Source of the DNA: Candidatus Cloacimonadales bacterium
GTDB lineage: Bacteria > Cloacimonadota > Cloacimonadia > Cloacimonadales > DAONDQ01
Direction of reading: 5' to 3'
Assembly (NCBI GenBank): GCA_963662275.1
Contig: OY759316.1
Location: 2,595,820-2,659,819 of the forward strand
Length of the DNA stretch: 64,000 nucleotides
Shown: piece after piece, positions 1 to 64,000 of the stretch
How the letters are laid out: the number at the start of each line of letters is the position of its first letter
Position numbering within the stretch: position 1 is the stretch's first letter
The notes under the pieces: model-generated
The model's input: the letters and a program-made list of their open reading frames with translations, nothing else
Databases searched by the model: none
Told to the model about the DNA's origin: nothing
Made by a program: the position numbers and the translations under genes

Positions 1-975
1 AGTCTTGCAAGCTTGTATCATTCCCAAGCTAAATATGACCAAGCAGAAATATACTATTTGAAAGTTTTGGCAATTCAAGAAAATGTGCTTGGTACAGAAC
101 ATCCTGAGGTGGCAGAAATTTTGAATACGCTAGCAGGTTTGTATGGTGACTTGGGCAAATTTACCGAAGCTGAGCTACTTTTAATGAGAAGTTTGGAAAT
201 TTTCGAACGTTCTCTTAAAGAAAACTACCCCATAAAAACAACTACACTAACTAACTTAGGGTGGTTTTATGAATATCAAAGTAATTATGATCAAGCTGAA
301 CTTTATCACATAAGAGCCTTGGTTCTCCAAGAGAAGATACATGGTAATACTCATCCGGAAACTGCTGAGACTCTATTAAATCTGGCAGCGTTATACACAA
401 AACAAGGAAAATATAACGAAGCCGAACAACTTTTACTTAGAGCTTTGGAAATAAATGAAAATATTCTCGGACTAATGCATCCAAATACTGCTGAAACTCT
501 AAGTAACCTAGCATATCTGTATCGTTGCCAGGGTAAATATAAAGAATCGGAATTGCAATATTTACGGACATTAGATATAAGAAAAAATGTGTTTGGAGAA
601 GATCATCCCTATACTGCAAGAACAATATTTATGTTAGCTTCATTATTCATGTCTCAAAGAAAATACAACCAGGCAGAACAGCTTTACCTTAGAGCAAAGG
701 ATATCAGAGAAAAGATGTATGGTACTTACCATCCATCAACAGCAAACAGTTACAAGTATCTTGCTATTTTGTATAAAGCTCAAGGACTATTCGATAAGTC
801 AGAATCATTATTTTTAAAATCTCTGGAGATTAGAGAGAAAGTAATGGGTGTGGAAAACCCATGGACGAAAACTACATTGGAAGAGATAATTGATTTATAC
901 GAAAAAATGGGACAGCCAGACAAAGCAGCAGAATACAGAGCCAAACTTGATGAAATACAGAAAAAAGAAGACTAA
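1..975 (+). CDS. TPR-repeat protein (kinesin-light-chain-like TPR_10/12 repeats), 5' partial; reading frame is open from window position 1
   Basis: Repeated ~42-aa units with NLA.LY..QGKY.EAE consensus; frame open from nt 1 (SLASLYHSQAKYDQAE precedes the first Met). Confidence 0.8.
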   Translation, partial: SLASLYHSQAKYDQAEIYYLKVLAIQENVLGTEHPEVAEILNTLAGLYGDLGKFTEAELLLMRSLEIFERSLKENYPIKTTTLTNLGWFYEYQSNYDQAELYHIRALVLQEKIHGNTHPETAETLLNLAALYTKQGKYNEAEQLLLRALEINENILGLMHPNTAETLSNLAYLYRCQGKYKESELQYLRTLDIRKNVFGEDHPYTARTIFMLASLFMSQRKYNQAEQLYLRAKDIREKMYGTYHPSTANSYKYLAILYKAQGLFDKSESLFLKSLEIREKVMGVENPWTKTTLEEIIDLYEKMGQPDKAAEYRAKLDEIQKKED

Positions 976-1038
976 TCGAAAAACCTCATTTCGACTTCGC
1001 TCAATGACCGGAATCATTTGCGCAAGCTTTGGAAAAAT

Positions 1039-3024
1039 TTACTCAGTTGTAGGCTGTTCCTCAGCATTGAGAATCACAGTGAAAGTGGAGCCCTCACCAA
1101 GTTTGGAGGTGACCATTATCTTGCCCTGCAATTGTTTGACATACGTATTGCAGAGACCGATACCAAATCCAGTACCGCTTTCGGCGTTTGTTCCCTGTTT
1201 CAGCTCGGGAGTTCCCAGGAGGAGGTTTTCCATTCCCCTTGCGGAAATTCCAATACCTGTATCAATGATCTCGATTCGTACTTTATCATGCTCTTGGCGG
1301 ATTCGGACAGTCACAGATCCTTTTTCCGGTGTGAACTTTATGGCATTATGGATGAGATTGCGGACGATCGTGTGCAGGCAGTTTTTTTCAGCCATTGCCA
1401 GGACTTCCGGTTCTCCTTCGTATTTAAGATTCATGGACTTTAGCAGAGCAGAACTTTTATACATATTGATGCAATCATTCACGATAGGAACGATGTTGAG
1501 CTTCTCAATCTGATTCAGGTAGTGCTGCTGTTTATTACTCCAGGAAAGCATATCGCTCAGTAGGTTACCGGTATTGCTAAGTGAAAGTGTCAACTCCTTC
1601 AGTAAATCATCTGTTTCTTCCTCCGGGAAGTCTTTCATTTGAATCATATTGAGAAACTGAACGGAAGCCAATACCGGTCCTCTGACATCATGGGAGATCA
1701 CAGAAAACAGTTTATGCATCAGTGCATTTGAATTTTCCAGATCTGCATTCACCATATTCAGTAGGGTCGATTGTTCAGAAATCAATGTATTGAGGTTGGT
1801 GAGTTCTATATTTCTTTGCCTGTAGATTTCCGATTGTTCTTCGATCTTTTTTCTATAGTAATCAGCTTCCGACTTTGCGATCAGTATCTTGGGATTATCT
1901 TCAAGGATAAGAGAATACATTTTCGTAGATTTGTGCAGATATTGATAAGCAAGCTCGAATTTATTCTGCTTTGCGTAGAGTTTGCTCAGAAACTTACTAG
2001 AGCCTTGGATCACATGGAGTGAGTTTATCTCAGTTGCCAGTTCATAAGCCTTCAAACCGTATTCCTCAGCGATAGCTGTTTCATTTGTATCATAAGATAA
2101 CCACGCCAGCTTCACAAGCATTCCGGAAAGAGCTATTTTATCATCACCTTCCTCAAACAGGATGCGCGCCTTATGGAAGTACTCAAGGGCTGGGGAAAAT
2201 TTTTTTTGTCTATACAAAATGTTCCCCATGTTGGCATAAGTATTGCCTATTTCAAGGTCGTTGGCAAATGACTTCTTCAACTCCAATGATTTATTGGCAT
2301 AATCCAGTGCCAGATCAAACTTGCTCAAATCATCATAGACCATGCTCAGGTTACTGTAAGCGAAAGATAAGTAGCGGTAATTCTTAGTATTCTCAAAACT
2401 CAGTGCTGCTTTATTGTATAATTCCAGGGACTTGTCGAATTGCTTCAATTTCATATAAGAACTTGCCAGGTTGAAGAAATCGGTGGCAGTTTCGGTTTCT
2501 CTACCTAATTCTTCATCGATCTTTAAACATTGGTACTGGCATTCCAAGGCTTCCCTGTGACGGTCAGTCATAGAATAGGAAATGCCAAGATTGTTGTAGA
2601 TATCTGCCTGGGTCTTGGTGTCAGTGATTTCCGTAAGAAGATTTATCCAGCCTTCAATTGCTTTCAAATAATCTGATCGGATGGCGCTGAGAATACAGAT
2701 GCCATTCACTGCTTTAACTTTAAAGGATTTGTCATCCACATTCTTACACATCTGGAGGGAAGCTTCATATGCTTTCTTAGATCGTTCAAAATCACCGATT
2801 TTAGCACAGGCATCACCTAACCCAAGATGCAATTTAAGACACGTTTCCAGTTCCATATTACTGACATCTCCAGCTAGAAGATCACTGATATCTGTAATCA
2901 GGCTAGAGATTTGCTTCTTATCAAGTTTGTTAATACTCGTACAAGAATCAAGTGCAGCTTTGATTTGTGGACTAGTTTCAAGAATTTTGTTGTTCATATT
3001 TTTTACCTTATCAAGAAAATACAA
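1039..3024 (-). CDS. Sensor histidine kinase with N-terminal TPR repeats (HisKA + HATPase_c C-terminus)
   Basis: H-box SHDVRGPVLASV, G-boxes GTGFGIGL and GEGSTFTV at the C-terminus; N-terminal two thirds is TPR-like; no TM segments seen. Confidence 0.8.
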   Translation of the reverse strand: MYFLDKVKNMNNKILETSPQIKAALDSCTSINKLDKKQISSLITDISDLLAGDVSNMELETCLKLHLGLGDACAKIGDFERSKKAYEASLQMCKNVDDKSFKVKAVNGICILSAIRSDYLKAIEGWINLLTEITDTKTQADIYNNLGISYSMTDRHREALECQYQCLKIDEELGRETETATDFFNLASSYMKLKQFDKSLELYNKAALSFENTKNYRYLSFAYSNLSMVYDDLSKFDLALDYANKSLELKKSFANDLEIGNTYANMGNILYRQKKFSPALEYFHKARILFEEGDDKIALSGMLVKLAWLSYDTNETAIAEEYGLKAYELATEINSLHVIQGSSKFLSKLYAKQNKFELAYQYLHKSTKMYSLILEDNPKILIAKSEADYYRKKIEEQSEIYRQRNIELTNLNTLISEQSTLLNMVNADLENSNALMHKLFSVISHDVRGPVLASVQFLNMIQMKDFPEEETDDLLKELTLSLSNTGNLLSDMLSWSNKQQHYLNQIEKLNIVPIVNDCINMYKSSALLKSMNLKYEGEPEVLAMAEKNCLHTIVRNLIHNAIKFTPEKGSVTVRIRQEHDKVRIEIIDTGIGISARGMENLLLGTPELKQGTNAESGTGFGIGLCNTYVKQLQGKIMVTSKLGEGSTFTVILNAEEQPTTE

Positions 3025-3580
3025 ATGACAATATTTAAGTCAAGGGAATTTAATCCAAACAATACAATGCTTCAGCATATTGAAAGTATACACGACCCAA
3101 CTGGGGAGCGATAAATACACCAATAAAATGAAAATGCAGTAATCTGTTTTGCGGCATACTGAGAGATAAATAATCTACTCTCCAATTCTTGCTATCTTTC
3201 TCCCTTGTTTATACCTGATCAAATGCAAGTCCAAACAGGAATAAATTGTGGCATATGAGAAGTATCTCTATCAGACAATATAACAAAGAAGAAGAATGAG
3301 ATTAAAAGCTGATTCATAATGTAATTGAGTCCTGAATCTCGATCGTATTTAAAAGACTCTATATTATATTATAGTACTTGTTAAACTTCAGCAAAGTTTA
3401 AGATTCATATGGAAAATCAAGTATTTTATATAACAATAAATACAGTAATAATTTACTTGACTATATTCAAATGTATTTGTAAAATTGACATGTTTAAGTA
3501 AATTATTGAAAAATTCGTAATCAATTGAATTCAAGAATTATACTTATCCAAATTCATAACCCATATCAAGGAGGAAAAAA

Positions 3581-4885
3581 ATGAAAGTAATCACGATCAG
3601 TTTTTGTCTGCTTCTACTAGTTTTTGGCTTATCAGCGTTAACTCAAGCAATTGATTTCAACAGTACAAGTGATTTATCGACTTATTTTAATCCTGGACCT
3701 GACAATGATTTTACAAACATCAGTAATAATGGTATTGGTGATACCGGATGTGTGCAAGTCTCCTATTTAAATATGGGTGAGACAAGAGTATATACTATGA
3801 AAACGGGATTGAATATTAACCAGATTGATACTCAATACACAATTAGTGCGTATTTTTATAATTCTTCCAATGGCGGTTATGCTGGTTTAGGTTTTTCCAC
3901 TGCAAATTCAAACATTAGTGGACCTGCCTGTAAAATTACCTCTTCTCCTGCTGTTGGAATGCAATTTTACGGTTCTGGGGCTACCTTTTATAATAATTTG
4001 ATTGGGCTTTACGGTGGTAGCTATTCTCCAGATATAGCCATGCCATCATGGTTTAGATTGCAGTATATTATCACTCCCAGGGGTGCTGGCTTATATGATG
4101 CAATGTATGTACTTCACCGATTTGATAATGCCGGGAACGTAATTTCATTAGTGTTTTCCCAAAGTACATCATTCACACATCTGACACTTGCAAATGGAAT
4201 GGTATATCCATATTTTGCTATAGATGGTCATAGATTCGACTATATTGATAATTTTGGAGTAGCAACTCCTAATGATATCGAATTACCTGTTACATTATCA
4301 TCTTTCACAGCAACTGTTACTTCACAGATGTTAGTAAACCTGCAGTGGATTACGGAATCTGAAACCAATAACCTTGGCTTCAACATCTATCGTTCCAATA
4401 ATTCCAACATCGAAAACGCTGTAAAACTGAACAGTGAGATTATTAACGGAACGAATACTACTACACAGCATAATTACAATTTCACTGATCCTGAAGTTGA
4501 AAATGGCTTAACCTATTATTATTGGATCGAAAGTGTTGATTTTAATAATGATTCGCATTTCAGTAATTATGCAACAGCTACAGTCACTGGAGCGAATGTT
4601 CCTATTATTCCACAGGCAACCGCTTTGAAAAACGCCTCCCCGAATCCTTTCCAATCAAACAGCAATACCAAGATCGGATTTGATGTAAAGTCCGGTGAAA
4701 TAGCGACTTTGACAATTTATAATATGCGCGGACAGGTAGTACAAAATTATACACGTTCAGAGGGAAGCCATGAAATTACTTGGAATGGACGTGATGCCCA
4801 GAATAAAGCATGCAGCGCTGGTGTTTATCTCTATAAGTTAAGTTCACCCAGTAGCTATGTTACAAAAAAGCTAATTCTTCAATAA
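3581..4885 (+). CDS. Secreted protein with T9SS (Por) C-terminal sorting domain
   Basis: N-terminal signal peptide MKVITISFCLLLLVFGLSALTQA; C-terminal PNPF...TLTIYNMRGQVV...GVYLYKL CTD motif; RBS GGAGGA upstream of the start. Confidence 0.8.
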   Translation: MKVITISFCLLLLVFGLSALTQAIDFNSTSDLSTYFNPGPDNDFTNISNNGIGDTGCVQVSYLNMGETRVYTMKTGLNINQIDTQYTISAYFYNSSNGGYAGLGFSTANSNISGPACKITSSPAVGMQFYGSGATFYNNLIGLYGGSYSPDIAMPSWFRLQYIITPRGAGLYDAMYVLHRFDNAGNVISLVFSQSTSFTHLTLANGMVYPYFAIDGHRFDYIDNFGVATPNDIELPVTLSSFTATVTSQMLVNLQWITESETNNLGFNIYRSNNSNIENAVKLNSEIINGTNTTTQHNYNFTDPEVENGLTYYYWIESVDFNNDSHFSNYATATVTGANVPIIPQATALKNASPNPFQSNSNTKIGFDVKSGEIATLTIYNMRGQVVQNYTRSEGSHEITWNGRDAQNKACSAGVYLYKLSSPSSYVTKKLILQ

Positions 4886-4899
4886 CAAATTTCAATCAT

Positions 4900-4936
4900 A
4901 AAAAGGGTAGGCGAAAGTCTACCCTTTCTCTTTTAC
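4900..4936 (+). terminator. Rho-independent terminator between convergent genes
   Basis: GGGTAGGCGAAAGTCTACCC hairpin followed by a T-run. Confidence 0.6.
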
Positions 4937-4960
4937 TGAAACGCTGAAAAGACAAATATT

Positions 4961-5992
4961 TCAGAACTGCAAATCACTTCTCCCAATGCTTTGCAGGGCT
5001 TTGTTGCAAATCTCAGGGAAGTTCTGGGGATTTTTCAATGTTTCAAACACAACATCCTTCCCAAAACAGTCATGGATAATACCCCAAAGATCATTGCCGA
5101 AAGTATATAATCTGTAGTGTACTAATTTGGGTATATCCCCAAGCTTTTGATCTTTTGTCAGTGAATTTCTCCAATACTCGTCAATATGTTTCTCTAAATC
5201 TTCTAATGATTTAATTTCCTGTTGCCTGATTCTTCTAATAGTCTCTTTAAATTGTATCATCGTGTTATCAAAATCATTGTTTAGATACTTCCATGTAAAG
5301 CTATCCAATCCTATATTCTTAGGTCCGTCGTATATGGCTTTCGATAAGATACCTTCAGCATTATTACAATATTTAACTGCTAATCCCTCTCCGGATAAAT
5401 ACAAATAAAACATAGATTCGAGTGATAATGTATTGATATCCATTTCTTTAAAGATTACATTCCACCCAACATGATGCACTTCATGAGCAATTGTAGAATA
5501 CAAATCCTTTGATGATTTCTCTTTGATCAGTTGAATGAAATCAAAATGCATTCCATTTCCATAAACATAGCCAAAACTAGGACCTAATCCGATCGTAGAA
5601 ATAAATCTCATTTCAGGGAGTTGGATATCGTCAGGTAAGCCTTTTAAAGCATAATTGATTTGCTCTTGAAAGATAGATTTCTTAAATATCTTGGGTAATT
5701 CTTTTTCCTTAGCATCATACAATTCCAAATTAGCCAATAAATATTGATAATATTTATGGTGCCACTTCAATCGTCCATTACTAATATGATCCTCATCCAA
5801 GTTGGGTAAATCAAGAAAATATGAAATGAATTCTGCTTCAGATATTTTATTTTTGTATCGTGATAACTCAAACTGATAGTCTTCATGATTTAATAATTGA
5901 CGAATTTCTTCCTCTTTTAAATCTCCAGTTTTCAGCTTATGACACAATTGAAGCATCTCAAGAATACTTGAATAACTTATACTGAACTCCAT
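4961..5992 (-). CDS. Hypothetical protein with HExxH motif (possible zinc-dependent peptidase)
   Basis: AHEVHHVGW HExxH motif; no other recognisable signature. Confidence 0.4.
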   Translation of the reverse strand: MEFSISYSSILEMLQLCHKLKTGDLKEEEIRQLLNHEDYQFELSRYKNKISEAEFISYFLDLPNLDEDHISNGRLKWHHKYYQYLLANLELYDAKEKELPKIFKKSIFQEQINYALKGLPDDIQLPEMRFISTIGLGPSFGYVYGNGMHFDFIQLIKEKSSKDLYSTIAHEVHHVGWNVIFKEMDINTLSLESMFYLYLSGEGLAVKYCNNAEGILSKAIYDGPKNIGLDSFTWKYLNNDFDNTMIQFKETIRRIRQQEIKSLEDLEKHIDEYWRNSLTKDQKLGDIPKLVHYRLYTFGNDLWGIIHDCFGKDVVFETLKNPQNFPEICNKALQSIGRSDLQF

Positions 5993-6091
5993 ATCATTAT
6001 CCTCCTCTGATAGCGATCATGCTAATAACATATCGATAAATAGCTTTCTCGTCAAGGACTTTCTGGGAATCATTTCCATATCTGGAAATAT

Positions 6092-6940
6092 CTAGAAAAT
6101 CAGGGATGTGATACTTTCTTTTTTGAAGCCAACTGATTCATAGAGTGCAACAGCAGGCTTTGCAGAGTAGTAGACATGAAGATAGATAGGATTTGTATTG
6201 CATCTTTGCAAGTACCGCAGTATTAGCTCTTTGCCGATTCCTTTACCAACATGGTCGGGATGAACACACATGCAAAATAGGTAGTTTTTAATATCACCAA
6301 TTACTAAGCCATTACAGCTTCCTATGATTTCACCTTTAAGCCTGCAAATCTCAGTTATTTTGGGATGCGGTACTTCTTTAAAATTCATAATTTGCGTCTT
6401 CCAATTACTACTCATATAAGGTTTATCCTGGTAAAAGCACTTCTGATGAAATTCTATCAATTCTTCATAATTCGTTATCTCATTTTCCCAAGTAAGTCCC
6501 TTATTCTGAAATTGTATTTTTGATTCATTTTCACGATATTCTCTGCAATACTTGATTGTATAGTCCTGTATTTTGATAAAATCCCTCAGCAATGATGTCA
6601 AATCCATACTGTCGAATTTCTTCATGATGACAATATAAGAAATCTGTTTGTCCGTATTTTTGAGGTATTGGATATGTTCTGCAAAGTCACATACATCTTT
6701 TTCAGTTAGGCAGGCATTGATATAGTAATATAGAAAGATGACACTATTTTTTACCTTGAAGTAATAGAAACCCATTACAAGTGCCTGCTTTTGAAGAATA
6801 AACAACTTCTCTTCAGTATTGATGATTTCTATAATTTCTTCTTGATAATCTGTTTTTGAAAAAGAGGAGGTAACCAGGGAGGCTTCATTTGCAGCAAGGT
6901 CTTTCAAAGGGGTGATCTTAATCATAGCAATTTCTACCAT
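6092..6940 (-). CDS. GNAT family N-acetyltransferase (C-terminal GNAT domain)
   Basis: VHPDHVGKGIGKELILRYLQRC matches the GNAT motif A (Q/RxxGxG/A). Confidence 0.6.
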   Translation of the reverse strand: MVEIAMIKITPLKDLAANEASLVTSSFSKTDYQEEIIEIINTEEKLFILQKQALVMGFYYFKVKNSVIFLYYYINACLTEKDVCDFAEHIQYLKNTDKQISYIVIMKKFDSMDLTSLLRDFIKIQDYTIKYCREYRENESKIQFQNKGLTWENEITNYEELIEFHQKCFYQDKPYMSSNWKTQIMNFKEVPHPKITEICRLKGEIIGSCNGLVIGDIKNYLFCMCVHPDHVGKGIGKELILRYLQRCNTNPIYLHVYYSAKPAVALYESVGFKKESITSLIF

Positions 6941-7108
6941 CGTAACTCCTCATCTATAACTGATACTGATTTAAGAGGCAAATCATTATTTTATTCTTTA
7001 TTTAATGATTTTTTATTGTCAAATTTTATTAATTATTCCGTTTTGATTTTTTTGAAACGCTCAAGCTTAATATATTGTTTGTAAATACGCTTTTATGAAG
7101 GAGCCTAT

Positions 7109-8335
7109 ATGTCATCTGAAATGATCTTGAAGATAACATCCTGTCTAGATGAACTTTGTACAAAATACCCCGACAGATCTGTTGGCAGTGCCGGTAATCA
7201 TCATGCGACACGTCTCTTTCGTAAAATAGCATCAGAGTTGGGTTTCCACGTTGAAGAACAAGCCTTTGATTGTCTGGATTGGCAGGATGGTGAAGTTATT
7301 CTTCAATGTGAAAAAAATAATTTCAATGCTTATGCTTCTTCTTATTCAAATGGCTGTAACATAGTTACTGAACTCGTTGAAGCAGATACAATTGAAAAGC
7401 TGGAATTGCTAAATTGTGAGGGCAAGATTCTATTCCTGCATGGAGAACTAACTATCTCCCCCATTATGCCTAAGAATTTCGTGTTCTATAACCCTGAAGA
7501 ACATCAGAATCTCATCGCTCTGCTGGAATCAAAAGAGCCTGCAGCTATCATCACTGCTTCCGGGAGTTGCCCTGAGTTGACTGGTGCCATCTATCCCTTC
7601 CCCGTTTTTGAGGATGGTGATTTTGATATTCCATCCGTATTCATGACTGATACAGAGGGAAACAAACTTTTACCCTATGCAGGACAGAACTTCATATTGA
7701 AATCACATGCCTGTCGCAAGAAAACAAAGGCTAAGCATATCGTTGCCGGAAAAGGAAATCCTAATGCCGGTAAAATTGTCATCAGTGCGCATATCGATAC
7801 AAAGAAGGGCACACCGGGTGCTTTGGATAACGCAGGCGGGGTTATCGTTCTTCTCATCCTAATGGAATTGCTTAAAGATTATGATGGAAATTTTCAATTG
7901 GAATTTGTACCTTTCAATGGTGAAGATTATTATGGTGTTCCAAGCCAAATGCTCTATCTCATCGATAATCAGGATGCATTGGATAAAATAGCAATGAATA
8001 TCAATCTTGATGCAGCAGGTTTGATTGGTGAACGAACGGGTATCTCCTATTACGATGTTAGGGATGAATTGAAAAGAAAAGCTGAATCTATCTTCTCAGA
8101 TGAAACGCACTATGTTGAAGCTGAACAGTGGTACCAGGGCGATCACATGATCTTTGTGATGAATGATGTTCCTGCCATTGCCATATCGACTGAGAATATT
8201 ATGAAAGTCCTATCTGAAGTGGCTCACACAAAAAAGGATATACCCGGACTAGTTGATCCTGCAATTCTGTTGGATATTGCTTTGAAACTGAAAGAGCTGA
8301 TTACAGCTTTAACGCGATCAAATGATAGCAATTAA
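7109..8335 (+). CDS. M28 family zinc peptidase / aminopeptidase-like protein
   Basis: HIDTKKGTPGALDNAGGV, FNGEDYYG and NLDAAG motifs typical of the M28 metal-binding residues. Confidence 0.65.
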   Translation: MSSEMILKITSCLDELCTKYPDRSVGSAGNHHATRLFRKIASELGFHVEEQAFDCLDWQDGEVILQCEKNNFNAYASSYSNGCNIVTELVEADTIEKLELLNCEGKILFLHGELTISPIMPKNFVFYNPEEHQNLIALLESKEPAAIITASGSCPELTGAIYPFPVFEDGDFDIPSVFMTDTEGNKLLPYAGQNFILKSHACRKKTKAKHIVAGKGNPNAGKIVISAHIDTKKGTPGALDNAGGVIVLLILMELLKDYDGNFQLEFVPFNGEDYYGVPSQMLYLIDNQDALDKIAMNINLDAAGLIGERTGISYYDVRDELKRKAESIFSDETHYVEAEQWYQGDHMIFVMNDVPAIAISTENIMKVLSEVAHTKKDIPGLVDPAILLDIALKLKELITALTRSNDSN

Positions 8336-8381
8336 ACGTTAAAAAATCGAGATGTCTTCGACAAAAAGAATGATTATTTTC

Positions 8382-9500
8382 TTATTTCAACAGCAGCATC
8401 TTCCTGATATTGGTATTCTTACTATCGACTTTCAATCTGCAGAAATAAAGACCGCTGCAGACACACTTGCCTTCCTCATCTAATCCTCCCCAAAGAAGAT
8501 TGTGCGTGCCTGCAGCGTATGACATATCTGTTAATGTTTTCACTTTCTGTCCTTTCATATTATAGATTGTAATTTCAACTTGAGATTTGTTAGTTACATT
8601 AAAGCTAACAGTCGTCTCTGGATTGAAAGGATTTGGGTAATTGGTTAGCTGATCATGAGTAGTGAAAACACTCGTCTGATCATCGATTCCTGTTGCCAGG
8701 GATACTCTTACCCAGTCACCTGCGATATAGTAAGTTAACAGAATGGAATGGTCTCTTGAATCATACGTGGGATATACGAAGTGATTTCCGGCAAAGATCA
8801 ATGTCGGAGCTGAAGAGAAATTGGCATCTTCCCGATATAATCCTAATAGATAATAACCAGCGATATAGTAAGTACCATCTACATCCCTGACGATACCGTC
8901 AGGATTGTTAAGTGTGGTTGTTGCTAGTGTTGTAAATGTGGAATCGGAAAGACTCACTGCATAAATATGACTATTATAAGCATCACTGATGACAACAATG
9001 CGGTTGTTCTCTCTTTCCAGTAAAATGCCATTGGGTTTCACCAAACTATCGTTCGCCACGAAAGTCCAGTAAGAGTGATCACTGATTCTATACTTGTAAA
9101 TTGTATTCAGGCTTGGACACGAGATGAAGAGATGCCCCAATGAATCGGAAGCAATACTTGATAAATACTTTGTACTTTCTCCAGCAAAAGTGAAATTTAA
9201 AATCTGTTCATCTGTATTCAGATCATAGGCTATTAATTTACGTCCATTCCCAATCCCAAAGACAGTATCTCCCACGATTTCCATCCCATCAACAAAACCC
9301 GCATCCTGATCTAAATAAGTTTGATTTCCATCACTATCTATCTGTACTAGCGCTCCACCTCTTCCATTGGAAACCAATAAGCGATTACGAACAGCATCGA
9401 TAACAATCTTTTGAGGGTGACTGAGTAGATTTTGAGCCTGACTGAGTTGAGGAATTGTTAAGCAGATTAAGACGAAAATTAGCGTAATCATAGGTTTCAT
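8382..9500 (-). CDS. Secreted beta-propeller-like protein with T9SS C-terminal sorting domain
   Basis: NYPNPFNPETTVSF...ITIYNMKGQKVKTL...GLYFCRL CTD. The ORF track starts at 9554, but a signal peptide MKPMITLIFVLICLTIPQLSQAQ begins at the Met at 9500. Confidence 0.75.
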   Translation of the reverse strand: MKPMITLIFVLICLTIPQLSQAQNLLSHPQKIVIDAVRNRLLVSNGRGGALVQIDSDGNQTYLDQDAGFVDGMEIVGDTVFGIGNGRKLIAYDLNTDEQILNFTFAGESTKYLSSIASDSLGHLFISCPSLNTIYKYRISDHSYWTFVANDSLVKPNGILLERENNRIVVISDAYNSHIYAVSLSDSTFTTLATTTLNNPDGIVRDVDGTYYIAGYYLLGLYREDANFSSAPTLIFAGNHFVYPTYDSRDHSILLTYYIAGDWVRVSLATGIDDQTSVFTTHDQLTNYPNPFNPETTVSFNVTNKSQVEITIYNMKGQKVKTLTDMSYAAGTHNLLWGGLDEEGKCVCSGLYFCRLKVDSKNTNIRKMLLLK

Positions 9501-9582
9501 ATTTAGAATTTTTTGTATCTTTTCCGAACCTTGAACATCTTTCTTTTTCTTCACGCTTTGACTCCTTGCTTCCTGTTGAGAT

Positions 9583-10275
9583 TCAATTATTTTTAATCGC
9601 TGACATGAATAGATCTAAATACTGATAATAGAATTTCTCTTCATCAAAAACATCCTGGATTTGCTTGGTCTTTTCCGGACTGAAAGCTACATTCAGGATT
9701 GTCCTTAAAGTATATGCAAAGTACTTATCCAGGTAACCAGCATCAATGTTACCCCGTATGCTGTGATCCTGAATTCCTAATTCAAATGCATCCCTAACAA
9801 TGGCAATGATCCTATCGAGAAGATGGTCGAATTGATCATAAAGCTCCAACTCTATTTTACTCTTATCCAGTGAGTTGTAATCTTCATACAGATGCAGCTT
9901 GAAGTATCCCTGGTTCTGTTTATAGAAGTGATAATACTCTTCACCAAAAGCATAGATTTTAGCATAGCCCGTGCTCTTTCTATTCATTTTCTGGCTTAGT
10001 AATTCATATCTGCTTCTCATTCCCTCCAAGTGAATATGCATGAAGAGTTCTTCCTTGCTTTTTACGTAAGTGTAGAGTGTTGATTTGCTGAAACCTGCTG
10101 TTAAGGCAACTTCATCAATGGATGTATTTTCGTATCCTTTCTCAAAAAACAGCCTCTTTGCTACTTCGATAATAAAGTCTCTTTTCAGTTCTGCTTGTCT
10201 TTCTTTCAAACTTAACTGTTCCATAATACCTCTATTTTGTGAAATACTACTTACAGTTCTATAAATCGTACTCAC
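9583..10275 (-). CDS. TetR/AcrR family transcriptional regulator
   Basis: N-terminal HTH ERQAELKRDFIIEVAKRLFFEKGYENTSIDEVALTAGFSKSTLYTYVKSKEELF. Confidence 0.85.
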   Translation of the reverse strand: MSTIYRTVSSISQNRGIMEQLSLKERQAELKRDFIIEVAKRLFFEKGYENTSIDEVALTAGFSKSTLYTYVKSKEELFMHIHLEGMRSRYELLSQKMNRKSTGYAKIYAFGEEYYHFYKQNQGYFKLHLYEDYNSLDKSKIELELYDQFDHLLDRIIAIVRDAFELGIQDHSIRGNIDAGYLDKYFAYTLRTILNVAFSPEKTKQIQDVFDEEKFYYQYLDLFMSAIKNN

Positions 10276-10434
10276 GGTACGATTGTCAAGGGAATACTTG
10301 TAAAATATGTTTATGTTTCAAAAGTAGGAAATCATAATAATAAAAATTGACATCATAATAACAAATACAGTTTTTGTTAAAGTAATAGATAAATTTTGTT
10401 TATCGCTTTTGGGAAAATGAATAAGGGTGGGTAA
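10276..10434. promoter_or_regulatory. Divergent promoter/operator region between TetR and the HD/KaiC-like operon
   Basis: AT-rich 159 bp with TTGACA at ~10349 and direct repeats ATCATAATAA x2. Confidence 0.4.
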
Positions 10435-12315
10435 ATGGCAGATACTTTAATTGATTCAGTATTATTGGATTTTTTTCTAACATCATCAGATCCCATTATT
10501 CCAATGGATAATGTCCATTTGATAAACGAATTCCTGTCAGCAAGCGATAATGAAGAAAAAACGGAATTAGCACAACGTTTAATGATTCAAACCATACGTA
10601 ACCTCGGTTTTGAAACACGCTGTATTGAAAGAATCCTACAGGGATATATCACTTCACTTTTAAAAGTAGATTACGGGTTCCGCTGGATAACAAAAGACTA
10701 TCGTTCTCATTTTCTGCATTCAGTCTATAATTATCTTACAGGTTTGTATTTAATGCGACATGATTTTCTCGGGAATATTCTTTTCTCTAAAATTGATTTT
10801 GAAGCTCTCGACAATATTTATACAAGTCCATCTTCTGAGTTACTACATTCATATCCTCGATGTGATTATGAAAAATTCCACAAGCGTTGGGCGATTGCAG
10901 CATTTTTCCATGATATTTCATATTTATCCCAAATTAGCTACAATGCAATGAATAAGGAAGCTAAGCACAATTTTCAAACGGATAATCAAGTGTTTTCTGT
11001 AAGTTTACCACATTTTGAAGATAATGTCCATATTGATGAGACATCGCAAATTAAACATCACTTAAGTGCATTAGTGAACTTAATTCCTCCATATTTGTTA
11101 CAACATAATGCCCTCGATATTATTAGCAGTCGTATAGCAGGCAGGCTCGGGACATTCGAAAATGCAGATATCAGGAGATCTTTAAAAAGAATAATTAAAG
11201 AGAATTTTAAAGGAGAATATGGATCACACGATATTTTAAGCGGTCTGTTTGCAATTAAGAAATATTACTATGAATTAAATTCATATTTTAATAGTACAGA
11301 AAATCCGATAACTAGTACAGAAAAAATACAAATCATTCAAGAAATGAAGGATTTTACAGATGCAATCAGCAATGCAGCTCTTCATCATTATGATAAATAT
11401 ACAGTCGGAATTTTCGAACCAACCAAAAAAGAAAAGATTTCCTGGAAAACATTACCATTATTGTATTTACTGATTCTTGTAGATGAATTACAGATCTGGA
11501 ATAGAGAATTAGTATGCGAATTCAAACCAATTGTTTATTATGATCTACAAATAAATGATACTGCATTAAGTGATTGGTTTAAGGATAATTGGACAAATAT
11601 GCTCCTGCGTTTTGTTCAATCATATCAAAATATTGACACTACAAAGTCAATGACCTTGGAAATACCTTTTACGAAAAATATGCTTAAGCAAATAGATTCA
11701 TTGAGAAGATTAGGTACACATGATCAATGCAAGATTACTAACCTAATTGAAAATTCTAATTATTCTTATAAAATTTATAATGGGAAACTATCAATATCTT
11801 TTGTAGTTTGTCCAGTATTAGCACAATTAGAGAATGTGATTAATTTTGAATTATCGAATTATGAAGTTTTACGAATTAAGAGTGTTCTCGAATCCAGTTG
11901 GAAAGAATTTAGTGCAAATCATCAGACATATTCACTTTTCATGGAATATCTGATGCTTTTTGAAGATTTGCTTGAGGAGAATAATACCAATAAGGCTTAT
12001 TCTATTAATAAAAACAATCTAATCAATAAATATCTCGTTAAATCTGACAAATTATATACACAATTAATTTCCTCAGATCAACTGTGGATACCTATCGAAT
12101 GCATAACTTTCAATCATATGAGCAGCTTTGATTCTTCCCATTTAGAGCAATTAGAATTAATGTATGATGGTAAAACTACACAAAATATACAATCAATCAT
12201 GGATCATTGTCTCAATGATTTTAAAAAACATATATCAATTAAAGGAATAAATAACCAGGCTCTTATTCATATCGTAGGTAAGATAAGAAACATTATTCAA
12301 AATTTTATAGCATAA
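10435..12315 (+). CDS. HD-domain (phosphohydrolase-like) protein, 626 aa, with a large uncharacterised C-terminal region
   Basis: Motif set RSHFLHSVYNYLTGLY (H...H), WAIAAFFHDISY (HD), GSHDILSGLF, LLILVDELQIW (D), in the order expected for HD/dGTPase-like domains. 15 bp upstream of the next gene. Confidence 0.55.
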   Translation: MADTLIDSVLLDFFLTSSDPIIPMDNVHLINEFLSASDNEEKTELAQRLMIQTIRNLGFETRCIERILQGYITSLLKVDYGFRWITKDYRSHFLHSVYNYLTGLYLMRHDFLGNILFSKIDFEALDNIYTSPSSELLHSYPRCDYEKFHKRWAIAAFFHDISYLSQISYNAMNKEAKHNFQTDNQVFSVSLPHFEDNVHIDETSQIKHHLSALVNLIPPYLLQHNALDIISSRIAGRLGTFENADIRRSLKRIIKENFKGEYGSHDILSGLFAIKKYYYELNSYFNSTENPITSTEKIQIIQEMKDFTDAISNAALHHYDKYTVGIFEPTKKEKISWKTLPLLYLLILVDELQIWNRELVCEFKPIVYYDLQINDTALSDWFKDNWTNMLLRFVQSYQNIDTTKSMTLEIPFTKNMLKQIDSLRRLGTHDQCKITNLIENSNYSYKIYNGKLSISFVVCPVLAQLENVINFELSNYEVLRIKSVLESSWKEFSANHQTYSLFMEYLMLFEDLLEENNTNKAYSINKNNLINKYLVKSDKLYTQLISSDQLWIPIECITFNHMSSFDSSHLEQLELMYDGKTTQNIQSIMDHCLNDFKKHISIKGINNQALIHIVGKIRNIIQNFIA

Positions 12316-12330
12316 TTATAGGAGGATAGC

Positions 12331-15300
12331 ATGGGAACTACGAAAATCTTGAAATATAATCAGGAAAGTATAAATTTTCTGAGAAGCTTGGAAGAGCATG
12401 TAAACAAAGCATATACTACTGACAGAAACTCTACAGCGAAGGAAAATACAGGAAAAATCAAGGAACTTCAAAGAAGACATGTTGGTTGGACTATGATTTC
12501 TTTTGAAGACGATTTTGTTACTAAACTTACTGAAATTCGATTAAATCAGGCAGAAACTAATAATGAAGAGGAAAAAATAATTAATGAAATTGATCAATAT
12601 CTATTGATGCTCTCGCTGTTAGATAATATCTTTTATGGCTATCCTTCTGAAAGATCAATGGAAGATTGTAATGGCAAGCCAATTAATAATCACCTAAATA
12701 ATTGGGTAAGAACATTTTATCATCTTACGCTCATAAATAACAAGGCAGGAGATGATGTAGATAAAAAAAAGGCACACGCATATGAAATTCAAATTTTAAT
12801 CAAGGATTTTATATCTATACCAAAGGATTTTGCCAGTTCCTATTTTGGGTACGATACCGGGATATCAGGTTTAAACCAACTCTTGATGGGTGGTTTTCTA
12901 CTCCCTGAGGACAGTACTGCAATGATAACAGTAGATGGTGAGTCTGGTGTTGGTAAAACAACTTTTGTGGTAAATTTAGTCTGTGCTATTCTGAAAAATT
13001 GTGGAGATACTGTTTTTAAACACAATAGAGATACAATAATACACAAACATGCTGAAAGACTTCCCATATTCATCGATTACTTCATATTAGAACAGTCTTA
13101 TAATAATATTAAACGATGCATAACCAACTTTAACTTACTACCCATTCTGAAAGATACCCATGACGTGGTAACAGCAAATCCAATTGATCCAAAGGATACT
13201 GTTTATTATGCTGAAGAACTTGATGGTCTTCTTAATATTTGCCAGAAAAACTCAAGAAAACTTGTTATGTCAATTCACCCTGTCCCTATGTGTTCTGCCG
13301 CAGATTTACTTCAACAGGTTCAAAAATGTGAAGAACCTTTTCAAGCAAAAAGCGTACTTGAAGATAGACACATCATTGTAATCGATTCAATCAATGCAGT
13401 TTTGGATATGGATATTGAGCAATCTAAATGGCGACAGGTATTACAGGCATTACGCTCTATACTTGGTGGAAAGAAATCTAAATGCCCAAATGAAGGAAAA
13501 AATAAAAAAGAAAACAATACAATATTGATCCTAACTCAAGAAAAAGACCCTTCCAAAAAGGATACAATGGTTGAGTATTTCTGCGATGTCGTCATGGGGT
13601 TTGAAAAGAAAAATATCAACGGTGAATACCTTCGATATATTGAATTGATCGAAAGCCGTTTTCAGGATATGTGTTTCGGAAGACATCCCTTCCATTTTTC
13701 AACTAAAGGGCAAGCTTCCTTTGGGATCTACCCTTCAGCCTCTGCTTTAATGGAATTAATTCCCAACCAATTAAAACAGATTCAGCCAGATAAAAAAACA
13801 CTTGAGTTTGGAATAAAAATCGATGGAATCCTGAAATTCTTTGTGAATACCCATTTGAAGAATAGCGGCATGAAACCATATTTTCTTAAGAATTCAGTCA
13901 GTAATCTCAATGGCGAAAAAGGATGTAATAAATCTGCATTTTCAAAGTTCTTTACACTAAGTTCATATCGGGATGAAAGATGGATATCCATGTCTGAAAG
14001 AGCATTTGAAAATGATCTTTACGAAACAGAAGTTACAGATAAGGAGTGCTATCATGAAATGAATTATTCTGAAAAAGAAGCTGACAAAATATGGAATGAA
14101 ATAAAAGAAATGAAACCATATCCAAAATCTTATAACCCTGCAAATCCTTCGGAAACTGAAAAGCATTGTAATCCGATAGATAAAGCAATCGGGATGATTG
14201 TAAAATTTGGGGAAAACTATGAAGAAAATGAACATGATGTGGTTATTGATGCACCTTGGGGAAAAGTAATCATACCAGCAAATGCATTAAAAGTAGAACC
14301 TAAATTCTGGGGGAGAGTATCAGATGTTATTTGTCATTTTGAAGTAAAAAATTTCTCTGAAGAATACTATCTTGAACAAATCATGGATGTCATTCGTGCA
14401 ATAGAATCATATCATGTATATGAAGAAATCCCTAAAACTTTTGAGAACTTGCTTAGAAGAATGAAATTATCAAGGATATTGTGGGAGAAGACTAGTTTAC
14501 GAGAACCAGAAGTAGAAGCAACTCCTAATAATGTGGAATTTAGCCCATCGTTTGCTATTTATAAAGATAAGGACTACATTAATGATAATTCTAATGTTAA
14601 AGTAGAAGATAGGAATATCTACAATTCATCTATTTTCTTCTATCATGAATCATTACCAATCAAAGTAAGAAGGTTGGTGTTGGATAATACAGAAAACCTG
14701 ATCGATATTTTCAAGCAAATCGATGCCCAGGATTTTATCACAACCATTACTCATTTCGGTTTGGCAAAGGGAATTACGATCTTAATTGTCAATCAAGTCG
14801 GTAGGGGATCTCGCAATCAGATCAATGACATTTGCAATGCCATTGCTGATAATATTTTTGAATTCCAGAGAGAATACTTTTGCGGAGGCTGGTATTCAGT
14901 ACTTCATATCAAGCGATCATCAAACAGTTGGCATAATCGAATGTACTATAACATTTATAAAAGGCACGATGAGCTTTTGGAATTGCAGGATACATTTTCC
15001 TTTATATCAAGTTTTCATAATGAACTGAAGGAGTTAATACCAATTCGTCTATTTCTCCCTGGAAAATCACAAGCTGAAATTGATATGTATGCGAATCTAT
15101 CTATTGCCTTAAATCCTTCAAATAGAGATTTTCCAGATATGAATTATAGTATTGAAAGAGATAAGAGATTACCATATAAGGATTCACACGAACAGTGGCA
15201 TACATATCTGAAAGAAATGATCATCTACAGTATGACACATCCGCAAGTGGAAGTAATTAAGGCAAGTGATCCATTTACGGACATTTCTATTATCATAGAA

Positions 15301-16629
15301 GATGAAAGCGTTAAGGATGCTTTGACGATTAGTTGTATTCCCGGTCACTTAATCAAAAGGTATAAGACAAATTTACTCAGGCTTACAGATTTTATCAATT
15401 TCAGTCCTCGGGACAACCAGCTTCCTTTCATTGATAATGCGGTTGATTTCATAGCTGATACTTGGATGGAAATTGGTAATCTCAATTCTACAACACCCAA
15501 CGGTAGATTCGGCAAGACTCATTACTACCTTAAACCTTCCTCTCTTCAATTTATCTCTAATGAGTCAAATAGAGACAATTGTCACTTTTCCTGGATAGAA
15601 CCTGACCTGCTTTTTAACCCTGTGATTGATATCAGCCATCACAGTGATTCTGATGTTCAAACAGCACATGCTCTTGCCTATCCTTTTTATATCAATCCAA
15701 GGTTTGATCTGATAATCCGCCATAAAGATGCTAAAGATGCTAAAGATGATAAGGTGAAATATCATTTCGGTTCGACAACGACAGAAGATTACTTCACATT
15801 TTTCATGGAGCTATTGTTTAAGAATAGGTCTATTAGGAATTCCGTGGCTGAATTTATAAGCAATGCAAGTGAATCAAGTATAGGATATCAAATAAATGAT
15901 ATTCCTTTTGCACAGAAAGATACAGAGGATATTACAAACCATACTTTTATTTCCAGAAACTGGTTTTCATCACACCAGCAATTTATTGATATTTTAAAAA
16001 GCAATTTATCCCCAGAAGAATTTAGTAATATGTGTTTTAAATATATCGTTCCAAAAGTATTCTCTTATTCAACCTGGTATTTAGGCGTACCACTTAATAG
16101 TCCGCGAAAAGACAGAGCCTGTGAGATTATTGTCAAAATGACTGAATATCATGATTTAGCGAATTTCCAACTGAATGGCATCGGTATTCAATTGGGAAAT
16201 TACGCTTTCAGGGATGAATGTTATAAATATTACCCTCATTTAGCATATCATGAAATTCTAACCGGAATAGGGAACATCCATTCTTTCCGTGATAATGCAA
16301 ATCATAATAGTACCGGTATTCCTTTGGCTTCCATGGATTGTTTTTATGAATTAATTACTCCCATTGGAGGTTTGCTGCAAAATGTACATCAAATGCTCAA
16401 ATCCACTATGTCATCTTGTCCTTTGAATAGCGATCTAATATCAAGGATTATTGGTCAAATTACTAATATTTTCACAGCATATACCTCGGACAATTTATGT
16501 AATGAATGCTATTTCAATTATCTGACAAATATAAATAGAGAAAAGTTATCTCGACGAGCCTGTGATTGTTGGTTAGGTGCGTTATTCGGTTTAGTACAAT
16601 CAGATTGTCCCGAGGAAAATAATTGTTAG
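12331..16629 (+). CDS. Giant (1432 aa) protein with tandem KaiC/RecA-like ATPase domains (first catalytic-looking, second degenerate) and a Cys/His-rich C-terminus
   Basis: TGISGLNQLLMGGFLLPEDSTAMITVDGESGVGKTTFVVNL (KaiC/RadA/DnaB-type Walker A context), HIIVIDSINAVL (Walker B), ILILTQE, GEYLRYIELIESRFQDMCFGRHPFHFSTKGQASFGIYP (KaiC C-terminal signature). Second copy ITILIVNQ...REYFCGGWYSVLHIKRSSNSWHNRMYYNIYKR has no Walker A. GGAGG RBS upstream. Confidence 0.6.
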   Translation: MGTTKILKYNQESINFLRSLEEHVNKAYTTDRNSTAKENTGKIKELQRRHVGWTMISFEDDFVTKLTEIRLNQAETNNEEEKIINEIDQYLLMLSLLDNIFYGYPSERSMEDCNGKPINNHLNNWVRTFYHLTLINNKAGDDVDKKKAHAYEIQILIKDFISIPKDFASSYFGYDTGISGLNQLLMGGFLLPEDSTAMITVDGESGVGKTTFVVNLVCAILKNCGDTVFKHNRDTIIHKHAERLPIFIDYFILEQSYNNIKRCITNFNLLPILKDTHDVVTANPIDPKDTVYYAEELDGLLNICQKNSRKLVMSIHPVPMCSAADLLQQVQKCEEPFQAKSVLEDRHIIVIDSINAVLDMDIEQSKWRQVLQALRSILGGKKSKCPNEGKNKKENNTILILTQEKDPSKKDTMVEYFCDVVMGFEKKNINGEYLRYIELIESRFQDMCFGRHPFHFSTKGQASFGIYPSASALMELIPNQLKQIQPDKKTLEFGIKIDGILKFFVNTHLKNSGMKPYFLKNSVSNLNGEKGCNKSAFSKFFTLSSYRDERWISMSERAFENDLYETEVTDKECYHEMNYSEKEADKIWNEIKEMKPYPKSYNPANPSETEKHCNPIDKAIGMIVKFGENYEENEHDVVIDAPWGKVIIPANALKVEPKFWGRVSDVICHFEVKNFSEEYYLEQIMDVIRAIESYHVYEEIPKTFENLLRRMKLSRILWEKTSLREPEVEATPNNVEFSPSFAIYKDKDYINDNSNVKVEDRNIYNSSIFFYHESLPIKVRRLVLDNTENLIDIFKQIDAQDFITTITHFGLAKGITILIVNQVGRGSRNQINDICNAIADNIFEFQREYFCGGWYSVLHIKRSSNSWHNRMYYNIYKRHDELLELQDTFSFISSFHNELKELIPIRLFLPGKSQAEIDMYANLSIALNPSNRDFPDMNYSIERDKRLPYKDSHEQWHTYLKEMIIYSMTHPQVEVIKASDPFTDISIIIEDESVKDALTISCIPGHLIKRYKTNLLRLTDFINFSPRDNQLPFIDNAVDFIADTWMEIGNLNSTTPNGRFGKTHYYLKPSSLQFISNESNRDNCHFSWIEPDLLFNPVIDISHHSDSDVQTAHALAYPFYINPRFDLIIRHKDAKDAKDDKVKYHFGSTTTEDYFTFFMELLFKNRSIRNSVAEFISNASESSIGYQINDIPFAQKDTEDITNHTFISRNWFSSHQQFIDILKSNLSPEEFSNMCFKYIVPKVFSYSTWYLGVPLNSPRKDRACEIIVKMTEYHDLANFQLNGIGIQLGNYAFRDECYKYYPHLAYHEILTGIGNIHSFRDNANHNSTGIPLASMDCFYELITPIGGLLQNVHQMLKSTMSSCPLNSDLISRIIGQITNIFTAYTSDNLCNECYFNYLTNINREKLSRRACDCWLGALFGLVQSDCPEENNC

Positions 16630-16795
16630 AAGTTTTTGATAAAATTCGATGCTCAAACATAATTTAGATAAATACTAGTACCTTGATAAGTATCACTTTA
16701 CACTAGATTGGGGAGTCTCTGTATTGTGTAAACTATCTATCCTTTGCATCAGCAAGCATTTCATGAATTTTCTATACACTTGGATTTTCGGAATC

Positions 16796-18137
16796 CTAAT
16801 TAAGATGCATGATTTTACGAACCTGAGTTTCCTCTCCTTGTATAGTTTTCAGGAAATAGATACCAGATGCCAGATCTTTTTCATTAATGTTCAATACCTG
16901 GTTGGGAAAAGCATCTACAGATTTAACAAGTTGACCTTTTAAATTATACAGGCGTAGAGTCACACTAGTGTTTGATCTGCTCTTGATCATCAAATGCAAA
17001 TCAGTTGTAAAAGGATTTGGAAATACGGTTACTGTCATCCTCTGAACAGAAGGAATATTACTATCATCATTCAATGTTGGAGGTTGCCATGTAGTGGTAA
17101 TCCGTTGCTCATATTCAGGGACAGAGTTATTCAAATGATAAGCTGTTTCCACAATTTGGTTACCGTCCTGTGAAACAGCAAATTCCTTTGATTGATAATT
17201 TACCCAATTCGGATCTGAAAAAGTTTGGGTAGTGATGGTGGATAGATGATTATTTTCATAAGTAAAGAGCAATTGATTTTGCATTAACCAATCATGGTCA
17301 TACCAGCTCTGATCAAGAAGATCATCAATCAAGGGAAAACTCTGATTCGATAAAATCCAATCATAAGGGTTATCTGTTTGTCCAATGATATCGTTGATAG
17401 AGCCAACAGACACTTCCAAGCCTTTTCCAAGAGTTATTGGTAAAAGATGGGAAATCAAATTGATGAACGAAACACCGGTTGTTGCATCGTTCGAGTTATA
17501 AACCCTGGTCACATTCTCATAATTTACCCAATTAAGTGAGTCCTGTGATGTCAGAATCAATTCGCTAATTATCCTACCTCGGTTATCCAGTTCAAAAGAA
17601 CTCTTTTTAAATATAGAGGTTTGAAAGCCAGGTTTCCAGGTATAAACTGTATCCAAATCCTGGTTATTATAGAGGATTCCCATGCGAAGATTATCATTGA
17701 ATATCCCCGTGAAGATGTCCTTATTTGCCAAATTCAGGGCAACGATTCGATTTTCAGAATCATACGATACTCTTAACCGTTGCACTGGATTCATTGGGGT
17801 AATATACACCATAGCATTCGTTACATAATGATGAGTAGGTTCATAACTGAATACAGTTTTGCTATTAATTATCCAACTACCGCTATTAATATCCCAGTTG
17901 TAGGTCAGAAGACTATCCACCGAATTGGTGACTGTGTCATTATAATAAAATTCATCCCTGGCATTTATATGCCAGCCGAAATTATCGATAATCTCACGTA
18001 CCTGGCTTAAAACCAGAGTATTACGATAATTATCTTTGACACCTGATTTCACAGCGATGCCAGAGAGATTATTACTGATGGAAAAAAATAATGTAGGAAT
18101 AACAAGAAAGCTCAAAAAAAGGTAAATATTCTTCACT
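16796..18137 (-). CDS. Secreted protein with T9SS C-terminal sorting domain
   Basis: C-terminal VFPNPFTTDLHL...LRLYNLKGQLVKSV...GIYFLKT CTD. Likely GTG start at 18137 (MKNIYLFLSFLVIPTLFF signal peptide) with a GGAGGT RBS; the ORF track uses a TTG at 18151. Confidence 0.7.
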
Positions 18138-18256
18138 AATGGTACCTCCAATCTTTAATAGATTGACTTGATTGGAAATAGTATGAATGTTGTCAAGTAA
18201 TTAACTATCGCAATATCAAATAAGAAATCATTCGGTTATCGGGAAGTATATTTATT

Positions 18257-18703
18257 TCAATCAGCGAACAAACTGGAAATTTTTAAACGAAGGATGTGTA
18301 AATCTGGAAAACAAATGAGGAGATAGTGGTCTATTACGAGGAAGTAAGCCCAGAAACTGATAGGTCCAAGCCTTTTAGGTAGAGCAGCATGAAATTTTGG
18401 AATAATTGATGGTAAACTTATCTGTGATTGCTGTTTTCCCCAAAAAGCGGTTTCATCGTTATGTGCTTTGGTTTTAATTATATGCTTACCCTCGGGGTAT
18501 TCACTGATCAAAGGATTGGATGGAATCTCCTTTTTCCTTTTCGAAGGCAGCCAGGCATACAACTCCTCTACTCTACTTATCAAAGATAAATGTGCTTTCA
18601 GAGCTTTAATGGCTTTCCGTAAATCCTCCAAATCTCCGATAGTCTCTGCTTCGCTCCAGAGTAATATATCTTCATTGTCAAAAGCCAGATGCAAAGCTAT
18701 CAT
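18257..18703 (-). CDS. Hypothetical protein (148 aa)
   Basis: ORF only; no recognisable motif. Confidence 0.3.
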   Translation of the reverse strand: MIALHLAFDNEDILLWSEAETIGDLEDLRKAIKALKAHLSLISRVEELYAWLPSKRKKEIPSNPLISEYPEGKHIIKTKAHNDETAFWGKQQSQISLPSIIPKFHAALPKRLGPISFWAYFLVIDHYLLICFPDLHILRLKISSLFAD

Positions 18704-18779
18704 ATGAAAATCCTTTATCGAGTAAGAAGAAAGCTCTATTATGACGAGGAATAAACGTCAAGAATTGATTCCTCTATGT

Positions 18780-19260
18780 AATTTCGAACTTCGAACTTCG
18801 AACTTCGTACTTCCCATGATCCCCGTAGGGAAGAAACATATTAACACTGGATTTTAATCCGGTGATATGATAAATGTGATCTAAAGGTCTCTCCGGAACG
18901 CTGTTTTCAAACGGCTATGCAGGTTTTAAGGCGCATTGCCATGACCCCTGCTCTGCTTGAATTCAATCCGTAGGATGTCACTCTGTTAGCCCAGGAAGTC
19001 CGTTCTCTGAACTGCAAATCTTCACTCTTCCATCTTCGAACTCCAAATCTTCAATCATCCATTTTCAATCTTCAATCAAAGCACTCTACTCTCCTCTCTT
19101 TCTTGGCTCTACAGAACCATAATTGAACCCCTTAATTTATACCAGTTTCAATCTAGTTTCAATCCTGTTTCATTCCTGTTTCGTCAAATAGGATAGAGAT
19201 TGGTAGGGGATTGGTAGGGGATTGGATTTTGATTGGTAGTGTCTTTGGGGTTCGAATTGT
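18780..19260. repeat. Composite intergenic repeat cluster (TTCGAAC heptamer tandem, ATTGGTAGGGG x2, TCTTCAATC repeats, plus dispersed elements shared with 44880-45260)
   Basis: Direct reading: ttcgaacttcgaacttcgaacttcgtactt; ttggtaggggattggtaggggattgg. caatccgtaggatgt...agcccaggaagtcc and ccagtttcaatcctgtttcg also occur at ~45.0-45.23 kb. Confidence 0.7.
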
Positions 19261-19543
19261 GATTATAACTATTCCAATTGAGGTTTCTGTTTCAGATGCA
19301 GAGAATCAAACTCTCTCGAAAAGATGGGCGTACTTCCGCACGCCCCTACTGCCACCCTCTCTTCATCTGAAGGGAGAAATGGGTCAGTGTGGATATTTCG
19401 GAGTGAGAGAGCATAGTGTACGCTCCAACAGAGCCACGTCTTCGGAAAAATAGAGCCACCTAATTCGGAGATGAGAGCCACTCTTCTATTTTCAATAATT
19501 AATACAGGTAATATACAAAAAAATAAGCTATAACTAATCTTTT

Positions 19544-19596
19544 TGCGACGGCTGCCGTGAAGTGAGGCCGTAGGCCGAGCGAAGCGGCAGCCGTCG
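19544..19596 (-). terminator. GC-rich perfect hairpin downstream of istB (inside the IS, before the terminal repeats)
   Basis: gcgacggctgccg ... cggcagccgtcgc: 13-bp perfect inverted repeat in an AT-rich background. Confidence 0.45.
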
Positions 19597-19635
19597 CCGG
19601 GAAAGTTGTAGTACCATCCCAAGTATTAACTATCG

Positions 19636-20382
19636 TTATTCTTTCTTAATGCCATTGCGTTCTCTCATTGACACTTTACCATCGATAAAAATAGGATAGG
19701 AATCGTGTATAATCCGGTCAAGGATGGCATCGGCAAGGGTTTCCTGACCAATCTTCTCATGCCATCCTCCGGTTCTGAACTGAGAACAGAAGATCGTTGA
19801 TGAGTGCTGATGCCTCGCTTCGATAATCTCCAAAAGATCTCTTGCCTCTTGTTCTCTGAGTGGTGTCAGCAGCCATTCATCAAGTATCAGCAGTTTGATC
19901 TGCTTGTATTGTTTTATGACTTTCTTAAAAATACCTTCACCTCTGGCAACTGCCAGGTCATCCAGCAATTCGGGAAGTCGTATATATCTGACAGGATAAT
20001 AGTTCCGGCAGGCTGCTATCCCGAAAGCACAACCCAGCCAGGATTTCCCGTTTCCTGATGCTCCCATAATGATTATATTCCGATTTTCGCTGATGTAACT
20101 GCAGGTTGATAAACGGATAATCTCAGATCGATCCAGCTTTCTGTCATCATGATATTCTACGTCTTCAATACTTGCCTGGCTGAACTTCAAGTTTGCCTTC
20201 TTAATTAGCCTCTGCAGTCTGTTATTTTTGCGTCTGGCCCATTCAGCATCTACGAGCAGACTGAAGCGTTCTTCGAAAAGCAAATCCTTAAATGCACCAT
20301 CATGTAATTGCTGGCAGAAAGTATCAGCCATAGCACTCAAATGCATCTCGTGAAGCTTATTGACTGTTGATTGGCTGATCAT
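19636..20382 (-). CDS. istB: IS21 family helper ATPase IstB
   Basis: Walker A GASGNGKSWLGCAFG and IstB-like DnaC-type ATPase layout; overlaps the istA stop by 4 nt. Confidence 0.9.
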   Translation of the reverse strand: MISQSTVNKLHEMHLSAMADTFCQQLHDGAFKDLLFEERFSLLVDAEWARRKNNRLQRLIKKANLKFSQASIEDVEYHDDRKLDRSEIIRLSTCSYISENRNIIIMGASGNGKSWLGCAFGIAACRNYYPVRYIRLPELLDDLAVARGEGIFKKVIKQYKQIKLLILDEWLLTPLREQEARDLLEIIEARHQHSSTIFCSQFRTGGWHEKIGQETLADAILDRIIHDSYPIFIDGKVSMRERNGIKKE

Positions 20383-21965
20383 TTATTTTTCCTCCCGTAG
20401 TAGTCTGCACCTCTGGTAATACCAAAATCAGAAGCAGGATCATTCTTTGCAGTCTCTGCCGCATTATTGATCTTATCAAAACCCGTCTTGAGTATGGTTT
20501 GGATATTTTTATAACCGGGATTGGGTGTATAAGATAATGCCCTTTGACATGCACTTTCGAGCCTCTGCACAGAATACCTGTCAGCTGATTTCAGAAGTGC
20601 CATACAGGAACGGTATCCCTGCTGTTCAACACGATAGGATGCCAGAATAGACTTAATTACGATCATCGTATGTTCCCCTATTTCCTTTGCCCAGGAGATA
20701 AACCTCTCTGCATTCCATTCCTGATATTTCTGATGCTGTTCAGGCATATGTTCAGGGAGTGTCTGATACTGACCGGGATGACCAAATTTCCTGACATGGG
20801 AAGCGATTCTGTTGGAGTTATAGAAAACCTCGACAACTCTGCTTGTGATGCGTACATCCACATAGTATTTTATGTATTCATAAGGAACCGAATAGTACAT
20901 CTTATCCACGCTTATATGATAATTGAACTGTACTGTTGCCTTTGACCAGGCAGCAAGCTCATATGGCGACAATGACAATGGAATAAGCATGGGCTGTTCT
21001 TCTGCCTGAAAGACACTTTCTCTGCTTCCTTCTTTCTTTTGAAAGGGCTTGGTATTGAACTCTCCCAGTTTTTCCCTGATTGACATATTGAGTTCATGAA
21101 GCGAAAAGAATGTCTGGTTTCGCAAGGCAGCAATGATCCAGGTTGAGATGACTCCAACTGTGCCTTCTGCACTGGGCTTATCCTTTGGTCTTCTAACTCT
21201 GGCAGGTATTACCGCAGTATCGTAATAAGCAGACATTTCTCCATAGGTTCTGTTGATAACGGGAGTATACCACGACACATGGTCAACTCCCGTCTTAAGA
21301 TTATCAGGAACAAGTATTTTAGTAACTCCATTAAAGTACTTGAAGCTATTTATATGAGCCTGAATCCAGCTTTCCATATTCATGGAAAGAAAGGCTTCCA
21401 CATAGGAATAACCACTGTACGGGAGGGTTGCTACAAAAACATAGGCTTTGATCGGTTCACCGGTAATGTTGTTTTTGATGGCGGCAGTCTGTCCAGCCCA
21501 GTCCACTTCCAGCTTTTCTCCTGGTTTGTGTTTTATTCGCATGGTTGCTTTTGTCTTTTGTGAGTAATCATGGTAATGTTTGCAAAATTGCGTATACTTG
21601 TAGGGAATAGCCTGATTATTCCTGCATCCCTCAGAGTATTCATGCCAGAGTAGCGACAGTGTTACACCACTCTTGGCAAGTTCCTTGTGTATGTGTTCAT
21701 AATCAGGCATCTTCTGCGGGTTTGACGATAAGTAAGCCGGAAAGAGCTGCTCTTCGATCATCTCATTTGTTAATGTATCAGGAAGCGGCCATTCAAGGCT
21801 CTGGTCTGTTGCCCTTTGAATGATCATCGACACGTTATTGCGGGAACAGGATAAACTCGCCGCTATGCCTCGTCTGCTTATTCCCTGGCTGTGTAAGCGA
21901 AGGATCTCTCGGTAATTGGTCATTGCATTGACCTCCATGAATTGATTTACACTGATACAGTGCAT
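20379..21965 (-). CDS. istA: IS21 family transposase IstA (HTH + DDE)
   Basis: N-terminal HTH (ILRLHSQGISRRGIAASLSCSRNNV), about 528 aa, immediately upstream of istB. Confidence 0.9.
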   Translation of the reverse strand: MHCISVNQFMEVNAMTNYREILRLHSQGISRRGIAASLSCSRNNVSMIIQRATDQSLEWPLPDTLTNEMIEEQLFPAYLSSNPQKMPDYEHIHKELAKSGVTLSLLWHEYSEGCRNNQAIPYKYTQFCKHYHDYSQKTKATMRIKHKPGEKLEVDWAGQTAAIKNNITGEPIKAYVFVATLPYSGYSYVEAFLSMNMESWIQAHINSFKYFNGVTKILVPDNLKTGVDHVSWYTPVINRTYGEMSAYYDTAVIPARVRRPKDKPSAEGTVGVISTWIIAALRNQTFFSLHELNMSIREKLGEFNTKPFQKKEGSRESVFQAEEQPMLIPLSLSPYELAAWSKATVQFNYHISVDKMYYSVPYEYIKYYVDVRITSRVVEVFYNSNRIASHVRKFGHPGQYQTLPEHMPEQHQKYQEWNAERFISWAKEIGEHTMIVIKSILASYRVEQQGYRSCMALLKSADRYSVQRLESACQRALSYTPNPGYKNIQTILKTGFDKINNAAETAKNDPASDFGITRGADYYGRKNK

Positions 21966-22458
21966 TAATTCATGTTGGTTTTTTCTTTCAAAATAGCAAG
22001 GTGGCTCTATTTTAGCGAAGACGTGGCTCTAAAACTCCGTACAAGTGGCTCTCATTTAGAATATTATTCAGTCAGTGATACGAGATCAAACCAGATTGCA
22101 TTAGAATACAAGTTCAGAGCATTGCAGTCTAACTTTCAGGCATCCCCCCGTAATTTTCTTAACAATTAGTTTAGAAGCGTTTATAGTAACAGTCAAACGT
22201 TTTGCCGACTTTGAAAATCTGTTTAACATCACTGGTTGGTCAAAACTCCTAAACAGAAACTAGTGCAATTTGTAATTTACGGTAAACAGAAGAGTTGTGT
22301 TTTCACGGTAAAAGCAAAAAGCAGGTATTTTAATAAAACTTATAAAATTATGTGAGAAAATAAGATAACTATATAGAATGTCCATAATAAAACTGTACAA
22401 AAAAAGTGTCTCCGATCTTTTGTTCAAGCACTAAACCAAACCTAAGAAGGAGACACCC

Positions 22459-23781
22459 ATGATTAATAAGAAGCAAATCAAAACCAGAGAAACCTTGCAA
22501 GTAAAATTGTTACAATTTCTGAATAATTTTAGAGAAACGCAATCTCTACCTGTGTATAAGTTCATACAGGATATCTGCTTAGGGATACTGAAAAGTAAAT
22601 CTGTAATTATGCTCCAAATAGCGAAACAGCTAAATGAACCAATCACGGTTAAAAAGCTCTGCGAACGTTTCACCCGACATTTGAATAAGAAGCCCTTAGG
22701 AGATAAGCTGCAAGCGGAAATAATTAGGCATCAGTGCCAGGGTTTTGATGATGAGACAGGCATCATAGTTGATGAAAGTGATATCGTAAAAACCAAAGCC
22801 AAAAAGATGGAGGGATTGCAGAAGGTGCGTGATGGCAGCACCGGCAGTCATGATCAGCAGGGCTATGCATTGCTGAATATAATTGCCTATCAGGCAGGCA
22901 GTACAGGCTATGAGATAAAACCCATCAGTTCAGACCTGATAGCCCGAAACATGGAACTGGATAGCGTCTCTCAGATCATGGAAGACCGGCTAGTGGGGAT
23001 TATTCTTGCAAGTGGTAACCGTGGAGTAACTATTTTCGACCGTGGCTTTGACAACCGAAATCTATTCAGCTTTCTGCATGAACATGGACTAAGCTATATC
23101 ATCAGATCAACAGGTGAAAGAAGTCTTATCATGGATGGCTGCGAACAGAACTTCATGGCAGTGGCAAAGACAGTGAAACTCGATCATACATTCAATCTGC
23201 AAGAATCAGGACAACAGATAAAATGTGGTTTAACGCGGGTGAAGCTGCGTTTGAATCCTTACCCTGTAAAATACCCTGATACTACAGATGCCTGGCTTAT
23301 TGTTGCACAGTTCAGTCCCGATGCTAGTGGCAGACAGGGATATTTCTATTTCATCTGCGACTTTCCGACACAACCTTATCTGACGGAAAATGCTATCATG
23401 GAGAAGGTTTTGCGGATGTATCGCATACGCTGGAAAATCGAAGAGGTCCATCGCCATATCAAGCAGGAATATGGTTGGGAAAAGATACAACTGAAATCAT
23501 ATACCCGTCTGAAAAACATGAACCAGCTGCTTCTGCTAGCTATGTGCTACCTGTATTCTCTGAAAAAGTATGCTGGCGTATTTTTAGATGCCTTCCCAAA
23601 TCTTATGAAATACTCAAATAAACAGTGGAAGCAGATATATGACTTTGTGTATTATCGTCTGTCAATGCTGATAGAGATGTGTTTTGCCACCGTGACAAGG
23701 TACAGGCTCAATCCTTTTGCAGGAAAATGGCTGGATAATCAGCAGCTAAAAATTCCTGGTTTGAAAAACGGGGGGATGTGA
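22459..23781 (+). CDS. DDE transposase, IS4/IS701-like
   Basis: Candidate DDE residues in IVDESDIVK, TIFDRGFDN, WKIEEVHRHIKQEYGWE; the C-terminal YR/K region is typical of IS4-type enzymes. Element ends not resolved. Confidence 0.65.
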   Translation: MINKKQIKTRETLQVKLLQFLNNFRETQSLPVYKFIQDICLGILKSKSVIMLQIAKQLNEPITVKKLCERFTRHLNKKPLGDKLQAEIIRHQCQGFDDETGIIVDESDIVKTKAKKMEGLQKVRDGSTGSHDQQGYALLNIIAYQAGSTGYEIKPISSDLIARNMELDSVSQIMEDRLVGIILASGNRGVTIFDRGFDNRNLFSFLHEHGLSYIIRSTGERSLIMDGCEQNFMAVAKTVKLDHTFNLQESGQQIKCGLTRVKLRLNPYPVKYPDTTDAWLIVAQFSPDASGRQGYFYFICDFPTQPYLTENAIMEKVLRMYRIRWKIEEVHRHIKQEYGWEKIQLKSYTRLKNMNQLLLLAMCYLYSLKKYAGVFLDAFPNLMKYSNKQWKQIYDFVYYRLSMLIEMCFATVTRYRLNPFAGKWLDNQQLKIPGLKNGGM

Positions 23782-23837
23782 GAGTCTAACTTTTCCTTGA
23801 CAGCCTACATCTTGGACAGGAGCTTGCTTTTTTACCG

Positions 23838-23914
23838 TCGGGATGTAGCGCAGCTCGGTAGCGCGTTCGGTTCGGGACCGAAAGGTCGCTGGTTCAAATC
23901 CAGTCATCCCGACC
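23838..23914 (+). tRNA. tRNA-Pro (anticodon CGG), CCA encoded
   Basis: Cloverleaf folded by hand: acceptor CGGGATG/CATCCCG, D-stem GCGC/GCGC, anticodon stem TTCGG/CCGAA with loop TTCGGGA, T-arm GCTGG-TTCAAAT-CCAGT, discriminator A + CCA. Closely resembles bacterial proK. Confidence 0.85.
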
Positions 23915-23999
23915 ATTTTTTTAAGCTCGAGTGCTTTGCTTCACTGCTGTGAAGTAATATGACAGATATGTTAGTAACAGTTTAATTTATGTTCTAGAT

Positions 24000-24100
24000 A
24001 TGTATGAATTGATTGTTTAGTAGGATCGGAATCCTACTCCATGAAAAGATTTAAGTAGGAACGGCGTCCTACTCTACGAGAAGACAGCAAGAACGGCGTC
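24000..24100. repeat. REP-like palindromic hairpin cluster (GTAGGA-ACGGCG-TCCTAC and GCAAGA-ACGGCG-TCTTGC family)
   Basis: Perfect short palindromes gtaggatcggaatcctac, gtaggaacggcgtcctac, gcaagaacggcgtcttgc. Same family as the 60-bp units at 62238-62400. Confidence 0.7.
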
Positions 24101-25972
24101 TTGCTTTACAACGCAATAAGAGGTAACATGTCCGAATTGCAGAAGCCTGAGATCAAGCTGGAAGTAAGGAAGAACCTGAAGAAGCTTCTCCCCTATATCT
24201 GGAAGGACAAGTACCTTTTCCTCTTCGGGCTTATCGCCATGATCATCACTTCCGGCATGAGACTTTTAGACCCTCTTATCCTGGCTCATATCATTGATTA
24301 CAGCGTTCCCAAGCACAACATGAAGGATATGTTCACCTATGCCGGATACTTCATTGGTGTGATAGCCTTATCAGGCTTACTATCCTATATCCAGATCATC
24401 CTGCTCTCTCGATTGGGAATCAAGATCATTACTGAATTCAAAGGGCATATCTTTGATCATTTATTAAAGCTGCCAATTTCCTATTTTGATAAGAACGCCG
24501 TCGGTGAGATCATCGCCCGTGTAGAAAGTGACAGTGAACGCGTTCGCATGCTCTTCACAGACTTGTCCGTAGCGATATTGGGTAATATCATTTTCTTCAT
24601 TGGTATCTTCAGTGTGCTGCTTGTTAAGCAATGGAAAATCACATCACAATTGATTGTACCACTTATCGTTATCATCGTTCTTTATTCATTTGTCATTCGA
24701 TATTTGAATAAGTTCTATAAGCGTTCTCGTGTCCTAAATGCGGATATCACTGCCAAGCTGACAGAGTTTTTACAGGGTATGCCCATTATCCAACTGTTCA
24801 ATCAGCAGAAGCGAATTACTGCAAATTTATTCAAATCCAGCAACGAAAAGAAGGATGTGGATATCAAGGCTTCTTTTGTGGAATATGGCTTCCAAGGGTT
24901 CTTTTTCTTCGTTTTTAACATACTTTTCATGATACTCATCATCTTACTCTCGGCACCGAAGATCATCGCCCATACTATGACGATTGGAACTCTCATCGTG
25001 TTTACGCAATATATCGCCCGTGTGATCTGGCCTCTGATGAATATCTCGGAGAACATCACCAACATCCAGAGAGCTTTTGTTTCCCTGCAGCGTATCTTCT
25101 CCATTACTGAATTGAAGACAGAATATGAAACCCTGGAAGGGAATGCAGAGCCGGTCTTCAATCATTCAATCGAATTCAGGAATGTCTGGTTTGCCTATGA
25201 TGAAAATGAATGGGTACTGCAGGATGTGAGCTTCTTCATTCCCAAAGGCGGAAAGATTGCCCTCGTTGGAGCTTCCGGTAGCGGTAAGACAACCACAATT
25301 AGTCTTATCTGCGGTTTCTACCGAATCCAGAAAGGTGAAATTCTGATTGATGGTGTGAATCTCTACAGCCTGGATATGAAAAAATGGAGACAGAAACTGG
25401 GATTGATTCTCCAGGATATCTATCTCTTCCCGGGTAACATTTTAGAGAATGTACGCATCTACAATGATGAGATAGATCAGTTGCAGGTTGATAAGGCAAT
25501 TCGATTAGTGCAGGCACAGGACTTTGTGAACCAACTGCCACATGGCTTATACTCAGAGCTGGCTGAAAGAGGACAGAATATCTCTCAGGGAGAAAAGCAG
25601 CTTATAAGCTTTGCTAGGGCGATTTGCTTTGAACCGGAAGTCGTCATTATGGACGAAGCAACTGCTTCCATTGACCAGCTCACGGAATCCCGCATCCAGA
25701 ATTCATTGCACACTATGCTGGAAGACAAAACGGCTATTATCGTGGCGCACCGGCTTGCTTCCATACTGGATTCAGATGAAATACTCATGTTTCATGAGGG
25801 TAAGATCATCCATCGGGGAAATCACAATGAATTGTTAGAAACATCGATAGAGTATAAAAGACTTGTAGAATTGCAGTTCTTATCAAATACAAATGAAGAG
25901 AGTTCGCCAAACCAAGAAGAATTGGCGAAGCGGAATTCGCCAAACCGAGAAGAGGATGCCAGCCATGAATGA
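24101..25972 (+). CDS. ABC exporter, fused permease/ATP-binding subunit (MsbA-like), partner 1
   Basis: Six N-terminal TM helices; Walker A GASGSGKTT, signature LSQGEKQLISFARAI, Walker B VIMDEATASID. Confidence 0.9.
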   Translation: MLYNAIRGNMSELQKPEIKLEVRKNLKKLLPYIWKDKYLFLFGLIAMIITSGMRLLDPLILAHIIDYSVPKHNMKDMFTYAGYFIGVIALSGLLSYIQIILLSRLGIKIITEFKGHIFDHLLKLPISYFDKNAVGEIIARVESDSERVRMLFTDLSVAILGNIIFFIGIFSVLLVKQWKITSQLIVPLIVIIVLYSFVIRYLNKFYKRSRVLNADITAKLTEFLQGMPIIQLFNQQKRITANLFKSSNEKKDVDIKASFVEYGFQGFFFFVFNILFMILIILLSAPKIIAHTMTIGTLIVFTQYIARVIWPLMNISENITNIQRAFVSLQRIFSITELKTEYETLEGNAEPVFNHSIEFRNVWFAYDENEWVLQDVSFFIPKGGKIALVGASGSGKTTTISLICGFYRIQKGEILIDGVNLYSLDMKKWRQKLGLILQDIYLFPGNILENVRIYNDEIDQLQVDKAIRLVQAQDFVNQLPHGLYSELAERGQNISQGEKQLISFARAICFEPEVVIMDEATASIDQLTESRIQNSLHTMLEDKTAIIVAHRLASILDSDEILMFHEGKIIHRGNHNELLETSIEYKRLVELQFLSNTNEESSPNQEELAKRNSPNREEDASHE

Positions 25973-27719
25973 GCATATTCGTTGGATAGGTAAACGCTGG
26001 TGGTCTAACCGGTATTATATCTTTTTACTGCTGCTAATGACATTGGTCAGCTCAGCAGTGGCGATCGGTTATCCTTTCCTTTTCAAGAAGCTGATCGATG
26101 TGCTCAATGCTATTCTTCTCCATCCAGACAAGTATCCGAGTCCGATGAAAGAAGTGTATAAAATATGCTGGTTCTTCCTCTGGGTAGGTGTGGCACAATT
26201 TATCTCCGCTTTCTATCCCGCAATGCGTGCATATATGAATCAGTACTTCGAACATCACTTGAGAATGGAGTTCTTTACGTATTGTACGAAAAAGGATTAC
26301 AAATTCTTCAATCACTTCCGTACAGGTGATTTGGTTACTCGCTTAACCAATGATTTGAGTGACTTCCCAAAGATCGGCTGGTTCCTCTGCTCCGGTATTT
26401 TCAGAGCACTGAGTTCCTTTTCCAGTATCTTTTTTAGTCTAATCGTCATGTTCAACCTGCATTGGAAACTGACCTTGCTATCTGTTGCCCCATTACCCCT
26501 GATGATGGTGATCTTCTACATTACTTCCAATCGTCTGTATCAGAACTTTCAGAAAAACCAGCAGGCAATCAGTAATATCAATAGTCAATTGGAGATGAGC
26601 TTTTCCGGTGTAAGAATCATTAAGTCCTTTGTCTGTGAAGAGAAGTATCAACGGTTTTTCAATATCGCTCTTCAGAAACGTTTCAAGACTGAGATGTCCG
26701 TTATCAAGCTGAATGCCGTTCTCGGTTTGATCTACCAGTATATTGGCTACATAGCACAGATATCTGTGATCGTGTTCGGTGGTTACCTTGTCGTGAAAGG
26801 TGAAATTACCGTTGGTACCTTCGTAGTATTCTATACTTATCTTTCCATGATGATCTATCCGCTATTGGATTTACCCCAGCTCTTTGTATCCGGCAAGCAG
26901 GCATTTGTTTGCATCGACCGCCTGGAAGAGATGAAGGACTTCCCCACTTCCTATACTAGCGAAACAGGTTTAAAGAAGATAGATCATTTGGAGTCCATAG
27001 AATTCAGGAATGTGAGCTTCCAATATAATGAGAAAACAAATATGATCCTGGATAATGTATCCTTCCGTTTAGAAAAAAGTGAAAAAACACTGATACTCGG
27101 AGCAATCGGTACTGGGAAATCAACAATACTGGGATTGATCACAGGTATTTTGAAACCCGAAGCAGGCGGTATATTCGTGAATGACATGCCAATTGAAGAT
27201 ATCGACCTGGTTTCCCTGCGTTCCAAGATAGGTTATGTTCCGCAAGAACCTCTGCTATTCACAGGAAGTATCAAGGAAAATATCCATTTCGGCAATGAAG
27301 CCCTTGACCAGGAATGGTATGATAAAGTACTGCATGCTTCTCAAATGTATGAAGAGATAGAACAATTCAAAGACAAGGACGAAACCTTACTTGGGCAGCG
27401 TGGAGTCAGTGTGTCCGGTGGTCAGAAACAGAGAATTGCCATTGCGAGGGCATTATCACGTCAGCCTGAGCTGCTGATATTTGATGATATTACAGCCAGC
27501 CTGGATGCTGATAATGAACAGAAACTCTGGAATGATATTCTACAGATATACCCTGATGTGACCTCCCTGATGGTATCGCATAGGTTATCAACTCTTCGAT
27601 ATGCGGATAGTGTGATCTTCCTTGATTCAGATCATAGACTTGTGAAGTCATCGCATGAAGAGCTCCTGGCAAATGATTCAGCCTACCAGACATTCATGCT
27701 GGAGCGGGAGAAAACGTAG
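25965..27719 (+). CDS. ABC exporter, fused permease/ATP-binding subunit, partner 2
   Basis: GAIGTGKSTIL, VSGGQKQRIAIARAL, LIFDDITASLD. Start placed at ATG 25965 (MNEHIRW), overlapping the upstream stop as ATGAATGA with a GAGGA RBS; the ORF track starts earlier at 25893. Confidence 0.85.
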   Translation: MNEHIRWIGKRWWSNRYYIFLLLLMTLVSSAVAIGYPFLFKKLIDVLNAILLHPDKYPSPMKEVYKICWFFLWVGVAQFISAFYPAMRAYMNQYFEHHLRMEFFTYCTKKDYKFFNHFRTGDLVTRLTNDLSDFPKIGWFLCSGIFRALSSFSSIFFSLIVMFNLHWKLTLLSVAPLPLMMVIFYITSNRLYQNFQKNQQAISNINSQLEMSFSGVRIIKSFVCEEKYQRFFNIALQKRFKTEMSVIKLNAVLGLIYQYIGYIAQISVIVFGGYLVVKGEITVGTFVVFYTYLSMMIYPLLDLPQLFVSGKQAFVCIDRLEEMKDFPTSYTSETGLKKIDHLESIEFRNVSFQYNEKTNMILDNVSFRLEKSEKTLILGAIGTGKSTILGLITGILKPEAGGIFVNDMPIEDIDLVSLRSKIGYVPQEPLLFTGSIKENIHFGNEALDQEWYDKVLHASQMYEEIEQFKDKDETLLGQRGVSVSGGQKQRIAIARALSRQPELLIFDDITASLDADNEQKLWNDILQIYPDVTSLMVSHRLSTLRYADSVIFLDSDHRLVKSSHEELLANDSAYQTFMLEREKT

Positions 27720-27974
27720 CAGAAGGTTATAGGTTATAGGTTCTAGGGGCTGGGTGTTAGATAGTAGATTTGAAGATCGGTTCATATCGATACAATTTCT
27801 CCTGCGTCGAAATCACTCAATGAACCGTATCTTTTATCCTTCTCTGAACCTGATACCTGTGACCTGACACCTGAAACCTAGCTTGATGAAAATAATTATT
27901 GACTGAAAACATGATTCGAATTTCAAAAACCTCTAGAGAATAGATTAAACATACTTCCAAAAGGAGTTCGTTAA

Positions 27975-29816
27975 ATGAAGAAAATATCCATTATCGTTCT
28001 TATGCTGCTATTTATATTCGCAACAGTAGTATTAATAGCACAAACACCAAAGAAAGCAACTACAACGAACAAGAGTACAACCGGTAAGAGCACTTCAAAA
28101 AATACTGCCACAACTGCCAAGAAACCAGCTTCACGACAGGTAGTAGGAACAATTGGTACGAAAAAGATCTATCTCGATGAATATAAGACAATGTTGACTA
28201 ATTATAATCAATATTGGCAAAACAGGGGTGAGAAGATCACACCTGAATCAAAGAAAAAGTTTAATAATCAGTTATGGGATGAATTAGTCGCCAAAGAAGC
28301 CTACAACAAAGATATCAAAAAAAGAAACTTAACAGTCACTCCGGTGGAATTAAATGCACGGACATTATCCAATCCGCCCGAACAGGTAAAATCCATTCCG
28401 CAATTACAGACTAATGGTAAATTCGATATCTCGAAGTATAAAATGGCTGTCGAAAAAGATACTGTTTTCAAGAAAAACGTCCAGGCTATTATCATGGATT
28501 CATATCCTTATGAAAAACTGTTCAATACGATCAAAGCACAGGTCAAGATCAAACCGGATAGTGTTAAAAATGATTTCATCGCCAAGAATGACAAAGCCAG
28601 TGCCAAGATCATCAGTTTTGATTGGCATACTATGAAGAATATCACGGTTGCTGATTCCGAAATGATGTCCTATTATCAGAAAAATCTGGAAACTTATAAA
28701 CGCAATCCTGCTCGCATCGTTAAATATATCAAAATCACAAATGAACCTTCTCAAGCAGACACTCTTCTGGCAAAGACAAAAGCTGACAGTCTCTACCAGA
28801 GATTAGTAGCGGGAGATAGCTTTGAAGAATTAGCTAAGAAATTCTCACAAGATCCTGGTAGCGGAGCAAAAGGTGGAGATTTGGGTTATTTCACTAAAGA
28901 TCGCATGATTCCTGAATTTTCCAATACTGCTTTTGGTCTTGAACCTGGTAAATTCAGTGCACCTTTTTCAACTCGCTTTGGCTGGCATATCGTCAAAACA
29001 TTCGATAAGCGGAAGAATGCGCAAGACCAGGATGAAGTGAAAGCAAGCCACATCCTGATCAAGTATGAAGCCAGTGCAGCAACGAAGCTGGCAAAAGAAG
29101 TGCAAGCTACACAAATATATGAAAAAGCAAAAAAAGAAGGTTTAACAAAGGCGATAGAAGGTACTACTAATGTAATACAAACAACAGATGAATTTTATGC
29201 AGATGCGAAGTATGTGAATGGAATCGGTTCAAACGAAGCTTTAGTAAAAGAAGCTTTTAGTAAAGGCAAGGATGCCTTGCTGGAAATGAGCACCAATCCT
29301 GCAGGGGAAAAAATACTAGCAGAAGTTGCTGATACTATGGGAGTTCATTATCTTACTTTCGATTCTCAAAAAGTAGATATCAAACGTAAACTGGAGCAGG
29401 AAAAGAGTATGGCAGCAGCCAATAAAATGGCAGCAAAATTCTTCCAGGATTTCGGTCCTGATAAATACTTGGAACAAGCCCAAAAGGATTCTCTAATGAT
29501 CATAGATGCCAATGATATTACGATCAGTATGAGCATTCCTCGTATCGGTAATAACAAACCCCTATCTGAAGCAATCTTTAAGACTGAAGTAAATAAGTAT
29601 ACATCCCTTATCACTACCGAAAAGGGAAATTGGATTGCCTATGTAACAACCAGGACGCTTCCGGATATGAAAGAATGGGAAAAGAAAAAGAGTACTCTGA
29701 TCAAAGAAGCTCGAGAATCGGCTGAACAGCAACATCTATCCAAGTGGTATATGGGCATTAAGAATTCGGTAACTGTTGTTGATAATAGAAAGAATTACTT
29801 CGATTTAAAACAATAA
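27975..29816 (+). CDS. Periplasmic SurA/PpiD-like chaperone with PpiC-type (parvulin) peptidyl-prolyl isomerase domain
   Basis: Signal peptide; parvulin signature GGDLGYFTKDRMIPEFSNTAFGLEPGKFSAPFSTRFGWHIVK. Confidence 0.8.
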   Translation: MKKISIIVLMLLFIFATVVLIAQTPKKATTTNKSTTGKSTSKNTATTAKKPASRQVVGTIGTKKIYLDEYKTMLTNYNQYWQNRGEKITPESKKKFNNQLWDELVAKEAYNKDIKKRNLTVTPVELNARTLSNPPEQVKSIPQLQTNGKFDISKYKMAVEKDTVFKKNVQAIIMDSYPYEKLFNTIKAQVKIKPDSVKNDFIAKNDKASAKIISFDWHTMKNITVADSEMMSYYQKNLETYKRNPARIVKYIKITNEPSQADTLLAKTKADSLYQRLVAGDSFEELAKKFSQDPGSGAKGGDLGYFTKDRMIPEFSNTAFGLEPGKFSAPFSTRFGWHIVKTFDKRKNAQDQDEVKASHILIKYEASAATKLAKEVQATQIYEKAKKEGLTKAIEGTTNVIQTTDEFYADAKYVNGIGSNEALVKEAFSKGKDALLEMSTNPAGEKILAEVADTMGVHYLTFDSQKVDIKRKLEQEKSMAAANKMAAKFFQDFGPDKYLEQAQKDSLMIIDANDITISMSIPRIGNNKPLSEAIFKTEVNKYTSLITTEKGNWIAYVTTRTLPDMKEWEKKKSTLIKEARESAEQQHLSKWYMGIKNSVTVVDNRKNYFDLKQ

Positions 29817-29822
29817 ATTCAA

Positions 29823-29862
29823 TAGAAAAGGGAAGGTCATTCAACCTTCCCTTTTTTATTGA
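29823..29862 (+). terminator. Rho-independent terminator
   Basis: GGGAAGGTcattcaACCTTCCC followed by TTTTTT. Confidence 0.7.
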
Positions 29863-30083
29863 AATGTAGGGGTCAGCGTCAGCAGTCCCATCCTTTATAG
29901 AACGAACTTAACTGAAAATCAGTTTTCGCTACTGAAGATGAAAATGTCGGTTTGAAGTCCATTTGCCCTTTTTGTCAGCTATTCATTGATACATAGCTAG
30001 GGCAATTGAACTCCAAATCCTTAGTTTTAATGTCAAGTATGTAAAACAGAAAGGGTCTGCTGATGCGGACCCCTACATTGCAC

Positions 30084-31475
30084 TTATAAATTCTCGATCA
30101 ATTTCAGTGGTTTTGAAGCCGTTGCCTGGTTAATCCCATCCACAGAGATTATTCCCAAAACCGGCTTTCCGATCGGTTGTCCATTTTCTTCCTTAAAGAA
30201 TTCTACTGGTATAAAAGCAGAGATGCATGCCTCTTCTGTATCAGCCTGGTCAAGAATATGCATCATATAGGGAGATGAATATAGCCAGCATAATCCAATT
30301 GCAGCAATTCCAGAAGGTTCGTTCACACTCTTGCGCTTTGAATCAATTAACAGTCTTTTCTCCAGTGGCGCGTTGGGAGAATTGATACTGGAAGTAACAG
30401 TACCCATGCGTTTGCCATGAATATATACACTTCTACCTACTACAATACCTTCAGAAATCACGATTGCCATCTGTTTTTCTAACCCTTTGGCTATTTCATT
30501 ATCCAAGACTTTCTTCCCTACAAAATCTGCTTTATTCATATCAATTGCAGCATCAAATAAGGGTGCTCCCGTGGGAGTATGATAATTATCATATTCCTGT
30601 CCCATTAAGGGAAGCCCGAAATCTCCAGCGGATAAACGGTTTTCATCCCGACCACCCAAACCAACAAGCAAACCGTCAAATTCAAGTGCCTTCAGGACGA
30701 TCTTCTTGAAGTGCTCTTCAATGAGTTCAACCGGAATATAGAGTTCCCAACCCCATCGATTGGTATAACCGGTACGGCTGATGAAGAATTTCTTTCCCTG
30801 TAATTCGAATTCATTGAAAGTAAAGAAATTCATATTCTTTTCAGGATTTGATCGATTTCGAAGTACTTCGCTGCCATAAATGGATTTAATTAATTTATAG
30901 GATAGAGGTCCCTGGATATCGATTTTCACGAATCTATCTGAAATATCCTGGACATGAACATCTTCACCTGGTTTCAAAAAGGATAATATATGATCAGCAT
31001 CAGAAAGAAACTGCTTTTCTTCTCCATGATCATCAAGACCTTTCCCTGTTAAATCATGTCCCGCATTGATTACTAAAATGAACCTGTCTTCCTTAACGCA
31101 CATAACGATTAGATCATCTCGAACAGTCCCGTTCTCATTTAGCAGCAAAGAATATTTACAATGTCCTATTTTCATTTCATCGATACGAGCAGGAAGCACG
31201 CGATTTAACAATGAACAGGCATCTTTACCTGTAAATTCAACCTGTGCCATGTGATCAATGTTGTAAATAGCGACTTTGTTGATTGCCACTGATTCTTCAA
31301 GTACCGATGTTAGATAGTTCACTGCCATGTCATATTGACCAAAATTGCTTCTCTTTACCGGCTCAACGGCTCTGTCAAATTTCTTGGAAAGCAATTCCTG
31401 GTACCATTTTTCTTCCAGATCATACAGGACAGTCTTTCGTGGTGAATTTGGTATATCAAATCCAATTTTTCCCAT
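30084..31475 (-). CDS. Aminomethyltransferase (GcvT/glycine-cleavage T) family folate-binding protein
   Basis: SRTGYTNRWGWELYIPVE matches the GcvT RTGYTGEDGFEI motif region. 463 aa, longer than canonical GcvT; no gcvH/gcvP nearby. Confidence 0.6.
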   Translation of the reverse strand: MGKIGFDIPNSPRKTVLYDLEEKWYQELLSKKFDRAVEPVKRSNFGQYDMAVNYLTSVLEESVAINKVAIYNIDHMAQVEFTGKDACSLLNRVLPARIDEMKIGHCKYSLLLNENGTVRDDLIVMCVKEDRFILVINAGHDLTGKGLDDHGEEKQFLSDADHILSFLKPGEDVHVQDISDRFVKIDIQGPLSYKLIKSIYGSEVLRNRSNPEKNMNFFTFNEFELQGKKFFISRTGYTNRWGWELYIPVELIEEHFKKIVLKALEFDGLLVGLGGRDENRLSAGDFGLPLMGQEYDNYHTPTGAPLFDAAIDMNKADFVGKKVLDNEIAKGLEKQMAIVISEGIVVGRSVYIHGKRMGTVTSSINSPNAPLEKRLLIDSKRKSVNEPSGIAAIGLCWLYSSPYMMHILDQADTEEACISAFIPVEFFKEENGQPIGKPVLGIISVDGINQATASKPLKLIENL

Positions 31476-31582
31476 GTCATCTCCTATGAATTTATATTGT
31501 AAGTATTAAAATCCGAAAAAACGCTCTTTCTTTTTCTTAATTGATTAACCTATTATTAGTGAGTTATCATATACTGATCAGG

Positions 31583-32458
31583 TTATTGACCCAAGTTGAG
31601 AATGACATTCGGAAGATTTGAATTTTTAGTAGCACCACCAACCATGATTGTTGTTGGAACTTTTCCCCCGGTTTTCTCCCATGCAGCAATTAATGATCTT
31701 TGTACCTGATAGTTTTCCCATTCTAAAAGCTCTTTTGTAATAGAGAGTTGTTTCAATCTATTAGATTCGGCAATACCCCTTGCTTCAGCAACTAACTTTG
31801 CCGCTTGTGCCGTGCTTGTTCTAACTTGGTTTTCAGCAGCTAATGCTTCTTGTGTGGCAGTCTGCTTTGCTTCAATTGCACTTTGGAATTCTGGATTATA
31901 GGCAAAATTCACAATATTGAAATCGTCCAGAATTACATCCGCTGTTAACAATCTTTTAGCTAAGGAATCTCGAATATCAGTTTTTACCATTTCGCGGTAA
32001 TTTACCAGGTCTGGAGCATTATATCTTGCTGTTGCTGCCTTGACTGCTTCTTGAATCTTAGGGTCAATAATTGTTTTTTCAATATCACCTTTGATAGTTT
32101 GATATACGATATTGGCTCGTTTTGGGTCAATATGGTAGTTCAGCGCAACGGTTGCAGAAATGACCTGTAAGTCTTTTGATGCAGCGCTGCAGTTAAGTTC
32201 TACTTTGGTTGTTTGAACGTTAATGGGAACTACTTTCTGTATGAAGGGAATGATGGCGTGTAATCCTTCCCCAAGAGCAGTATCTCCTACTTTTCCCAAA
32301 CTTACGAGAACTCCCCTTGTTCCTGGCTTTACGATCGTGAAAGAATGAAAAACAATACTGATACCAACAATGACTAATAAAATACGGATAGCTAAATGAA
32401 CGATTTGCTTTGTAATCATGTTTTTCTCCTTATCTTTATTGGGGTTTTGTGATATCAA
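31583..32458 (-). CDS. SPFH/band-7 (prohibitin/HflC-like) membrane protein
   Basis: N-terminal TM helix followed by a band-7 core and a C-terminal coiled-coil (AIEAKQTATQEALAAENQVRT...). Confidence 0.7.
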   Translation of the reverse strand: MISQNPNKDKEKNMITKQIVHLAIRILLVIVGISIVFHSFTIVKPGTRGVLVSLGKVGDTALGEGLHAIIPFIQKVVPINVQTTKVELNCSAASKDLQVISATVALNYHIDPKRANIVYQTIKGDIEKTIIDPKIQEAVKAATARYNAPDLVNYREMVKTDIRDSLAKRLLTADVILDDFNIVNFAYNPEFQSAIEAKQTATQEALAAENQVRTSTAQAAKLVAEARGIAESNRLKQLSITKELLEWENYQVQRSLIAAWEKTGGKVPTTIMVGGATKNSNLPNVILNLGQ

Positions 32459-32819
32459 ATCCCATGATCCATTATAAACATAATGATAATATGCATATTA
32501 CTTTACTCCGATTTGTAAGGACATATTCAATATCTAAGATGAATTTACTATTGTCAATTAATTGTTTGTAAGTTGCATTTTTTTTTGTAACACCTTCTTC
32601 AGGGGGTTGTGAAGTGAATGAATAAAAGTATTATTTCGAACAAGTATCACGTATATAATTTAGCATACTTACAGCATACATTCTCTACCCGTAAAGCATC
32701 CATAAAGCATCCTTTAAAAGAATATGATTCTTTCATTAATTTTCAGATGAATTTACTACATATCTTTTACTTTTCTGTTCTTTATTTGTAGCTTTCAGCT
32801 TTTGATTAAGCAAATCAAT

Positions 32820-33740
32820 TCAATTTTTAAAATGTGGAGCAGCCACAGTAAATCTACTTAACATATCTAAAGTCATTTGATAAATAGTATTCTGATCATC
32901 GTTTTTGATTAAAAACACGTTATTCTCTTTGTCGATGGCAAATGTAAGCTTCACGGTCTTTCCTGATTTATCAGTTATTGTCACTAGCGCTGCTGGTTTT
33001 CGGAAATATTCCTCATAATCATTCCAGCGATTATCAATAAATTGATAGGTTCGCAATGAAGTTAGGGCATTAAAGAGCTTACCGGTATATGTGTTTCTTG
33101 GATTAAGCTGAAATTTATTACTCGCATCTTGATAGTACCAGGTTTGATTCTCCAGTATGAACCTGTATGAATTGCTTACGTATTTGACATCTATCTTTGC
33201 TAGATTTTGTAATATTACAGGAACGATAATAGGTGATCTCCACATGAAAATGGAAGGATTGATTGCTTCAGAGATATTGTCTTTCAATTGATATATTGAT
33301 TTTGATCCGGGACGACGAGCATAACAGAAGCTAGAATTAAGGCTTTTTCCAACATAGACTCGATCCAGGAGATGCGACTTATTATCGTAAATAGAAACAA
33401 TCACAGCTTCATCGGGTGTAACCTTGTATCTATCCTGGTTTTTCGTATCTTCTGACATCGGTGTTTTAGTTACTTGAACTTTTAACGCTTTCGAAAAGAA
33501 GAGCTTAATCTGATCTGAACTTACTTCCCATTTGATTGGATTGGATAATATCCATCTACCATTAATTTTCTGGATGGTCACCTTTTCATTCTTGGATTGG
33601 AATTCAAGCTTGGCAATGCGAGTAGAATCAATATCAAAAAAAGATATTTCCTTTTCTGTTCTCTGCTCATGTTTCATATAATAGAAGATAGCAAACAAGA
33701 TACCTAAAATGATCAGTAATTGAATGGTTTTCTTAAACAT
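32820..33740 (-). CDS. DUF4340-like accessory protein of the GldG-type ABC operon
   Basis: Occupies the position after GldG-like genes in the conserved ABC-ATPase/ABC-2/GldG/DUF4340 arrangement; N-terminal TM. Start placed at MFKK (33740), 2 nt after the upstream stop. Confidence 0.45.
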   Translation of the reverse strand: MFKKTIQLLIILGILFAIFYYMKHEQRTEKEISFFDIDSTRIAKLEFQSKNEKVTIQKINGRWILSNPIKWEVSSDQIKLFFSKALKVQVTKTPMSEDTKNQDRYKVTPDEAVIVSIYDNKSHLLDRVYVGKSLNSSFCYARRPGSKSIYQLKDNISEAINPSIFMWRSPIIVPVILQNLAKIDVKYVSNSYRFILENQTWYYQDASNKFQLNPRNTYTGKLFNALTSLRTYQFIDNRWNDYEEYFRKPAALVTITDKSGKTVKLTFAIDKENNVFLIKNDDQNTIYQMTLDMLSRFTVAAPHFKN

Positions 33741-35343
33741 AGCGTTCTTTAATCTCCGTTCTGCGTTTTTTTTCATAACGATTACGAATGATACCATAAA
33801 AAACCAGGAGTAATGATGGTAATAGAATATTGAGCCATTTCGCTAAGATTCGAATATTAGGTTCTATCCTGGCAATTTCCACAGAATCTTGAATTCCCAT
33901 TCTCCTGGAAATCCAGGCAGCAATACTGAGTTCACTGGGTATGAAATTACGGGAACGAATTTCTATCATAGATGTATCTTTTGCCAGAAAATCAATAGAA
34001 TTCAGAATGAAATTAATGTTATTTGGAATTTGTCCGCCTGCAGTTTCAACGATAAAATCGTTATCAGCAACCAGGATGATCTTACTCTTATTCGTCTGTG
34101 GCAAAAAACCATCAGCTTGTTTTGAATCTACATTTTGAAAATTACTCTGAAAAGTACCTTCGTATAATGAAGCTAAAACCATGGGAGAACCAGACAACAT
34201 ACCGATTGCCTTCTTATTCATAAAACGCTGGATATTGATATCATAGTTCGGACCAACGACTTGTCCTGAATTATGGGATGACATCAATAAAGGAGTCATT
34301 TTAATCCCTTCTTTGCGGAACGAAGTATTTACCGGTGAAGCAAAGAAAAATGCTATCGTATTCAGATCCTTGGAGATGATATTCTGTTTATTCACATTAT
34401 TGATAATCGGAATCAATGGATAATTCATGGGAATATCGACCGTACTCATCCCCTCCCTTGTTCTCAACTGGACGGTTCCGGAATTGGCATCTGTAACAAG
34501 TACCGGCATAATATCGATTCCCCAATTTCTCATCATTCTAAATATGTTAGAGCGGATAGGTTGAACAATCTGATACTCGATATTCACAAATATCCTATCC
34601 TGGAAGAAAAGGATACTCCCCCCATGCATGAGGTATTGATCTATATTGAATTGCTGGAGAACTGATATGGAATCCAAAACCCCGGTAAAGACCAGGACAT
34701 CTGCATTGAATGATTTCTTCAAATCAGTATTAAACACATCATAGTTCTGACTGAGTATCCTGTCTAAAGTTTTATATGTTTCCTCAGTTGAAAGAGAATC
34801 CTGGAATAGAGCCACACTTGTTAGTTTTGTTTTTAACAGTCTTCTGATGAGACTCGTGATATTGTTTTCCAGACCTTCCTTTTCCTGAAGTAATGGAATA
34901 ATCTCAAAATTCCCCTGGTATTCAAAAGACAAACCCATATATACTTCTCTGATTTCCATCTTATCGTTTTCAAGCACCTGTATTCTTGCCGGATATATTC
35001 TTTCCTTAGAAGCTTCTGTTTTCAATCTTTCCGCATCACTCGGATCAATGAATTCGAATTTCAATTTCCCTTTGGAATAAGCTTGATAATCACTCAGAAT
35101 ATCTTTTACATAGCGGGCATTATCAGCATATTTATTGGGTAAATTCTTTGAAAAGTATGCTTTAACAACTAAATTGTCCTTTAAGGAATCAACCGCTTTT
35201 TTACTGCTATTCGAAAGTGTAAATACATGTCCCTTTGAGAAATCAAAACGATGAAATAGAGATAGTGAAATTAGGTTTAGTAAGACCAGGATTCCAATCA
35301 TAATTCCAAAATTAAGGAAGAGTGCTTTATTTGTTTTTTTCAT
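33733..35343 (-). CDS. GldG-like ABC-transporter auxiliary protein (ABC-type uncharacterised transport system)
   Basis: 536 aa with N- and C-terminal TM helices, directly downstream of an ABC-2 permease. Confidence 0.6.
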   Translation of the reverse strand: MKKTNKALFLNFGIMIGILVLLNLISLSLFHRFDFSKGHVFTLSNSSKKAVDSLKDNLVVKAYFSKNLPNKYADNARYVKDILSDYQAYSKGKLKFEFIDPSDAERLKTEASKERIYPARIQVLENDKMEIREVYMGLSFEYQGNFEIIPLLQEKEGLENNITSLIRRLLKTKLTSVALFQDSLSTEETYKTLDRILSQNYDVFNTDLKKSFNADVLVFTGVLDSISVLQQFNIDQYLMHGGSILFFQDRIFVNIEYQIVQPIRSNIFRMMRNWGIDIMPVLVTDANSGTVQLRTREGMSTVDIPMNYPLIPIINNVNKQNIISKDLNTIAFFFASPVNTSFRKEGIKMTPLLMSSHNSGQVVGPNYDINIQRFMNKKAIGMLSGSPMVLASLYEGTFQSNFQNVDSKQADGFLPQTNKSKIILVADNDFIVETAGGQIPNNINFILNSIDFLAKDTSMIEIRSRNFIPSELSIAAWISRRMGIQDSVEIARIEPNIRILAKWLNILLPSLLLVFYGIIRNRYEKKRRTEIKERYV

Positions 35344-35351
35344 TACTCCCC

Positions 35352-36071
35352 CTACTTCCCTTTTCGAGAGACAAGCATAAGTGTAGCAAATCTTAGAAAA
35401 AGGATAATCAAAGTGAGGAAATAGACCAGATCACGGGTATCAACAATTCCTCTGGAAAAATTATCAATATGATAACCAAAACTCAAATATTGAATTATCC
35501 CTGCAATTGATCCAGGCATGAGCATGAGTATATATTGCAGGACAAAGAAAAAGAATACAATAGCAAAAGAGATAATAAATGCGACAATTTGGTTACTATG
35601 AATAGAAGAACCAAATACTCCTATGGCACAATATACAGCCCCCAGCAGGAATAAACCCAAATACCCAAAACAGATAGCACCATAATCCAGGTTCTGTCCA
35701 AAAAGCATGATCGTGAATAGATGTACAAAAGTGAATATCAATCCAACTATCAAAACTGATAAAGAAGCAAGATATTTACCCATAATAATTTGGCTTTCTT
35801 TTAATGGCAAAGTAGTAAGGACTTCAAGGGTTCCGCTATTCTTTTCCCTGGCAATTAATCCCATGGTAATTGCAGGTAAAAAGAAAAGATATACCATAGG
35901 CAGAATGTTAAAAAGTCCTCTCATTTCTGCTTTGGCATTGAGGAAAATTGAAGATGTAAAGAACCAGGCATTCAACACTAAAAAAACAACAAGGACAATG
36001 TATGTTGCGGGAGAATTGAAAAAAATGCGGGTTTCTTTTTTAGCAATGATGAAAGTCTTATTCATTTTCAA
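35352..36071 (-). CDS. ABC-2 family permease (GldF-like)
   Basis: 239 aa, six predicted TM helices; overlaps the ATPase gene. Confidence 0.7.
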   Translation of the reverse strand: MKMNKTFIIAKKETRIFFNSPATYIVLVVFLVLNAWFFTSSIFLNAKAEMRGLFNILPMVYLFFLPAITMGLIAREKNSGTLEVLTTLPLKESQIIMGKYLASLSVLIVGLIFTFVHLFTIMLFGQNLDYGAICFGYLGLFLLGAVYCAIGVFGSSIHSNQIVAFIISFAIVFFFFVLQYILMLMPGSIAGIIQYLSFGYHIDNFSRGIVDTRDLVYFLTLIILFLRFATLMLVSRKGK

Positions 36072-37014
36072 CTCCCGGTTGAATTAGTGCTGGAGTCAAA
36101 GTCAATCCATGAAAAAGATCTTCAAGTGACAGTTCTTTACGATGCATTTCCAAAATAATCCAGTCATGCTTCATCGCATATTGAAATATCTCACGTCGAG
36201 GATCAGTAGATTCCAAGTATTCAAGTACAATCGTATGTAATTGTCCATTTTCCAAGTGCTCAAGCAAATTGCATTCAATATCCTGAATGATTTGTTGGAT
36301 TTCAGGATTCATGGCTTCAAATTCAACAGTTAGTATGGTCTTTCCAAGCCTTGAAATCTGTAAATCCTGTTGTTTTCCATCCGCAATGATTTTCCCTTTA
36401 TTAATAATCAGTATTCTATCTGCAACCGCTTGAATTTCCTGTAAAATATGACTGGAGATGATAACTGTCTTTTCCTTGCCAAGATCTCGAATAAGTTCCC
36501 GAATTTCAATAATCTGGTTTGGATCCAAACCTGATGTAGGTTCATCTAATATAAGATACGCTGGGTCATGAAGAATTGCTTGCGCAATACCTACTCTTTG
36601 CTGGTAGCCTTTTGATAAGGTCTGTATAGTTTGAGATATTACTTCACGAATACCGCATTTTTCAACAACATAAGTTAAGCGCTTTTTAAATGCTTTTTCA
36701 GATAGATTTCTTATTTGAGCAATATAATGCAAATAATCAAACACGCACATATCTTCATATAGCGGATTCTGCTCCGGTAAATAACCCATCTGGGAACGAA
36801 TCTCCAGTGAGTTGCCTTCCATGGTCAGATCACGAACAAGAATCTCTCCAGAAGTCGGTTCCAAGAATCCTGTAAGCATTTTTAAAGTAGTAGATTTTCC
36901 TGCGCCATTTGGTCCTAGAAATCCTACGATTTCACCTTCATGAACTTCAAAGCTGATATGATCAACAGCTCGAATTTCTCCATAATCTTTGACGAGATTA
37001 CGTATTTGAATCAT
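36058..37014 (-). CDS. ABC transporter ATP-binding protein (GldA-like)
   Basis: Walker A GPNGAGKSTTL, signature LSKGYQQRVGIAQAI, Walker B LILDEPTSGLD. Confidence 0.9.
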   Translation of the reverse strand: MIQIRNLVKDYGEIRAVDHISFEVHEGEIVGFLGPNGAGKSTTLKMLTGFLEPTSGEILVRDLTMEGNSLEIRSQMGYLPEQNPLYEDMCVFDYLHYIAQIRNLSEKAFKKRLTYVVEKCGIREVISQTIQTLSKGYQQRVGIAQAILHDPAYLILDEPTSGLDPNQIIEIRELIRDLGKEKTVIISSHILQEIQAVADRILIINKGKIIADGKQQDLQISRLGKTILTVEFEAMNPEIQQIIQDIECNLLEHLENGQLHTIVLEYLESTDPRREIFQYAMKHDWIILEMHRKELSLEDLFHGLTLTPALIQPGVENE

Positions 37015-37142
37015 CTATTTTCTCCTGTCCTATCATTAGTTATCCATATGCAAAAGATATTCCGAAGTACATTACATAGAGCAGGATACAGATCCGGTTA
37101 GTAATAAACCGGAAAAAAGTAGGATCAATATCCTGCTTCACG

Positions 37143-37190
37143 CTTTTATACAAAAAAACCGCAACCGAATAGATTGCGGTTCAATATTTA
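37143..37190 (-). terminator. Intra-operon hairpin + U-run (terminator/attenuator) between HlyD-like and ABC ATPase genes
   Basis: ccgcaa-ccgaatagatt-ttgcgg hairpin, followed on the minus strand by TTTTTTTG. Confidence 0.5.
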
Positions 37191-37197
37191 GACTCAA

Positions 37198-38352
37198 TTA
37201 TTCCATATGCCCCTGCATTATAAATTTGGATGCATTTAAGGCACTTTTCTCTGTCAGTGAAATCGTCTGTCCTTCTTTCAAACCGTTAACAATCTCAACA
37301 TTCTCTAAATCATTAATTCCTGTTTTCACATATGTCGAGTCAGAAATAGCTCCATTTTTAACCAGATATACGATATCCTGACCTTTATCATCACTGAAAA
37401 TAGAACGAATGGGAATAATCAGAACATTCTTTAAAGTCTTTGCATTAATCGTTACATTGGCTGTCATACCTGGGCGAAGATTATGATCCGTGAGTTCCAG
37501 TTGAATCTCAATAGGGAATACTTTGGCATTATTATCGAGTATCGCCATAGCTGCTATCTTTGTGACTTTCCCGGCATAGTCCTTATACGGGAAGGCATCT
37601 ACTTTGATCACAGCAACTTGTCCTACTTTAAACTTATCAATATCAACTTCATTGATGTTGGAAGTTACAATCATCTTATCAAGATTTGCCTGTTTCATGA
37701 TAACAGTTCCTTCACCAAATCCGGAATTACTCGATGTAACCATCTCCCCTACCTGAACAAGTCTCTGAATGATAGTACCGGTAGCTGGAGCCAAAACATG
37801 GGTTGCTTTTCCTGAAGAATCAATTTCCTTAACCAATTCATATTGATCATTGGCTTGTTTATAGCTAATTTGCGCAGAATCAAGTTCATCCTTGGCAGCG
37901 ATTACATCATTTGAAGATATATACTTTTCAGCAAGAAGCTTCACTTTGTTATCATAATCTCGTTGCGCATTTTTCAATCGAATTTCACTCAGTTCCAGAT
38001 TACTTCGTACATTGGAAATTGTATTAGCCTGGTTATAGTCAGGTTCTATGTCCGCAATAATATCACCCTGTTTCACGATTTGGTTTTCATCGACATAGAA
38101 CTTAATAATCTTACCGGAGATCCTGGATTTGATTTGAACGATACTGATTGGCTGTATCTCACCTGTGACTTCAAGTACATTTGATATATCACCTTTCTTC
38201 ACAACATAGGTTTGAATCTTTGGTCCAGCACTGGATATCTTCTTTTTTGCCTTATTTTTAACAATTATGCCCAAAGTAATAAGTGAAGCAATGATTACAA
38301 CGATAATGATCCAAATCATTTTCTTCCTGAATTTCATGTGATACCTCTCCAT
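37198..38352 (-). CDS. HlyD/efflux membrane-fusion (periplasmic adaptor) protein
   Basis: N-terminal TM, biotin-lipoyl-like hairpin segments flanking a long coiled-coil, beta-barrel C-terminus. Confidence 0.8.
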   Translation of the reverse strand: MERYHMKFRKKMIWIIIVVIIASLITLGIIVKNKAKKKISSAGPKIQTYVVKKGDISNVLEVTGEIQPISIVQIKSRISGKIIKFYVDENQIVKQGDIIADIEPDYNQANTISNVRSNLELSEIRLKNAQRDYDNKVKLLAEKYISSNDVIAAKDELDSAQISYKQANDQYELVKEIDSSGKATHVLAPATGTIIQRLVQVGEMVTSSNSGFGEGTVIMKQANLDKMIVTSNINEVDIDKFKVGQVAVIKVDAFPYKDYAGKVTKIAAMAILDNNAKVFPIEIQLELTDHNLRPGMTANVTINAKTLKNVLIIPIRSIFSDDKGQDIVYLVKNGAISDSTYVKTGINDLENVEIVNGLKEGQTISLTEKSALNASKFIMQGHME

Positions 38353-38367
38353 CCGCGGATTTCTATT

Positions 38368-39612
38368 CTACCACTTACCCATGATCTGTTTCGATAACAA
38401 CAGATTCAATTGTTCTTTTGTTTTTAATAAAGTATAGTAATCTGCATTAGTAGATAACTTGGCGTTTAAGTCATTTACCTGTGCCTGGTCCAAATCAAGA
38501 AGACTGATCAGACCTAATCTGTATTTTTCTTCAGCAATTCTTAAATTCTCGTTAGCCTGGTCTTTTTTTCTTAACTGCAAATGATAGGAACCTGTTAAAT
38601 ACTGAAGATTGCGCTGGATAGTATAGTAATTTGATTTAACTTGAACTTTAGCATCCTTCAGGTTAATTTCTGAGAGTTTTAAAGTATTAGAGTAACGGTG
38701 GTAATCTTCCCCATGCCTGAAGATATTCCATAATGAATAACTCGCTGTTATAGAAATCGTATATTGTTTTCTTAACTGGGTTGTATTCGCAGGATCTCTT
38801 AAGTTTGATTCACTGGAAACACTAGCAGTTAGTGTCGGAAGATAATTGATTTTCTGCTGGTTCAAAGAAAGTTTATCCCTTTTTATCTGCTCATTCACAA
38901 GCCTGACTGTCAGGGGAGAAATATCCTTATCCAATGGCGTGATAACATTATTCAATGTATCGACGATTGGTAAACTCAGGATAGGTTCTGCGAATTCATA
39001 TCCCTTATCTTCGACCATGAGTTGAGTGAAGAAAGCTTGTCTTTGATTATTTAGCATATTCTGGGCATTCTGAAGGTCAATTTGCGCATTGATACGGTTA
39101 ATATCTGCCTGGTTTAAATCATAGGAAGATTTCCTTCCCTGTTCACATTGAATCTTAGTATTTAAATAAATTCTTTCCTGTAAAGCAACATTAGCCTGTT
39201 GGATTTCAATTGTCTTGATAGCAGAAAGAATATCCAGGTAGGCAGCGAAGATATCATACACTAATTGCTTTTTGGATTGTTCATAACCTAGTTTTGTGCT
39301 CTTCTCATCTAACTTGGATTGCCTATAATTAAATACTGATGGGTCATTCAATGCCAATGACTTTGATAAGGATAAATTACTTCTACTTGAAGAAGTATTT
39401 CTCTGGTATGATTGAGTATAACTCACATCAGCATCAGGAAGGGCATTATAAAGTGCAGATCTTACTGCTGCATGGGAATTATCAACCTCAATCGCTTTTG
39501 TTTTCATTACCGTGGCATTTTTTAATCCTGCTTCTATCATTTGATCGAGCGAATACTCCTGTGCCCAGAGCAAACCACCAAGCATTGTTAAAAGTATTAG
39601 ATATCTTTTCAT
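38368..39612 (-). CDS. TolC-like outer-membrane efflux protein
   Basis: Signal peptide; two repeats of a coiled-coil plus beta-strand module typical of outer membrane factor proteins. Confidence 0.75.
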   Translation of the reverse strand: MKRYLILLTMLGGLLWAQEYSLDQMIEAGLKNATVMKTKAIEVDNSHAAVRSALYNALPDADVSYTQSYQRNTSSSRSNLSLSKSLALNDPSVFNYRQSKLDEKSTKLGYEQSKKQLVYDIFAAYLDILSAIKTIEIQQANVALQERIYLNTKIQCEQGRKSSYDLNQADINRINAQIDLQNAQNMLNNQRQAFFTQLMVEDKGYEFAEPILSLPIVDTLNNVITPLDKDISPLTVRLVNEQIKRDKLSLNQQKINYLPTLTASVSSESNLRDPANTTQLRKQYTISITASYSLWNIFRHGEDYHRYSNTLKLSEINLKDAKVQVKSNYYTIQRNLQYLTGSYHLQLRKKDQANENLRIAEEKYRLGLISLLDLDQAQVNDLNAKLSTNADYYTLLKTKEQLNLLLSKQIMGKW

Positions 39613-39820
39613 TTGATCCTCATTCTTTATTCACACGTATTATTAGAACCTGTTACGCATTATATTTCTTTGACAAGGCAATTACTGTGAGCTAGATTTC
39701 AAGTCAAAGAATATTTTTGATTGCTTTTGCAAGATTTCCATTGAAGTTCTTGACAAAGAACTGGCAACAGAAGATTGAAATCGATGGATTAAATATCAGT
39801 GATGGATAATCTGTCATATT

Positions 39821-42800
39821 ATGTCCATAATATATGGTATTAATGCAGACACCTTAAGGAGAATTATGAGATACTTTGAAAATGTCATAAAGCGAAACCG
39901 CTCTCGTTTCAATACAACCATCATTATCAGGTTTTGCTTATTTGCATTTATCATTCTGTCGTTCTTTTTCTCATTATTTATCACCTTGTTCCATTTTATT
40001 ACGAATCATAATCCTGAACTTTTCATTGTCTCATCATCCATAAAAATACTCATCCTGATTACGATCGTTTATTTGTTTCTATCATTTAAAAAGAAATTAA
40101 TCCATTTACGCAAATCCGCCCTTTATCTTGATACATATAATCAAGATAAAGCAGACACATATCAAAATGCATTCGAATTACTACATGAAGATCAGTATTT
40201 TGATTCTCATATTTTAGAACGTATTTACGCAAAAGCTGATGCTATTGCCATCCAGCAGAACCAGCCTGGATTCAAGATTATTCCATCAGCTCTGGTCTTT
40301 CCCCTAATCGCATGTTTTCTTGGCATATTAATCCTGGTATCTTTTCAATTCAATCAAATTATACCAGCAATGTCCTATTTCAAGACAATCACACCCCCCA
40401 AAGTCCTGCATAAAACTTATGTTGAATTGAAACCGGGAAATCTGACAATTGGTAAAAATCTTAACGTTACAATTGAAGTATCGAATCCCGAACAGAATGT
40501 TGAACATCGTTTATTTTATAAATTGGATAAAGATTGGCGTGAAATAGCCCTACCCGCGTATCGGAAAACGTTTGAGAACCTGGATTATTCATTTACTTAT
40601 TTTGTGAAAACACCGTATGCGACTTCAGATACATTTCAGATAAAAGTCATCGATATGCCAGCTTCCAAGCATATTCTTCTGCGGTATCATTACCCCGCCT
40701 ATACGCAGTTAGCTGCTGAAACCGATAATCTCAGTAACGGGAATATTAAGGCTTTAGAGGGCACAGAAGTTTCCATTTATCTACAAGCTAATGTACCTTT
40801 GAAATCATCATCCATCAATTTTGGTGATGGTTCTTCTCTGCTCATGAAGCGAATTGATTCGACGAACTCAACAATATCCTTAACTATCCGTAAGTCGGAT
40901 ACTTACTATCTCAAATTGACTGATATGCTGGATCGAATTTCTGACCCAATCCCGAAGACGATCTCGATGTTGGAAGACTCACCGCCGGAAATCAAATTTG
41001 TTTATCCGGGACAGGATACTCTCCTGACTCAAAACATGCTCCTGCCAATGCGTTTATTTGCTGCTGATGACTTTGGATTGCAAGACCTTGCTATTAAGTA
41101 TAGTCTCAATAACGAGCCGGAAAAGACCATTCCCTTGAAAGATCGTTTTACCGATAAGATGATTAATTTCGACTATATCCTTGATCTTACCGGTGCTAAT
41201 TTACTGCCTGGTGACGCTGTTACATATTATGCAGAGATTCGCGATAATTCTCTCAAACATCATGTTTCTCAAACAGCGAAATTTAGAGCTAGATTCCCTT
41301 CCATCGAAGAAATCTATAAAGAGATTGAACAAGAAGAACAACAGAAAAAGGATGCTCTTCAAAATACTTATGAAAAGAGTAAGGATCTCCAAAAGGAATT
41401 GGAGCAAAAACGTCGGGAAATGATGAAAAAGGATAAAGTGGATTGGGAAGATAAAAAGGAATTGACTAATCTTGTAGAAAAACAGGAAAAAATGAATAAA
41501 CAAGTAGAAAACCTAGCACAAGATTATCAGAATCTCATAGAAAAACTCCAGAATAACCAGGCTGTTTCTCCAGAGACTTTGCAAAAAATGGAAAAGATAA
41601 AGGAATTGATGAAGGAAATTTCTAATGAACAACTCCAGCAGGCAATGGATAAAATGAAACAGGCAATGGATAAAATGGATCCGGATGTCTTGAAAAAAGC
41701 CATGGAAAATTTTAAGTTCTCTATGGATGATTTCACGCAAAAACTTGAGCAGACCATCAGTCTCCTGGAAAGCATTAAAAAGGAACAGGCTTTGGAAAAA
41801 GCGCTGCAAATCGCCCAGGAAATGGATAAACTCCAATCTGATGTAAATAAAAAGACGGAATCGACCAAGGAGCAAAACCAGGATCTTGCGAAAGCTCAAA
41901 AACAGATACGTGAAGAAATGCAATCTCTGAAAGATCAATTGGATAAATTCAATAAAATGCTGGATAGCAATAAAGATAAATCTATGAAAGAACAGATGGC
42001 GCAGTTGCAGGAGCAAATGAAAAACGATGATATGGAACAGGATATGGAGCAAAGTGAACAATCTCTGCAAAAGAACCAGCGTTCAGAAGCCTCTAAAAGC
42101 CAAAAAACAGCTTCCCAGAAAATGAAGCGTATGCTCTCCAAGATGAGTGATATGAAAAGCATGATGTCAGGTAGCGGTATGCAGGAAATCACGGAAGCAA
42201 TGCAGCGAACAATTCGTGAATTGCTCATCTTTTCACAGCAACAGGAAACTACAGCTTCAAAATATACGAATAATCCATATGCAATCCTCAAAGATGAAAT
42301 TGCTATCTCTGAGGGAATCCGAATTGCTCTCGCAAAACTCTATTCCACTCCGCAGGTCTTAATGTTCTTAAGCCAGAAGTTCTTCATGGATGTAAATTTT
42401 ATTCTCCAGTCCTTCAGATCGTTATTTTCTGATATCAATGACGCCACAACTGTCAAGATTCCCGAATACTTACCAAATATTCAGAAAGGTATGAACTTGA
42501 CGATCTATGACCTGATGCAATCTGTAAACAATATGCAGCAACAGCAGGGACAAGGTGGAGCAGGAATGCAAAGCATGATGCAGATGATGCAGCAGATGGG
42601 GCAGGAACAGATGGCGATGAATATGTTGACTCAGTCGTTAATGCAGCAGATGGGACAAAATGGAAGAATGTCACAAGAACAAATGCAGCAAATGCAGAGA
42701 TTAGGTGCTGACGAGCAAAGATTGGCGGATAATTTGAGACGTGCCTTACAAAATGACCCTGAAGCTCAGAAACAAGGAAGTTCACTGCAACAGATGGCTG

Positions 42801-43126
42801 ATGAATTAGAATCCATTGCCCGGCAACTGCAATCCAATCGCATCGATCAGCAGCTTGTTGATCGCCAGGAACGTATTTTATCGCGTCTTTTAGATGCGCA
42901 GAAATCCATTCATAAACGAGAATTCAGTAATAAACGACAAGCTGAGACGAACGCAAATCAGAATTGGCAGACCCCGGAAGAAATTAAACTTCGCTATGAT
43001 GAAATGCGCAGGCACGCTCTTCAGCAGAATGACTTGAGTTCTTATCCTAAAGAATACCAGGAAGTTATACGCGAATATCTGAAACTGCTTAATGAAGATA
43101 TGAATAAACAGGGAGAGAAGAAATGA
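39821..43126 (+). CDS. Large membrane-anchored protein (1101 aa) with an extended coiled-coil and a Gln/Met-rich low-complexity C-terminal region
   Basis: N-terminal hydrophobic helices; residues ~500-780 are K/E/Q-rich heptad-like; MQQQQGQGGAGMQSMMQMMQQMGQEQMAMNMLTQSLMQQMGQ low-complexity stretch. Confidence 0.6.
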   Translation: MSIIYGINADTLRRIMRYFENVIKRNRSRFNTTIIIRFCLFAFIILSFFFSLFITLFHFITNHNPELFIVSSSIKILILITIVYLFLSFKKKLIHLRKSALYLDTYNQDKADTYQNAFELLHEDQYFDSHILERIYAKADAIAIQQNQPGFKIIPSALVFPLIACFLGILILVSFQFNQIIPAMSYFKTITPPKVLHKTYVELKPGNLTIGKNLNVTIEVSNPEQNVEHRLFYKLDKDWREIALPAYRKTFENLDYSFTYFVKTPYATSDTFQIKVIDMPASKHILLRYHYPAYTQLAAETDNLSNGNIKALEGTEVSIYLQANVPLKSSSINFGDGSSLLMKRIDSTNSTISLTIRKSDTYYLKLTDMLDRISDPIPKTISMLEDSPPEIKFVYPGQDTLLTQNMLLPMRLFAADDFGLQDLAIKYSLNNEPEKTIPLKDRFTDKMINFDYILDLTGANLLPGDAVTYYAEIRDNSLKHHVSQTAKFRARFPSIEEIYKEIEQEEQQKKDALQNTYEKSKDLQKELEQKRREMMKKDKVDWEDKKELTNLVEKQEKMNKQVENLAQDYQNLIEKLQNNQAVSPETLQKMEKIKELMKEISNEQLQQAMDKMKQAMDKMDPDVLKKAMENFKFSMDDFTQKLEQTISLLESIKKEQALEKALQIAQEMDKLQSDVNKKTESTKEQNQDLAKAQKQIREEMQSLKDQLDKFNKMLDSNKDKSMKEQMAQLQEQMKNDDMEQDMEQSEQSLQKNQRSEASKSQKTASQKMKRMLSKMSDMKSMMSGSGMQEITEAMQRTIRELLIFSQQQETTASKYTNNPYAILKDEIAISEGIRIALAKLYSTPQVLMFLSQKFFMDVNFILQSFRSLFSDINDATTVKIPEYLPNIQKGMNLTIYDLMQSVNNMQQQQGQGGAGMQSMMQMMQQMGQEQMAMNMLTQSLMQQMGQNGRMSQEQMQQMQRLGADEQRLADNLRRALQNDPEAQKQGSSLQQMADELESIARQLQSNRIDQQLVDRQERILSRLLDAQKSIHKREFSNKRQAETNANQNWQTPEEIKLRYDEMRRHALQQNDLSSYPKEYQEVIREYLKLLNEDMNKQGEKK

Positions 43127-44862
43127 AGCGATTGATTTGTCTCTATCTCCTATTGTTTTTCATTTTAACCCTATTCGCACAATTCAACGAAAAAGAAATC
43201 CTTTTCAAGCAAGCCCAGGATATGGTTCAAGCCCGTCGCTTTCAGCAAGCAGTTGCTATCTACCAGGACATGCTGATCAAATATCCTGATGATTACACCG
43301 TTGTCCTGAACCTAATCAATACATACATACAGAGTTCTAGCATTGATAAAGCTTATGAACTCCTGAATACAAAAAAAGACATCATGCCGTCAGATGTATT
43401 TTCTCAACAGAAAATCTATCTGTTAGTTCAAAAATCGAATTTTGAAGAAGCTTATAGATTCGCTCTTGATTATCTAGATAAGAATCATAATCAAGTAACT
43501 TTATACCGGACAGTTGCTTCTTATTTCGAAATGAAATCGCAGTTTGAAAAAGCGATACAGATCTATACCTTGGGGAGGCAGGTTAGCCATGATGAATCAT
43601 TGAATTCTATGGAAGTTGCCAATGATCTATTTCAACTGCGTGACTATCGGAATGCGATTCCTGAGTACTTCAAACTATTAGCCAAAACACCATCCTATTC
43701 ATATTACATTGCTAATCAACTGCAGTTTGTATTAAAAGACGATCCGAAGCAAATCAGCATAATTGCCAGGGAAGTTGATAAATCTTCCATTCCGGAAGCT
43801 AAGGAAATCTATGCTCGGAGCCTGGTCATTGTAGGTAATTTTCAACAGGCATTGCAAATCTATCGTCAATTAGACCCGGAGAAACTAGTCTTGTTTGCTG
43901 ATGAACAATATACTGCTAACCGAGATTCATTAGCTCTTATGGCATATAATGATGTATTGCCAAAAATCGCTGATCCTGCCAAAGCAGCAGATATATTAAT
44001 CAGACAAGCACGTATCTACATTGTAACCGGCAATATTCAACTGGCTGAAACAAACTTGAATCTGGTTATCAATAACAAAACCATTCAAACTAACCCAAAT
44101 CGATATAAAACAAGATCAAACCGACAGGCACGTGAACTTATGGCTGAGTTGCTTATCCAAAAACAAGGTCCCAGCCAGCAGGTCATTTCCTATCTGAATG
44201 ATGCGAAGCAATTTGCTTTTAATGCGGCAGAAGCCGATGAAGTCGAATTCGAAATTATCCAGTATCAAATCATGAATGGCTCATACGAGGATGCAAAAAA
44301 TCGACTGGTGACAGTTCTCAAAAAAGAAGACTCGGGATCATTCATCTACAAGAGGGGTTATTATTATTCCTATCTGATTGCAACTATGCTAAATGACCCG
44401 GCTGCAGATTCTCTATTGAATGAATGTATCATTGCCACACCTGAAAACCAGAATACTAATGATGCTCTTTATCTTTCTTTTATCATTTCGGGTTTAAAAG
44501 GAGCAAATCGGGAGTTATTCCTTCATGCCTACAGACTGCGCAAGCTGCACCAGGATTTACAGGCAATTGCTGTACTGGATAGTGTATATAATAGTACAAA
44601 AGATGAAGAAATTCGCATTCTGCTGGGAGATTGGGCATTACAATCCAGACAATACAAAATGGCGCTAGCAACTTTTTCATCTACGTTCAAGGATACAACT
44701 CTCAAAGAATATGCTGCCTTGCAATTAACGAAACTCGCTGAATCTAATCAAAATGAACAACAAAAGCTAACGATAGATTTCCTGAAAGGTAATCCGGATA
44801 GTGTCTTTTCACCCGAATTTAGGCAATTACTAAGCGTTCCTTCTGAATCCCCACCACAATAG
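43123..44862 (+). CDS. Secreted TPR-repeat protein
   Basis: Signal peptide MKRLICLYLLLFFILTLFA; TPR-like repeats; start overlaps the upstream stop (ATGA). Confidence 0.7.
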   Translation: MKRLICLYLLLFFILTLFAQFNEKEILFKQAQDMVQARRFQQAVAIYQDMLIKYPDDYTVVLNLINTYIQSSSIDKAYELLNTKKDIMPSDVFSQQKIYLLVQKSNFEEAYRFALDYLDKNHNQVTLYRTVASYFEMKSQFEKAIQIYTLGRQVSHDESLNSMEVANDLFQLRDYRNAIPEYFKLLAKTPSYSYYIANQLQFVLKDDPKQISIIAREVDKSSIPEAKEIYARSLVIVGNFQQALQIYRQLDPEKLVLFADEQYTANRDSLALMAYNDVLPKIADPAKAADILIRQARIYIVTGNIQLAETNLNLVINNKTIQTNPNRYKTRSNRQARELMAELLIQKQGPSQQVISYLNDAKQFAFNAAEADEVEFEIIQYQIMNGSYEDAKNRLVTVLKKEDSGSFIYKRGYYYSYLIATMLNDPAADSLLNECIIATPENQNTNDALYLSFIISGLKGANRELFLHAYRLRKLHQDLQAIAVLDSVYNSTKDEEIRILLGDWALQSRQYKMALATFSSTFKDTTLKEYAALQLTKLAESNQNEQQKLTIDFLKGNPDSVFSPEFRQLLSVPSESPPQ

Positions 44863-44879
44863 GCTTTTTAAATCGAATA

Positions 44880-45260
44880 GATAAAGACAATCAAATCCAG
44901 TACAAAATTCACTTTCGTCCAGTAACTCCGCATTTACGCGGTTGTAGAGTAGCTCCGCTTTTACACGGTTGTAGAGCTGGATGCCGATCATGCTGTCTGC
45001 TATACAATCCGTAGGATGTAATTCTGCTAGCCCAGGAAGTCCTTCCTGGGTTGAGCGATGTAAGAGGAATAACCGCCTGCAGCTTGTGCTGCATGAGTCC
45101 ATTAGGACGGCACTATTTGCCGTATTCTCCAATCACTTAATACATTCCTCATTATATATACCTGGTCAAAACCAAATTTAAACAAATCCTAATCCTGTTT
45201 CATTCCAATTTCCCGAAACAGGATTGAAACTGGTATAATATACGTGGAATAATAGTGGAC
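44880..45260. repeat. Composite intergenic repeat cluster (27-bp GTTGTAGAG tandem, cccagg...cctggg palindrome, cgaaacaggattgaaactgg inverted copy of the 19.1-kb element)
   Basis: Shared ~45-bp segment caatccgtaggatgt.a.tctg.tagcccaggaagtcc with 18961-19005; aatcctgtttc/gaaacaggatt hairpin. Confidence 0.7.
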
Positions 45261-45332
45261 TTGAATTCGCAGAAGTAGAGACGCCCAAGTTGGGCGTCTC
45301 TACAAGGGGAGGATAGACACATGGGTCTATCC

Positions 45333-46979
45333 CTACCTTACTACCGTTATCTTCTGTTTCTGCTGTGCTTCACCGCTGGTAAATACACACACATAAACCC
45401 CTGATGAAAGATCATTTAAATTGTAAATCGCAGAACCTGATTTGGCTTGTTCTGCATTCATAGTAAACGACTTGACTTTCTGTCCCCGGATATTATAAAT
45501 TTCGAAGGTAGAAGCTCCCCCCTTGGGAAGGGGGGTAGGGGGGTCAACAGTGAATCTGATGTTAAGTTCAGAATCCCAAGACTGCATCGGATTCGGATAC
45601 AACTGCAGTTTGGAGATAGCAGGTGTATTTGTTTCATCAGCATTGGGTGTTGGGTCATCCAGTTGCGTGTTTCCGGCATAAACAAATACACGACCAGGTG
45701 TAGGAAAAGCTGCATAATCAAAAGGTGCCGAAATGGCAGCATCGCAGCAACCATCTCCATTGTAATCGCCCATAGTCAGGCAGAAGCCATACATGTCAGT
45801 TTCCACATCAAGATATGGTGGTGTCAAATGCAGATCGGGACCTCCGTTCATGGGAACACCTCCTATCCACAGGTAGGCGTCTCCATAACCGCTAAACTGG
45901 GTGACACTGGTGCCCATCAGATCATCTGTGCCATTACCATTCACATCACCATGACCAAAACCATCACCACCAGCATCTCCGTTATAAGGTGGTGATATAT
46001 TCACATAGTTTGTTCCATTAAAATCAGGTCCTCCAAAAACTAGTATGGCATTCGAACCCCTAAATGCGGTCACGATATCTGCATGACCATCACCATTTAC
46101 GTCACCTGCTGGATAGGCGAAAGAATTCCTTAGATTTGAATCATCTGCGACCACTAAACTATCGCTATATATTCCTGATAAATTGCCATAATAAAGAACA
46201 ATCCTATGAGTTGGATTACTGTTTGAACCATATCCATATCCGAGATAAAAGTCATCTATACCATCTGCATTAACATCACTTATTCCGCAGATATCAGCGT
46301 TATCCTGGACATTACTAATTTCATCAAATACTGTATTTAACATACCTCCACCATAGGTAATACCAATCTGGATCTGATATGGATAACCATGTCTAAGCGT
46401 AATATATCCGATATCAGCGAAACCATCGTGATTGATATCACCTAAACCACGAACGTGACAAAAGGTATTATCCCATTCCTCCCTCGGGAAAGTGAGTATA
46501 TAATCGGGAACAGTATCGGGATTCGCACCGCCGTAAAAGACGCAGAGCTGGAGATTAAAAGCCTGGCTATTGGTTCCTTCATACATCGATGCCCTGAATA
46601 ATGTCAGGTCATCTATCCCATCACCATTCATATCGCCCGCATTGCACATGGAGTATGAAAGTCCATATTCTATCTCATGGTGACCGGTGATTTCCATTTC
46701 AGGCACATTATCAAAATTGGGACCGCCAAAATAAAAGTATAGTTTACCATATGGATATGGTGGATAAGAAGGTGTATAACCTCTGGGATCCCAATTAGGT
46801 GATGCAATAACTAAATCATCGTTGCCATCTCCATTCCAATCAAGAGTTGTCATGATTAATCCCATTCCGAAGAAATCATCTTCCCCTGTCATAGTGGTCA
46901 TAATATCCATGTGGTTCAAGGCAGGGAGAATGCTGGTGAAAAGAAGAACAGCTAAAACAACTAAAATACCTTTATCCAT
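45333..46979 (-). CDS. FG-GAP/VCBS-repeat protein with T9SS C-terminal sorting domain
   Basis: Signal peptide; repeated GD(I/V)NxDGxxD(I/F) motifs; C-terminal YPNP...FEIYNIRGQKVKSF...GVYVCVF CTD. Confidence 0.75.
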   Translation of the reverse strand: MDKGILVVLAVLLFTSILPALNHMDIMTTMTGEDDFFGMGLIMTTLDWNGDGNDDLVIASPNWDPRGYTPSYPPYPYGKLYFYFGGPNFDNVPEMEITGHHEIEYGLSYSMCNAGDMNGDGIDDLTLFRASMYEGTNSQAFNLQLCVFYGGANPDTVPDYILTFPREEWDNTFCHVRGLGDINHDGFADIGYITLRHGYPYQIQIGITYGGGMLNTVFDEISNVQDNADICGISDVNADGIDDFYLGYGYGSNSNPTHRIVLYYGNLSGIYSDSLVVADDSNLRNSFAYPAGDVNGDGHADIVTAFRGSNAILVFGGPDFNGTNYVNISPPYNGDAGGDGFGHGDVNGNGTDDLMGTSVTQFSGYGDAYLWIGGVPMNGGPDLHLTPPYLDVETDMYGFCLTMGDYNGDGCCDAAISAPFDYAAFPTPGRVFVYAGNTQLDDPTPNADETNTPAISKLQLYPNPMQSWDSELNIRFTVDPPTPLPKGGASTFEIYNIRGQKVKSFTMNAEQAKSGSAIYNLNDLSSGVYVCVFTSGEAQQKQKITVVR

Positions 46980-47221
46980 TGGTACTCCTTATTTCTACAA
47001 CCCACAGAATATAAAATATAATATTTATACGTAATTTTCATTCCATTGCTAGTTTTATCCAGTATCTTGCCGGATAGTATCCATTTTCTCTTTAGTCTAT
47101 CACGTTTTTGTTAATTGCATAGCTGTTTCTGGGGCGCCATCTATCTGATGGTGCTACGTGCTCTTTTAGAGGACGTATTCTCTTCACCGGCATTTCGATG
47201 GGGAAAATCACCGGATGACGG

Positions 47222-47337
47222 ATCATGTTAAAACATAATAACGGCTGAAGCAGTTGATCCAACGACTGAAGATCATGTTAAAACATAATAACTGCTGAAG
47301 CAGTTGATCCAACGACTGAAGTTGTTGCTACGGTGCT
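47222..47337. repeat. 58-bp direct tandem repeat x2 immediately downstream of the M28-T9SS gene
   Basis: atcatgttaaaacataataac[g/t]gctgaagcagttgatccaacgactgaag repeated twice with one mismatch. Confidence 0.8.
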
Positions 47338-47338
47338 G

Positions 47339-50233
47339 CTATTTCAGTAGCAGCATCTTCCTGGTTATGTTTATCTTATCCGTTTCCAGCCGGTAAAAAT
47401 AGATACCAGAAGATACTTGCTTGCTATTATCATCTTTCCCGTTCCAAAGAATTGAATAAGATCCTGCTTGTCTGTTGTCATTTACAAGTGTCCTGACTTT
47501 TTGACCTTTGACATTATAAACACAAAGAACAACTTTGGAAGTCTTTGCCAGGGAATACTTGAGTGTTGTTTCCGGATTAAACGGATTGGGATAATTTTGT
47601 TCAAGCTTGTTGGTAGATGCAATCGGAACTGTAGAATCATTATTTCCAACAGGTTCATTGAATTTATTCATGAGAATATACTCAACAAATTGTTTTGCTT
47701 GAGTTTGGTTCATGTTCCACAAAGGAAAACTTAAAACTACAGTATTATAATCTTCTCCAAAATACCCGATACCCACATCTGTACCATTCAAAATTCCTTG
47801 CGAAGCAGTATTCGCATAATCAGACCCGTAAGTATAGAGCACTTCCCCACCAGGAGCTGCAGCAAGACCTTCAATTTTAAAAATATGGTGATTCAGTGCA
47901 GCCGCTGATTTAAGACTATCAACCCTCATGGCAGGATAATCGATATTACTTGGTATAGCATATTTAAATCGCGCTGAAGTAGAATAGCTAACTCCTGAAA
48001 TTTTAAACATATCATATAGGAAATCTCCGGTTACAAATGTCTTGGGATAAAAACTGTTCAAATCCCATGCATAGGTTGGCTGATAAGTAGATATCAGGAT
48101 ATTTCCCCCATACCCGAGGTATTCCTGTAATGCACTTCGGGAAGGATATGCTTGCTCAACCCCTACAGCCGTATTGCAGTGCCAAATGATCGTCGAAAAT
48201 GCCCCGAAATCAGCCAGTTTAGGCTGAGGATCAACTGTCAGATCGTAAAGCGTTCTTCGATAATCACTTAACAATTCATTATAATAATCATCCACTTGGA
48301 CATCTGAAGGCTGAAGATAACTGGAACCACTCCCATTGGCAGTGCCATCAACAATCAAAACACCCTTGTTCAAAGAAACAGCTCGCGAATAGATCTGCTC
48401 AGAAGCATTACTGAGGTTACCTGCCAAATCTTCAGTTTTCACAGTGTAATAGTAATACACTCCATCTTCTACAGCATTATCCACATAGGATGCGTTTGTA
48501 CATAAGGAAGGATTGATCAGTGTTCCAAGTTCTCCTGCTGTTGTCGAACGATAGATACGATAACCGACAATATCCAACTCAAGATTGGCTTCCCATGATA
48601 AATCAACCTGGTGCAATACCGGGTGATCGATTAAATTTGTTGGTGTTCGTGGAATCATATATGGGACTGCTTCCTTCACTGTAATAATACTTTCGAAATT
48701 GGCTGAATTCAGACAACTAAACCCAATATGATATTGCGTGCCTGAAAGAAGACCTTCCACAATTGTTTGTGTTCCATTTACTGTAATTGTTTGATTCCAG
48801 ACCTCTGTTGAATCTGCGACATATACTTTATATTGGGTAATGTCTTGTTCAGGAGAAGGTTCCCAGCTTATTTTCAAAGAATTACCCAGTCCGGTATCTT
48901 GGATTTGGAAATCCGTAATAGGGTATGGCATACTTGACATCGTAGCTCCACAAGCTACAGAACTCTTTATGACCCTGGAGCAGAAATCCATGTCTAAATG
49001 GATGAATAAATCATCACCGGTATGGTAGAAAGGCGAAAAATCCAGTTCTTCGAAATATATCGAAGGAATACCATGTAACCAAAAATTATATGAATCTGAT
49101 CCGGCGCTATCATATAATCCTCTAATCGGAACAAGATCCGTATAGGTTGTTGTCATATTTCCGGCAAATAGTGTGTAAGAATCGAAACCCGTATATGGCT
49201 GTAAAAGAACATAATCGGAGACATAATTATCATCGTGAGTTGCGATCATATCATGATTGATCATCAATTTGACCTGGGTTCCGTTAGTTAATAAGTCTTG
49301 AACATAAGCCTGGCTTCCCAGTAATCCCATCTCTTCACAGGCAAAGGCAACAAACCGAAAAGTGCAGGCAGGTTGGTAATTCATCAGTTTAAAGACACGT
49401 GCTGTTTCCAGAACTGCTGCAATACCACTTGCATTATCATCAGCACCCGGACAGTTAATCAAGGGATCTGCAGTACCGAATGAAATATTATCATCGCTAT
49501 GAGCACCAATAATGATATTCTTCTCGGGCGTAGTAACACCAGGTAATGTAGCAACGACATTATACTGTGGTATATCCTCGTACAAAAAAGTATTGATCAC
49601 AACATCTGTATAACCCATCCTAAGGAATTGATCCCGAATCCAGTTATCTACTGCGGGATGAGTGACCGCTGCGTAAAAGCGTGTCCCGAAATCCTGCAAA
49701 TGCTGAATGAATGATCCGATACTGTCAGGATTCACCTGGTTTACCAGATCCTGGATTTCAGTTCTTGATTGAAGATTTGATACAGGAGCCTTCATTTTCT
49801 GATTCTGATAATATGAAGGTACATTTGTAAGTGGAATTGCCATGTAACCGGTTTGAAATAAAAGTGATTTGATATTTGTATTCGTCTTAACCAAAATCTG
49901 GAACTCACTCTGCCAAAGTAAAGTACCCCAGGCAGAATTCCATTTTATGGGTTTATGCGATTCGGATGTGATAATATAGGTTTGCGATAAATCCATATTA
50001 TGATCTATGATCGAATAAGGTATCCTACTCAAACTGGCAAGTTTACCTGAATCAATACCGATGAAAAGAATATCTCCATTTCTATGATAAACCGGTAATT
50101 TCAATTGTTCAAAAGCATTATGATTTGAGATTTGAGTTAGATCGATCTTGACCAGGATTTTCTGGTTTTGTGCAAATAGCGGGATACAGATGAGTAACAT
50201 TACAAAAAAAAGAAGTGAATATTTAAAATTCAT
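47339..50233 (-). CDS. Secreted M28-family peptidase with fibronectin-III-like domains and T9SS C-terminal sorting domain (964 aa)
   Basis: Signal peptide; M28 motifs HSDDNISFG...ADDNASGIAAVLE and FACEEMGLLGS; C-terminal NYPNPFNPETTLKY...LCVYNVKGQKV...GIYFYRL CTD. Confidence 0.8.
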   Translation of the reverse strand: MNFKYSLLFFVMLLICIPLFAQNQKILVKIDLTQISNHNAFEQLKLPVYHRNGDILFIGIDSGKLASLSRIPYSIIDHNMDLSQTYIITSESHKPIKWNSAWGTLLWQSEFQILVKTNTNIKSLLFQTGYMAIPLTNVPSYYQNQKMKAPVSNLQSRTEIQDLVNQVNPDSIGSFIQHLQDFGTRFYAAVTHPAVDNWIRDQFLRMGYTDVVINTFLYEDIPQYNVVATLPGVTTPEKNIIIGAHSDDNISFGTADPLINCPGADDNASGIAAVLETARVFKLMNYQPACTFRFVAFACEEMGLLGSQAYVQDLLTNGTQVKLMINHDMIATHDDNYVSDYVLLQPYTGFDSYTLFAGNMTTTYTDLVPIRGLYDSAGSDSYNFWLHGIPSIYFEELDFSPFYHTGDDLFIHLDMDFCSRVIKSSVACGATMSSMPYPITDFQIQDTGLGNSLKISWEPSPEQDITQYKVYVADSTEVWNQTITVNGTQTIVEGLLSGTQYHIGFSCLNSANFESIITVKEAVPYMIPRTPTNLIDHPVLHQVDLSWEANLELDIVGYRIYRSTTAGELGTLINPSLCTNASYVDNAVEDGVYYYYTVKTEDLAGNLSNASEQIYSRAVSLNKGVLIVDGTANGSGSSYLQPSDVQVDDYYNELLSDYRRTLYDLTVDPQPKLADFGAFSTIIWHCNTAVGVEQAYPSRSALQEYLGYGGNILISTYQPTYAWDLNSFYPKTFVTGDFLYDMFKISGVSYSTSARFKYAIPSNIDYPAMRVDSLKSAAALNHHIFKIEGLAAAPGGEVLYTYGSDYANTASQGILNGTDVGIGYFGEDYNTVVLSFPLWNMNQTQAKQFVEYILMNKFNEPVGNNDSTVPIASTNKLEQNYPNPFNPETTLKYSLAKTSKVVLCVYNVKGQKVRTLVNDNRQAGSYSILWNGKDDNSKQVSSGIYFYRLETDKINITRKMLLLK

Positions 50234-50379
50234 GATTCCTCCTTAATATATATCGAAAACAACATACATTCAAATTGATAGCATGATATAAGTCAAATAT
50301 TTTTTTAAATTATTCCTTTGACATACAACACCGCATTTTTTTCTTTTATTCATAATAAAATCGACTGGAGGAGATCATC

Positions 50380-51276
50380 ATGTTTCCAAATGAAACGCTA
50401 CATTTGTTAAACGAAAGAGCGAGTTTAAGAAACTTTGCGGACAAGGAAATTGAACAGGAAAAAATCGATTTGCTCATGCAAACTGCCTGTAATAGTGCTT
50501 CTGGGGGAAACCTGCAACCGGTTTCTATTATCAAAATACAGGACAAATCAGTTCGTACTAAATTAGGTGAAATGTGCTGGCAGCCTTATGTTGGCAAAGC
50601 ACCGCTGAATCTTCTCTTTTGCCTTGATCTTCATAGGAATGAAGTTATTGCTCAAGTCGGGGAAGCCCCCTATACTGTAAATCATGCATTCAGACATTTT
50701 TGGATTTCCTTCCAGGATGTCATTATCTCAGCACAAAGTGTTTGCACAGCAGCGGACGCACTTGGTTTGGGTTCGTGTTATATAGGTACTATCGCTGAGT
50801 ATTTCGATGAATGTGCAGAAATGTTCTCCCTTCCTGCTCATGTTGTTCCTGTTGTATTAGTAGTGATCGGATATCCTGCTTCCAAGCCCGGAATCCGTAA
50901 GAAATTCACACCTGATGTCATGGTACATGATGAAAAATATCACGATTATGATCCAATAGCATTGTATGAGAAATATATTGAACGTGAGGGAAAAAGAGAA
51001 TCTGCTTTTTCTGATAAGCAGCTAGAGACTTTCAATGCGAACTACCAGGCAGTGAATGGAAAAATAAAGGCGGATGAATTAATCACTAAAATCAAGGAAC
51101 GTGGCTGGCTCACTCCGATTCAGTACGTCTTTGGATTACATTACCATGCTGCTACTATGCCATTAAGTAATCTGAAATTCCTGGAATGTCTCAAAAAACA
51201 GGATTTGCATTTCTTTGAAGAATGGCAGCCAATGGATGAGAGTGCCCTTGACTATTTTGAATTTGAAGAAGAATAG
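50380..51276 (+). CDS. Nitroreductase-family protein with C-terminal extension
   Basis: N-terminal RASLRNF motif and overall nitroreductase-like layout; extra ~80 aa at the C-terminus. Confidence 0.6.
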   Translation: MFPNETLHLLNERASLRNFADKEIEQEKIDLLMQTACNSASGGNLQPVSIIKIQDKSVRTKLGEMCWQPYVGKAPLNLLFCLDLHRNEVIAQVGEAPYTVNHAFRHFWISFQDVIISAQSVCTAADALGLGSCYIGTIAEYFDECAEMFSLPAHVVPVVLVVIGYPASKPGIRKKFTPDVMVHDEKYHDYDPIALYEKYIEREGKRESAFSDKQLETFNANYQAVNGKIKADELITKIKERGWLTPIQYVFGLHYHAATMPLSNLKFLECLKKQDLHFFEEWQPMDESALDYFEFEEE

Positions 51277-51327
51277 TTGTATTTCATTGTATCCAATTGC
51301 AGGTGTATAGCTGAAGATATGTGAATC

Positions 51328-51585
51328 ATGAAAACGGGTAAAATCATAGATATTGAATGCCAATGCGGTTTCAAACTCTTTCGCTATTTCAAGGCAGGTA
51401 AGGGTAGGATCATCAAATGCTTTATCAATAGGATGGAAACAGATTATGTGGGGCTGAAGGGTGTTGAAACTTATTCAAAACCCGTATGCCCTCAATGTAG
51501 TAAAGAATTGGGTATTATCATGATGATACACGGTGAACCAGCCTTAAAGATTAATCATGGTACGATTAAGGATATCAGGATTTAA
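51328..51585 (+). CDS. Small zinc-ribbon protein (85 aa)
   Basis: CxC...CPQC arrangement (ECQCGFK ... CPQCSK). Confidence 0.4.
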   Translation: MKTGKIIDIECQCGFKLFRYFKAGKGRIIKCFINRMETDYVGLKGVETYSKPVCPQCSKELGIIMMIHGEPALKINHGTIKDIRI

Positions 51586-51610
51586 CTTTCCTGATCTGAT
51601 TCCTGCCATC

Positions 51611-53269
51611 TCATTCCAATTTGTTGCTTACTTCCTGATTATCATCATCCGGAGCAATGACAACTTGATTCCTGCCATTTTCTTTTCCGATATAAAGTGC
51701 TTTATCTGCTTTCTTCAGGCAAAGATCCAAGTCCTCATAATCCGCATAGCAACAAACACCTGCTGTAAGAGTTACGTGAATCACCTGTTGTTGGAAAACA
51801 CAACTCCCGCTTGCCAGGGAAGATCGTATCTTTTCACCAACGATCTTGCCACCATTGGCATTTGTTTCAGGTAATAACAACAGAAATTCTTCTCCACCCC
51901 ATCTTGCCACATAGTCCTGTTTACGGACAGAATCCTTTATGACATTAGAAATAAAGATCAAAACAAAGTCCCCAGCATCGTGACCGTATGTGTCATTAAT
52001 ATTTTTAAAATGGTCAATATCGAGCATAATCAACGTAAAAGGTTTTTGATTACGTTCATAGGCAACTTGCGAATACTTGATTTTTTCCAGAATATCGCGT
52101 CTGTTCGACAGATTTGTCAAAGGATCTCTACGAGCTAATAAATCCAGGGTTTGATAGGCATTGGAGATTTCTGCATTCTTTATCCTAATTTGGGCATATG
52201 CTTTTTTGAGAGCTTTATTTGCTCGTGCTTTCAGAAGATACAGTAAGTAAAATAAGAAAGTGATTATCAAGAGCAAGAAAACTAAGATTGATATAGATCT
52301 GTTTTTGGTTTTTTGCTTTTCTAATGTAAGCTTATCGATCATCTTGTCCTTTTCCAAGATGGATATCTTTTTTTCTTTTTCAGAAGTAATATGCTTTTCT
52401 TTCTTTAATTCTATACCGATTACATTAGTAACTGCTTTTTCTGTTAATAAAGCCTTTTCTGTCCTTGCTTTTTCGAGTTGTAGTTGAGTTGCTTCGCTTT
52501 CCTTTTTTTCTTTTATAGCATCGAACTGGAGTTGCATTTCCTTCATTTTCTTACGGTTTGCCTTAGTAAAAAGAACATGTAACGTATCTGAGGATGAAGA
52601 ATACAACTTATAATAATACAAAGCCTTATCTTGATTCCCCAGAGTTGCATAAGTTTTAGATTTAACAAGATATTCCTGTCTCACTTCTTCTTGGAGGGCT
52701 TCTTCAGCTTTTATTCCTTTCTGATAATAATCAAAAGCAGTTTGTGCTTTCGCCAGATACTTAGCTACTACGGCAAGAGAATAATAAATTTCAGCCAGTC
52801 CTTGCTTTTCGCCGTTTTTCAATTTAATCTGAAGTGCTCTTTGGTAATAGTCAAAAGCATCTCGATTCCGGGCTTTGTCCTCATAGATCCTGCCGATGTT
52901 ATCCAGTGTTGACGAGTAGCCTTTCACATTCGGATTTGCCTGATATTTTTCAACTGCAGCAAGATCATATTCCAGGGCATTTTTCAGATCATTCGCTTGA
53001 TAATACAAAGCTCCTATTTTACCAAGAACATATGCTTCATCTTTAGCATCTTTGTTCTTCCGTGCCAGATCAAGAGCAAGTTGTGCATAATCTAGAGCAA
53101 GCTTTGGTGAAGATTGAATATTCGAATCAGATAATTTGCAGAGAATTTCTACTTTTCTGTCTTCAGACGCTGTTTTCAATTCTTGTTTCAATGCATTAAA
53201 ATCTTCTTGAGCAAATAACAATAAAGGTAACCCGACAAAGAACAACAACAGCCAATTTCGCATCATCAC
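51611..53269 (-). CDS. Diguanylate cyclase (GGDEF) with periplasmic TPR repeats and one TM helix
   Basis: Signal peptide, TPR repeats, coiled-coil, TM ISILVFLLLIITFLFYLLYLL, GGDEF core RWGGEEFLLLLPET. Confidence 0.85.
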   Translation of the reverse strand: MMMRNWLLLFFVGLPLLLFAQEDFNALKQELKTASEDRKVEILCKLSDSNIQSSPKLALDYAQLALDLARKNKDAKDEAYVLGKIGALYYQANDLKNALEYDLAAVEKYQANPNVKGYSSTLDNIGRIYEDKARNRDAFDYYQRALQIKLKNGEKQGLAEIYYSLAVVAKYLAKAQTAFDYYQKGIKAEEALQEEVRQEYLVKSKTYATLGNQDKALYYYKLYSSSSDTLHVLFTKANRKKMKEMQLQFDAIKEKKESEATQLQLEKARTEKALLTEKAVTNVIGIELKKEKHITSEKEKKISILEKDKMIDKLTLEKQKTKNRSISILVFLLLIITFLFYLLYLLKARANKALKKAYAQIRIKNAEISNAYQTLDLLARRDPLTNLSNRRDILEKIKYSQVAYERNQKPFTLIMLDIDHFKNINDTYGHDAGDFVLIFISNVIKDSVRKQDYVARWGGEEFLLLLPETNANGGKIVGEKIRSSLASGSCVFQQQVIHVTLTAGVCCYADYEDLDLCLKKADKALYIGKENGRNQVVIAPDDDNQEVSNKLE

Positions 53270-53504
53270 CCCTTTTTAATGCCATTTAGATTCGACTAAA
53301 ATGTGTCTTTTTCTTAATTTTAATTTCTTCTTAAAAATAATCATGTCAAGGATTAATTCTGAAGACAGTTAGTTACCGACTGTTGAACGAAGCTGCAAGC
53401 AGCAGTACCGTTCGCAGTAAACTCGTGTTTCATGCATTTAAACTATTGATATACTGAACCCTCACTAAAAGCATACTTACCCCCAAAATTAACTGGAGGT
53501 AAGT

Positions 53505-54377
53505 ATGGAATCATACGAAGTTCGCTTTTTAGAGTGCCTTGATCTTCGAGGCGTGTCCCGAGAGACAAAATACAATTACATCAGACAAGTCACTTCTTTA
53601 GCATCATATTATGGTCAAGACCCCGGCACACTATCTATTGAACAGGTAAGAACATATTTTGTCTACCTGCATAACGTCAAGAATTATAGTCCTCAGAGTT
53701 TAAAATCAGCCTATTATGGCATCAGATTTTTTTTCATCCATGTTGTTGGTTTCAGGCAAGAGGATTTTACCTTTTTTAAGGCAAAGATTGAGCACAAACT
53801 TCCTGTGATTCTGACCACAGACGAAGTTAGAATGCTTATCTCCCGCATTCATACTTATGATTATCGACTCTTACTGACTCTTACCTATCAATGCGGATTA
53901 AGGATTTCGGAAGCAGTCAAGATTAAAATAGCCGATATCAACCGGGAATTGATGACCATCACGGTAAGGCAATCCAAAGGCAACAAAGACAGGTCAATAC
54001 CTCTGCCTGAAAAATTGTATCAGGAACTCCGGGAATATTGGAAAACCCATCAGAACAGACAGCTTTTATTCCCGAGCAGAAGCACCAGACAGGCTGATAT
54101 TAACAGAATGACAACCTCGAACCAGATTTCTGTCCAAACTCTTCGGTCAGCTCTGAAGTCAGCCTTAAAGGAGACACGCATCCCTAAGCATGTAACCTGT
54201 CATACACTCAGACATTCTTATGCCACACATTTATTGGAAGCAGGTGTCAGTATCATCATCATCAAAGACTTGCTCGGGCACGAAAGTCTTAGAGCGACCA
54301 TGGTATACGTGCATTTGACTAACGTTTCCCGAGAGCAGTCATGTAAAATCATCAATGAACTGATGAATAAGATGTAA
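53505..54377 (+). CDS. Tyrosine site-specific recombinase (XerD/integron-integrase-like)
   Basis: C-terminal catalytic region HTLRHSYATHLLEAGVSIIIIKDLLGHESLRATMVYVHL (R...HxxR...Y); SAM-like N-terminus. Confidence 0.85.
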   Translation: MESYEVRFLECLDLRGVSRETKYNYIRQVTSLASYYGQDPGTLSIEQVRTYFVYLHNVKNYSPQSLKSAYYGIRFFFIHVVGFRQEDFTFFKAKIEHKLPVILTTDEVRMLISRIHTYDYRLLLTLTYQCGLRISEAVKIKIADINRELMTITVRQSKGNKDRSIPLPEKLYQELREYWKTHQNRQLLFPSRSTRQADINRMTTSNQISVQTLRSALKSALKETRIPKHVTCHTLRHSYATHLLEAGVSIIIIKDLLGHESLRATMVYVHLTNVSREQSCKIINELMNKM

Positions 54378-55520
54378 ATGGATTTTAGCAGGATTCTCAA
54401 AAACAACCTGTCCGAGTATCTGGAAAAATATGGAAACCAGTCACCGGAAAGCCATTTAAGAGCGATCAGAGATATTCTCCTTTGCCGGACACCTGAACTG
54501 GGCGGAGAAGTCTATTTATGCCAGGAATGTGCGGAACTGCATTATTCCTATCATTCCTGCAAAAACCGTCACTGCCCGAAGTGTGGCCGTAATGATTCAG
54601 CGAAATGGCTGGAAAAGCAGCTTGCCAAACTGCTGCCGGTTAAGTACTTCATGGTAACTTTCACCATACCCCGGGAACTGCACAAAACATGCCTGTCAAA
54701 TCAGAAACTGCTTTATGATCTTCAGTTCAAAGCATCATCTGAAGCCTTAAAGACATTGCTTTCAGATCCCAAATATGCCGGTGGCGTTTCAGGCTTTACC
54801 GGGGTACTTCATACCTGGACAAGGCAGCTTGAATATCATCCTCATATTCATTATATAGTCCCCGGCGGAGCTTGGAATAAAGAACGAAAGGAATGGCAAA
54901 AAGCAGGCAATAAGTTCCTGATTCCGGTCAAAGCTCTTTCGGTGATTTACCGGGCAAAATTCCGTGATTTGCTTCGACTGGAAAATCAGCATCTGTTTGG
55001 TCGGATATCCCCGCTAGTCTGGCAGCAAAAAGAGTTTGTCACAGACTCCCGACCCGTCGGAAAAGGTCGGGAGGCTCTGACTTATTTGGCCAATTATGTG
55101 TATCGGACCGCCATCACCAACAATCGCATCCTTTGGGAAAAGGACGGGCTGGTAACCTTTAAATACAAGCCGGCAGGTTCAGCTAAATTCGCCTTTAAAA
55201 GCGTCGACTCCGTGGAGTTTATCAATAAGTTCCTGATGCATGTTCTGCCGCAGGGATTTCAGAAAATCAGATACTACGGATTTCTCAGTCCGGCGGCAAA
55301 ATCTGTCTGGGAGATGGTCAACAGCTTTTTCCCAGCAAAGTCCGATTCTAATGACAAGAATCAGACAGCTAAAACTTTTGTAATTCCCAAATTTGAAAAA
55401 GACCTCTGCCCTAATTGCAAATCAAAGATGACACAGCATGCTTCAATTACCGGAAAACCAAGATCACCGCCTTGGTCGCTGTTGTTTTTGGCAAATTGCT
55501 TTGATGGCGGTAAACTGTAA
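54378..55520 (+). CDS. IS91-family transposase (N-terminal zinc-binding domain, HUH motif, Y2 catalytic tyrosines)
   Basis: CQECAELHYSYHSCKNRHCPKCG zinc binding; HPHIHYIVPGG HUH; YLANYVYR YxxxY. Confidence 0.8.
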   Translation: MDFSRILKNNLSEYLEKYGNQSPESHLRAIRDILLCRTPELGGEVYLCQECAELHYSYHSCKNRHCPKCGRNDSAKWLEKQLAKLLPVKYFMVTFTIPRELHKTCLSNQKLLYDLQFKASSEALKTLLSDPKYAGGVSGFTGVLHTWTRQLEYHPHIHYIVPGGAWNKERKEWQKAGNKFLIPVKALSVIYRAKFRDLLRLENQHLFGRISPLVWQQKEFVTDSRPVGKGREALTYLANYVYRTAITNNRILWEKDGLVTFKYKPAGSAKFAFKSVDSVEFINKFLMHVLPQGFQKIRYYGFLSPAAKSVWEMVNSFFPAKSDSNDKNQTAKTFVIPKFEKDLCPNCKSKMTQHASITGKPRSPPWSLLFLANCFDGGKL

Positions 55521-56592
55521 GTTAATTTTACCGACGGGATTGTCTTGCCTAAATTATAGAAACAACCGAAATATTACAGGCAATTTGCTAAAATACTTGA
55601 AAACAATATCAGCCCATACACAAAAAGTCTGATCTCAAAGTGATTTGATAACTTCTGAAAAGAAAATCATCTCTTCCATTGGTAAAAGACTCTGCTAAAA
55701 TTGTAAAAATCCAATTCAACCCAAGAAATCTTCAAAAAGCAATTTCCAAATACATATTCAAAATCACCCTGCTACTTGAGCTTGTTCAACAGCATATCCA
55801 ATCATGTCTATGATGGGAAATGCTTATTATGTTAGATCCTGAAGTTTGTAACTTTAGGAGGCTGATGAGTCATTGGGTTTCAAACCCAACAATATAACAG
55901 CTTACAAAGCTATGGTACAAAATAAAATGACAAAAAATACCTATTGATCTCAAATTTGAATATAACGGTGTGAATCTGAATTGTGAAATGGGATTCCATC
56001 TTCAATTTTCCATCTCATATTATGAAAGTTCTTAATTGACAACCGAATTGGTTTAAGCCCTCATAATAGCAGAAAAAACTTGAAAATAATTACCAATTAA
56101 ACATCAACCTAAGAAAAACAAAGAAAGTCTAGATAATGCTTAGATGATCCCTAGATGAAGCCTAGATGAAGTCCAGATAATTTTATTAGAGCTAATTGTG
56201 TGCCGGAAGGGTCGAATTTCCATTCTGGATGCGGAATGAGATGATGTATTTTTAGAAGATGTTGGAAAGGTGTTAATGGTTAATTTGGGTTATGAAAATC
56301 TTCCATCTTCCATTTTTCATCATACCTTTGATAAGTATTCCATTCTGAATGATCTTATACGATTTGAGGAGGGTGAATTTATCCTCTATGTCGTTAAGTA
56401 GCAATAATCGATAATTGGAAAGAATATTTCAAAAAATTACTGCAAATTCTTCTTTTTCCTCTTTTCTGCTTCTAGATTTAGCTCGAAATGTAAAAGAATA
56501 AAAAAATGAACTTGACATCAAACACGAAGTTGTTAATTCATCTTCTTTATGAGAATAAATCACGTGAAAGGCATACAATATAGGAGATAGTC

Positions 56593-57903
56593 ATGTTAGT
56601 AAGATTTTCTGTACAGAATTTTCTCTCATTTGGAGATAAAGCTGAATTGGCGATGTTTGCATCAAGAGTGAAAGCTCATCCTGAACAAGTTTGTAATTTG
56701 AATATCAAGCCTGTTTCAAAGTTGCTGAAATTAGCTTTGATTTTTGGACCGAATGCCTCCGGGAAATCGAACTTGGTTAAAGCGATGGATTTTGCTAGAA
56801 GATGCATTGTTGGAAAACCTGGTTTCTCCAATATAGATACAACCTATTTTAAACTACAAGACCCCATTGAATCCACTGCTAGTAACTTTGACTTTGAAAT
56901 TCTGGTTGATAAGACACTCTATAGATATGGGTTCATTTATGATAAGGATACTTATCCGTCAGAATGGTTATATAAAATTACTAAAAGTGGATATAGCCCA
57001 TTATATGTTAGAAATGCTAATAAAAATGAACGTAACATCGAATGGGATGACAAACTCTTTAAAACGAAAAAAGACAGGGAATTCTATAATTTTGTGAACA
57101 AAGGAGTTCCACACACTCAGCTTCTGCTATCGGAATTAGGAAAGAAGGAACTGGAATTATTTCTACCTCTATATCAATGGTTTACGAAATTGATCATCAT
57201 GTACCCCAAAACAGAATTTAAGAATTATCCCATGATTTTTCGCAAACCTGAATTACAGAATCTCTATAAAGATATGTTTAGTAACTGCGATACTGGAATA
57301 GAAGGAATAGACTTTGAAAAAACTGAATTCAAAGAAATTGAATTGCAGCTTCCCGACCAGTTACTCAAGGATATGTTACAGGATATCCCTAAAGTGGATC
57401 ATACTTTAGTATCTTTAAATCTGCCTAAGGGAAGGTATCTTTTAGAATATGACCATATGAAACCGACCCTATATAAGCTTCTCTTTAAGCATGTTATCAA
57501 ATCTACTGGAAGAGAAGTGAAATTCGATTTCCCTGAAGAATCAGATGGAACATTGCGCTTATTTGATCTGATTCCTTTATTGGGAGACACAAAAAATGAT
57601 AGAGTTATTGTCATTGATGAGTTAGATCGTAGTTTACATCCTCTATTAACAAAAAAACTGATTACGGAATGTTTGAAGATGGGGCTGAATAATCAATCTC
57701 AACTAATTGCGACTTCTCATGACTCCAATTTACTGGATACAGATATCATCAGAAGAGATGCAGTTTGGTTTGTCAGAAAGACGGCAGATATGTCTTCAGA
57801 AATATACTCCTTAGAAGAATTTAAACCCAGAAATGATAAAGAACTTCGGAATGCGTATTTGGAGGGCTTATATGGTGCAACTCCCATTTTCAGAAATTGT
57901 TGA
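56593..57903 (+). CDS. AAA_21/ABC-like ATPase of an AbiL/OLD-like two-gene defense module
   Basis: Walker A FGPNASGKSN, Walker B VIVIDELDRSLHP, LIATSHDSNLL; AGGAGA RBS. Confidence 0.8.
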   Translation: MLVRFSVQNFLSFGDKAELAMFASRVKAHPEQVCNLNIKPVSKLLKLALIFGPNASGKSNLVKAMDFARRCIVGKPGFSNIDTTYFKLQDPIESTASNFDFEILVDKTLYRYGFIYDKDTYPSEWLYKITKSGYSPLYVRNANKNERNIEWDDKLFKTKKDREFYNFVNKGVPHTQLLLSELGKKELELFLPLYQWFTKLIIMYPKTEFKNYPMIFRKPELQNLYKDMFSNCDTGIEGIDFEKTEFKEIELQLPDQLLKDMLQDIPKVDHTLVSLNLPKGRYLLEYDHMKPTLYKLLFKHVIKSTGREVKFDFPEESDGTLRLFDLIPLLGDTKNDRVIVIDELDRSLHPLLTKKLITECLKMGLNNQSQLIATSHDSNLLDTDIIRRDAVWFVRKTADMSSEIYSLEEFKPRNDKELRNAYLEGLYGATPIFRNC

Positions 57904-58534
57904 TGAATTAGATTTTAAAACGCAATTTCAAAGAAAATCCAAGTTCAGGGAACCCGTCCTTTTCCTTATCGCATGCGAAGGAATCAAAGATGAGCCAACA
58001 TATATCAATGAGTTTGTGAAGTTCTATCACATTGATCAAGCCAGTGTTAAAATCGCTGAAAGAAAGCCAGGAGATAGAAGTTCGGATCCTTTGAGCATCA
58101 TTGAGATTTTGAGCGATAATTTAAAGGATATCAAATCGATCAATATCAAAAGATCAATACATCCCTGGATATTAATTGATAGAGATGATCGATTAAAAGA
58201 GACTCTTGAATCAGCTAAGAGATGCTGTGATGAACTTGGTTATAATATTGCATTCAGTTGCCCGTGCATAGAGCTTTGGTTTTTACTCCACTATAAAGAT
58301 ATCAATAAGTTGGATTCAAATCTGAGAACTAAATTATTGAATTCCCAAGCATTAAAGAAATACTTAATTAAGAACCATTTGGATTTGCAGACTAACTTAA
58401 GCTCGATGTTCCTTAATACTAATGATGCAATTCAAAGAGCAAAAGAAATAGATTATATCACAGTCGATTTCCCAGCAACACATTGTACAAAAGTTTACCG
58501 ACTTATTGAGAAACTGTTGGAGTTGATCGATTGA
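57872..58534 (+). CDS. RloB-like (TOPRIM-like, AbiLii-type) protein partner of the AAA ATPase
   Basis: N-terminal REPVLFLIACEGIKDEPTYINEF matches the RloB hallmark (ILIVCEGEKTEPNYF). Start placed at ATG 57872 with a GGAGGG RBS, overlapping the ATPase by 32 nt. Confidence 0.7.
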   Translation: MVQLPFSEIVDELDFKTQFQRKSKFREPVLFLIACEGIKDEPTYINEFVKFYHIDQASVKIAERKPGDRSSDPLSIIEILSDNLKDIKSINIKRSIHPWILIDRDDRLKETLESAKRCCDELGYNIAFSCPCIELWFLLHYKDINKLDSNLRTKLLNSQALKKYLIKNHLDLQTNLSSMFLNTNDAIQRAKEIDYITVDFPATHCTKVYRLIEKLLELID

Positions 58535-58659
58535 TAAATAAAGCTAAGTTTGGGAGGTGCTTCACGAAAATCATCGAAAATTGTTGCAACGAATTATGTT
58601 GCATAGAGATAAGAAATAAAAAAGTATGAAAAGAAAACATAAGAATAAATGGAGTTTAC

Positions 58660-60759
58660 ATGACAAATGACTATTTGAAAATAATATCTGATGCTCCCTT
58701 AAAAAGTTTGAATGAGATTAGAAATGACAATCGGATGCTAGATTATAAATTATACGTCGAGAATATCTTTGAGCACATTAGAACTTATCAAGATAAAAGT
58801 AGTATCACCATAGGTATTGAAGGTACATGGGGATCGGGGAAAAGTACTATTCAAAATTTTTTAATAGAGAGAATCAAAACTTATATTACTGAAGAAGGTA
58901 ATAAAGATGCATACAAAATTATTGAGTTTAATCCATGGTATTTTACAGATTGCTCAAATTTAATCAGTCAATTTTTCCAACATATGTCTAACACGCTCCA
59001 AAAAGAGAAGAAATTACTTGGTAAGGTTAGCAAAGGGCTAGAAGACTTATCCAGAGTGTTGAATCCAGCATCAACTATTCTTATGGCAACTCTACCTCAT
59101 ATAGGACTAATTGTTAAAGGTGCTGCAAAATACACACAACAAATGGCAGAGCAATTAAAACCCAAACAAAATGATATTTTTGAAATAAAAAATAAGTTAG
59201 AAGCACTTCTTTCAGATAAAATGCTAAAAACAAAAATAATTGTATTCATCGATGACTTGGACAGGATGCCTCAAAAAGATATAAGGGCTATTCTTCAAAT
59301 GATAAAATCTGTAGGTAACTTATCAAATATTATTTACATCATTTCGTATGATAGACAAATCGTCTCTTCAGCAGTTAAAGAAGAAAATGTAGATAGAAAT
59401 GAATATTTGGAAAAGATAATACAAGCTGTTGTTCGGGTTCCTGTCCCATATTATGAAGATATTTATAATTCAATTCATGATCATTTTCCTTCACATGATG
59501 CATATGATGAACATATGGATTGCCGGTTAAAAGGAGTAATTGATTATCTTGCAAGAAGAGGGATAACATATAGGCAGATTAAACAAATAATGAACAGGTT
59601 TTCATATCGAAGAAGATTTGATTTTAATTGCCTAAGTCATTATGATCTTTTTTTATTATCAATTCTTGAGGCATTGTATCCTAAAGTTTATGCGTTAATT
59701 TTACAAATAAAACCAATTAATTTTCATATCTCAAACACAGATGAATTTAATAGTTTCAGCAAACGCAAGCAAATTTTCAAGGATTCAGTTAATGAATTAC
59801 CAGAAATGAAAAATGGAATTTATTCCGTTGACAGTAACCAGAGAGCTCCAATAGACAACTACACACTGGTATCTTTACTTATTAAATCGTTACTCAATAT
59901 AGATATCTATTCAAAAGAAGTTAATCCATATCAGGATAAGTTTAATTTTCAAACTATTGAAGAAAAAGCTCACAAATTTAGAATGTTAGATCATAATTAC
60001 TTTGAATATTATTTTTCATTTAGTGATTTTCAAGATTGTACTTTTTCTACATATAAAGAAGTCCTTAAGGGTATTCGGAGCAATGATTTTGGAGCTTTAG
60101 AACCAGTAAATTCAAAATTTCTAATTGCTTTTTTGTTTCTATGTATATCCACTTTTGCAATCGATGATTTTGATGCCTATATTCAAATAATAGACTATAT
60201 GACAAATCTCAATTACATAGATAATGAAAATAAGTATTACTATATTCTAACAAGATTCATTGAGATGTGCTTAAACAGCGAGAAAACAAAACAAATGCTT
60301 TTATCAGTTTATATAGAGAAATCCCATAAAATTGATTATATGATGATAATAGATGATTGGTTAAAAATGCATGTTAATGATGACCAAAAAATAGTAGATA
60401 AATTCCGAGTTGTTTTAAAAGAGAATATCGTATTACAAAAAGATTGTTTACAAGTAAGTCCAAGTTACAAACAAATATTATGGATTGTTTTAGAAAATTA
60501 TGAAGAAAAAGAAATGAAAAATCTTATAACTGAGCAAGTTGCAACAAACGAGGGATTGCTGGACTTATTATGGGGAGTTAGTGATAAGGAGGCAAATGGT
60601 GTCATTGCAGAAATAAGTAAAGAGAAAATAGAAAAACTTCAGGATCCACAGATTATCTTAACTAGATTGGAAAACATAATAAAAACTGATCTATTTGCCA
60701 GTCTGTCCACGGATAAAAAAACTGCAATTAATGATTTAATACACTATATTGAAACTTGA
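58660..60759 (+). CDS. KAP-family P-loop NTPase (699 aa)
   Basis: GIEGTWGSGKST Walker A and IVFIDDLDRMPQKD Walker B, in the arrangement typical of KAP NTPases. Confidence 0.75.
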   Translation: MTNDYLKIISDAPLKSLNEIRNDNRMLDYKLYVENIFEHIRTYQDKSSITIGIEGTWGSGKSTIQNFLIERIKTYITEEGNKDAYKIIEFNPWYFTDCSNLISQFFQHMSNTLQKEKKLLGKVSKGLEDLSRVLNPASTILMATLPHIGLIVKGAAKYTQQMAEQLKPKQNDIFEIKNKLEALLSDKMLKTKIIVFIDDLDRMPQKDIRAILQMIKSVGNLSNIIYIISYDRQIVSSAVKEENVDRNEYLEKIIQAVVRVPVPYYEDIYNSIHDHFPSHDAYDEHMDCRLKGVIDYLARRGITYRQIKQIMNRFSYRRRFDFNCLSHYDLFLLSILEALYPKVYALILQIKPINFHISNTDEFNSFSKRKQIFKDSVNELPEMKNGIYSVDSNQRAPIDNYTLVSLLIKSLLNIDIYSKEVNPYQDKFNFQTIEEKAHKFRMLDHNYFEYYFSFSDFQDCTFSTYKEVLKGIRSNDFGALEPVNSKFLIAFLFLCISTFAIDDFDAYIQIIDYMTNLNYIDNENKYYYILTRFIEMCLNSEKTKQMLLSVYIEKSHKIDYMMIIDDWLKMHVNDDQKIVDKFRVVLKENIVLQKDCLQVSPSYKQILWIVLENYEEKEMKNLITEQVATNEGLLDLLWGVSDKEANGVIAEISKEKIEKLQDPQIILTRLENIIKTDLFASLSTDKKTAINDLIHYIET

Positions 60760-60973
60760 GAAAGAAATACTAGTTTGTGACCTCAAGAGCTATATAGTAA
60801 ATAAAGCACAAACGAAGTAGGAAGCTAGCTAATTGAAAATTGGCAGGAAGTATATTTGCAATCCTTTTTCCTTGTATCGTGACTTTCGTGGTTACTATTC
60901 TTCTTCAGCTTCTCGTTGCAAAGAATGCAACGTATCCGCCGATAAGAAATCAGCGTTCCAAATCACTCTTCTG

Positions 60974-62221
60974 CTACAAGCTATCAGCTTCTTCCTTCCA
61001 CTCCAAAGCGATCTCCTTTCCTTTCTTTTCATTCACAAACTGGAGAAGGACTCCACCCACAAAGAAGAAAGCAATAAGTGATAATATTGACCAGCGCTGG
61101 GAACCGGTACGTAGGGCAATTTCACCATAGACAAGGGGACCGAAGATAGAGGAAAGTCTTCCGGTTACAGCATAGAAACCAAAGAATTCAGCCTGTTTAT
61201 CTATTGGTGTGAGGAGAGCCAGTAATGTCCGGCTGTTAGCCTGGCTGGAGCCGATTGCGAGTCCGGCTGTCATACCCACAAAGTAGTATTCCAGTTTCGT
61301 CGAACAAAAGAAAGCCCAAATGACCACACCTGTCCAGATGAACAGGCTCAGTGTCAGGGCACGCTTGGCACCGATTCTATCCGTCAGCAGACCAAAAAGA
61401 TAAGAACCGAGTATTGACGTAACCTGAGCCAGGATAAAATACTTGATGATTTCCTGCTGATTCATGCCAAATTGATTCACACCGTAGATCGCAGCAAAGA
61501 CGATCACAGTAATGATACCATCATTGTAAATCAAGTAGGCAACCAGGAATTTGCCTAGTTCCCTGAATTGAAAAAGATGAGTTATTGTAAATTTAATTCT
61601 CTGGTACGCAACCCTATAATAATTCGTCCTTTTAGAGGGTCGTTTAAACTCTTTCAGCCACATTAAGGTGAAGATGGCAAACGATCCAAAGAAAAGAGCG
61701 ACCGCCGGGAAAACATAGCGTATGTTCCATTTAACAATAAAAAGGGAAATGACCAGGGATAACAAACCACCTACATAGCCTAAAGCCCAGCCCATACCGG
61801 ATACTTTTCCCATATTTTCATGGGAAGATATCTCGGGTAGAAAAGCATCATAGAAGACATTGGCACTATTGAACCCGAAATTGGCAATGATAAAGAACAG
61901 CATACCGATGAATACATCTCCCCGCTGCACGAAATAAAGCAAAGCCGTGAATATCACAGCCAGGTAGCAATTCAGGAAGAGAAATCGTTTCTTTGCCCTG
62001 GAGAAATCAGCAACTGCACCAAAGATCGGGGCAGAGATTGCCACCAAAGCCATGGATATACTGATTGCTCTTCCCCATAGCGCTGTCCCCAGCTCCTGGT
62101 TATTAGGGACGACAACTTTCATAAAATAGGCACTGTAAATAACGGTTACAATGATTGTGGTAAAAGAGGAATTGGCAAAATCATACATCATCCAGCCGAC
62201 GAGATTGCGATTTAATTTCAC
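60974..62221 (-). CDS. MFS transporter (12 TM)
   Basis: Hydrophobic 12-helix profile; GTG start at 62221. Confidence 0.7.
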   Translation of the reverse strand: MKLNRNLVGWMMYDFANSSFTTIIVTVIYSAYFMKVVVPNNQELGTALWGRAISISMALVAISAPIFGAVADFSRAKKRFLFLNCYLAVIFTALLYFVQRGDVFIGMLFFIIANFGFNSANVFYDAFLPEISSHENMGKVSGMGWALGYVGGLLSLVISLFIVKWNIRYVFPAVALFFGSFAIFTLMWLKEFKRPSKRTNYYRVAYQRIKFTITHLFQFRELGKFLVAYLIYNDGIITVIVFAAIYGVNQFGMNQQEIIKYFILAQVTSILGSYLFGLLTDRIGAKRALTLSLFIWTGVVIWAFFCSTKLEYYFVGMTAGLAIGSSQANSRTLLALLTPIDKQAEFFGFYAVTGRLSSIFGPLVYGEIALRTGSQRWSILSLIAFFFVGGVLLQFVNEKKGKEIALEWKEEADSL

Positions 62222-63447
62222 AGAGAAACTCCGGGTTCAGCAGGAACGGCGTCATACTCTACACAGACAGCAAGATCGGCGTCTTGCTCTACTACTTCAG
62301 CAGGAACGGCGTCATACTCTACACAGACAGCAAGATCGGCGTCTTGCTCTACTACTTCAGCAGGAACGGCGTCCTGCTCTACAGGGACATCCATGTGAAT
62401 AACTGGCAGCTTATAATCCTTGTATAAATCCAGGTTAGGTGTAGCAATAAACACCTGGTTCTTCGTTGACATCATGGAGATGATCTGTTTTGTACGGATT
62501 GCATCCAAATCGGATAGTACATCATCAAAAATCAGGATGGGGTTTTCGTTTTCATGATTTTGGACAAGTTGAGCCTGGGTAAGTCTCATACATATCGCCA
62601 ATGAGCGTTGTTGTCCCTGAGAGCCGTAATCACGAGCCTGGTGACCATTAATAAGAAAAAGAATATCATCCAAGTGTGGACCGATCAATGATCTTTGGTA
62701 GGCAATTTCCTTCTGTCCACGCTGTTTCACATAAGCCAGGAAGTCTTCATGCACGGTGTCCGAATATTCATCAATTTCGGCAGCACAATACACGACATCG
62801 GTTGTCTCTTTGGCAGTACTGATTTTTGCGTAGTTCTCTTTGAACAAAGGTGTAAAAATAGACAGATAACGTTTTCGAGCTTCAACAACCATGACCCCGG
62901 CTTCCATGAATTTCTCATCCCATACTTTCTTGATTTGGGAATCAAAAGGAGTTTTCAGCATGGCATTCCGCTGTTGAAGGATATGCAGGTAATTCCTGAG
63001 GATTTCAATATAGGAATAATCATATTGGGCAATTGCCTGGTCAAAGAAATGTCTCCGTAACCTCGGAGAACCGGATATGACCATGATATCACCTGGTGAA
63101 AAGTAGATGATCTTCAAATAACGATACAGTTCGCTGAGTTTCTTTAAAGGTTCTTTATCCAAGAGGATGTTTTTCTTCCCCCCAGAGAAATTAACGCTGA
63201 TTTGAAGAGGATTTTCACGGTATTGGAAGAATCCAGCCAAATGAAAAGCACTTTGGTTAAAACGCATGACTTCAGCATCGGGAGCAGATCGAATCGACTT
63301 CCCGTAAGCAGAATAGGCGATAGCTTCCAGTAAATTGGTTTTGCCAATACCGTTTTTCCCTGTAATTAATGCACCTTCCGGTGCGAAAGTCATATCGCAG
63401 TCTGCAAAGTTACGAAAGTTCTGCAGATGAATGCGATTTATATACAA
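62218..63447 (-). CDS. recF: DNA replication/repair protein RecF with repeat-encoded C-terminal tail
   Basis: N-terminus MYINRIHLQNFRNFADCDMTFAPEGALITGKNGIGKTNLLEAIAYS; follows dnaN. The ORF continues ~50 aa past the usual RecF end through the REP array. Confidence 0.9.
   Translation of the reverse strand: MYINRIHLQNFRNFADCDMTFAPEGALITGKNGIGKTNLLEAIAYSAYGKSIRSAPDAEVMRFNQSAFHLAGFFQYRENPLQISVNFSGGKKNILLDKEPLKKLSELYRYLKIIYFSPGDIMVISGSPRLRRHFFDQAIAQYDYSYIEILRNYLHILQQRNAMLKTPFDSQIKKVWDEKFMEAGVMVVEARKRYLSIFTPLFKENYAKISTAKETTDVVYCAAEIDEYSDTVHEDFLAYVKQRGQKEIAYQRSLIGPHLDDILFLINGHQARDYGSQGQQRSLAICMRLTQAQLVQNHENENPILIFDDVLSDLDAIRTKQIISMMSTKNQVFIATPNLDLYKDYKLPVIHMDVPVEQDAVPAEVVEQDADLAVCVEYDAVPAEVVEQDADLAVCVEYDAVPAEPGVSL
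62225..62400. repeat. Tandem array (2.7 copies) of a 60-bp REP-like double-hairpin unit, in frame with the 3' end of recF
   Basis: cagcaggaacggcgtcatactctacacagacagcaagatcggcgtcttgctctactactt repeated exactly from 62238; contains gcaaga-tcggcg-tcttgc and gcagga-acggcg-tcctgc palindromes. Confidence 0.85.
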
Positions 63448-64000
63448 TTACGGCAACCGAAGAGGCATAATCAAAAAACGGGCATGTGTATTTTCAGGAT
63501 CAGTTTCATTGAAGAATTGAACCGGATCCTTTGACTTGGCAAAAACGATCTTTACTTTTTCAGTATCGATTGCATCCAGGACAGAATTGAGATATTTATA
63601 GTTGAAAGCAATGCTGATATCTTCTCCTGAAAATTCATAATCTGCAAGCTGTTCCTTCGCTTCTCCCCGTTCCCGATTCAAAGTGGAAATATCCGTATTC
63701 GCTGCAGAAATATCGAACCTGACACGCAAGCTATCTTCAGGAGCCATTAAACCGACACGACGAACAGCCGTTTTTAAAAGGTCACGATTAAATAACAAAG
63801 TGGTATTGATTTCCTTCGGGAATACCTGCTTGTAATCAGGATATTTTCCTTCAATAACATGGGTGAATATCGTATAATTCTTATAATTGAACATCACTCT
63901 TGATTCTTCCAGGACTATTTTCAGTATTGGTTCATCATCACGGATAATGCGCATCAGGAAAACAAGACCTTTCACAGGCAGGATTTGTTCAATGGGCTGC
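63448..64000 (-). CDS. dnaN: DNA polymerase III beta sliding clamp, C-terminal part (gene continues beyond window)
   Basis: C-terminal ...FLIMPLRLP (DnaN MPxRL ending); directly upstream of recF; frame open to the window edge. Confidence 0.85.
   Translation of the reverse strand, partial: QPIEQILPVKGLVFLMRIIRDDEPILKIVLEESRVMFNYKNYTIFTHVIEGKYPDYKQVFPKEINTTLLFNRDLLKTAVRRVGLMAPEDSLRVRFDISAANTDISTLNRERGEAKEQLADYEFSGEDISIAFNYKYLNSVLDAIDTEKVKIVFAKSKDPVQFFNETDPENTHARFLIMPLRLP

What the first reader, a model, noticed from the sequence alone, without database searches (positions are those of the whole stretch)
10435..16629. Uncharacterised two-gene operon: HD-domain protein plus giant tandem-KaiC/RecA-like ATPase
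Two tightly linked genes (15-bp gap, both with strong RBS) encode a 626-aa protein with HD phosphohydrolase motifs and a 1432-aa protein whose residues ~170-480 match the KaiC/RadA/DnaB RecA-fold signature, including the KaiC C-terminal R-x-L-x-I-x-K-x-R...F-x-I motif. The pair sits between T9SS cargo genes, is read divergently from a TetR regulator, and lies 3 kb from IS21, IS4 and tRNA-Pro. The region looks AT-richer than the neighbouring housekeeping genes. A metal-dependent phosphohydrolase paired with a large P-loop NTPase is the usual logic of antiphage or nucleotide-signalling modules. I do not recognise HD + giant double-KaiC as any named system (not Avs, Lamassu, Gabija, Septu, Hachiman, PARIS and others).
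Basis: partly seen in the sequence, partly recalled or inferred. Interest (0 to 1): 0.85.

Follow-up and report, generated by a model that had tools for sequence, protein, structure and literature searches.

The report
Rare HD-hydrolase plus giant KaiC-like ATPase cassette
Two tightly linked genes encode a very divergent metal-dependent hydrolase and a giant double ATPase related to the clock protein KaiC; the pair always travels together, looks horizontally acquired and matches no named system, so it is probably a new accessory (most likely defence-type) module whose function is still untested.

The parts
10276..10434 (.). Intergenic region between the divergent TetR gene and gene A; presumed promoter region. 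It is not conserved in the paralogous locus.
   Evidence: Sequence read. blastn similarity to paralogous locus L001 starts only at 10423. Promoter-like hits do not exceed shuffled expectation.
10435..12315 (+). Gene A: 626-aa protein of a previously unannotated family in the HD/PDEase superfamily.
   Evidence: ORF. No Pfam, NCBIfam, PADLOC or PDB-sequence hit. 24 relatives among 1.84 billion representatives.
10687..11514 (+). HD/PDEase-fold core of A (about aa 85-360) with conserved RSHxxHS (90-96), FFHD (157-160), H265, H317 and LILVDELQxWxR (345-357).
11515..12312 (+). Variable C-terminal half of A (aa about 361-626), fold unknown. A role as an interaction region for B is inference only.
   Evidence: Poorly conserved in alignment A1. 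Low pLDDT beyond residue 360.
12320..12325 (+). Shine-Dalgarno AGGAGG for gene B, 5 nt upstream of its ATG.
   Evidence: Sequence read. A-B spacing is -64 to +15 nt across loci, with 4-nt overlaps in two loci.
12331..16629 (+). Gene B: 1432-aa ATPase with tandem KaiC-like RecA-fold domains.
   Evidence: ORF. Pfam KaiC above threshold, and in all 6 members scanned (best E 2.7e-19).
12331..12822 (+). B N-terminal region (aa 1-164), poorly conserved and unassigned.
   Evidence: Alignment A2. hhalign shows no relation to other parts of B.
12823..13770 (+). B KaiC-like domain 1 (aa about 165-480): Walker A GESGVGKT 203-210, E254-Q255, Walker B VIDS 350-353, ESRFQ 441-445. Predicted to be catalytically competent.
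   Evidence: Pfam and NCBIfam KaiC hits. PDB profile search gives KaiC 8zn5 at E 1.2e-7, aligned to the CI half. Motifs are in 9 of 9 copies.
13783..15030 (+). B KaiC-like domain 2 (aa about 485-900), divergent: variant P-loop GEKGCNKS 528-535, FGENYE 625-630, Walker-B-like LVLDNTEN 782-789.
   Evidence: Collinear weak matches to KaiC CII (profile 509-565 and 746-843; best whole-chain E 0.008-0.01 for CII stretches). hhalign of domain 1 against domain 2 gives P 0.004, in register at the P-loops, with controls at P 0.47 or more.
15031..16626 (+). B C-terminal region (aa about 901-1432) with conserved motifs and three invariant Cys (1337, 1390, 1393). Fold unknown.
   Evidence: Alignment A6. No PDB or Pfam hits. 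The AlphaFold2 model failed at pLDDT 33.
9583..10275 (-). Divergent TetR-family regulator. It is context specific to this locus and not part of the conserved unit.
   Evidence: Pfam TetR_N E 1.8e-14. Absent from all other loci.
24101..27719 (+). Pair of ABC exporter genes, orthologous to the pair directly downstream of B in two Cloacimonadota lineages. This is remnant synteny; here the pair is separated from B by a T9SS cargo gene, orf148, IS21, IS4 and tRNA-Pro, and is inverted.
   Evidence: Pfam. One-to-one 57-58% identity to the L003 and L008 ABC genes.

Best explanation
This is a self-contained, horizontally mobile two-gene cassette. Gene A encodes a highly divergent metal-dependent phosphohydrolase of the HD/PDEase fold. 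Its six conserved ligand-type residues (H95, H159, D160, H265, H317, D350) fit the two-metal subclass. Gene B encodes a giant ATPase built on a KaiC-like tandem of RecA-fold domains. The first domain has all catalytic motifs, the second has a variant P-loop and is probably regulatory, and both are flanked by family-specific N- and C-terminal regions. Shown: the anatomy, the strict A-then-B linkage, the rarity and the foreign composition. Inferred: the two proteins are co-translated and form a complex. B, probably a ring-shaped oligomer like KaiC, acts as an ATP-driven sensor or switch through its unique terminal regions. B licenses the HD hydrolase to cleave a phosphoester substrate, either nucleic acid or a nucleotide. 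The most likely biological role is conflict with phages or other mobile elements, following the 'effector plus oligomeric ATPase' logic.
For: Anatomy. Linkage: A lies directly upstream of B in 9 of 9 loci (window, L001, L003 group, L007 group, L011, L012, L020, L021, L025), with spacing of -64 to +15 nt. Unit of inheritance: the two paralogous copies in this genome are alignable only from 10423 to 16419, which is just the two genes. Accessory or HGT signature: there are only 24 A relatives among 1.84 billion representatives. Only 2 of 185,579 species-representative genomes carry B. Carriers are scattered over Cloacimonadota, Aminicenantes and unnamed lineages. The cassette is AT-richer than its flanks in 8 of 8 loci, by 3-14 points. 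Flanks differ between lineages. One copy is split by an integrase/IS91-type insertion. Selection: dN/dS is 0.32-0.37 for A and B against 0.13 for the adjacent ABC gene, with 3.6-fold lower dS. Across genomes where the ABC neighbours keep 57% identity, A and B keep only 26-33%. Remote stand-alone relatives of A sit beside a PADLOC DUF4238 defence gene and a type II methyltransferase, beside a WYL regulator, or in a prophage/ICE-like element next to an S24 repressor.
Confidence: 0.4

Rival explanations
1. This is a signalling module. The KaiC-like ATPase acts as a signal-transduction hub (active domain plus inactivated KaiC-like domain plus sensor region). It controls an HD-type phosphodiesterase that degrades a nucleotide second messenger, tuning envelope, export or surface-protein functions.
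Against: The ABC pair is absent from L001, L011, L012 and L025. T9SS-tail genes make up about 11% of large ORFs in this window, so adjacency is weakly informative. No cyclase or other second-messenger gene is linked. Extreme rarity, foreign GC, within-genome duplication and IS disruption are unusual for a core regulatory circuit. The GYP motif and the class I PDE signature HDxxHxG are absent (sequence).
Confidence: 0.25
2. This is a nucleic-acid processing or repair pair. A RadA/DnaB-like RecA-fold motor loads on single-stranded nucleic acid and works with a YhaM-like HD exonuclease in host RNA or DNA turnover.
Against: All significant profile hits are to KaiC/ArlH-type families, not RadA or DnaB. 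The repair context occurs in one locus only. A housekeeping role does not fit presence in 2 of 185,579 species representatives. No OB-fold or other nucleic-acid-binding domain was detected.
Confidence: 0.12
3. This is a selfish addiction-type cassette carried by mobile DNA, with a toxic hydrolase held in check by the ATPase and no benefit to the host beyond its own maintenance.
For: Foreign composition in all loci. The unit of duplication is exactly the two genes. Distribution is sporadic. IS elements are nearby in the window and inside the gene in L012.
Against: The cassette has no recombinase or terminal repeats of its own. It is not found on plasmids or viral contigs. A 6.2-kb, 2058-codon pair under purifying selection is far larger than typical addiction modules.
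Confidence: 0.08

Closest known systems
KaiC (circadian clock ATPase, Pfam PF06745) and KaiC-like ATPases (ArlH/FlaH, archaeal KaiC-like signalling ATPases)
   Same: B shares the RecA-fold P-loop domain with Walker A GxxGxGKT, a catalytic Glu after the second strand, Walker B hhhhDS, and the RxxxhxxxR...F.h segment. It shares the two-domain tandem layout and the pattern of an intact first domain with a degenerate second domain, as in 'inactivated KaiC' forms.
   Different: B has 1432 aa against about 520. It has an extra 160-aa N-terminal region and a 530-aa Cys-containing C-terminal region. Its second P-loop is GxxGxNK[ST]. It scores far below the KaiC equivalog threshold (28.7 against 408 bits). 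It has no kaiA or kaiB neighbours. Its obligatory partner is an HD-fold protein.
HD-domain phosphohydrolases and class I PDEases (YhaM, PDE8A, HD-GYP, PgpH, YqeK, SAMHD1, PhnZ)
   Different: A is undetectable with any Pfam, NCBIfam or PDB sequence profile and by Foldseek. It has about 90 extra N-terminal helical residues and a 260-aa variable C-terminal half. It has no GYP motif, no PDE HDxxHxG signature and no OB or other nucleic-acid-binding domain.
Two-gene 'effector + hexameric ATPase' antiphage systems (HerA-DUF4297, SIR2-HerA; PMC12198126)
   Same: The logic is the same: one enzymatic effector is encoded next to, and presumably assembled with, a ring-forming ASCE/RecA-like ATPase. Both are compact two-gene cassettes with sporadic distribution.
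   Different: The ATPase belongs to the KaiC branch, not the HerA/FtsK branch. The effector is HD-fold, not SIR2 or DUF4297. No PADLOC model matches. No experimental defence phenotype exists. This is an analogy only, not homology.
Cas3 / split Cas3''-Cas3' (HD nuclease plus ATP-driven motor)
   Same: An HD-superfamily hydrolase is paired with an ATP-driven RecA-fold engine. The split form is likewise two adjacent genes (established knowledge).
   Different: The Cas3 motor is a monomeric SF2 helicase, not a KaiC-like tandem. There are no cas genes or CRISPR array nearby, and no sequence match.
STAND NTPase conflict systems (nSTAND3, NACHT)
   Same: These are large multidomain NTPases with unique terminal sensor regions. 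All six B members give weak nSTAND3 hits (best E 3e-7).
   Different: The matches cover only the Walker A segment (197-234 against 18-54 of 155) and are below threshold for the window protein (11.7 against 27.2 bits). The rest of the domain aligns to KaiC.

Membership tests
KaiC superfamily domain (Pfam PF06745) | Profile match above the curated gathering score | tested here: met
   47.0 bits against a cut-off of 26.6, E 2.8e-12. All 6 family members match, best E 2.7e-19.
KaiC superfamily domain (Pfam PF06745) | Walker A GxxGxGK[ST], catalytic Glu and Walker B Asp conserved | tested here: met
   GESGVGKT 203-210, E254 and D352 are invariant. The Walker A and Walker B motifs are present in 9 of 9 copies.
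KaiC proper (clock protein, NCBIfam NF006799 equivalog) | Equivalog-level score and about 520-aa CI-CII architecture | tested here: not met
   28.7 bits against a cut-off of 408. The protein is 1432 aa with large extra regions.
KaiC proper (clock protein, NCBIfam NF006799 equivalog) | Tandem duplication of the RecA-like domain | tested here: inconclusive
   Collinear but individually weak matches to CII. hhalign of domain 1 against domain 2 gives P 0.004, in register at the P-loops, with controls at 0.47 or more. The structure model failed.
KaiC proper (clock protein, NCBIfam NF006799 equivalog) | kaiB and/or kaiA partner genes nearby | tested here: not met
   No such genes in the window or in any of the loci.
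KaiC proper (clock protein, NCBIfam NF006799 equivalog) | Autophosphorylation on CII Ser/Thr and hexamer formation | not testable with these tools
   Needs biochemistry or a confident multimer model.
HD-domain superfamily (Pfam PF01966 and related) | Match to an HD-family sequence profile | tested here: not met
   No HD family at E up to 10 for any of 8 members. No HD chain in PDB profile searches.
HD-domain superfamily (Pfam PF01966 and related) | Conserved H...HD...D metal-ligand motif | tested here: met
   H95, H159-D160, H317 and D350 are at least 90% conserved in 25 sequences. H265 is also invariant in the core family. Motifs are in 9 of 9 copies.
HD-domain superfamily (Pfam PF01966 and related) | HD/PDEase all-helical fold | tested here: met
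HD-domain superfamily (Pfam PF01966 and related) | Metal-dependent phosphohydrolase activity | not testable with these tools
   Needs an enzyme assay. Model coordinates could not be inspected for ligand geometry.
Any known or candidate antiphage system (PADLOC-DB v2.0) | Match of either protein to a defence-system HMM | tested here: not met
   The best hits are mad8 at E 0.0056 (P-loop only) and PDC-M49B at E 0.34. Nothing is consistent over 25 A-superfamily members.
Any known or candidate antiphage system (PADLOC-DB v2.0) | Location in defence islands, next to known defence genes | tested here: not met
   No defence genes flank the pair in the contexts recovered; two loci sit on short contigs with little flank. 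Only remote stand-alone relatives of A have such neighbours.
STAND NTPases (nSTAND3 / NACHT) | Profile match over the whole NTPase domain above threshold | tested here: not met
   11.7 bits against 27.2 for nSTAND3 and 13.3 against 26.7 for NACHT, covering only the Walker A segment.

The most novel reading that the evidence does not exclude
The cassette is a new class of antiphage or anti-mobile-element immunity. A KaiC-type double-ring ATPase, an engine so far known from clocks, motility and signalling, senses infection through its unique terminal domains. It then switches on a founding member of an unrecognised HD-hydrolase superfamily, whose short stand-alone relatives are single-gene defence effectors.
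Probability: 0.3. Interest if true: 0.8.

Novelty: new variant of a known kind. Interest (0 to 1): 0.6.

Why it matters
If the reading is right, three things follow. First, it adds a KaiC-type ATPase to the engines used by compact effector-plus-ATPase modules. KaiC-like proteins outside cyanobacteria are numerous and mostly unexplained. Second, it defines a new, sequence-invisible branch of the HD/PDEase superfamily. This branch includes about 400-aa stand-alone proteins found in prophage and defence-gene neighbourhoods that current annotation leaves blank. Third, it gives a concrete, clonable 6.2-kb target from poorly studied anaerobic-digester lineages (Cloacimonadota, Aminicenantes and relatives), where almost no accessory systems have been characterised. 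If it turns out to be a signalling module instead, it would be a rare bacterial example of the 'KaiC-like hub' proposed for archaea.

Tried and rejected
1. HD detection by sequence failed everywhere: Pfam and NCBIfam on A, Pfam on all 8 and PADLOC on all 25 members, and PDB profile searches with A1 and A5. Only the fold comparison worked.

2. Foldseek of the A model against PDB and against viral structures gave only noise. The afdb50 library was unavailable.

3. AlphaFold2 of B residues 480-1432 with 6 sequences failed at pLDDT 33, so the second domain and C-terminal region have no structural assignment.

4. I suspected the B C-terminal region was a periplasmic solute-binding-protein-like domain, based on the motif WYLGVPxxSPRKDxAxEI. 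PDB and Pfam searches with a C-terminal-only profile were negative. hhalign against MalE scored no better than shuffled controls. I rejected the idea as unsupported.

5. The third word-indexed homology search, run with the A alignment, returned only the two sequences already known.

6. tRNA-Pro island hypothesis: there is no att-like repeat of the tRNA 3' end. IS21 is self-contained, with 32-nt inverted repeats. I rejected this hypothesis.

7. TetR as part of the system: it is absent from every other locus. I rejected this too.

8. T9SS-cargo adjacency as a functional link: such genes make up about 11% of large ORFs here, so I judged the evidence too weak.

9. Literature searches for KaiC plus HD or KaiC in defence found nothing relevant. 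The key survey (Makarova 2017) is not held.

10. Promoter and terminator scans did not exceed the shuffled background.
Full report
OBSERVATION. A is at 10435-12315 (+, 626 aa) and B is at 12331-16629 (+, 1432 aa). A's TAA stop (12313-12315) is followed by AGGAGG (12320-12325) and B's ATG at 12331. A is preceded by a weaker purine-rich AAGGGTGG. The stated context is also correct. A TetR-family gene is read divergently (9583-10275). Proteins with T9SS C-terminal sorting domains lie on both sides (8382-9554 and 16796-18151). IS21 istB/istA lie at 19636-21965, with 32-nt inverted repeats at 19430 and 21999. An IS4-type DDE transposase lies at 22459-23781, and tRNA-Pro(CGG) at 23839-23915. GC is 0.30-0.35 across the pair, against 0.36-0.43 in its surroundings.

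PROTEIN B. B matches Pfam KaiC (PF06745) at 47 bits against a cut-off of 26.6. All six family members scanned match it, with a best E of 2.7e-19. NCBIfam gives only sub-threshold KaiC, archaeal KaiC-like and ArlH/FlaH hits, so B carries a KaiC-superfamily domain but is not a KaiC orthologue.

- The family alignment shows an invariant Walker A (GESGVGKT, 203-210), E254-Q255 at the position of the KaiC catalytic glutamates, Walker B (VIDS, 350-353) and ESRFQ (441-445).
- A profile of the family searched against all PDB sequences finds KaiC chains first (8zn5, E 1.2e-7). The matched stretches are collinear with both halves of KaiC: profile 180-461 aligns with CI, and 509-565 plus 746-843 align with CII.
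- The second half carries a variant P-loop (GEKGCNKS, 528-535; N or H replaces the usual Gly), an FGENYE strand (625-630) and an LVLDNTEN Walker-B-like strand.
- hhalign of residues 165-480 against 485-900 aligns the two P-loops in register at P = 0.004. Four control pairings give P of 0.47 or more.

I therefore regard 'tandem KaiC-like' as moderately supported, with an active first domain and a degenerate second one. The first 164 residues and the last 530 or so have no detectable relatives. The C-terminal region has many invariant positions, including Cys1337, Cys1390 and Cys1393. An AlphaFold2 run on residues 480-1432 failed (pLDDT 33). My impression that the C-terminus resembled a solute-binding protein did not survive testing.

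PROTEIN A. No Pfam, NCBIfam, PADLOC or PHROG family matches A meaningfully. Scanning every family member, and searching PDB sequences with family profiles, gave no HD hit either.

- Eight A-type proteins that share only 23-25% identity with the window protein keep RSHxxHS (H92, H95), FFHD (157-160), H265, H317 and LILxDELQxWxR (D350, E351) invariant.
- An exhaustive HMMER search of 1.84 billion cluster representatives found only 24 relatives. The more distant ones (390-970 aa, E 4e-9 to 8e-4) carry the same motifs.
- With that 25-sequence alignment, AlphaFold2 gave a confident all-helical model of residues 1-420 (pLDDT 83, pTM 0.81).

A founds an unannotated, sequence-invisible branch of the superfamily. 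By established knowledge of the family, the six-residue pattern H..HD..H..H..D is the one seen in two-metal HD enzymes. I could not inspect the model coordinates to confirm that these residues converge on one pocket.

LINKAGE AND DISTRIBUTION. Every B homologue whose upstream DNA is available has an A homologue directly upstream on the same strand. The loci are:

- the window itself;
- a second, paralogous pair in the same sample and almost certainly the same genome (L001; 68% and 62% identity; both copies are recorded on a 4,378,784-bp contig);
- two Cloacimonadota lineages from anaerobic digesters (L003-L006, L013, L017; and L007-L010, L018, L019);
- a third Cloacimonadota genome (L011, L014);
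- an Aminicenantes genome (L012) and a related metagenome contig (L020);
- GCA_021106755.1 (L021);
- a further metagenome lineage (L025).

Spacing between the genes runs from a 64-nt overlap to a 15-nt gap, with 4-nt overlaps in two loci. This spacing suggests co-translation. Walker A and B motifs are present in all nine B copies, and the HD-type motifs are present in all nine A copies.

The family is extremely rare. Five B clusters were found in a 5.8-billion-protein index. Two of 185,579 species-representative genomes carry it. Four metagenome loci were found. There were no matches on viral contigs or plasmids.

SIGNATURES OF AN ACCESSORY, MOBILE UNIT.
- The two paralogous loci in this genome are alignable at DNA level only from 10423 to 16419. 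That span is the two genes without flanks.
- Flanking genes differ between lineages.
- The cassette is AT-richer than both flanks in all 8 loci tested. Examples are 0.42 against 0.53 (L003), 0.43 against 0.56 (L011) and 0.33 against 0.45 (L021).
- In L012 the B gene is split after codon 913 by an integrase plus IS91-type transposase. The displaced 820-aa ORF aligns to B residues 764-1398 at E 1e-99.
- Between the related loci L003 and L008, dN/dS is 0.37 for A and 0.32 for B, against 0.13 for the adjacent ABC gene. dS is 0.33 for the cassette and 1.21 for the ABC gene. The genes are under purifying selection, so they are functional, but they are less constrained. They may also have been exchanged more recently than their flank. 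This rests on a single comparison and could be affected by codon bias.
- There is no att-like repeat of tRNA-Pro, and IS21 is self-contained. The nearby mobile elements are therefore neighbours, not carriers.

CONTEXT CLUES TO FUNCTION. The pair itself never sits beside recognised defence genes. Its neighbours include TetR, peptidases, T9SS cargo, HU, ETF, LptFG, ABC exporters, DinB, RecA/RecX, deoxynucleoside kinase, ZnuABC, PTA/SHMT and oxaloacetate decarboxylase.

Two recurrent neighbours were noticed. The first is an ABC-exporter pair directly downstream of B in two Cloacimonadota lineages. It is one-to-one orthologous (57-58% identity) to the pair at 24101-27719 in the window. This is remnant synteny, and it contrasts with the 26-33% identity of A and B across the same genomes. 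The pair is absent from four other loci. The second is a T9SS-tail or BACON surface protein next to, or one gene from, the cassette in six loci. Such genes make up 5 of 45 large ORFs in this window, so this is weak evidence.

The remote, mostly stand-alone relatives of A have more conflict-like surroundings:
- P0031 follows an S24/LexA-type repressor in an element with a serine recombinase and ParB-methyltransferases.
- P0033 is next to a gene matching the PADLOC DUF4238 defence model (E 1.3e-14) and lies near a type II methyltransferase.
- P0030 lies among a WYL regulator, a TRIP13-like AAA protein and a PARG-like gene.

MECHANISM. Shown: an HD-fold hydrolase gene and a tandem KaiC-like ATPase gene form an obligate, co-oriented, closely spaced pair that is inherited as a unit. 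Inferred: the proteins assemble. B forms a ring like other KaiC/RecA-type ATPases. Its intact first domain hydrolyses ATP, while its degenerate second domain and unique terminal regions sense or regulate. The output is the phosphoester hydrolysis catalysed by A.

I rank the possible roles as follows:
- Conflict or defence, about 0.4. The grounds are rarity, sporadic cross-phylum distribution, foreign composition in every locus, duplication, IS disruption, relaxed constraint, and the contexts of the remote relatives.
- Nucleic-acid processing or repair, about 0.12.
- A selfish addiction-type cassette, about 0.08.

COMPARISON WITH KNOWN SYSTEMS. B is a member of the KaiC superfamily but fails every test for being KaiC itself: equivalog score, size and kaiA/kaiB partners. 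A meets the motif and fold criteria of the HD superfamily but fails the sequence-profile criterion. Neither protein matches any PADLOC model. The weak nSTAND3 and NACHT hits cover only the Walker A segment. In logic, the closest known systems are two-gene 'effector plus hexameric ATPase' defences such as HerA-DUF4297 and SIR2-HerA (PMC12198126) and split Cas3 (HD nuclease plus ATP motor). Both are analogies, not homologies. Literature searches found no description of an HD plus KaiC-like cassette.

VERDICT. This is a real, conserved, very rare two-gene cassette made of a new HD-fold family and a new giant architecture of KaiC-like ATPase. It carries a clear horizontal-transfer signature and has no named counterpart. 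Its function is unproven, and the defence reading is plausible but lacks direct neighbourhood support. I rate it a new variant of a known kind (enzymatic effector plus oligomeric ATPase modules), with interest 0.6.

Noticed in passing
window 24101-27719 (+); L003 11585-15092 (-); L008 7289-9040 (-): A pair of ABC exporter genes is one-to-one orthologous (57-58% identity) to the pair directly downstream of B in two Cloacimonadota lineages. In the window the pair is inverted and separated from B by a T9SS cargo gene, orf148, IS21, IS4 and tRNA-Pro. This is remnant synteny or a loose functional link; the pair is absent from four other loci.
   Followed up: partly
L001 7821-14206 (same sample ERZ21878447; both copies recorded on a 4,378,784-bp contig): The same genome carries a second, paralogous A+B pair (68% and 62% identity, A' 723 aa, B' 1401 aa). 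It sits in an unrelated neighbourhood next to a gene for a surface protein of more than 6800 aa and an HU gene. DNA similarity covers only the two genes.
   Followed up: yes
L012 10001-17750: In an Aminicenantes genome the B gene is split after codon 913 by an inserted tyrosine integrase plus IS91-type (Y2) transposase. The downstream 820-aa ORF is the displaced C-terminal part (E 1e-99).
   Followed up: yes
window 53505-55520 (+): An integrase plus IS91-type transposase pair shares 39-40% identity with the element that split B in L012, so the same kind of element is present in this genome.
   Followed up: partly
window 56593-60759 (+): A second strongly AT-rich block (GC 0.30-0.33) holds three co-oriented ORFs (436, 233 and 699 aa) immediately after the integrase/IS91-type pair. 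The 436-aa and 699-aa ORFs, the two tested, have no PDB sequence hits. This may be cargo of that element and is another candidate accessory module.
   Followed up: partly
P0029-P0039; loci L023 8001-9269, L027 8001-9263, L028 8001-10913: There is an unannotated wider superfamily of HD-like proteins (390-970 aa, no Pfam hits) sharing the motifs RDHxxHS, FHDxGYPxE, DHG, LHN and LCDELQxWxR. Three members with usable context lie by an S24 repressor in a prophage/ICE-like element, by a PADLOC DUF4238 defence gene plus a type II methyltransferase, and by WYL, AAA and PARG-like genes.
   Followed up: partly
window 3581-4885, 8382-9554, 16796-18151, about 45335-46988, about 47341-50242; L001, L003, L007, L011: T9SS C-terminal sorting-domain proteins are very frequent here (5 of 45 large ORFs). 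One, or a BACON-domain surface protein, lies next to or one gene from the cassette in six loci. This is probably a feature of variable regions rather than a functional link.
   Followed up: partly
window 19430-22030: A complete IS21-family element is present, with 32-nt, 94%-complementary terminal inverted repeats flanking istA (20379-21965) and istB (19636-20382). It is followed by an IS4-type DDE transposase gene (22459-23781) and tRNA-Pro(CGG) at 23839-23915. No att-like duplication of the tRNA end was found.
   Followed up: yes
window 18257-18703 (-): A 148-aa ORF between the T9SS cargo gene and IS21 has no Pfam match and no counterpart in the other loci.
   Followed up: no
L003 vs L008 (A, B and ABC genes): Synonymous divergence of the cassette (dS about 0.33) is 3.6-fold lower than that of the adjacent ABC gene (dS 1.21), although amino-acid identities are similar. 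This suggests recent exchange of the cassette between related Cloacimonadota, or strong codon bias.
   Followed up: partly

Follow-up and report, generated by a model that had tools for sequence, protein, structure and literature searches.

A predicted tandem KaiC-type ATPase joined to a MalE-like domain, and its constant partner gene, in a Candidatus Cloacimonadales bacterium

Among the closest described systems are members of the KaiC family (PF06745). KaiC itself (PDB 2gbl, 7s66), known from the cyanobacterial clock, carries two tandem RecA-type domains in one chain, whereas the archaeal and bacterial KaiC-like ATPases of the same Pfam family are mostly single-domain proteins of about 230–280 aa. 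The latter have reportedly been proposed (Makarova and co-workers, mBio, 2017) to act as switches in signalling, with a variety of modules fused to them or encoded nearby. Our literature search on KaiC-like and solute-binding proteins found no described fusion of the two.

The window, i.e., the whole stretch of 64,000 nucleotides analysed here (GCA_963662275.1 OY759316.1:2595820-2659819), contains a single 1432-aa ORF with AGGAGG located 6 nt ahead of its ATG. This ORF is real and conserved: five to six homologues with 30–62% identity align with it from end to end. Neither a signal peptide nor a membrane segment was predicted in the product. The parts of the locus are as follows.

10435–12315, plus strand: partner gene, 626 aa, co-oriented with the large gene and 15 nt upstream of it
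12331–16629, plus strand: whole 1432-aa ORF, with homologues aligning along its full length
12331–12825, plus strand: N-terminal region, aa 1–165, poorly conserved (mean column identity 36%)
12826–13791, plus strand: KaiC-like ATPase domain 1, aa 166–487, placed by PF06745 and by profile against PDB KaiC
13792–15021, plus strand: KaiC-like domain 2, aa 488–897, degraded and expanded by inserts
15022–16485, plus strand: family-1 solute-binding-protein (MalE-like, PBP type II) domain, aa ~898–1385, placed by a 16-sequence profile against PDB
16486–16626, plus strand: short Cys-containing tail, aa 1386–1432, with a conserved CxxC and a later Cys
16498–16509, plus strand: C1390-x2-C1393, the CxxC invariant in the family (C495 and C498 of alignment A5)

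We read the product as a soluble cytoplasmic protein of four parts: a variable N-terminal region, a KaiC/RecA-type ATPase, a degraded KaiC-type copy, and a MalE-like domain with a CxxC...C end. The probability of this architecture, taken for the whole protein, is put at about 85%, and the MalE-like domain is the main new result. The N-terminal region gave no significant match in PDB, and its comparison with the N-termini of distant relatives showed no homology (hhalign probability 0.2%).

The sequence elements found in domain 1 are listed below.

12937–12960, plus strand: Walker A, GESGVGKT, aa 203–210
13090–13095, plus strand: E254-Q255, located by by-eye alignment to KaiC
13372–13389, plus strand: Walker B, IIVIDS, aa 348–353 (IIVIDSINAVL is aa 348–358, 13372–13404)
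within domain 1, plus strand: ILILTQE, aa 398–404
within domain 1, plus strand: ESRFQ, aa 441–445

This domain is matched by PF06745 with 47 bits (cutoff 26.6; E = 2.8e-12), and its family profile gave 43 matches in PDB, with a best E of 2.1e-9, every one of them to KaiC or to an archaeal KaiC-like protein; weak secondary matches of the KaiC-type domains were to the DnaB_C and RecA models. Both Walker motifs, A and B, are canonical (GxxxxGK[ST] and hhhhD) and invariant in 6 homologues, and the residues invariant across the family are G203, G206, G208, K209, T210, E254, D352, and S353. E254-Q255 presumably occupies the position of the catalytic EE pair of KaiC. Domain 1 is thus a predicted KaiC/RecA-type ATPase that is equipped for catalysis, both of its Walker motifs being intact. 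The original prediction had placed a KaiC-like domain here on the basis of GESGVGKT, IIVIDSINAVL, and ILILTQE; all three are present, only a few bases away from where they had been put, and the KaiC match, which it had allowed might fall below significance in profile comparison, proved significant at the E-values given above.

For domain 2, the corresponding elements are these.

13912–13935, plus strand: deviant P-loop, GEKGCNKS, aa 528–535
14665–14697, plus strand: Walker-B-like VRRLVLDNTEN, aa 779–789
14773–14937, plus strand: late KaiC strands, ITILIVNQ...HIKRSSNSWHN, aa 815–869
14773–15003, plus strand: the late-KaiC segment through YNIYKR (ITILIVNQ...HIKRSSNSWHN...YNIYKR), aa 815–880

In the P-loop (G-x2-G-x-N-K-S), Asn, or His in some homologues, replaces the Gly before the Lys, and the family keeps G528, G531, C532, and K534 without variation, as it does E628 elsewhere in the domain. 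At the same position, more distant relatives have canonical forms (GSSSIGKS, GEGSSGKT, GTSGCGKT), and degraded forms (GPRGTLKS, GPGGALKR) are also found among relatives. The family profile of aa 488–905 matches the CII half of KaiC on Walker B and the late strands (E = 0.004), and the domain 2 fragment of the window protein alone matches PF06745 with E = 0.0012. The equivalent region in distant relatives gives a full-length PF06745 match (E ~2e-18) and is homologous to domain 2 of the window family (hhalign probability 98.5%, E = 2.7e-15). Furthermore, an AF2 model of the tandem ATPase (aa 166–905), which is of low confidence (pLDDT 47.6, TM 0.23–0.34), aligns in Foldseek with full-length double-domain KaiC (E ~3e-13; ~725 columns of 740 residues). 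Judging from these comparisons and the model, domain 2 is a degraded second KaiC/RecA-type copy, with a deviant P-loop whose lysine is kept and with large inserts. A degenerate second copy had been anticipated from its late-KaiC segment, which is indeed present at aa 815–880, a few bases off; the profiles and the low-confidence structure prediction agree with that view. It had also been described as lacking a Walker A, in a CI/CII-like duplication with one inactivated half: the tandem domains and the degradation of the second stand, but the P-loop is deviant rather than absent. Domain 2 begins ~300 aa before the segment that had been recognised.

The MalE-like domain contains the following landmarks.

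within the MalE-like domain, plus strand: IPIRLFLPG, aa 903–911
within the MalE-like domain, plus strand: AYPFYINPR, aa 1116–1124
within the MalE-like domain, plus strand: TTEDYF, aa 1150–1155
within the MalE-like domain, plus strand: RNWFSSHQ, aa 1209–1216
within the MalE-like domain, plus strand: WYLGVPLNSPRKD, aa 1249–1261
within the MalE-like domain, plus strand: GIGIQL, aa 1283–1288

A profile of 16 C-domains (A9), which includes distant relatives beside the window family, matched in PDB MalE3 (6dtq; E = 1.5e-12), TMBP (1eu8; E = 3.3e-12), 5ci5 (E = 2.9e-6), and others, and its alignment to 6dtq/1eu8 covers positions 108–411 of 444. The profile made from the window family only gave no match in PDB. 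Single C-domain sequences score under the Pfam thresholds, SBP_bac_8 being the only Pfam family matched by several of them (3 of the 16; best E = 0.0032). The C-domains of the window family and of the distant group align colinearly from one end to the other (hhalign probability 98.4%, E = 4.9e-15), and in the alignments residues 1313–1385 fall on the helices that end solute-binding proteins. Large lineage-specific inserts are present in the window family, and the AF2 model of aa 896–1432 has a mean pLDDT of 33. The region of aa ~898–1385 is therefore predicted to be a MalE-like solute-binding-protein domain, the assignment being, for the window family, transitive via the distant relatives. The N-terminal ~170 aa and the C-terminal ~450 aa had both been left unassigned; this still describes the former but no longer the latter.

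All of the loci examined, namely the window and seven related loci, have a homologue of the partner gene (625–825 aa) directly upstream of the large gene, and the flanking genes differ: the large gene and the partner travel together as a two-gene cassette. The conserved core of the partner protein is aa ~37–376. In an alignment of 8 sequences with identity down to 21% (A10), H92, H95, H159-D160, H265, D309, H317, and D350-E351 are invariant, and the order and spacing of H92, H95, H159-D160, H265, H317, and D350 fit what we take to be the HD signature. This motif spacing suggests that the partner may be an HD-type phosphohydrolase. Searches of Pfam, NCBIfam, and PDB with single sequences and profiles gave no match of the partner to HD or any other family.

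The family is extremely rare, with 28 proteins at E ≤ 1e-3 among 1.84 billion cluster representatives, and the hosts of the relatives are Cloacimonadota and Aminicenantes, not cyanobacteria. Two paralogous cassettes, 62–68% identical, occur in the same genome. The GC content is 32.9% in the operon as compared with 37.5% in the window. An IS21 element and a DDE transposase are found 3–6 kb downstream of the window cassette, and one homologue, of which an intact allele is on record, is interrupted by an element with an IS91-type transposase and an integrase. Viral contigs and plasmids yielded no relatives. The window cassette is neighboured by type IX secretion system (T9SS) cargo proteins, a peptidase, and a divergently transcribed TetR regulator, and no known defence genes flank it. 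T9SS cargo, BACON, or FlgD_ig genes adjoin the cassette in the window and four other loci, and an ABC exporter pair lies downstream of it in the window, L003, L004, L005, and L009, the nearby ABC genes being exporter-type ABC_membrane + ABC_tran fusions. These shared surroundings look like partial synteny within Cloacimonadota-type genomes. The distant relatives keep the ATPase-ATPase-SBP chassis and have the upstream partner swapped (TIR domain, nSTAND1 NTPase, and others). Adjoining these relatives were found a TIR protein (PF10137, E = 9.7e-8), an nSTAND1 NTPase, a resolvase/recombinase, and an NYN gene with a match to HEC-09 of PADLOC (E = 1.9e-10). In PADLOC-DB v2, the ATPase gave only a weak P-loop match to mad8 (E = 0.0056) and the partner none, and the outcome was the same for relatives.

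Taking KaiC and further ATPases of the RecA superfamily as analogues, we infer an oligomeric state and a coupling between the domains: the two tandem domains would stack as a double-ring oligomer, in which domain 1 would hydrolyse ATP and domain 2 would form a regulatory tier that is structural or binds nucleotides. The MalE-like domain may be a cytoplasmic "Venus-flytrap" sensor that closes on a small ligand, possibly a sugar or a nucleotide-derived signal. Its closure would be relayed to the ATPase rings, whose state would turn on or off the partner, putatively a metal-dependent hydrolase or nuclease of the HD type. Such a ligand-gated sensor-switch ATPase controlling a partner effector is a tentative reading, given somewhat less than an even chance. 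That it is a sensor–effector module of the conflict or defence type rather than a housekeeping one is the likeliest of the roles considered, but is on balance still doubtful; it is put forward because the distant relatives swap the partner on the same chassis and because the cassette has a rare and patchy occurrence and lies close to mobile elements. The cassette may even be the founding example of a new prokaryotic conflict/defence class combining a double-ring KaiC-type ATPase, a cytoplasmic MalE-like sensor, and an exchangeable effector, a proposal that is to be doubted to the same degree; if it is true, the effector would be HD-like here and TIR or nSTAND-associated in the distant relatives. 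The lack of a PADLOC match, of flanking defence genes, and of viral or plasmid relatives stands against the defence reading, as does the fact that, to our knowledge, sensors of the SBP type have no established place in defence systems.

In PDB, the C-domain is matched best by sugar binders (MalE3, the trehalose/maltose-binding protein, and a sulfoquinovosyl-glycerol binder), and this is in keeping with housekeeping signalling. In that case, a sugar or metabolite in the cytoplasm would be sensed by the MalE-like domain, and the KaiC-like ATPase would work as a slow switch or as a timer, a role that has been suggested for the archaeal KaiC-like "hub" ATPases. Carbohydrate or cell-surface physiology would then be regulated, and the partner would be a second-messenger or nucleotide phosphohydrolase. 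The partially syntenic T9SS cargo/BACON/FlgD_ig genes and exporter pair, the divergent TetR regulator of the window, and the missing PADLOC match also accord with this role. However, the T9SS adjacency may be due to chance, because these genomes are very rich in genes for T9SS cargo. The family is, moreover, far too rare and patchy for core regulation, the TIR and nSTAND1 partners of the distant relatives are atypical of metabolic regulation, and the Pfam and PDB searches revealed neither a DNA-binding nor an output domain in this large protein. Housekeeping signalling is accordingly regarded as unlikely.

A nucleic-acid motor is quite improbable. The tandem RecA-type rings would here be a translocase- or helicase-like motor (cf. 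DnaB, RadA/Sms) delivering or activating an HD nuclease partner, following the Cas3 logic of HD nuclease plus ATP motor, and the SBP-like domain would have been repurposed as a scaffold or as a clamp for the substrate instead of sensing small molecules. KaiC-type domains do lie within the RecA superfamily, the DnaB_C and RecA models are weakly matched, the partner has HD-like invariant residues, and the inserts that heavily modify the SBP-like domain of the window family are compatible with lost classical ligand binding; nevertheless, KaiC proper, not helicases, provides the best and dominant matches, DNA-binding motifs were not identified, the HD assignment is unconfirmed by the searches above, and the TIR and nSTAND partners of the distant relatives are not nucleases. 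The version in the original prediction, a KaiC-like enzyme with an inactivated second half and a Cys/His-rich metal-binding effector in its last ~120 aa, is correct as to the tandem architecture, and the terminal conserved CxxC could bind metal together with one further Cys; the later Cys of the window protein are C1411, C1413, C1426, and C1432. Its tail module, however, is not supported: the last 120 aa contain 8 Cys and 3 His with no His enrichment, and the Cys enrichment is marginal, because, when the protein was shuffled 5000 times, 263 of the shuffled sequences had at some point a density equal to that of the 6 Cys in the last 53 aa. Most of these 120 aa belong to the C-terminal helices of the solute-binding-protein-like domain (residues 1313–1385 included), and the conservation is limited to C1390-x2-C1393 and one downstream Cys, i.e., three Cys within about 15 residues. 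This CxxC(x5-8)C occurs in most homologues, several distant ones included, but is absent from other distant relatives (P0026, P0032, and P0034). That version is therefore held to be very improbable.

The protein resembles KaiC in domain 1, in its Walker A (GxxGxGKT), its Walker B (hhhDS), and its late strands, in the KRSSNSWHN of domain 2, which matches a KMRGSWH-like strand and aligns to the CII half, and in the alignment of the low-confidence model across both halves. It differs from clock-type KaiC in having a canonical P-loop in one half only (GEKGCNKS in domain 2), E-Q in domain 1 at the position that by-eye alignment gives for the EE pair, inserts of ~150–200 aa in domain 2, added extensions (165 aa N-terminal and 535 aa C-terminal, the latter SBP-like), and hosts outside the cyanobacteria; no KaiA or KaiB Pfam families were found among the neighbours in the window and the related loci. 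The single-domain ATPases (PH0186, 2zts; SSO2452, 2w0m; ArlH/FlaH; GvpD; the RAD55 group) gave weak direct matches. With the family-1 solute-binding proteins (6dtq, 1eu8; SBP_bac_1/SBP_bac_8), profile similarity extends over ~300 aligned positions and includes the "vPyy.n..ll.y", "W.lGi...S.......a..fi.flts", and terminal-helix motifs, but the domain is here internal to a cytoplasmic protein without a signal peptide or lipobox, has large inserts, and is not beside ABC importer permease genes. Unlike the conflict systems (STAND/Avs, MalT-like switches, and CBASS/Pycsar TIR effectors), the NTPase is of the RecA/KaiC type, the sensor is of the PBP-II type rather than TPR/WD40, the effector is on a separate polypeptide, and no PADLOC model matches. 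Nevertheless, a large NTPase, a C-terminal sensor, and a swappable effector are common to both, the family is rare, patchy, and found near IS elements, and its distant relatives adjoin a CAP12/Pycsar-type TIR protein and an nSTAND1 NTPase.

The large gene is a single uninterrupted open reading frame (ORF) of the plus strand (12331–16629), which encodes 1432 aa and whose ATG at 12331 is preceded by AGGAGG. Because the product is conserved from end to end in homologues of 30–62% identity, the ORF is regarded as a real gene and not as a chance ORF. The motifs quoted in the original prediction were found a few bases from the positions given there. The cassette and these motifs are as follows:

10435–12315, plus strand: partner gene, 626 aa; the large gene starts 15 nt after it
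12331–16629, plus strand: large gene, 1432 aa
12937–12960, plus strand: GESGVGKT, aa 203–210, domain 1
13372–13404, plus strand: IIVIDSINAVL, aa 348–358, domain 1
aa 398–404, plus strand: ILILTQE, domain 1
14773–15003, plus strand: second late segment ITILIVNQ...HIKRSSNSWHN...YNIYKR, aa 815–880

Domain 1 (aa 166–487) was said to be KaiC-like, and this was borne out: it scores 47 bits against the Pfam KaiC family PF06745, above the curated cutoff of 26.6 (E = 2.8e-12). In the PDB, a profile built from six family members retrieved nothing but KaiC and archaeal KaiC-like proteins at E ≤ 1e-3 (43 sequences; best E = 2.1e-9). The invariant residues comprise G203, G206, G208, K209 and T210 of Walker A, E254, which we take from an alignment by eye to correspond to the first of the two catalytic glutamates of KaiC, and D352-S353 of Walker B. 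On sequence grounds, domain 1 is equipped as an active ATPase requires.

The second late segment had been read as a degenerate KaiC copy lacking a Walker A motif. The region is indeed a second KaiC-type domain (domain 2, aa 488–897), but this domain begins about 300 aa earlier than the segment that was noticed, and it does contain a P-loop, GEKGCNKS (aa 528–535), in which no family member departs from G528, G531, C532 and K534. The assignment is based on four concordant lines of evidence. One is that the family profile of the region matches the CII half of KaiC in the PDB (E = 0.004): the Walker B strand is covered by VRRLVLDNTEN and the strands after it by ITILIVNQ and KRSSNSWHN, and GdrGcnKt is placed over the CII Walker A in a stretch that is colinear but non-significant. 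Another is that the window fragment alone gives E = 0.0012 against PF06745, which is below the threshold. The third comes from the distant group, remote relatives of 1160–1260 aa with the same overall layout that were retrieved by an exhaustive HMMER search: their equivalent region matches PF06745 over its full length (E ~ 2e-18), and it is related to the window family's domain 2 with an hhalign probability of 98.5% (E = 2.7e-15). The last is an AF2 model of aa 166–905, which is poor (mean pLDDT 47.6); in a Foldseek search with this low-confidence model, the best 50 PDB matches were all full-length KaiC chains (about 725 aligned columns, E ~ 3e-13, TM 0.23–0.34), a result that is consistent with tandem KaiC domains, not decisive, and may be taken as weak support.

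The direct comparison of domains 1 and 2 within the family gave E = 0.005 at a probability of 7%, which by itself is unconvincing; the support for a duplication is therefore routed through KaiC and the distant relatives. Among the latter, P-loops at the corresponding position grade from canonical (GSSSIGKS, GEGSSGKT, GTSGCGKT) to degraded (GPRGTLKS, GPGGALKR, GERGAMKY), and the GEKGCNKS of the window protein is in the same state as the degraded ones. Domain 2 is enlarged by inserts between the P-loop and Walker B. No family member departs from the Walker A lysine K534, from E628 or from D785. We infer that the domain may still bind nucleotide.

The main new result concerns the region of aa ~898–1385 (about 490 aa), which appears from profile comparisons to be homologous to the family-1 solute-binding proteins (SBPs). 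The profile of the family's C-terminal region alone had no match in the PDB, and an AF2 model of the C-terminal 537 aa from a 5-sequence alignment was unusable (mean pLDDT 33). The relationship emerged only once the distant group had joined the profile (16 sequences). This profile matched the MalE3 maltose-binding protein (6dtq, E = 1.5e-12), the trehalose/maltose-binding protein (1eu8, E = 3.3e-12), 5ci5 (E = 2.9e-6) and, at about 1e-3, 6j9w, 5ysb and 7nbz; the alignment spans profile positions 108–411 of 444 and residues ~92–388 of a 400-aa binding protein. Over this domain, the window family and the distant group are homologous: their direct comparison by hhalign gave a probability of 98.4% with E = 4.9e-15, and at relaxed settings the alignment ran colinearly from one end of the domain to the other. 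The HMMER whole-library E-values of the C-terminal stretches are 3e-5 to 2e-4. When single members were compared with Pfam, SBP_bac_8 was the sole family with several matches (3 of the 16; best E = 0.0032). The window family's version of the domain carries large inserts. Neither a signal peptide nor a membrane segment was predicted in the large protein, which argues for a cytoplasmic, internal MalE-like domain and not for a transporter receptor.

The SBP-like domain is followed by a short tail, for which an enrichment of Cys and His over about 120 aa had been claimed. His is at background, and the enrichment comes down to the final 53 aa, which contain 6 Cys; a density as high as this arose somewhere in the protein in 263 of 5000 shuffles. 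C1390-x2-C1393 and one more Cys a few residues on are conserved, and this CxxC(x5-8)C element may be a metal binder, with a fourth ligand perhaps supplied from elsewhere. At the other end of the protein, aa 1–165 are poorly conserved, and no relatives were found in the PDB or among the N-termini of the distant group.

In all the family loci examined, a homologue of the partner (625–825 aa) directly precedes the large gene, but the genes around the pair are not the same. The partner core (aa ~37–376) contains H92, H95, H159-D160, H265, D309, H317 and D350-E351, invariant in eight sequences down to 21% identity, whose order and spacing presumably fit the H...HD...H...H...D signature of HD phosphohydrolases. 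Searches of Pfam, NCBIfam, PADLOC and the PDB with single sequences, the full-length profile and the profile of the N-terminal domain gave no match. As the Pfam, NCBIfam and PDB searches do not support it, we keep the HD phosphohydrolase assignment as a hypothesis. A HEPN reading (R-x4-H) of YRSHxxH in the partner was dropped, as Arg is replaced by Gln in the divergent L023 homologue while both His are kept.

The family is rare: only 28 proteins were found at E ≤ 1e-3 among 1.84 billion cluster representatives. Where a source is named, it is Candidatus Cloacimonadota (Syntrophosphaera among them) or an Aminicenantes MAG, and the source annotations go no further than 'ATPase domain-containing protein', 'KaiC/GvpD/RAD55 family RecA-like ATPase' or 'hypothetical protein'. 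No relatives were found among the viral contigs and plasmids searched. A second, divergent two-gene cassette exists in the window's own genome (4.38-Mb contig; L001, 5821–12206, ENA sample ERZ21878447), with a 723-aa partner (68% identical) and a 1401-aa large protein (62% identical); its neighbourhood differs from that of the window and contains a gene for a 6828-aa Fn3_assoc/CHB_HEX_C protein and an HU gene. In an Aminicenantes MAG (L007, 8001–15750), the large-gene homologue is split after codon ~913 by an element of about 2.5 kb with genes for an IS91-type Y2 transposase and for an integrase of phage type. The intact 1720-aa allele of this gene is found in another assembly (P0049); an 'alien tail' of the 913-aa protein was consequently rejected, the tail being a native insert in domain 2.

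In the distant group, the ATPase-ATPase-SBP chassis is retained, but the upstream genes are other than the window partner; in one of its contexts, uncharacterised upstream proteins lie beside a resolvase/recombinase. The genes found at the loci of relatives, the last of which belongs to a closer relative with the same partner family as the window, are as follows:

L020, 5463–7300: CAP12/Pycsar-type TIR protein (E = 9.7e-8) and a 183-aa protein
L025, 336–4834: metallophosphatase-like gene, 386-aa gene and nSTAND1 NTPase
L019, 706–2430: resolvase/recombinase pair
L023, 4333–4950: upstream NYN-domain gene (PADLOC HEC-09, E = 1.9e-10)

In the window, the operon (10435–16629) has a GC content of 32.9% as compared with 37.5% for the whole window, and a scan of it for promoters and terminators gave sites no more frequent than in shuffled sequence. 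Its neighbours are as follows:

3581–4885, 8382–9554 and 16796–18151: genes with type IX secretion (T9SS) sorting, FlgD_ig or BACON domains, adjoining the cassette
9583–10275, minus strand: TetR-family regulator, divergent from the cassette, ~160 bp upstream of the partner gene
19636–21965, minus strand, and 22459–23781, plus strand: IS21-type pair and DDE_Tnp_1 transposase, 3–6 kb downstream
24101–27719: ABC exporter pair, downstream

In the IS21-type pair, IstB (PF01695, E = 2e-57) is accompanied by an IstA-like transposase whose C-terminal domain is of the Mu-transposase kind; the separate DDE_Tnp_1 gene follows the pair. The TetR-family regulator occurs in the window locus only and is absent in the related loci. 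Genes of the T9SS-sorting, FlgD_ig or BACON type also adjoin the cassette in L003, L006, L007 and L008, and the cassette is directly followed by an ABC exporter pair in L003, L004, L005 and L009; these associations could be accidental, inherited with the region from a common ancestor, or functional. The gene at 1039–3024 (minus strand), whose product combines TPR repeats with a histidine-kinase-type ATPase domain (HATPase_c) at the C-terminus, has no relation to the cassette.

The order of the domains, the state of their motifs, the make-up of the cassette and its rarity are established. Going beyond them, we infer that the large protein would best be accounted for as a ligand-gated ATPase switch. 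By analogy with KaiC, the two KaiC-type domains may stack as rings, in which domain 1 would turn over ATP and domain 2 would form a tier whose role is regulatory or structural. Closure of the MalE-like domain on a cytoplasmic ligand would bias the state of the ring, and this state would control the putative HD hydrolase or nuclease encoded by the partner gene.

As for the role of such a switch, the exchangeable partners, the rarity, the paralogy, the low GC content and the association with insertion sequences point to conflict or defence, to which we give a tentative probability of about 0.3; PADLOC models gave no match to the window proteins, and the literature search found nothing on KaiC-like proteins in anti-phage defence systems. 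A housekeeping role in metabolite sensing is only slightly less probable, and a motor plus a nuclease is less probable again. If the conflict or defence role is true, the cassette would bring to prokaryotic immunity an NTPase class and a sensor fold that are both new; if the sensor-switch mechanism is true, it would represent a new coupling of small-molecule recognition to a RecA-type ATPase ring. About 950 residues that had been unassigned or ambiguous now have testable domain boundaries, and point mutants can be defined at K209, K534, D352, D785 and C1390/C1393 of the large protein and at H159/D160 of the partner.

KaiC-type ATPases are clock proteins and small signalling switches, and solute-binding proteins are periplasmic receptors. 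The large protein belongs to the Pfam family KaiC, but it is not a clock KaiC, since its second P-loop is deviant, kaiA and kaiB are absent, and it carries extra domains. Likewise, its C-domain is probably a homologue of the family-1 solute-binding proteins but does not share the cellular role that defines them. No description of a KaiC-SBP fusion was found in the searchable literature. What appears on that basis to be new is the combination of a tandem KaiC chassis and a MalE-like domain in one predicted cytoplasmic polypeptide, always with a dedicated partner gene; judged from sequence comparisons, this architecture is unexpected and is now well delimited.

What the first reader, a model, noticed from the sequence alone, without database searches (positions are those of the whole stretch)
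56593..60759. Compact defense island: AbiL/OLD-like ATPase + RloB(TOPRIM-like) pair followed by a KAP NTPase
The 436-aa AAA_21-type ATPase overlaps by 32 nt a 220-aa protein whose N-terminus (REPVLFLIACEGIKDEPTYINEF) is the RloB hallmark. This is the AbiLi/AbiLii architecture, related to OLD-family, PARIS and Gabija ATPase-TOPRIM systems. Immediately downstream is a 699-aa KAP-family P-loop NTPase, a family repeatedly found in defense islands. The island is preceded by a 1-kb ORF-free stretch and an IS91-like element, and it looks AT-richer than the flanking core genes. It lies about 3 kb from dnaN-recF.
Basis: partly seen in the sequence, partly recalled or inferred. Interest (0 to 1): 0.6.

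Follow-up and report, generated by a model that had tools for sequence, protein, structure and literature searches.

The report
AbiL pair plus PifA-like defence island
A 5-kb AT-rich insert in an uncultured Cloacimonadota genome carries two already-known kinds of anti-phage genes side by side (an AbiL-type ATPase plus nuclease pair and a PifA-like KAP NTPase), so it is a correct but fairly ordinary defence island.

Summary
All three ORFs are at the stated coordinates and match the predicted families well above threshold: AAA_21 (9.9e-32), RloB (1.1e-27) and KAP_NTPase (1.3e-42). PADLOC matches AbiLi (2.2e-80), AbiLii (7.5e-23) and PifA (1.6e-56).

In 80 metagenomic loci with related ATPases, RloB lies directly downstream in 66 of 73 informative cases. 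A KAP gene is nearby in only 1 of 50. So the region holds two independent modules, not a three-gene system.

The KAP protein is a very divergent PifA-family member. It has no pifC, and its nearest solved fold is RADAR RdrA.

The nearest relative (a Cloacimonadota MAG, DnaN 90% identical) shares dnaN-recF-MFS. Homology stops at the MFS stop codon, and the relative has no island genes there.

The neighbouring IS (53381-55834) is one of at least 8 near-identical copies in this genome and is probably a bystander.

Verdict: new members of known kinds. Function and mechanism are inferred by homology only.

The parts
53381..55834 (+). Multi-copy IS (2,454 bp) next to the island. It carries a tyrosine recombinase gene (53505-54377) and an IS91-family Y2 transposase gene (54378-55520). 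It is not part of the defence module.
   Evidence: Pfam matches: Phage_integrase 2.1e-36, Y2_Tnp 9.6e-47, Zn_Tnp_IS91 8.8e-31. Eight copies in the same genome are 99.1-100% identical and share the same ends. Short-read contigs break at 53410 and 55805.
55835..56592 (.). Non-coding AT-rich leader of the island (758 nt, GC about 0.32-0.33). It is presumed to hold the promoter of the AbiL pair.
   Evidence: There is no ORF of 60 aa or more, and stop codons occur in all six frames. It is not conserved upstream of homologous ATPase genes. It is a mosaic of short dispersed repeats found elsewhere in this genome.
56125..56180 (+). Five iteron-like units of 11 nt (core YAGATRA). Function unknown.
   Evidence: Tandem Repeats Finder reports period 11. 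The pattern gives 3 overlapping matches against 0 in 100 shuffles. A second copy lies in another intergenic region of the same genome (L021).
56593..57903 (+). AbiLi-type ABC (Rad50/SMC-like, AAA_21/AAA_15) ATPase, 436 aa. Inferred sensor and antitoxin.
   Evidence: Pfam AAA_21 9.9e-32. PADLOC AbiLi 2.2e-80 (268 bits), against 110 bits for the next model. Invariant motifs in 35 homologues: Walker A G52-N60, ESDGT 316-320, Walker B D342-E343, H376. There are 5,633 homologues at E <= 1e-10.
57872..58534 (+). AbiLii/RloB-family TOPRIM protein, 220 aa, overlapping the ATPase gene by 32 nt. Inferred nuclease effector.
58535..58659 (.). 125-nt spacer between the AbiL pair and the KAP gene.
   Evidence: Read from the sequence. 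The consensus scans found no + strand terminator-like site here.
58660..60759 (+). Divergent PifA-family KAP P-loop NTPase, 699 aa. A separate single-gene module.
60760..60973 (.). Right junction of the island. Homology to the related Cloacimonadota genome resumes at 60966, at the MFS stop codon (MFS gene 60974-62221, minus strand).
   Evidence: blastn of L010 against the window: L010 1798-3060 matches window 62221-60966 at 75.4% identity.

Best explanation
A roughly 5.1-kb low-GC segment (55835 to about 60966) in a Cloacimonadota chromosome holds two independent anti-phage modules. Both are of known types.

Module 1 is an AbiL-type pair whose two genes appear to be translationally coupled. 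AbiLi is an ABC/Rad50-like ATPase. By analogy with PARIS and with validated AAA-TOPRIM toxin-antitoxin pairs, it is inferred to hold the partner inactive and to sense infection. AbiLii/RloB is a TOPRIM nuclease. It is inferred to be released or activated on infection and to cleave nucleic acid, stopping phage growth at the cost of the infected cell.

Module 2 is a stand-alone, highly divergent PifA-family KAP NTPase. It is inferred to act as an NTP-driven switch whose helical C-terminal half recognises a phage component.

Shown here: the family memberships, the intact catalytic motifs, the tight ATPase-RloB linkage, the absence of any KAP linkage, and the absence of the island from the nearest relative.

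Inferred only: the defence function, toxin-antitoxin behaviour, the nuclease substrate, the trigger, and the KAP effector step.
For: Family matches are. The window pair scores higher on the PADLOC AbiLi/AbiLii models (268 and 80 bits) than a lactococcal prophage pair annotated as abortive phage resistance proteins (254 and 64 bits). Both window proteins are 27% identical to that pair.

The pair is a unit: the 32-nt overlap and the Shine-Dalgarno site; RloB directly downstream in 66 of 73 loci; and partner identities that track each other, with ATPases at 49-51% and their RloBs at 45-48%.

Both modules sit in defence or mobile contexts elsewhere. The AbiL pair is found beside CBASS and Ssp-like genes and on an integrase/primase element. 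KAP homologues are found beside type I R-M, BREX and in a prophage.

KAP is independent of the pair: 1 of 50 loci, a 125-nt spacer, and a different GC (0.290 against 0.346).

Island status: the relative with 90% identical DnaN loses homology exactly at the MFS stop and has other genes beyond it.

Mechanistic analogies come from the literature: PMC11464382 (PARIS; AbiL grouped with ABC ATPase plus TOPRIM systems), PMC10440598 (AAA antitoxin and TOPRIM_OLD toxin pairs), PMC13064643 (AbiL review) and PMC13552941 (KAP NTPases defend, and the Walker B motif is required).
Against: There are no experimental data for this locus or for any close relative. The mechanism of AbiL itself is unsolved (PMC13064643).

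The AbiL pair's GC is within about 1 sd of the window mean. No flanking direct repeats or att-like sites were found. The relative's far flank is also non-syntenic, so this is a breakpoint and not a clean insertion site.

The KAP C-terminal half is modelled at low confidence (pLDDT 50-70). No effector domain is recognisable in it.
Confidence: 0.75

Rival explanations
1. The three genes cooperate. The KAP NTPase works with the AbiL sensor ATPase, in the way the KAP NTPase tmn synergises with Gabija, Septu I and PrrC. On this view the adjacency is functional and not just island packing.
For: In E. coli, tmn co-occurs significantly with AbiL, and it synergises with other systems that have sensory-switch ATPases (bioRxiv 10.1101/2022.08.21.504612). 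All three window genes are on the same strand, only 125 nt apart, with no + strand terminator-like site in the spacer. One KAP homologue lies 3 kb from a PARIS-like AAA_15+DUF4435 pair. In L068 an AbiL pair and a KAP gene share an island.
Against: A KAP gene is near an AbiL-type pair in only 1 of 50 surveyed loci, and four ORFs separate them there. The two closest AbiL pairs have no KAP. KAP homologues neighbour unrelated systems. KAP's GC differs from the pair's. The window KAP is PifA-like and lacks clear transmembrane helices, unlike tmn. Synergy between AbiL and tmn was never tested in the paper.
Confidence: 0.15
2. The ATPase-RloB pair is mainly a toxin-antitoxin addiction module that stabilises the acquired DNA. 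It may also be a restriction-linked RloAB-type accessory. On this view it is not a phage sensor.
For: AAA antitoxin and TOPRIM_OLD toxin pairs behave as toxin-antitoxin systems (PMC10440598). RloB was first described inside type I R-M loci. The pair lies in acquired DNA next to an active IS.
Against: There are no R-M genes in or beside the island. Lactococcal AbiL gives phage resistance (Deng et al. 1999, as cited in PMC13064643). Homologues cluster with other defence systems. Toxin-antitoxin behaviour and abortive infection are not mutually exclusive.
Confidence: 0.07
3. The island was brought in by the adjacent IS91-family element through one-ended rolling-circle transposition.
For: The IS abuts the island's left edge. 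IS91-family elements are known to mobilise adjacent DNA (general knowledge, not tested here).
Against: The other 7 copies of the IS in this genome have the same exact ends and unrelated flanks, and none carries these genes. The island lies on the transposase 3' side. From memory, the canonical read-through model mobilises DNA at the other (terIS) end. The IS GC (0.41-0.45) differs strongly from the island's.
Confidence: 0.03

Closest known systems
AbiL (AbiLi/AbiLii) of Lactococcus lactis plasmid pND861, and its PADLOC/DefenseFinder family
   Same: It has the same two-gene architecture: an AAA_21/AAA_15 ABC ATPase followed by an RloB-family protein. The best PADLOC matches for both proteins are AbiLi and AbiLii. 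The ATPase aligns end to end at 27% identity, and the RloB core at 27%, with a lactococcal prophage AbiL-type pair.
   Different: The host is an uncultured Cloacimonadota bacterium and the locus is chromosomal. Identity to the lactococcal proteins is low. I could not compare it with the original pND861 sequence. The phenotype is untested.
PARIS (AriA/AriB)
   Different: The effector here is RloB (PF13707), not DUF4435. The ATPase scores 110 bits on the AriA model against 268 bits on AbiLi. The trigger and the substrate are unknown.
OLD-family nucleases and Gabija GajA
   Different: In OLD and GajA the ATPase and TOPRIM are fused in one polypeptide, and Gabija needs the GajB helicase. Here they are two proteins and no helicase gene is present. 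There is no Pfam OLD-like_TOPRIM match.
PifA of the F plasmid (T7 exclusion)
   Same: Both are KAP P-loop NTPases of similar length (699 against 741 aa). PifA is the best PADLOC match (1.6e-56). The proteins are 24% identical over residues 33-460. The C-terminal tail aligns in order with the PifA-family profile.
   Different: Only 58% of the PifA profile is matched, at 190 bits against 960 bits for genuine PifA. Residues of about 460-597 have no detectable relatives. There is no pifC repressor gene. The locus is chromosomal in a distant phylum.
tmn and other defence KAP NTPases (EF_KAP, QatA, RADAR RdrA)
   Different: There are no clear transmembrane helices in the NTPase insert: the hydrophobic segment around 137-158 scores about 1.3 (worked out by hand with the Kyte-Doolittle scale), below the 1.4 cut-off used in that scan. 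There are no Qat or RADAR partner genes. I could not obtain a tmn reference sequence.

Membership tests
AbiL (two-gene abortive infection system) | AbiLi-type ABC ATPase (AAA_21/AAA_15) with intact nucleotide-binding motifs | tested here: met
   Pfam AAA_21 9.9e-32 and PADLOC AbiLi 2.2e-80. The Walker A, signature-like ESDGT, Walker B and H-loop residues are invariant in 35 homologues.
AbiL (two-gene abortive infection system) | RloB/AbiLii-family gene directly downstream on the same strand | tested here: met
   Pfam RloB 1.1e-27 over the full model, and PADLOC AbiLii 7.5e-23. The genes overlap by 32 nt, with a Shine-Dalgarno site. The same arrangement is seen in 66 of 73 related loci.
AbiL (two-gene abortive infection system) | Homology to lactococcal AbiL proteins | tested here: met
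   Compared with the Lactococcus prophage proPhi7 ORF55/56 pair, which is itself AbiLi/AbiLii by PADLOC. The ATPase gives E 2e-26 at 27% identity over its full length. RloB gives E 1e-08 at 27% identity over the TOPRIM core.
AbiL (two-gene abortive infection system) | Abortive-infection phenotype against phage; both genes required | not testable with these tools
   This needs cloning and phage challenge.
TOPRIM / OLD-type nuclease domain (for the RloB protein) | Conserved Glu after strand 1 and DxD after strand 3 | tested here: met
   E36, D103 and D105 are invariant in 13 sequences. In the model they sit at the ends of strands 29-35 and 95-103.
TOPRIM / OLD-type nuclease domain (for the RloB protein) | TOPRIM fold | tested here: met
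TOPRIM / OLD-type nuclease domain (for the RloB protein) | Sequence-profile match to OLD-like_TOPRIM (PF20469) or a solved TOPRIM protein | tested here: not met
   RloB is the only Pfam hit at E <= 0.01. A profile search of PDB sequences found nothing meaningful.
PARIS (AriA/AriB) | DUF4435 (AriB) effector next to an AriA ATPase | tested here: not met
   There is no DUF4435 match; the effector is RloB. The ATPase fits AbiLi far better than the AriA models (268 against 110 bits).
Gabija | Fused ATPase-TOPRIM GajA plus UvrD-like helicase GajB | tested here: not met
   The ATPase and the TOPRIM protein are separate, and there is no helicase gene in or beside the island.
KAP P-loop NTPase family | PF07693 match above the gathering score, with Walker A and B motifs | tested here: met
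   146.5 bits against a cut-off of 20. GTWGSGKS at residue 55 and IIVFIDD at 193. W57, G58, G60, K61, D198, D199 and D201 are invariant in 62 sequences.
KAP P-loop NTPase family | Transmembrane helices inserted in the NTPase domain (present in many members, for example tmn) | tested here: inconclusive
   The insert at about 137-162 is moderately hydrophobic. Its Kyte-Doolittle mean is about 1.3 (hand calculation with the scale), below the 1.4 cut-off used in that scan. It is modelled with pLDDT below 50.
PifA (F-plasmid T7 exclusion) | Full-length similarity to PifA | tested here: inconclusive
   The PADLOC PifA match covers profile positions 26-444 of 720 at 190 bits. Genuine PifA and six homologues match positions of about 5-716 at 252-960 bits. 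Only the tail, residues 597-693, is recovered by hhalign (probability 90%). The middle has no relatives.
PifA (F-plasmid T7 exclusion) | pifC-pifA operon context | tested here: not met
   On the IncF plasmid, pifC directly precedes pifA. The window has no such gene.
PifA (F-plasmid T7 exclusion) | Exclusion of T7-like phage through membrane permeability lesions | not testable with these tools
   This needs an experiment.
Genomic (defence) island | Absent from the syntenic position in a related genome | tested here: met
   In the Cloacimonadota MAG AMR_MDS_3891, dnaN-recF-MFS is about 75% identical in DNA up to window 60966. After that come a 228-aa unknown ORF, pgk, a histidine kinase and a UDP-glucose dehydrogenase. 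Caveat: only one relative was available, and its far flank also differs.
Genomic (defence) island | Deviant base composition | tested here: inconclusive
   KAP's GC of 0.290 is 2.7 sd below the window mean. The AbiL pair is only about 1 sd below.
Genomic (defence) island | Flanking direct repeats, a tRNA, or its own integrase | tested here: not met
   No convincing flanking repeats were found. The only tRNA is at 23839. The tyrosine recombinase belongs to the multi-copy IS.
IS91 family | Y2 HUH transposase with an N-terminal zinc-binding domain; multiple identical copies | tested here: met
   Y2_Tnp 9.6e-47 and Zn_Tnp_IS91 8.8e-31. Eight copies are 99.1-100% identical.

The most novel reading that the evidence does not exclude
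The AbiL pair and the PifA-like KAP NTPase may form a cooperating unit, with the KAP NTPase co-opting the AbiLi sensor ATPase. This is the kind of synergy reported for tmn with Gabija, Septu and PrrC. If so, the locus would be a natural, physically linked example of ABC-ATPase/TOPRIM plus KAP cooperation outside the Enterobacteria. The near-orphan middle region of the KAP protein (about residues 460-597) would be a lineage-specific recognition surface.
Probability: 0.15. Interest if true: 0.55.

Novelty: new member of a known kind. Interest (0 to 1): 0.27.

Why it matters
It extends two known defence families, AbiL and PifA-type KAP NTPases, into Cloacimonadota, an uncultured phylum with little experimental phage biology.

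It also offers a compact, intact AbiL pair that could be used to solve the AbiL mechanism, which is still unknown. The open questions are whether AbiLi sequesters a TOPRIM nuclease as PARIS does, and what that nuclease cuts.

The side-by-side KAP gene gives a natural construct for testing the reported KAP-ATPase synergy.

None of this changes current concepts. It is a correct annotation-level finding.

Tried and rejected
- A RecF-based scan of genome contigs found no relative. DnaN then found one.
- Exact-protein look-ups of the flanking genes returned only the same genome and its short-read fragments, so no strain without the island was available.
- NCBIfam gave no family-level hits.
- PDB sequence searches found nothing for any of the three proteins.
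- Foldseek of the RloB model against the PDB gave nothing significant.
- Promoter and terminator scans were no better than shuffles (34 sites against 26.8 +/- 5.4), so they say nothing about operon structure.
- The leader is not conserved upstream of homologous ATPases and holds no gene remnant.
- A CTGATGAG string at 55870-55877 looked hammerhead-like by eye, but Rfam at E <= 1 found no ribozyme. I rejected it.
- The sub-threshold RAGATH-25 hit inside the KAP gene (29.9 bits against a gathering score of 49) is treated as chance.
- Neither the ATPase nor KAP has close relatives on viral contigs.
- The reference tmn plasmid CP083423.1 is not in the local collections, so I made no direct tmn comparison.
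- I first considered that the KAP C-terminal half might be a novel effector fused to a KAP core. I dropped this once hhalign showed that the tail aligns in order with the PifA family.


Full report

Yes. The ORF listing gives 56593-57903 (436 aa), 57833-58534 (233 aa from the first ATG) and 58660-60759 (699 aa), all on the + strand. Pfam matches are far above the curated cut-offs:
- AAA_21: 111.6 bits against a cut-off of 27.
- RloB: 97.9 bits against 31.5, covering the full 195-position model.
- KAP_NTPase: 146.5 bits against 20.

It is also the start used in the public gene call for this contig. This gives a 32-nt overlap with the ATPase gene.

Upstream are a tyrosine recombinase gene (53505-54377) and an IS91-family Y2 transposase gene (54378-55520).

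**2. Boundaries and context**

The recombinase plus transposase unit occurs at least 8 times in the same genome. The copies are 99.1-100% identical and share the same ends, which places this copy at window 53381-55834. Short-read contigs from an independent run break at 53410 and 55805, as expected at a repeat. So only 758 nt (55835-56592) of the "ORF-free kilobase" belong to the island.

That leader has stop codons in all six frames. It is not conserved upstream of homologous ATPase genes. It is a mosaic of short repeats found elsewhere in this genome, including a five-unit 11-nt array at 56125-56180 that recurs at another intergenic site.

A DnaN search found a related genome, a Candidatus Cloacimonadota MAG with DnaN 90% identical. 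Its DNA is about 75% identical to the window through dnaN, recF and the MFS gene. Homology stops at window 60966, at the MFS stop codon. Beyond that point the relative has a 228-aa ORF of unknown family in low-GC DNA, then pgk, a hybrid histidine kinase and a UDP-glucose dehydrogenase. It has none of the three island genes there, and none of the window's left-flank genes either. The island is therefore absent from the relative. Because both flanks differ, this is a variable breakpoint and not a clean empty site.

Composition gives partial support. KAP has GC 0.290, the lowest of 39 genes in the window (mean 0.382, sd 0.034). The ATPase and RloB genes are at 0.346 and 0.345, only about 1 sd low.

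**3. The ATPase-RloB pair**

PADLOC's best models for the two proteins are AbiLi (2.2e-80, 268 bits; the next model scores 110 bits) and AbiLii (7.5e-23).

In an alignment of 35 ATPase homologues, the Walker A (G52-N60), ESDGT (316-320), Walker B (D342-E343) and H376 residues are invariant.

RloB homologues keep E36, D103-x-D105 and an E134-L-W-x-L-L-H140 motif.

The AlphaFold2 model of RloB has pLDDT 79.4 and pTM 0.76. It places E36 and the DxD at the ends of strands 1 and 3, the classical TOPRIM positions.

The pair behaves as a unit:
- The nearest ATPase homologues (49-51% identity) have RloB partners at 45-48% identity.
- In 80 metagenomic loci with ATPase relatives at 28-37% identity, an RloB gene lies directly downstream on the same strand in 66 of the 73 loci that have enough sequence to tell.

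A lactococcal prophage pair annotated as abortive phage resistance proteins is AbiLi/AbiLii by PADLOC. Both of its proteins are 27% identical to the window proteins, and the DxD and IE[LV]WxLLH motifs are shared.

**4. The KAP protein**

The NTPase core is clear. Walker A is at residue 55 and Walker B at 193, the key residues are invariant, and the model is confident over about residues 30-350.

PADLOC's best model is PifA (1.6e-56), but the match covers only profile positions 26-444 of 720. Genuine F-plasmid PifA, identified by its position directly after pifC, is 24% identical over residues 33-460. It scores 960 bits over the whole PADLOC model. Six homologues of the window protein also match PifA nearly end to end.

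The C-terminal 360 residues found only four weak relatives among 1.84 billion representatives. However, a profile comparison shows that residues 597-693 align in order with the C-terminal end of the PifA-family profile (hhalign probability 90%, E 1.6e-6). So this is a very divergent but full-length PifA-type protein, not a KAP core fused to a new effector.

**5. One system or two?**

KAP homologues are stand-alone genes that sit beside type I R-M, BREX, or inside a prophage. The two nearest AbiL pairs sit beside CBASS and Ssp-like genes, or on an integrase/primase element, and neither has a KAP gene.

Among 50 surveyed loci with room for a neighbouring KAP gene, only one has one (L068). That locus is a dense island: a Septu-like AAA plus HNH pair, the AbiL pair, an Mrr-type nuclease, an OLD-TOPRIM fragment, and then KAP.

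Together with the 125-nt spacer and the different GC, this favours two independent modules packed into one island.

A cooperative reading cannot be excluded. Wu et al. report that the KAP NTPase tmn co-occurs with AbiL in E. coli and synergises with other sensor-ATPase systems. One KAP homologue also lies 3 kb from a PARIS-like pair.

**6. Likely mechanism (inferred)**

By analogy with PARIS (PMC11464382) and with validated AAA antitoxin and TOPRIM_OLD toxin pairs (PMC10440598), AbiLi probably holds AbiLii inactive and senses an infection cue. ATP-dependent release would then let the TOPRIM nuclease cut RNA or DNA and abort the infection. For AbiL itself the trigger, the substrate and the assembly are unknown (PMC13064643).

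The KAP protein is probably an NTP-dependent switch. In other KAP NTPases, both the Walker B motif and the C-terminal region are needed for defence (PMC13552941).

**7. Novelty**

Both modules are members of known families, found here in a new and poorly studied host phylum. The interpretation made from raw sequence was essentially right. Interest is modest.

Noticed in passing
window 53381-55834; loci L020-L027: The tyrosine recombinase plus IS91 transposase unit is a recently active element. The genome has at least 8 copies that are 99.1-100% identical. One copy (L025) lies between two Cas_TM1802 (cas8) fragments of 347 and 103 aa in a type I CRISPR-Cas operon, so it has probably inactivated that operon.
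   Followed up: partly
window 55835-55920; L022 1744-1790 and 1984-2007; L023 4459-4543; L027 1830-1857: The first ~85 nt to the right of the IS end match short sequences that flank other copies of the same IS (76-100% identity). This suggests the IS inserts into, or travels with, a small dispersed repeat.
   Followed up: partly
window 62236-62383: A 60-nt tandem repeat (2.5 copies, 97% matches) lies in the 3' end of recF, just upstream of the MFS gene start. In the Cloacimonadota relative only 36 nt separate the two homology blocks here, against 166 nt in the window. The repeat therefore adds a repetitive C-terminal tail to RecF in this genome. A short-read contig also ends here.
   Followed up: partly
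window 56125-56180; L021 6408-6469 (minus strand): There are five iteron-like 11-nt units (core YAGATRA), with 0 matches in 100 shuffles. A second copy of about 60 nt (82% identical) lies in an unrelated intergenic region of the same genome. This may be a protein-binding array or a small repeat element.
   Followed up: partly
window 10435-16629: Two large low-GC genes lie side by side: 626 aa at GC 0.302 and 1,432 aa at GC 0.340. They have no PADLOC match. The only Pfam match is a short KaiC-like P-loop hit at residues 175-219 of the larger protein. This could be another acquired locus of unknown function.
   Followed up: partly
L010 3247-3933: In the relative, the position just past the MFS gene holds a different low-GC (0.31-0.35) 228-aa ORF with no Pfam or PADLOC match. 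The dnaN-recF-MFS junction may therefore be a variable hotspot in this lineage.
   Followed up: partly
L014 1716-3999 and 7001-9046; L068 4320-12747: ABC-ATPase plus nuclease pairs and KAP NTPases recur in the same islands elsewhere. In L014 a PARIS-like AAA_15+DUF4435 pair lies 3 kb upstream of a PifA-type KAP gene in a prophage. L068 carries a Septu-like pair, an AbiL pair, an Mrr nuclease, an OLD-TOPRIM fragment and a KAP gene.
   Followed up: partly
L029 6368-6892: The best plasmid homologue of the ATPase is on a Bacillus mycoides plasmid (35.5% identity, AbiLi by PADLOC). Its 174-aa downstream partner has no AbiLii match, so some AbiLi-type ATPases may pair with a different effector. In the metagenome survey, 7 of 73 loci likewise lacked a detectable RloB.
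   Followed up: no
window 59893-59938: There is a sub-threshold Rfam RAGATH-25 match (29.9 bits against a gathering score of 49, E 5.8e-4) inside the KAP coding sequence. It is most likely chance in AT-rich DNA.
   Followed up: no

Follow-up and report, generated by a model that had tools for sequence, protein, structure and literature searches.

The recF gene of a Candidatus Cloacimonadales bacterium ends in an array of five contiguous 30-nt units (62236-62385, minus strand), which lie head-to-tail and in frame within the gene. The best explanation, with a probability of about 75%, is that these are GTAG-tagged REP-type units at a hypervariable recF 3' end, and that the protein tail they specify is tolerated, not selected. 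Positions are those of the window, the whole stretch of 64,000 nucleotides that was analysed (Table 1).

Table 1. Coordinates of the recF region and of related repeat units in the window
Feature	Position	Strand	Description
recF CDS	62218..63447	minus	409 aa; TTG start immediately after the dnaN stop
RecF tail	62221..62391	minus	57 codons beyond ...LPVIHMD
Unit U1	62356..62385	minus	CCTGTAGAGCAGGACGCCGTTCCTGCTGAA; peptide PVEQDAVPAE
Unit U2	62326..62355	minus	GTAGTAGAGCAAGACGCCGATCTTGCTGTC; peptide VVEQDADLAV
Unit U3	62296..62325	minus	TGTGTAGAGTATGACGCCGTTCCTGCTGAA; peptide CVEYDAVPAE
Units U4+U5	62236..62295	minus	exact 60-nt copy of U2+U3 (62296-62355), 100% identity
Native recF end	62218..62235	minus	CCC GGA GTT TCT CTG TGA (PGVSL*)
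ATG22/MFS-type transporter gene	60974..62221	minus	Pfam ATG22, E=1.1e-58
Antisense ORF	62151..62402	plus	83 aa; the repeat's open antisense frame
Intergenic trimer	24016-24045, 24051-24080, 24083-24112	minus	head-to-tail; downstream of tRNA-Pro
Degenerate intergenic unit	44968..44997	plus	GTTGTAGAGCTGGATGCCGATCATGCTGTC; CM 25.8 bits, E=1.2e-5

RecF, its tail and the repeat units

The gene product is RecF, as indicated by its match to TIGR00611 (E=1.5e-94, 317 bits against a cut-off of 172, residues 3 to 336 of 409), by the Pfam domain SMC_N, and by dnaN-recF synteny, with dnaN directly upstream. The N-terminal 18 residues can be aligned with P0005; the gene calls in the databases miss the first 18 codons of these RecFs. 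An earlier, sequence-only reading assumed that recF is essential, but the gene is dispensable in most studied bacteria. The RecF fold core extends from residue 1 to about residue 355, and alignment with relatives places the end of the conserved stretch, ...LPVIHMD, at residue 352. The frame stays open past this point, as the earlier reading had noticed, and the ORF (62218-63447) runs through the array to yield the tail DVPVEQDAVPAE(VVEQDADLAVCVEYDAVPAE)x2 PGVSL. That reading's repetitive acidic peptide is also borne out: VVEQDADLAVCVEYDAVPAE occurs twice, and the tail is devoid of K, R and H and has a net charge of -16. The AF2 model of RecF has a mean pLDDT of 86.5, falling below 50 for residues 359 to 409, and the tail is predicted to be disordered. 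Judging from the open frame, the tail is presumably translated. The sense frame used by the units, VEQDA(V/D)PAE, is the only sense frame free of stop codons, and on the antisense strand none of the unit's three frames contains a stop. A repetitive ORF on the opposite strand, also predicted earlier, does exist and is most likely spurious.

TRF reports the array as 62236-62383 with a period of 60 (2.5 copies, 97% matches) or, alternatively, with a period of 30 (4.9 copies, 76% matches). The 60-mers at 62240-62299 and 62300-62359 are identical, and shuffled windows gave no such pair. Thus the original count of 2.7 exact 60-bp copies is right about two exact 60-nt copies, but the remainder is one diverged 30-nt unit, and the array has five units in all. 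Of the two palindromes first proposed, gcaaga-tcggcg-tcttgc is present in both full copies, whereas gcagga-acggcg-tcctgc is perfect only once (62359-62378); the full copies instead read gcaggaacggcgtcatac, which has no fold.

All five units have the head GTAGAG, and only three of the five form the hairpin of a 7-bp stem and a 6-nt loop. U1 has a perfect stem and loop of these sizes, a CM R1 score of 47.9 bits and a DNA fold of -5.9 kcal/mol; it is diverged, with 26/30 positions identical to U3 and 22/30 to U2. U2 also forms a perfect hairpin (-5.4 kcal/mol), in which the stem is compensated (CAAGA/TCTTG). The stem of U3 is degenerate, with no predicted fold, and that of U5 is likewise degenerate. 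As RNA, the array region folds marginally more stably than shuffled sequences (z=-1.87). No Rfam family matches the recF array, the only Rfam match in the window being tRNA-Pro. Other types of element were considered and rejected: a CRISPR array (the units abut without spacers, and there is no Rfam match), a MITE (neither terminal inverted repeats nor target duplications were seen) and an intrinsic terminator (there is no T-run).

Tandem repeats are classic sites of misassembly, and two other arrays of the same family (L079 and L085) lie at contig ends, both of which would fit an inflated or collapsed number of units, or an error masking a stop. Such an artefact is very unlikely here: the array is just 150 nt long, and the same 391-aa product, tail included, is found on two contigs (1.88 and 4.38 Mb), which are not necessarily independent. 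The stretch retrieved from the 1.88-Mb contig (L001) shows no difference from the window over 4783 nt.

A dispersed family of hairpin repeats

The recF units belong to a family whose 30-nt unit has the GTAGAG head followed by a 7-bp stem that closes a 6-nt CGCCG(T/A) loop. Over 32 units, each base of GTAG (G4, T5, A6, G7) reaches a conservation of 90% or more, and the next base is the first of the stem. Stem positions are paired in 98-99% of cases, with compensatory changes at 4-5 of the 7 pairs (98% and 5/7 over 44 distinct units), values that are biased toward structure since the alignment was fitted to the model and the loci were chosen by pattern. The earlier view of the array as REP-like sequence read as a RecF C-terminal tail holds, in line with the GTAG(AG) head, the covarying hairpin and the recurrence of the unit in intergenic DNA.

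Within the 64-kb window, a CM scan at E<1e-4 finds the five recF units, three units at 24016-24112, one at 44968-44997 and nothing else. The last of these sits in a cluster of other GTAGAG-headed hairpins (44921-45332). Beyond the window, a pattern scan of a genome collection that lacks the source genome gave 68 matches. Most were isolated and due to chance, in high-GC taxa, and just the four from Cloacimonadota are informative. Ca. Cloacimonas sp. BF2_31 carries an identical 27-mer in intergenic DNA, and on three contigs of HGW-Cloacimonetes-1 there is the same 27-mer or a version that differs by one base in the loop. The 27-mer is also present on 13 metagenome contigs, in copies that are mostly intergenic in this pattern-driven retrieval; because the patterns used to retrieve such loci were built on the unit itself, the count of loci is no guide to abundance. 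Non-coding tandem arrays have periods of 30 (L085) and about 33 (L079). These two, the recF array and 24016-24112 are all head-to-tail, and inverted pairs occur only at L076 and L081. Together, these loci point to a family that is dispersed, mainly intergenic and often arranged in short tandem arrays.

Units are also found within other reading frames. A RibD-like ORF (L078) contains two in-frame units, VEQDADPAQ and VEQDAVPAQ, within an insert of about 33 aa relative to PDB 2b3z, and in an IleRS-like ORF (L076) an inverted pair of units lies within an insert of about 26 aa relative to PDB 8c8v.

The dispersed copies bear directly on whether the array arose purely locally, by slippage that duplicated a native recF segment in place with no dispersed repeat involved. 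In relatives the 10-aa motif is present once at this site, the period is exactly divisible by three, the two 60-nt copies do not differ, and a 60-mer search allowing up to 3 mismatches found no further copy in the window, all of which would suit such an origin. It was nevertheless dropped once a shorter, degenerate pattern and the CM had revealed intergenic paralogues, and it is now very improbable. Units that share the head, the loop and the covarying stems are intergenic both here and in other genomes, in settings unrelated to recF, and U2 is closer to the intergenic unit 24083-24112 (27/30) than to its array neighbours U1 (22/30) or U3. Between the dimer 24051-24112 and U2+U3, 53/60 positions agree, with 2 gaps. 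Slippage probably made the last duplication but leaves the source of the units unexplained.

A search for a RAYT gene, by tblastn with an approximate E. coli YafM query against 0.68 Mb of DNA, gave nothing significant; the best match in the window had an E of about 7, and the best overall (E=0.28) was in an unrelated locus. REP families and transposase genes are not always found together (PMC3733652).

The junction with the transporter gene and the history of the array

The native recF end, conserved in relatives as G-V/I-S/T-x*, follows the array. The recF TGA (62218-62220) overlaps the GTG start of the transporter gene (62219-62221) as GTGA, which accords with the adjoining stop and start described before, and the transporter N-terminus, MKLNRNLxGWMxYDFA, is conserved in relatives. 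Within the native end, upstream of this start, is a GGAG (62229-62232), the presumed Shine-Dalgarno sequence of the transporter gene. The array ends 4 nt before the GGAG, and from there to the coupled GTG downstream the distance is 8 nt. In relatives with one unit or none, the five final codons, the TGA and the GTGA overlap are placed just as they are here. Therefore, as far as the sequence tells, the recF stop is not displaced by the array, and the earlier suggestion of a displaced true stop finds no support.

Comparison with other RecFs reveals how the array was built. In L002, whose RecF core is 86% identical, one unit is followed by the same GGAGTx..TGA end; P0004 has one unit at the same RecF position at the protein level. 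Alignment with L002 identifies U1 as the counterpart of this single unit. Orthologues that share the tail without repeats at the DNA level would have spoken against the earlier reading, and on this point the outcome is mixed: two orthologues do share one unit of the tail, yet this unit, too, belongs to the repeat family (CM 37 bits). No unit is present in the RecF genes of L003, L004 and L007. A stretch of the L003 tail, CAGGAATGCT, was considered as a possible unit remnant and rejected, being too short to signify and giving no match with the CM. In the nearest unit-free relatives the RecF tail is 10-13 residues long, and in the lineages that bear a REP the unit appears to replace a variable stretch of about 27 nt present in these relatives. 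On this view, with the stretch replaced rather than extended, the original event was not a clean insertion.

One unit was thus already present at this position of recF in the common ancestor with at least two related lineages, and the extra 120 nt of this genome are two identical U2+U3 blocks. Among the RecFs listed, the five-unit expansion is confined to this genome. The U2+U3 block would derive from another REP array, through recombination, gene conversion or transposition, and would then have been duplicated very recently, by replication slippage or by unequal exchange between direct repeats. The event may have survived because the unit length is a multiple of three, because the sense frame used is the only one without a stop, and because nothing changed in the five final codons, in the stop or in the GTGA overlap by which the transporter gene is coupled to recF. 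The product would be a RecF with a disordered acidic C-terminal extension, tolerated rather than selected, and the array is most likely harmless.

Functional co-option, in which the acidic tail would modulate RecF or hairpins in the mRNA would tune transporter coupling or mRNA stability, is unlikely. A tail of this kind might compete with DNA or with partner proteins, and the hairpins would lie in the mRNA just upstream of the transporter ribosome-binding site. At the third codon positions of the unit, the window and L002 agree unusually often, with 8/9 identical compared with 55% in the recF core (a binomial estimate gives p of about 0.04); this hints at a constraint at the DNA level or at homogenisation, neither of which a purely neutral passenger predicts. 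The persistence of a unit in at least three lineages, the closeness of the array to the GGAG and the coupled GTG, and such a negative charge on a DNA-binding protein also speak for a function, as do the long acidic tails of unrelated sequence in three other Cloacimonadota RecFs (P0070, P0094 and P0096). REPs near stop codons reportedly affect translation in E. coli, an effect said to have been described by Liang, Rudd and Deutscher in 2015. Yet the closest relatives without a unit have short tails, the expansion is limited to one of the RecFs listed, the hairpin has been lost in two of the five units, and the RNA fold barely exceeds that of shuffled sequences. Moreover, the same peptide in the RibD-like ORF and the antisense peptide in the IleRS-like ORF argue for indiscriminate insertion. 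The claim that the repeat was co-opted as coding sequence is supported in that a REP became coding sequence, with "co-opted" best taken as "translated and tolerated".

Relation to known repeats and significance

The recF array is a further case of a known phenomenon, intragenic GTAG REPs, many of which lie in repair genes and whose intragenic clusters encode 43-82 aa (PMC3733652; Di Nocera, De Gregorio & Rocco 2013). Like the GTAG REPs (PMC3733652; Corneloup et al. 2021, PMC8266576), the Cloacimonadota family has a short stem-loop right after GTAG and, to judge from the copies retrieved by pattern, many dispersed, mainly intergenic and often grouped members. Some of these are in frame in ORFs, notably of replication and repair genes, and others lie at the COOH end. 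In described GTAG REPs, however, head-head and tail-tail dimers (BIMEs) predominate, whereas the Cloacimonadota family is mostly head-to-tail with a period of 30-35 nt; BIME predominance, which is typical of described REP families and not obligatory, is not seen here. The hexamer head GTAGAG is another difference, as is a RAYT gene, none having been linked to the family so far.

Rickettsia palindromic elements (RPEs; reviewed in PMC10969869) are likewise in frame in unrelated housekeeping genes and translated. Unlike the 30-nt (10-aa) units described here, they are about 100-150 bp long and each encode a conserved peptide of about 30-50 aa; they have no sequence relation to these units and are usually single insertions rather than five-unit tandem arrays. 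The resemblance is one of behaviour, not of membership. The last step, an exact, in-phase 60-nt duplication, resembles ordinary slipped-strand or unequal-exchange expansion in coding regions, but what is repeated in recF comes from a dispersed family rather than from the gene itself.

A more far-reaching view would be that Cloacimonadota harbour an undescribed GTAGAG REP family, head-to-tail, codon-phased and possibly RAYT-less, that seeds acidic segments, and that the RecF tail or array is selected. Such a family would spread mainly as head-to-tail arrays with a codon-phased period of 30 nt and would again and again give rise to disordered, acidic segments in proteins of housekeeping and repair; the RecF tail would be a rapidly adjustable module that mimics DNA or competes with partners, or the array would tune translational coupling between recF and the transporter gene. 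We consider this highly unlikely.

Neither Cloacimonadota nor recF appears in the main text of PMC3733652, PMC6006769 does not mention the phylum, and a search of the literature on REP and RAYT in Cloacimonas (or Cloacamonas) found nothing relevant. For annotation there is a warning here, since both the antisense ORF and the length of the RecF tail are by-products of the repeat. A new biological question would be opened only if the tail or the hairpins prove functional. The array extends intragenic GTAG REPs to a candidate phylum without an earlier report of them, and it clearly illustrates how a selfish hairpin repeat turns into protein sequence in a DNA-repair gene, with steps that can be reconstructed from relatives carrying no, one or five units.

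The repeated 3' end of recF

The recF gene has dnaN directly upstream and a gene for an ATG22/MFS-type transporter directly downstream, and its TGA overlaps the transporter GTG start (GTGA). The top database matches of its product are Cloacimonadota RecFs, and an identical protein is recorded on two contigs of 1.88 and 4.38 Mb; the stretch fetched from the former (L001) is identical to the window across 4783 nt. The database calls for RecF (P0001, the window's own record, to P0004, and P0006) start at an internal ATG, without 18 conserved N-terminal residues, MYINRIHLQNFRNFADCD (63394-63447, minus strand), that are evident in the alignment with P0005; the TTG at 63445-63447, which abuts the dnaN stop codon, is the likelier start. 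A block adjoining the transporter gene (56593-60759) encodes an AAA_21 ATPase, an RloB-like protein and a KAP-family P-loop NTPase and looks like a variable, defence-type island; the corresponding place in relatives (loci L004-L006 and the P0002 contig of 9.7 kb) is taken by a 228-aa ORF and/or phosphoglycerate kinase.

Tandem Repeats Finder reports the array at 62236-62383 at two periods, 60 (2.5 copies, 97% matches) and 30 (4.9 copies, 76% matches). In the recF direction, it consists of five contiguous 30-nt units, U1 to U5, followed by CCC GGA GTT TCT CTG TGA. U1, U2, and U4 each form a hairpin of 7 bp and a 6-nt loop, and fold prediction gave no fold for U3 or U5. The sequence-only reading was right in outline, and overstated the array as 2.7 exact copies with two palindromes per unit.

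Features in and around the repeat arrays of the window
Feature	Position	Strand	Remarks
recF	62218-63447	minus	TIGR00611, E=1.5e-94 over residues 3-336; SMC_N (Pfam)
U1			CCTGTAGAGCAGGACGCCGTTCCTGCTGAA (recF direction)
U2			GTAGTAGAGCAAGACGCCGATCTTGCTGTC (recF direction); U4 is the same
U3			TGTGTAGAGTATGACGCCGTTCCTGCTGAA (recF direction); U5 is the same
Three head-to-tail units	24016-24112		just downstream of tRNA-Pro
Single unit	44968-44997		within a cluster of other GTAGAG-headed hairpins
Two 27-nt tandem units ending GTAGAG	44921-44976		in the 44863-45332 region
CCCAGGAAGTCCTTCCTGGG	45031-45050		in the 44863-45332 region
Palindrome, 12-bp stem, GTAGAGACGCCCAAGTTGGGCGTCTCTAC	45275-45303		in the 44863-45332 region
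GGATAGACACATGGGTCTATCC	45311-45332		in the 44863-45332 region

The end of RecF in relatives and the history of the array

Alignment with the closest relatives places the end of the conserved RecF core at ...LP(V/I)I.MD, window residue 352. In the AlphaFold2 model (66-sequence alignment), the core is confident, with a mean pLDDT of 86.5, and residues 359-409 have pLDDT <50 and no secondary structure. Comparison of where the recF orthologues terminate gave a mixed picture. P0003, P0005, and P0006 (75-82% core identity) have no unit and continue for 10-13 residues that are unrelated in sequence. The ends of P0002 (86% core identity) and P0004 (81%) read LEQDTVPAESGVSQ and VEQDSDPAEPGVLQ, respectively; in each, the 10-residue motif occurs once, together with the window's own last residues. 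The DNA at the recF end of L002, which encodes P0002, is TTGGAGCAGGACACCGTTCCTGCTGAA TCCGGAGTCTCACAGTGA; with U2-U5 taken out of the window sequence, it aligns position by position with U1 and the native end of the window. In the window genome, (U2U3)x2 adds 120 in-frame nt ahead of a gene end that is itself intact. The recF loci L002, L003, and L007 share the window's stop codon, 4-nt stop/start overlap, and transporter N-terminus (MKLNRNLxGWMxYDFA); in L004-L006, there is no 4-nt overlap, and the recF TGA ends a few bases before the transporter GTG. The stop therefore stands in its native place, and the earlier suggestion that the true stop had been displaced is not supported.

Comparison among units bears on the source of the extra copies. 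U2 matches the intergenic unit at 24083-24112 at 27/30 positions, versus 22/30 for U1 and 21/30 for U3, and the U2U3 block matches the intergenic dimer at 24051-24112 at 53/60 positions with two gaps. This similarity argues that U2U3 would have come from another array of the family rather than by divergence of U1. Both U2U3 copies are identical, so the last duplication is very recent, and slippage or unequal exchange may have produced it. In a neighbour-joining tree of the RecF core, the window with P0002, P0003, and P0004 are nearly unresolved; the simplest reading is that the first unit was gained once, and it may, alternatively, have been lost in P0003. The unit seems to sit in place of a ~27-nt variable stretch of the unit-free relatives and not to be added to it. 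Between the window and L002, third positions within the unit are identical in 8/9 codons versus 55% in the core (p ~0.04 by our own binomial estimate), a weak hint of DNA-level constraint or homogenisation.

GTAG-headed hairpins inside and outside recF

An initial reading that the array is not a REP (repetitive extragenic palindrome), based on a 60-mer search that found no second copy elsewhere in the window, was overturned by a 22-nt degenerate pattern. Against one genome per species, this pattern gave mainly single chance matches. Four matches came from Cloacimonadota MAGs, namely Ca. Cloacimonas sp. BF2_31 and, on three contigs, HGW-Cloacimonetes-1. Their surroundings are unrelated and apparently intergenic, and each match extends past the pattern to a common 26-27-mer, CAGCAGGA(A/T)CGGCGTCCTGCTCTACA(G/T), whose reverse complement, GTAG-AGCAGGA-CGCCG(T/A)-TCCTGCT, is GTAG and then directly a hairpin. 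The published definition of a REP is a GTAG tetranucleotide directly before a hairpin (PMC8266576; PMC3733652). This head and hairpin, together with copies outside recF, support the original proposal that a REP-like array is translated as a RecF tail.

When a covariance model trained on 32 units was applied unfiltered to the entire window, exactly nine units and no others scored at E<1e-4: the five in recF, the trimer near tRNA-Pro, and the single unit. A metagenome scan added 13 contigs with units. In a set of 44 distinct units, pairing holds at 98% of stem positions, and compensatory changes (CG/UA, GC/AU, GC/CG, AU/UA, AU/CG) occur in five of the seven stem pairs, far above slid-partner controls; these figures call for caution, the units having been picked or fitted with an eye to the structure. 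The array matches no Rfam family, and a weak test with an E. coli YafM query found no REP-associated transposase in the ~0.68 Mb searched.

Units occur both outside and inside genes. L085 and L079, two other unit-bearing loci, hold non-coding tandem arrays, the former of period 30, upstream of a gene and with TAG stops in the sense frame, the latter of period ~33. Units lie inside ORFs at three of the few fetched loci. In the RibD-like ORF of L078 (TIGR00326, E=1.4e-107), two units read AVEQDADPAQ and TVEQDAVPAQ within an insert of ~33 residues that B. subtilis RibD (PDB 2b3z) lacks; in the IleRS-like ORF of L076, a ~26-residue insert relative to PDB 8c8v contains one unit read antisense (AGSASCST) and an inverted degenerate unit; and in the RseC-like ORF of L087, a unit lies in a putative N-terminal extension. 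The sole stop-free sense frame of the consensus unit is VEQDA..., and RecF and RibD therefore share this peptide; all three antisense frames are open, hence the plus-strand ORF at 62151-62402.

Other repeats lie near these copies or elsewhere in the window. The trimer follows a DDE_Tnp_1 transposase gene (22459-23781) and tRNA-Pro(CGG) (23839-23915), and its last unit is overlapped by the mechanical TTG start of an ABC-transporter ORF at 24101, which is probably too far upstream. Hairpins crowd the intergenic region 44863-45332, which separates convergent genes for a TPR protein and an FG-GAP/T9SS-tail protein; they look like other sub-families of GTAGAG-headed repeats. A ~38-nt stretch, AATCCGTAGGATGT.A.TCTG.TAGCCCAGGAAGTCC, occurs in two intergenic regions (18968-19005 and 45008-45045), with CCTGTTTCATTCC motifs recurring nearby (19160-19182 and 45195-45215); these suggest mosaic intergenic repeat modules beyond the recF-array family. 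Intergenic 18783-19225 also has short tandem repeats (TTCGAAC x4.4, a 29-mer x2, an 11-mer x3.7, and GATTGGTAGGG x2.5). At 47221-47321, a 50-nt unit is present twice (98% identity). Beyond it, a hairpin with an 8-bp stem (47334-47355) covers the stop codon (47339-47341) at the 3' end of an M28-peptidase/T9SS-tail gene on the minus strand (47339-50233). In Ca. Cloacimonas sp. BF2_31 (L018, 1299-1480), the REP unit adjoins a long (GGTGACA)n heptamer array; the window has a short similar run (AACCTGA / CACCTGA) at 27847-27879.

A probable tolerated passenger in RecF

We put at roughly three in four the probability that the array is a tolerated passenger. A REP unit would have settled in the poorly constrained 3' end of recF and later been expanded, and the array would have survived because it kept phase, left the frame free of stops, and spared both the native gene end and the stop/start coupling. 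A selected role, which we consider unlikely, could reside in the tail itself, with its net charge of -16, or in the hairpins, whose end lies shortly before the GGAG of the final recF codons; however, the RNA fold of the array region is only marginally stabler than that of shuffles (z=-1.87).

GTAG REP families have been catalogued by Di Nocera et al. 2013 (PMC3733652), copies inside ORFs included; the COOH end accounts for ~10%, and there are clusters that encode 43-82 residues. The main text of that paper makes no mention of recF or Cloacimonadota. Inverted dimers predominate in the described families, and 30-nt units placed head to tail, as here, are less typical. The Rickettsia palindromic elements (RPEs) are an older parallel (PMC10969869). 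Tails of 20-45 residues, unrelated in sequence, also occur in other Cloacimonadota RecFs (P0070, P0093, P0094, and P0096), and those of P0070, P0094, and P0096 are clearly acidic. In Cloacimonadota, the C-terminal end of RecF seems generally unconstrained or prone to extension. The recF array is a real finding, and it belongs to an already known kind of element, the intragenic GTAG REP.
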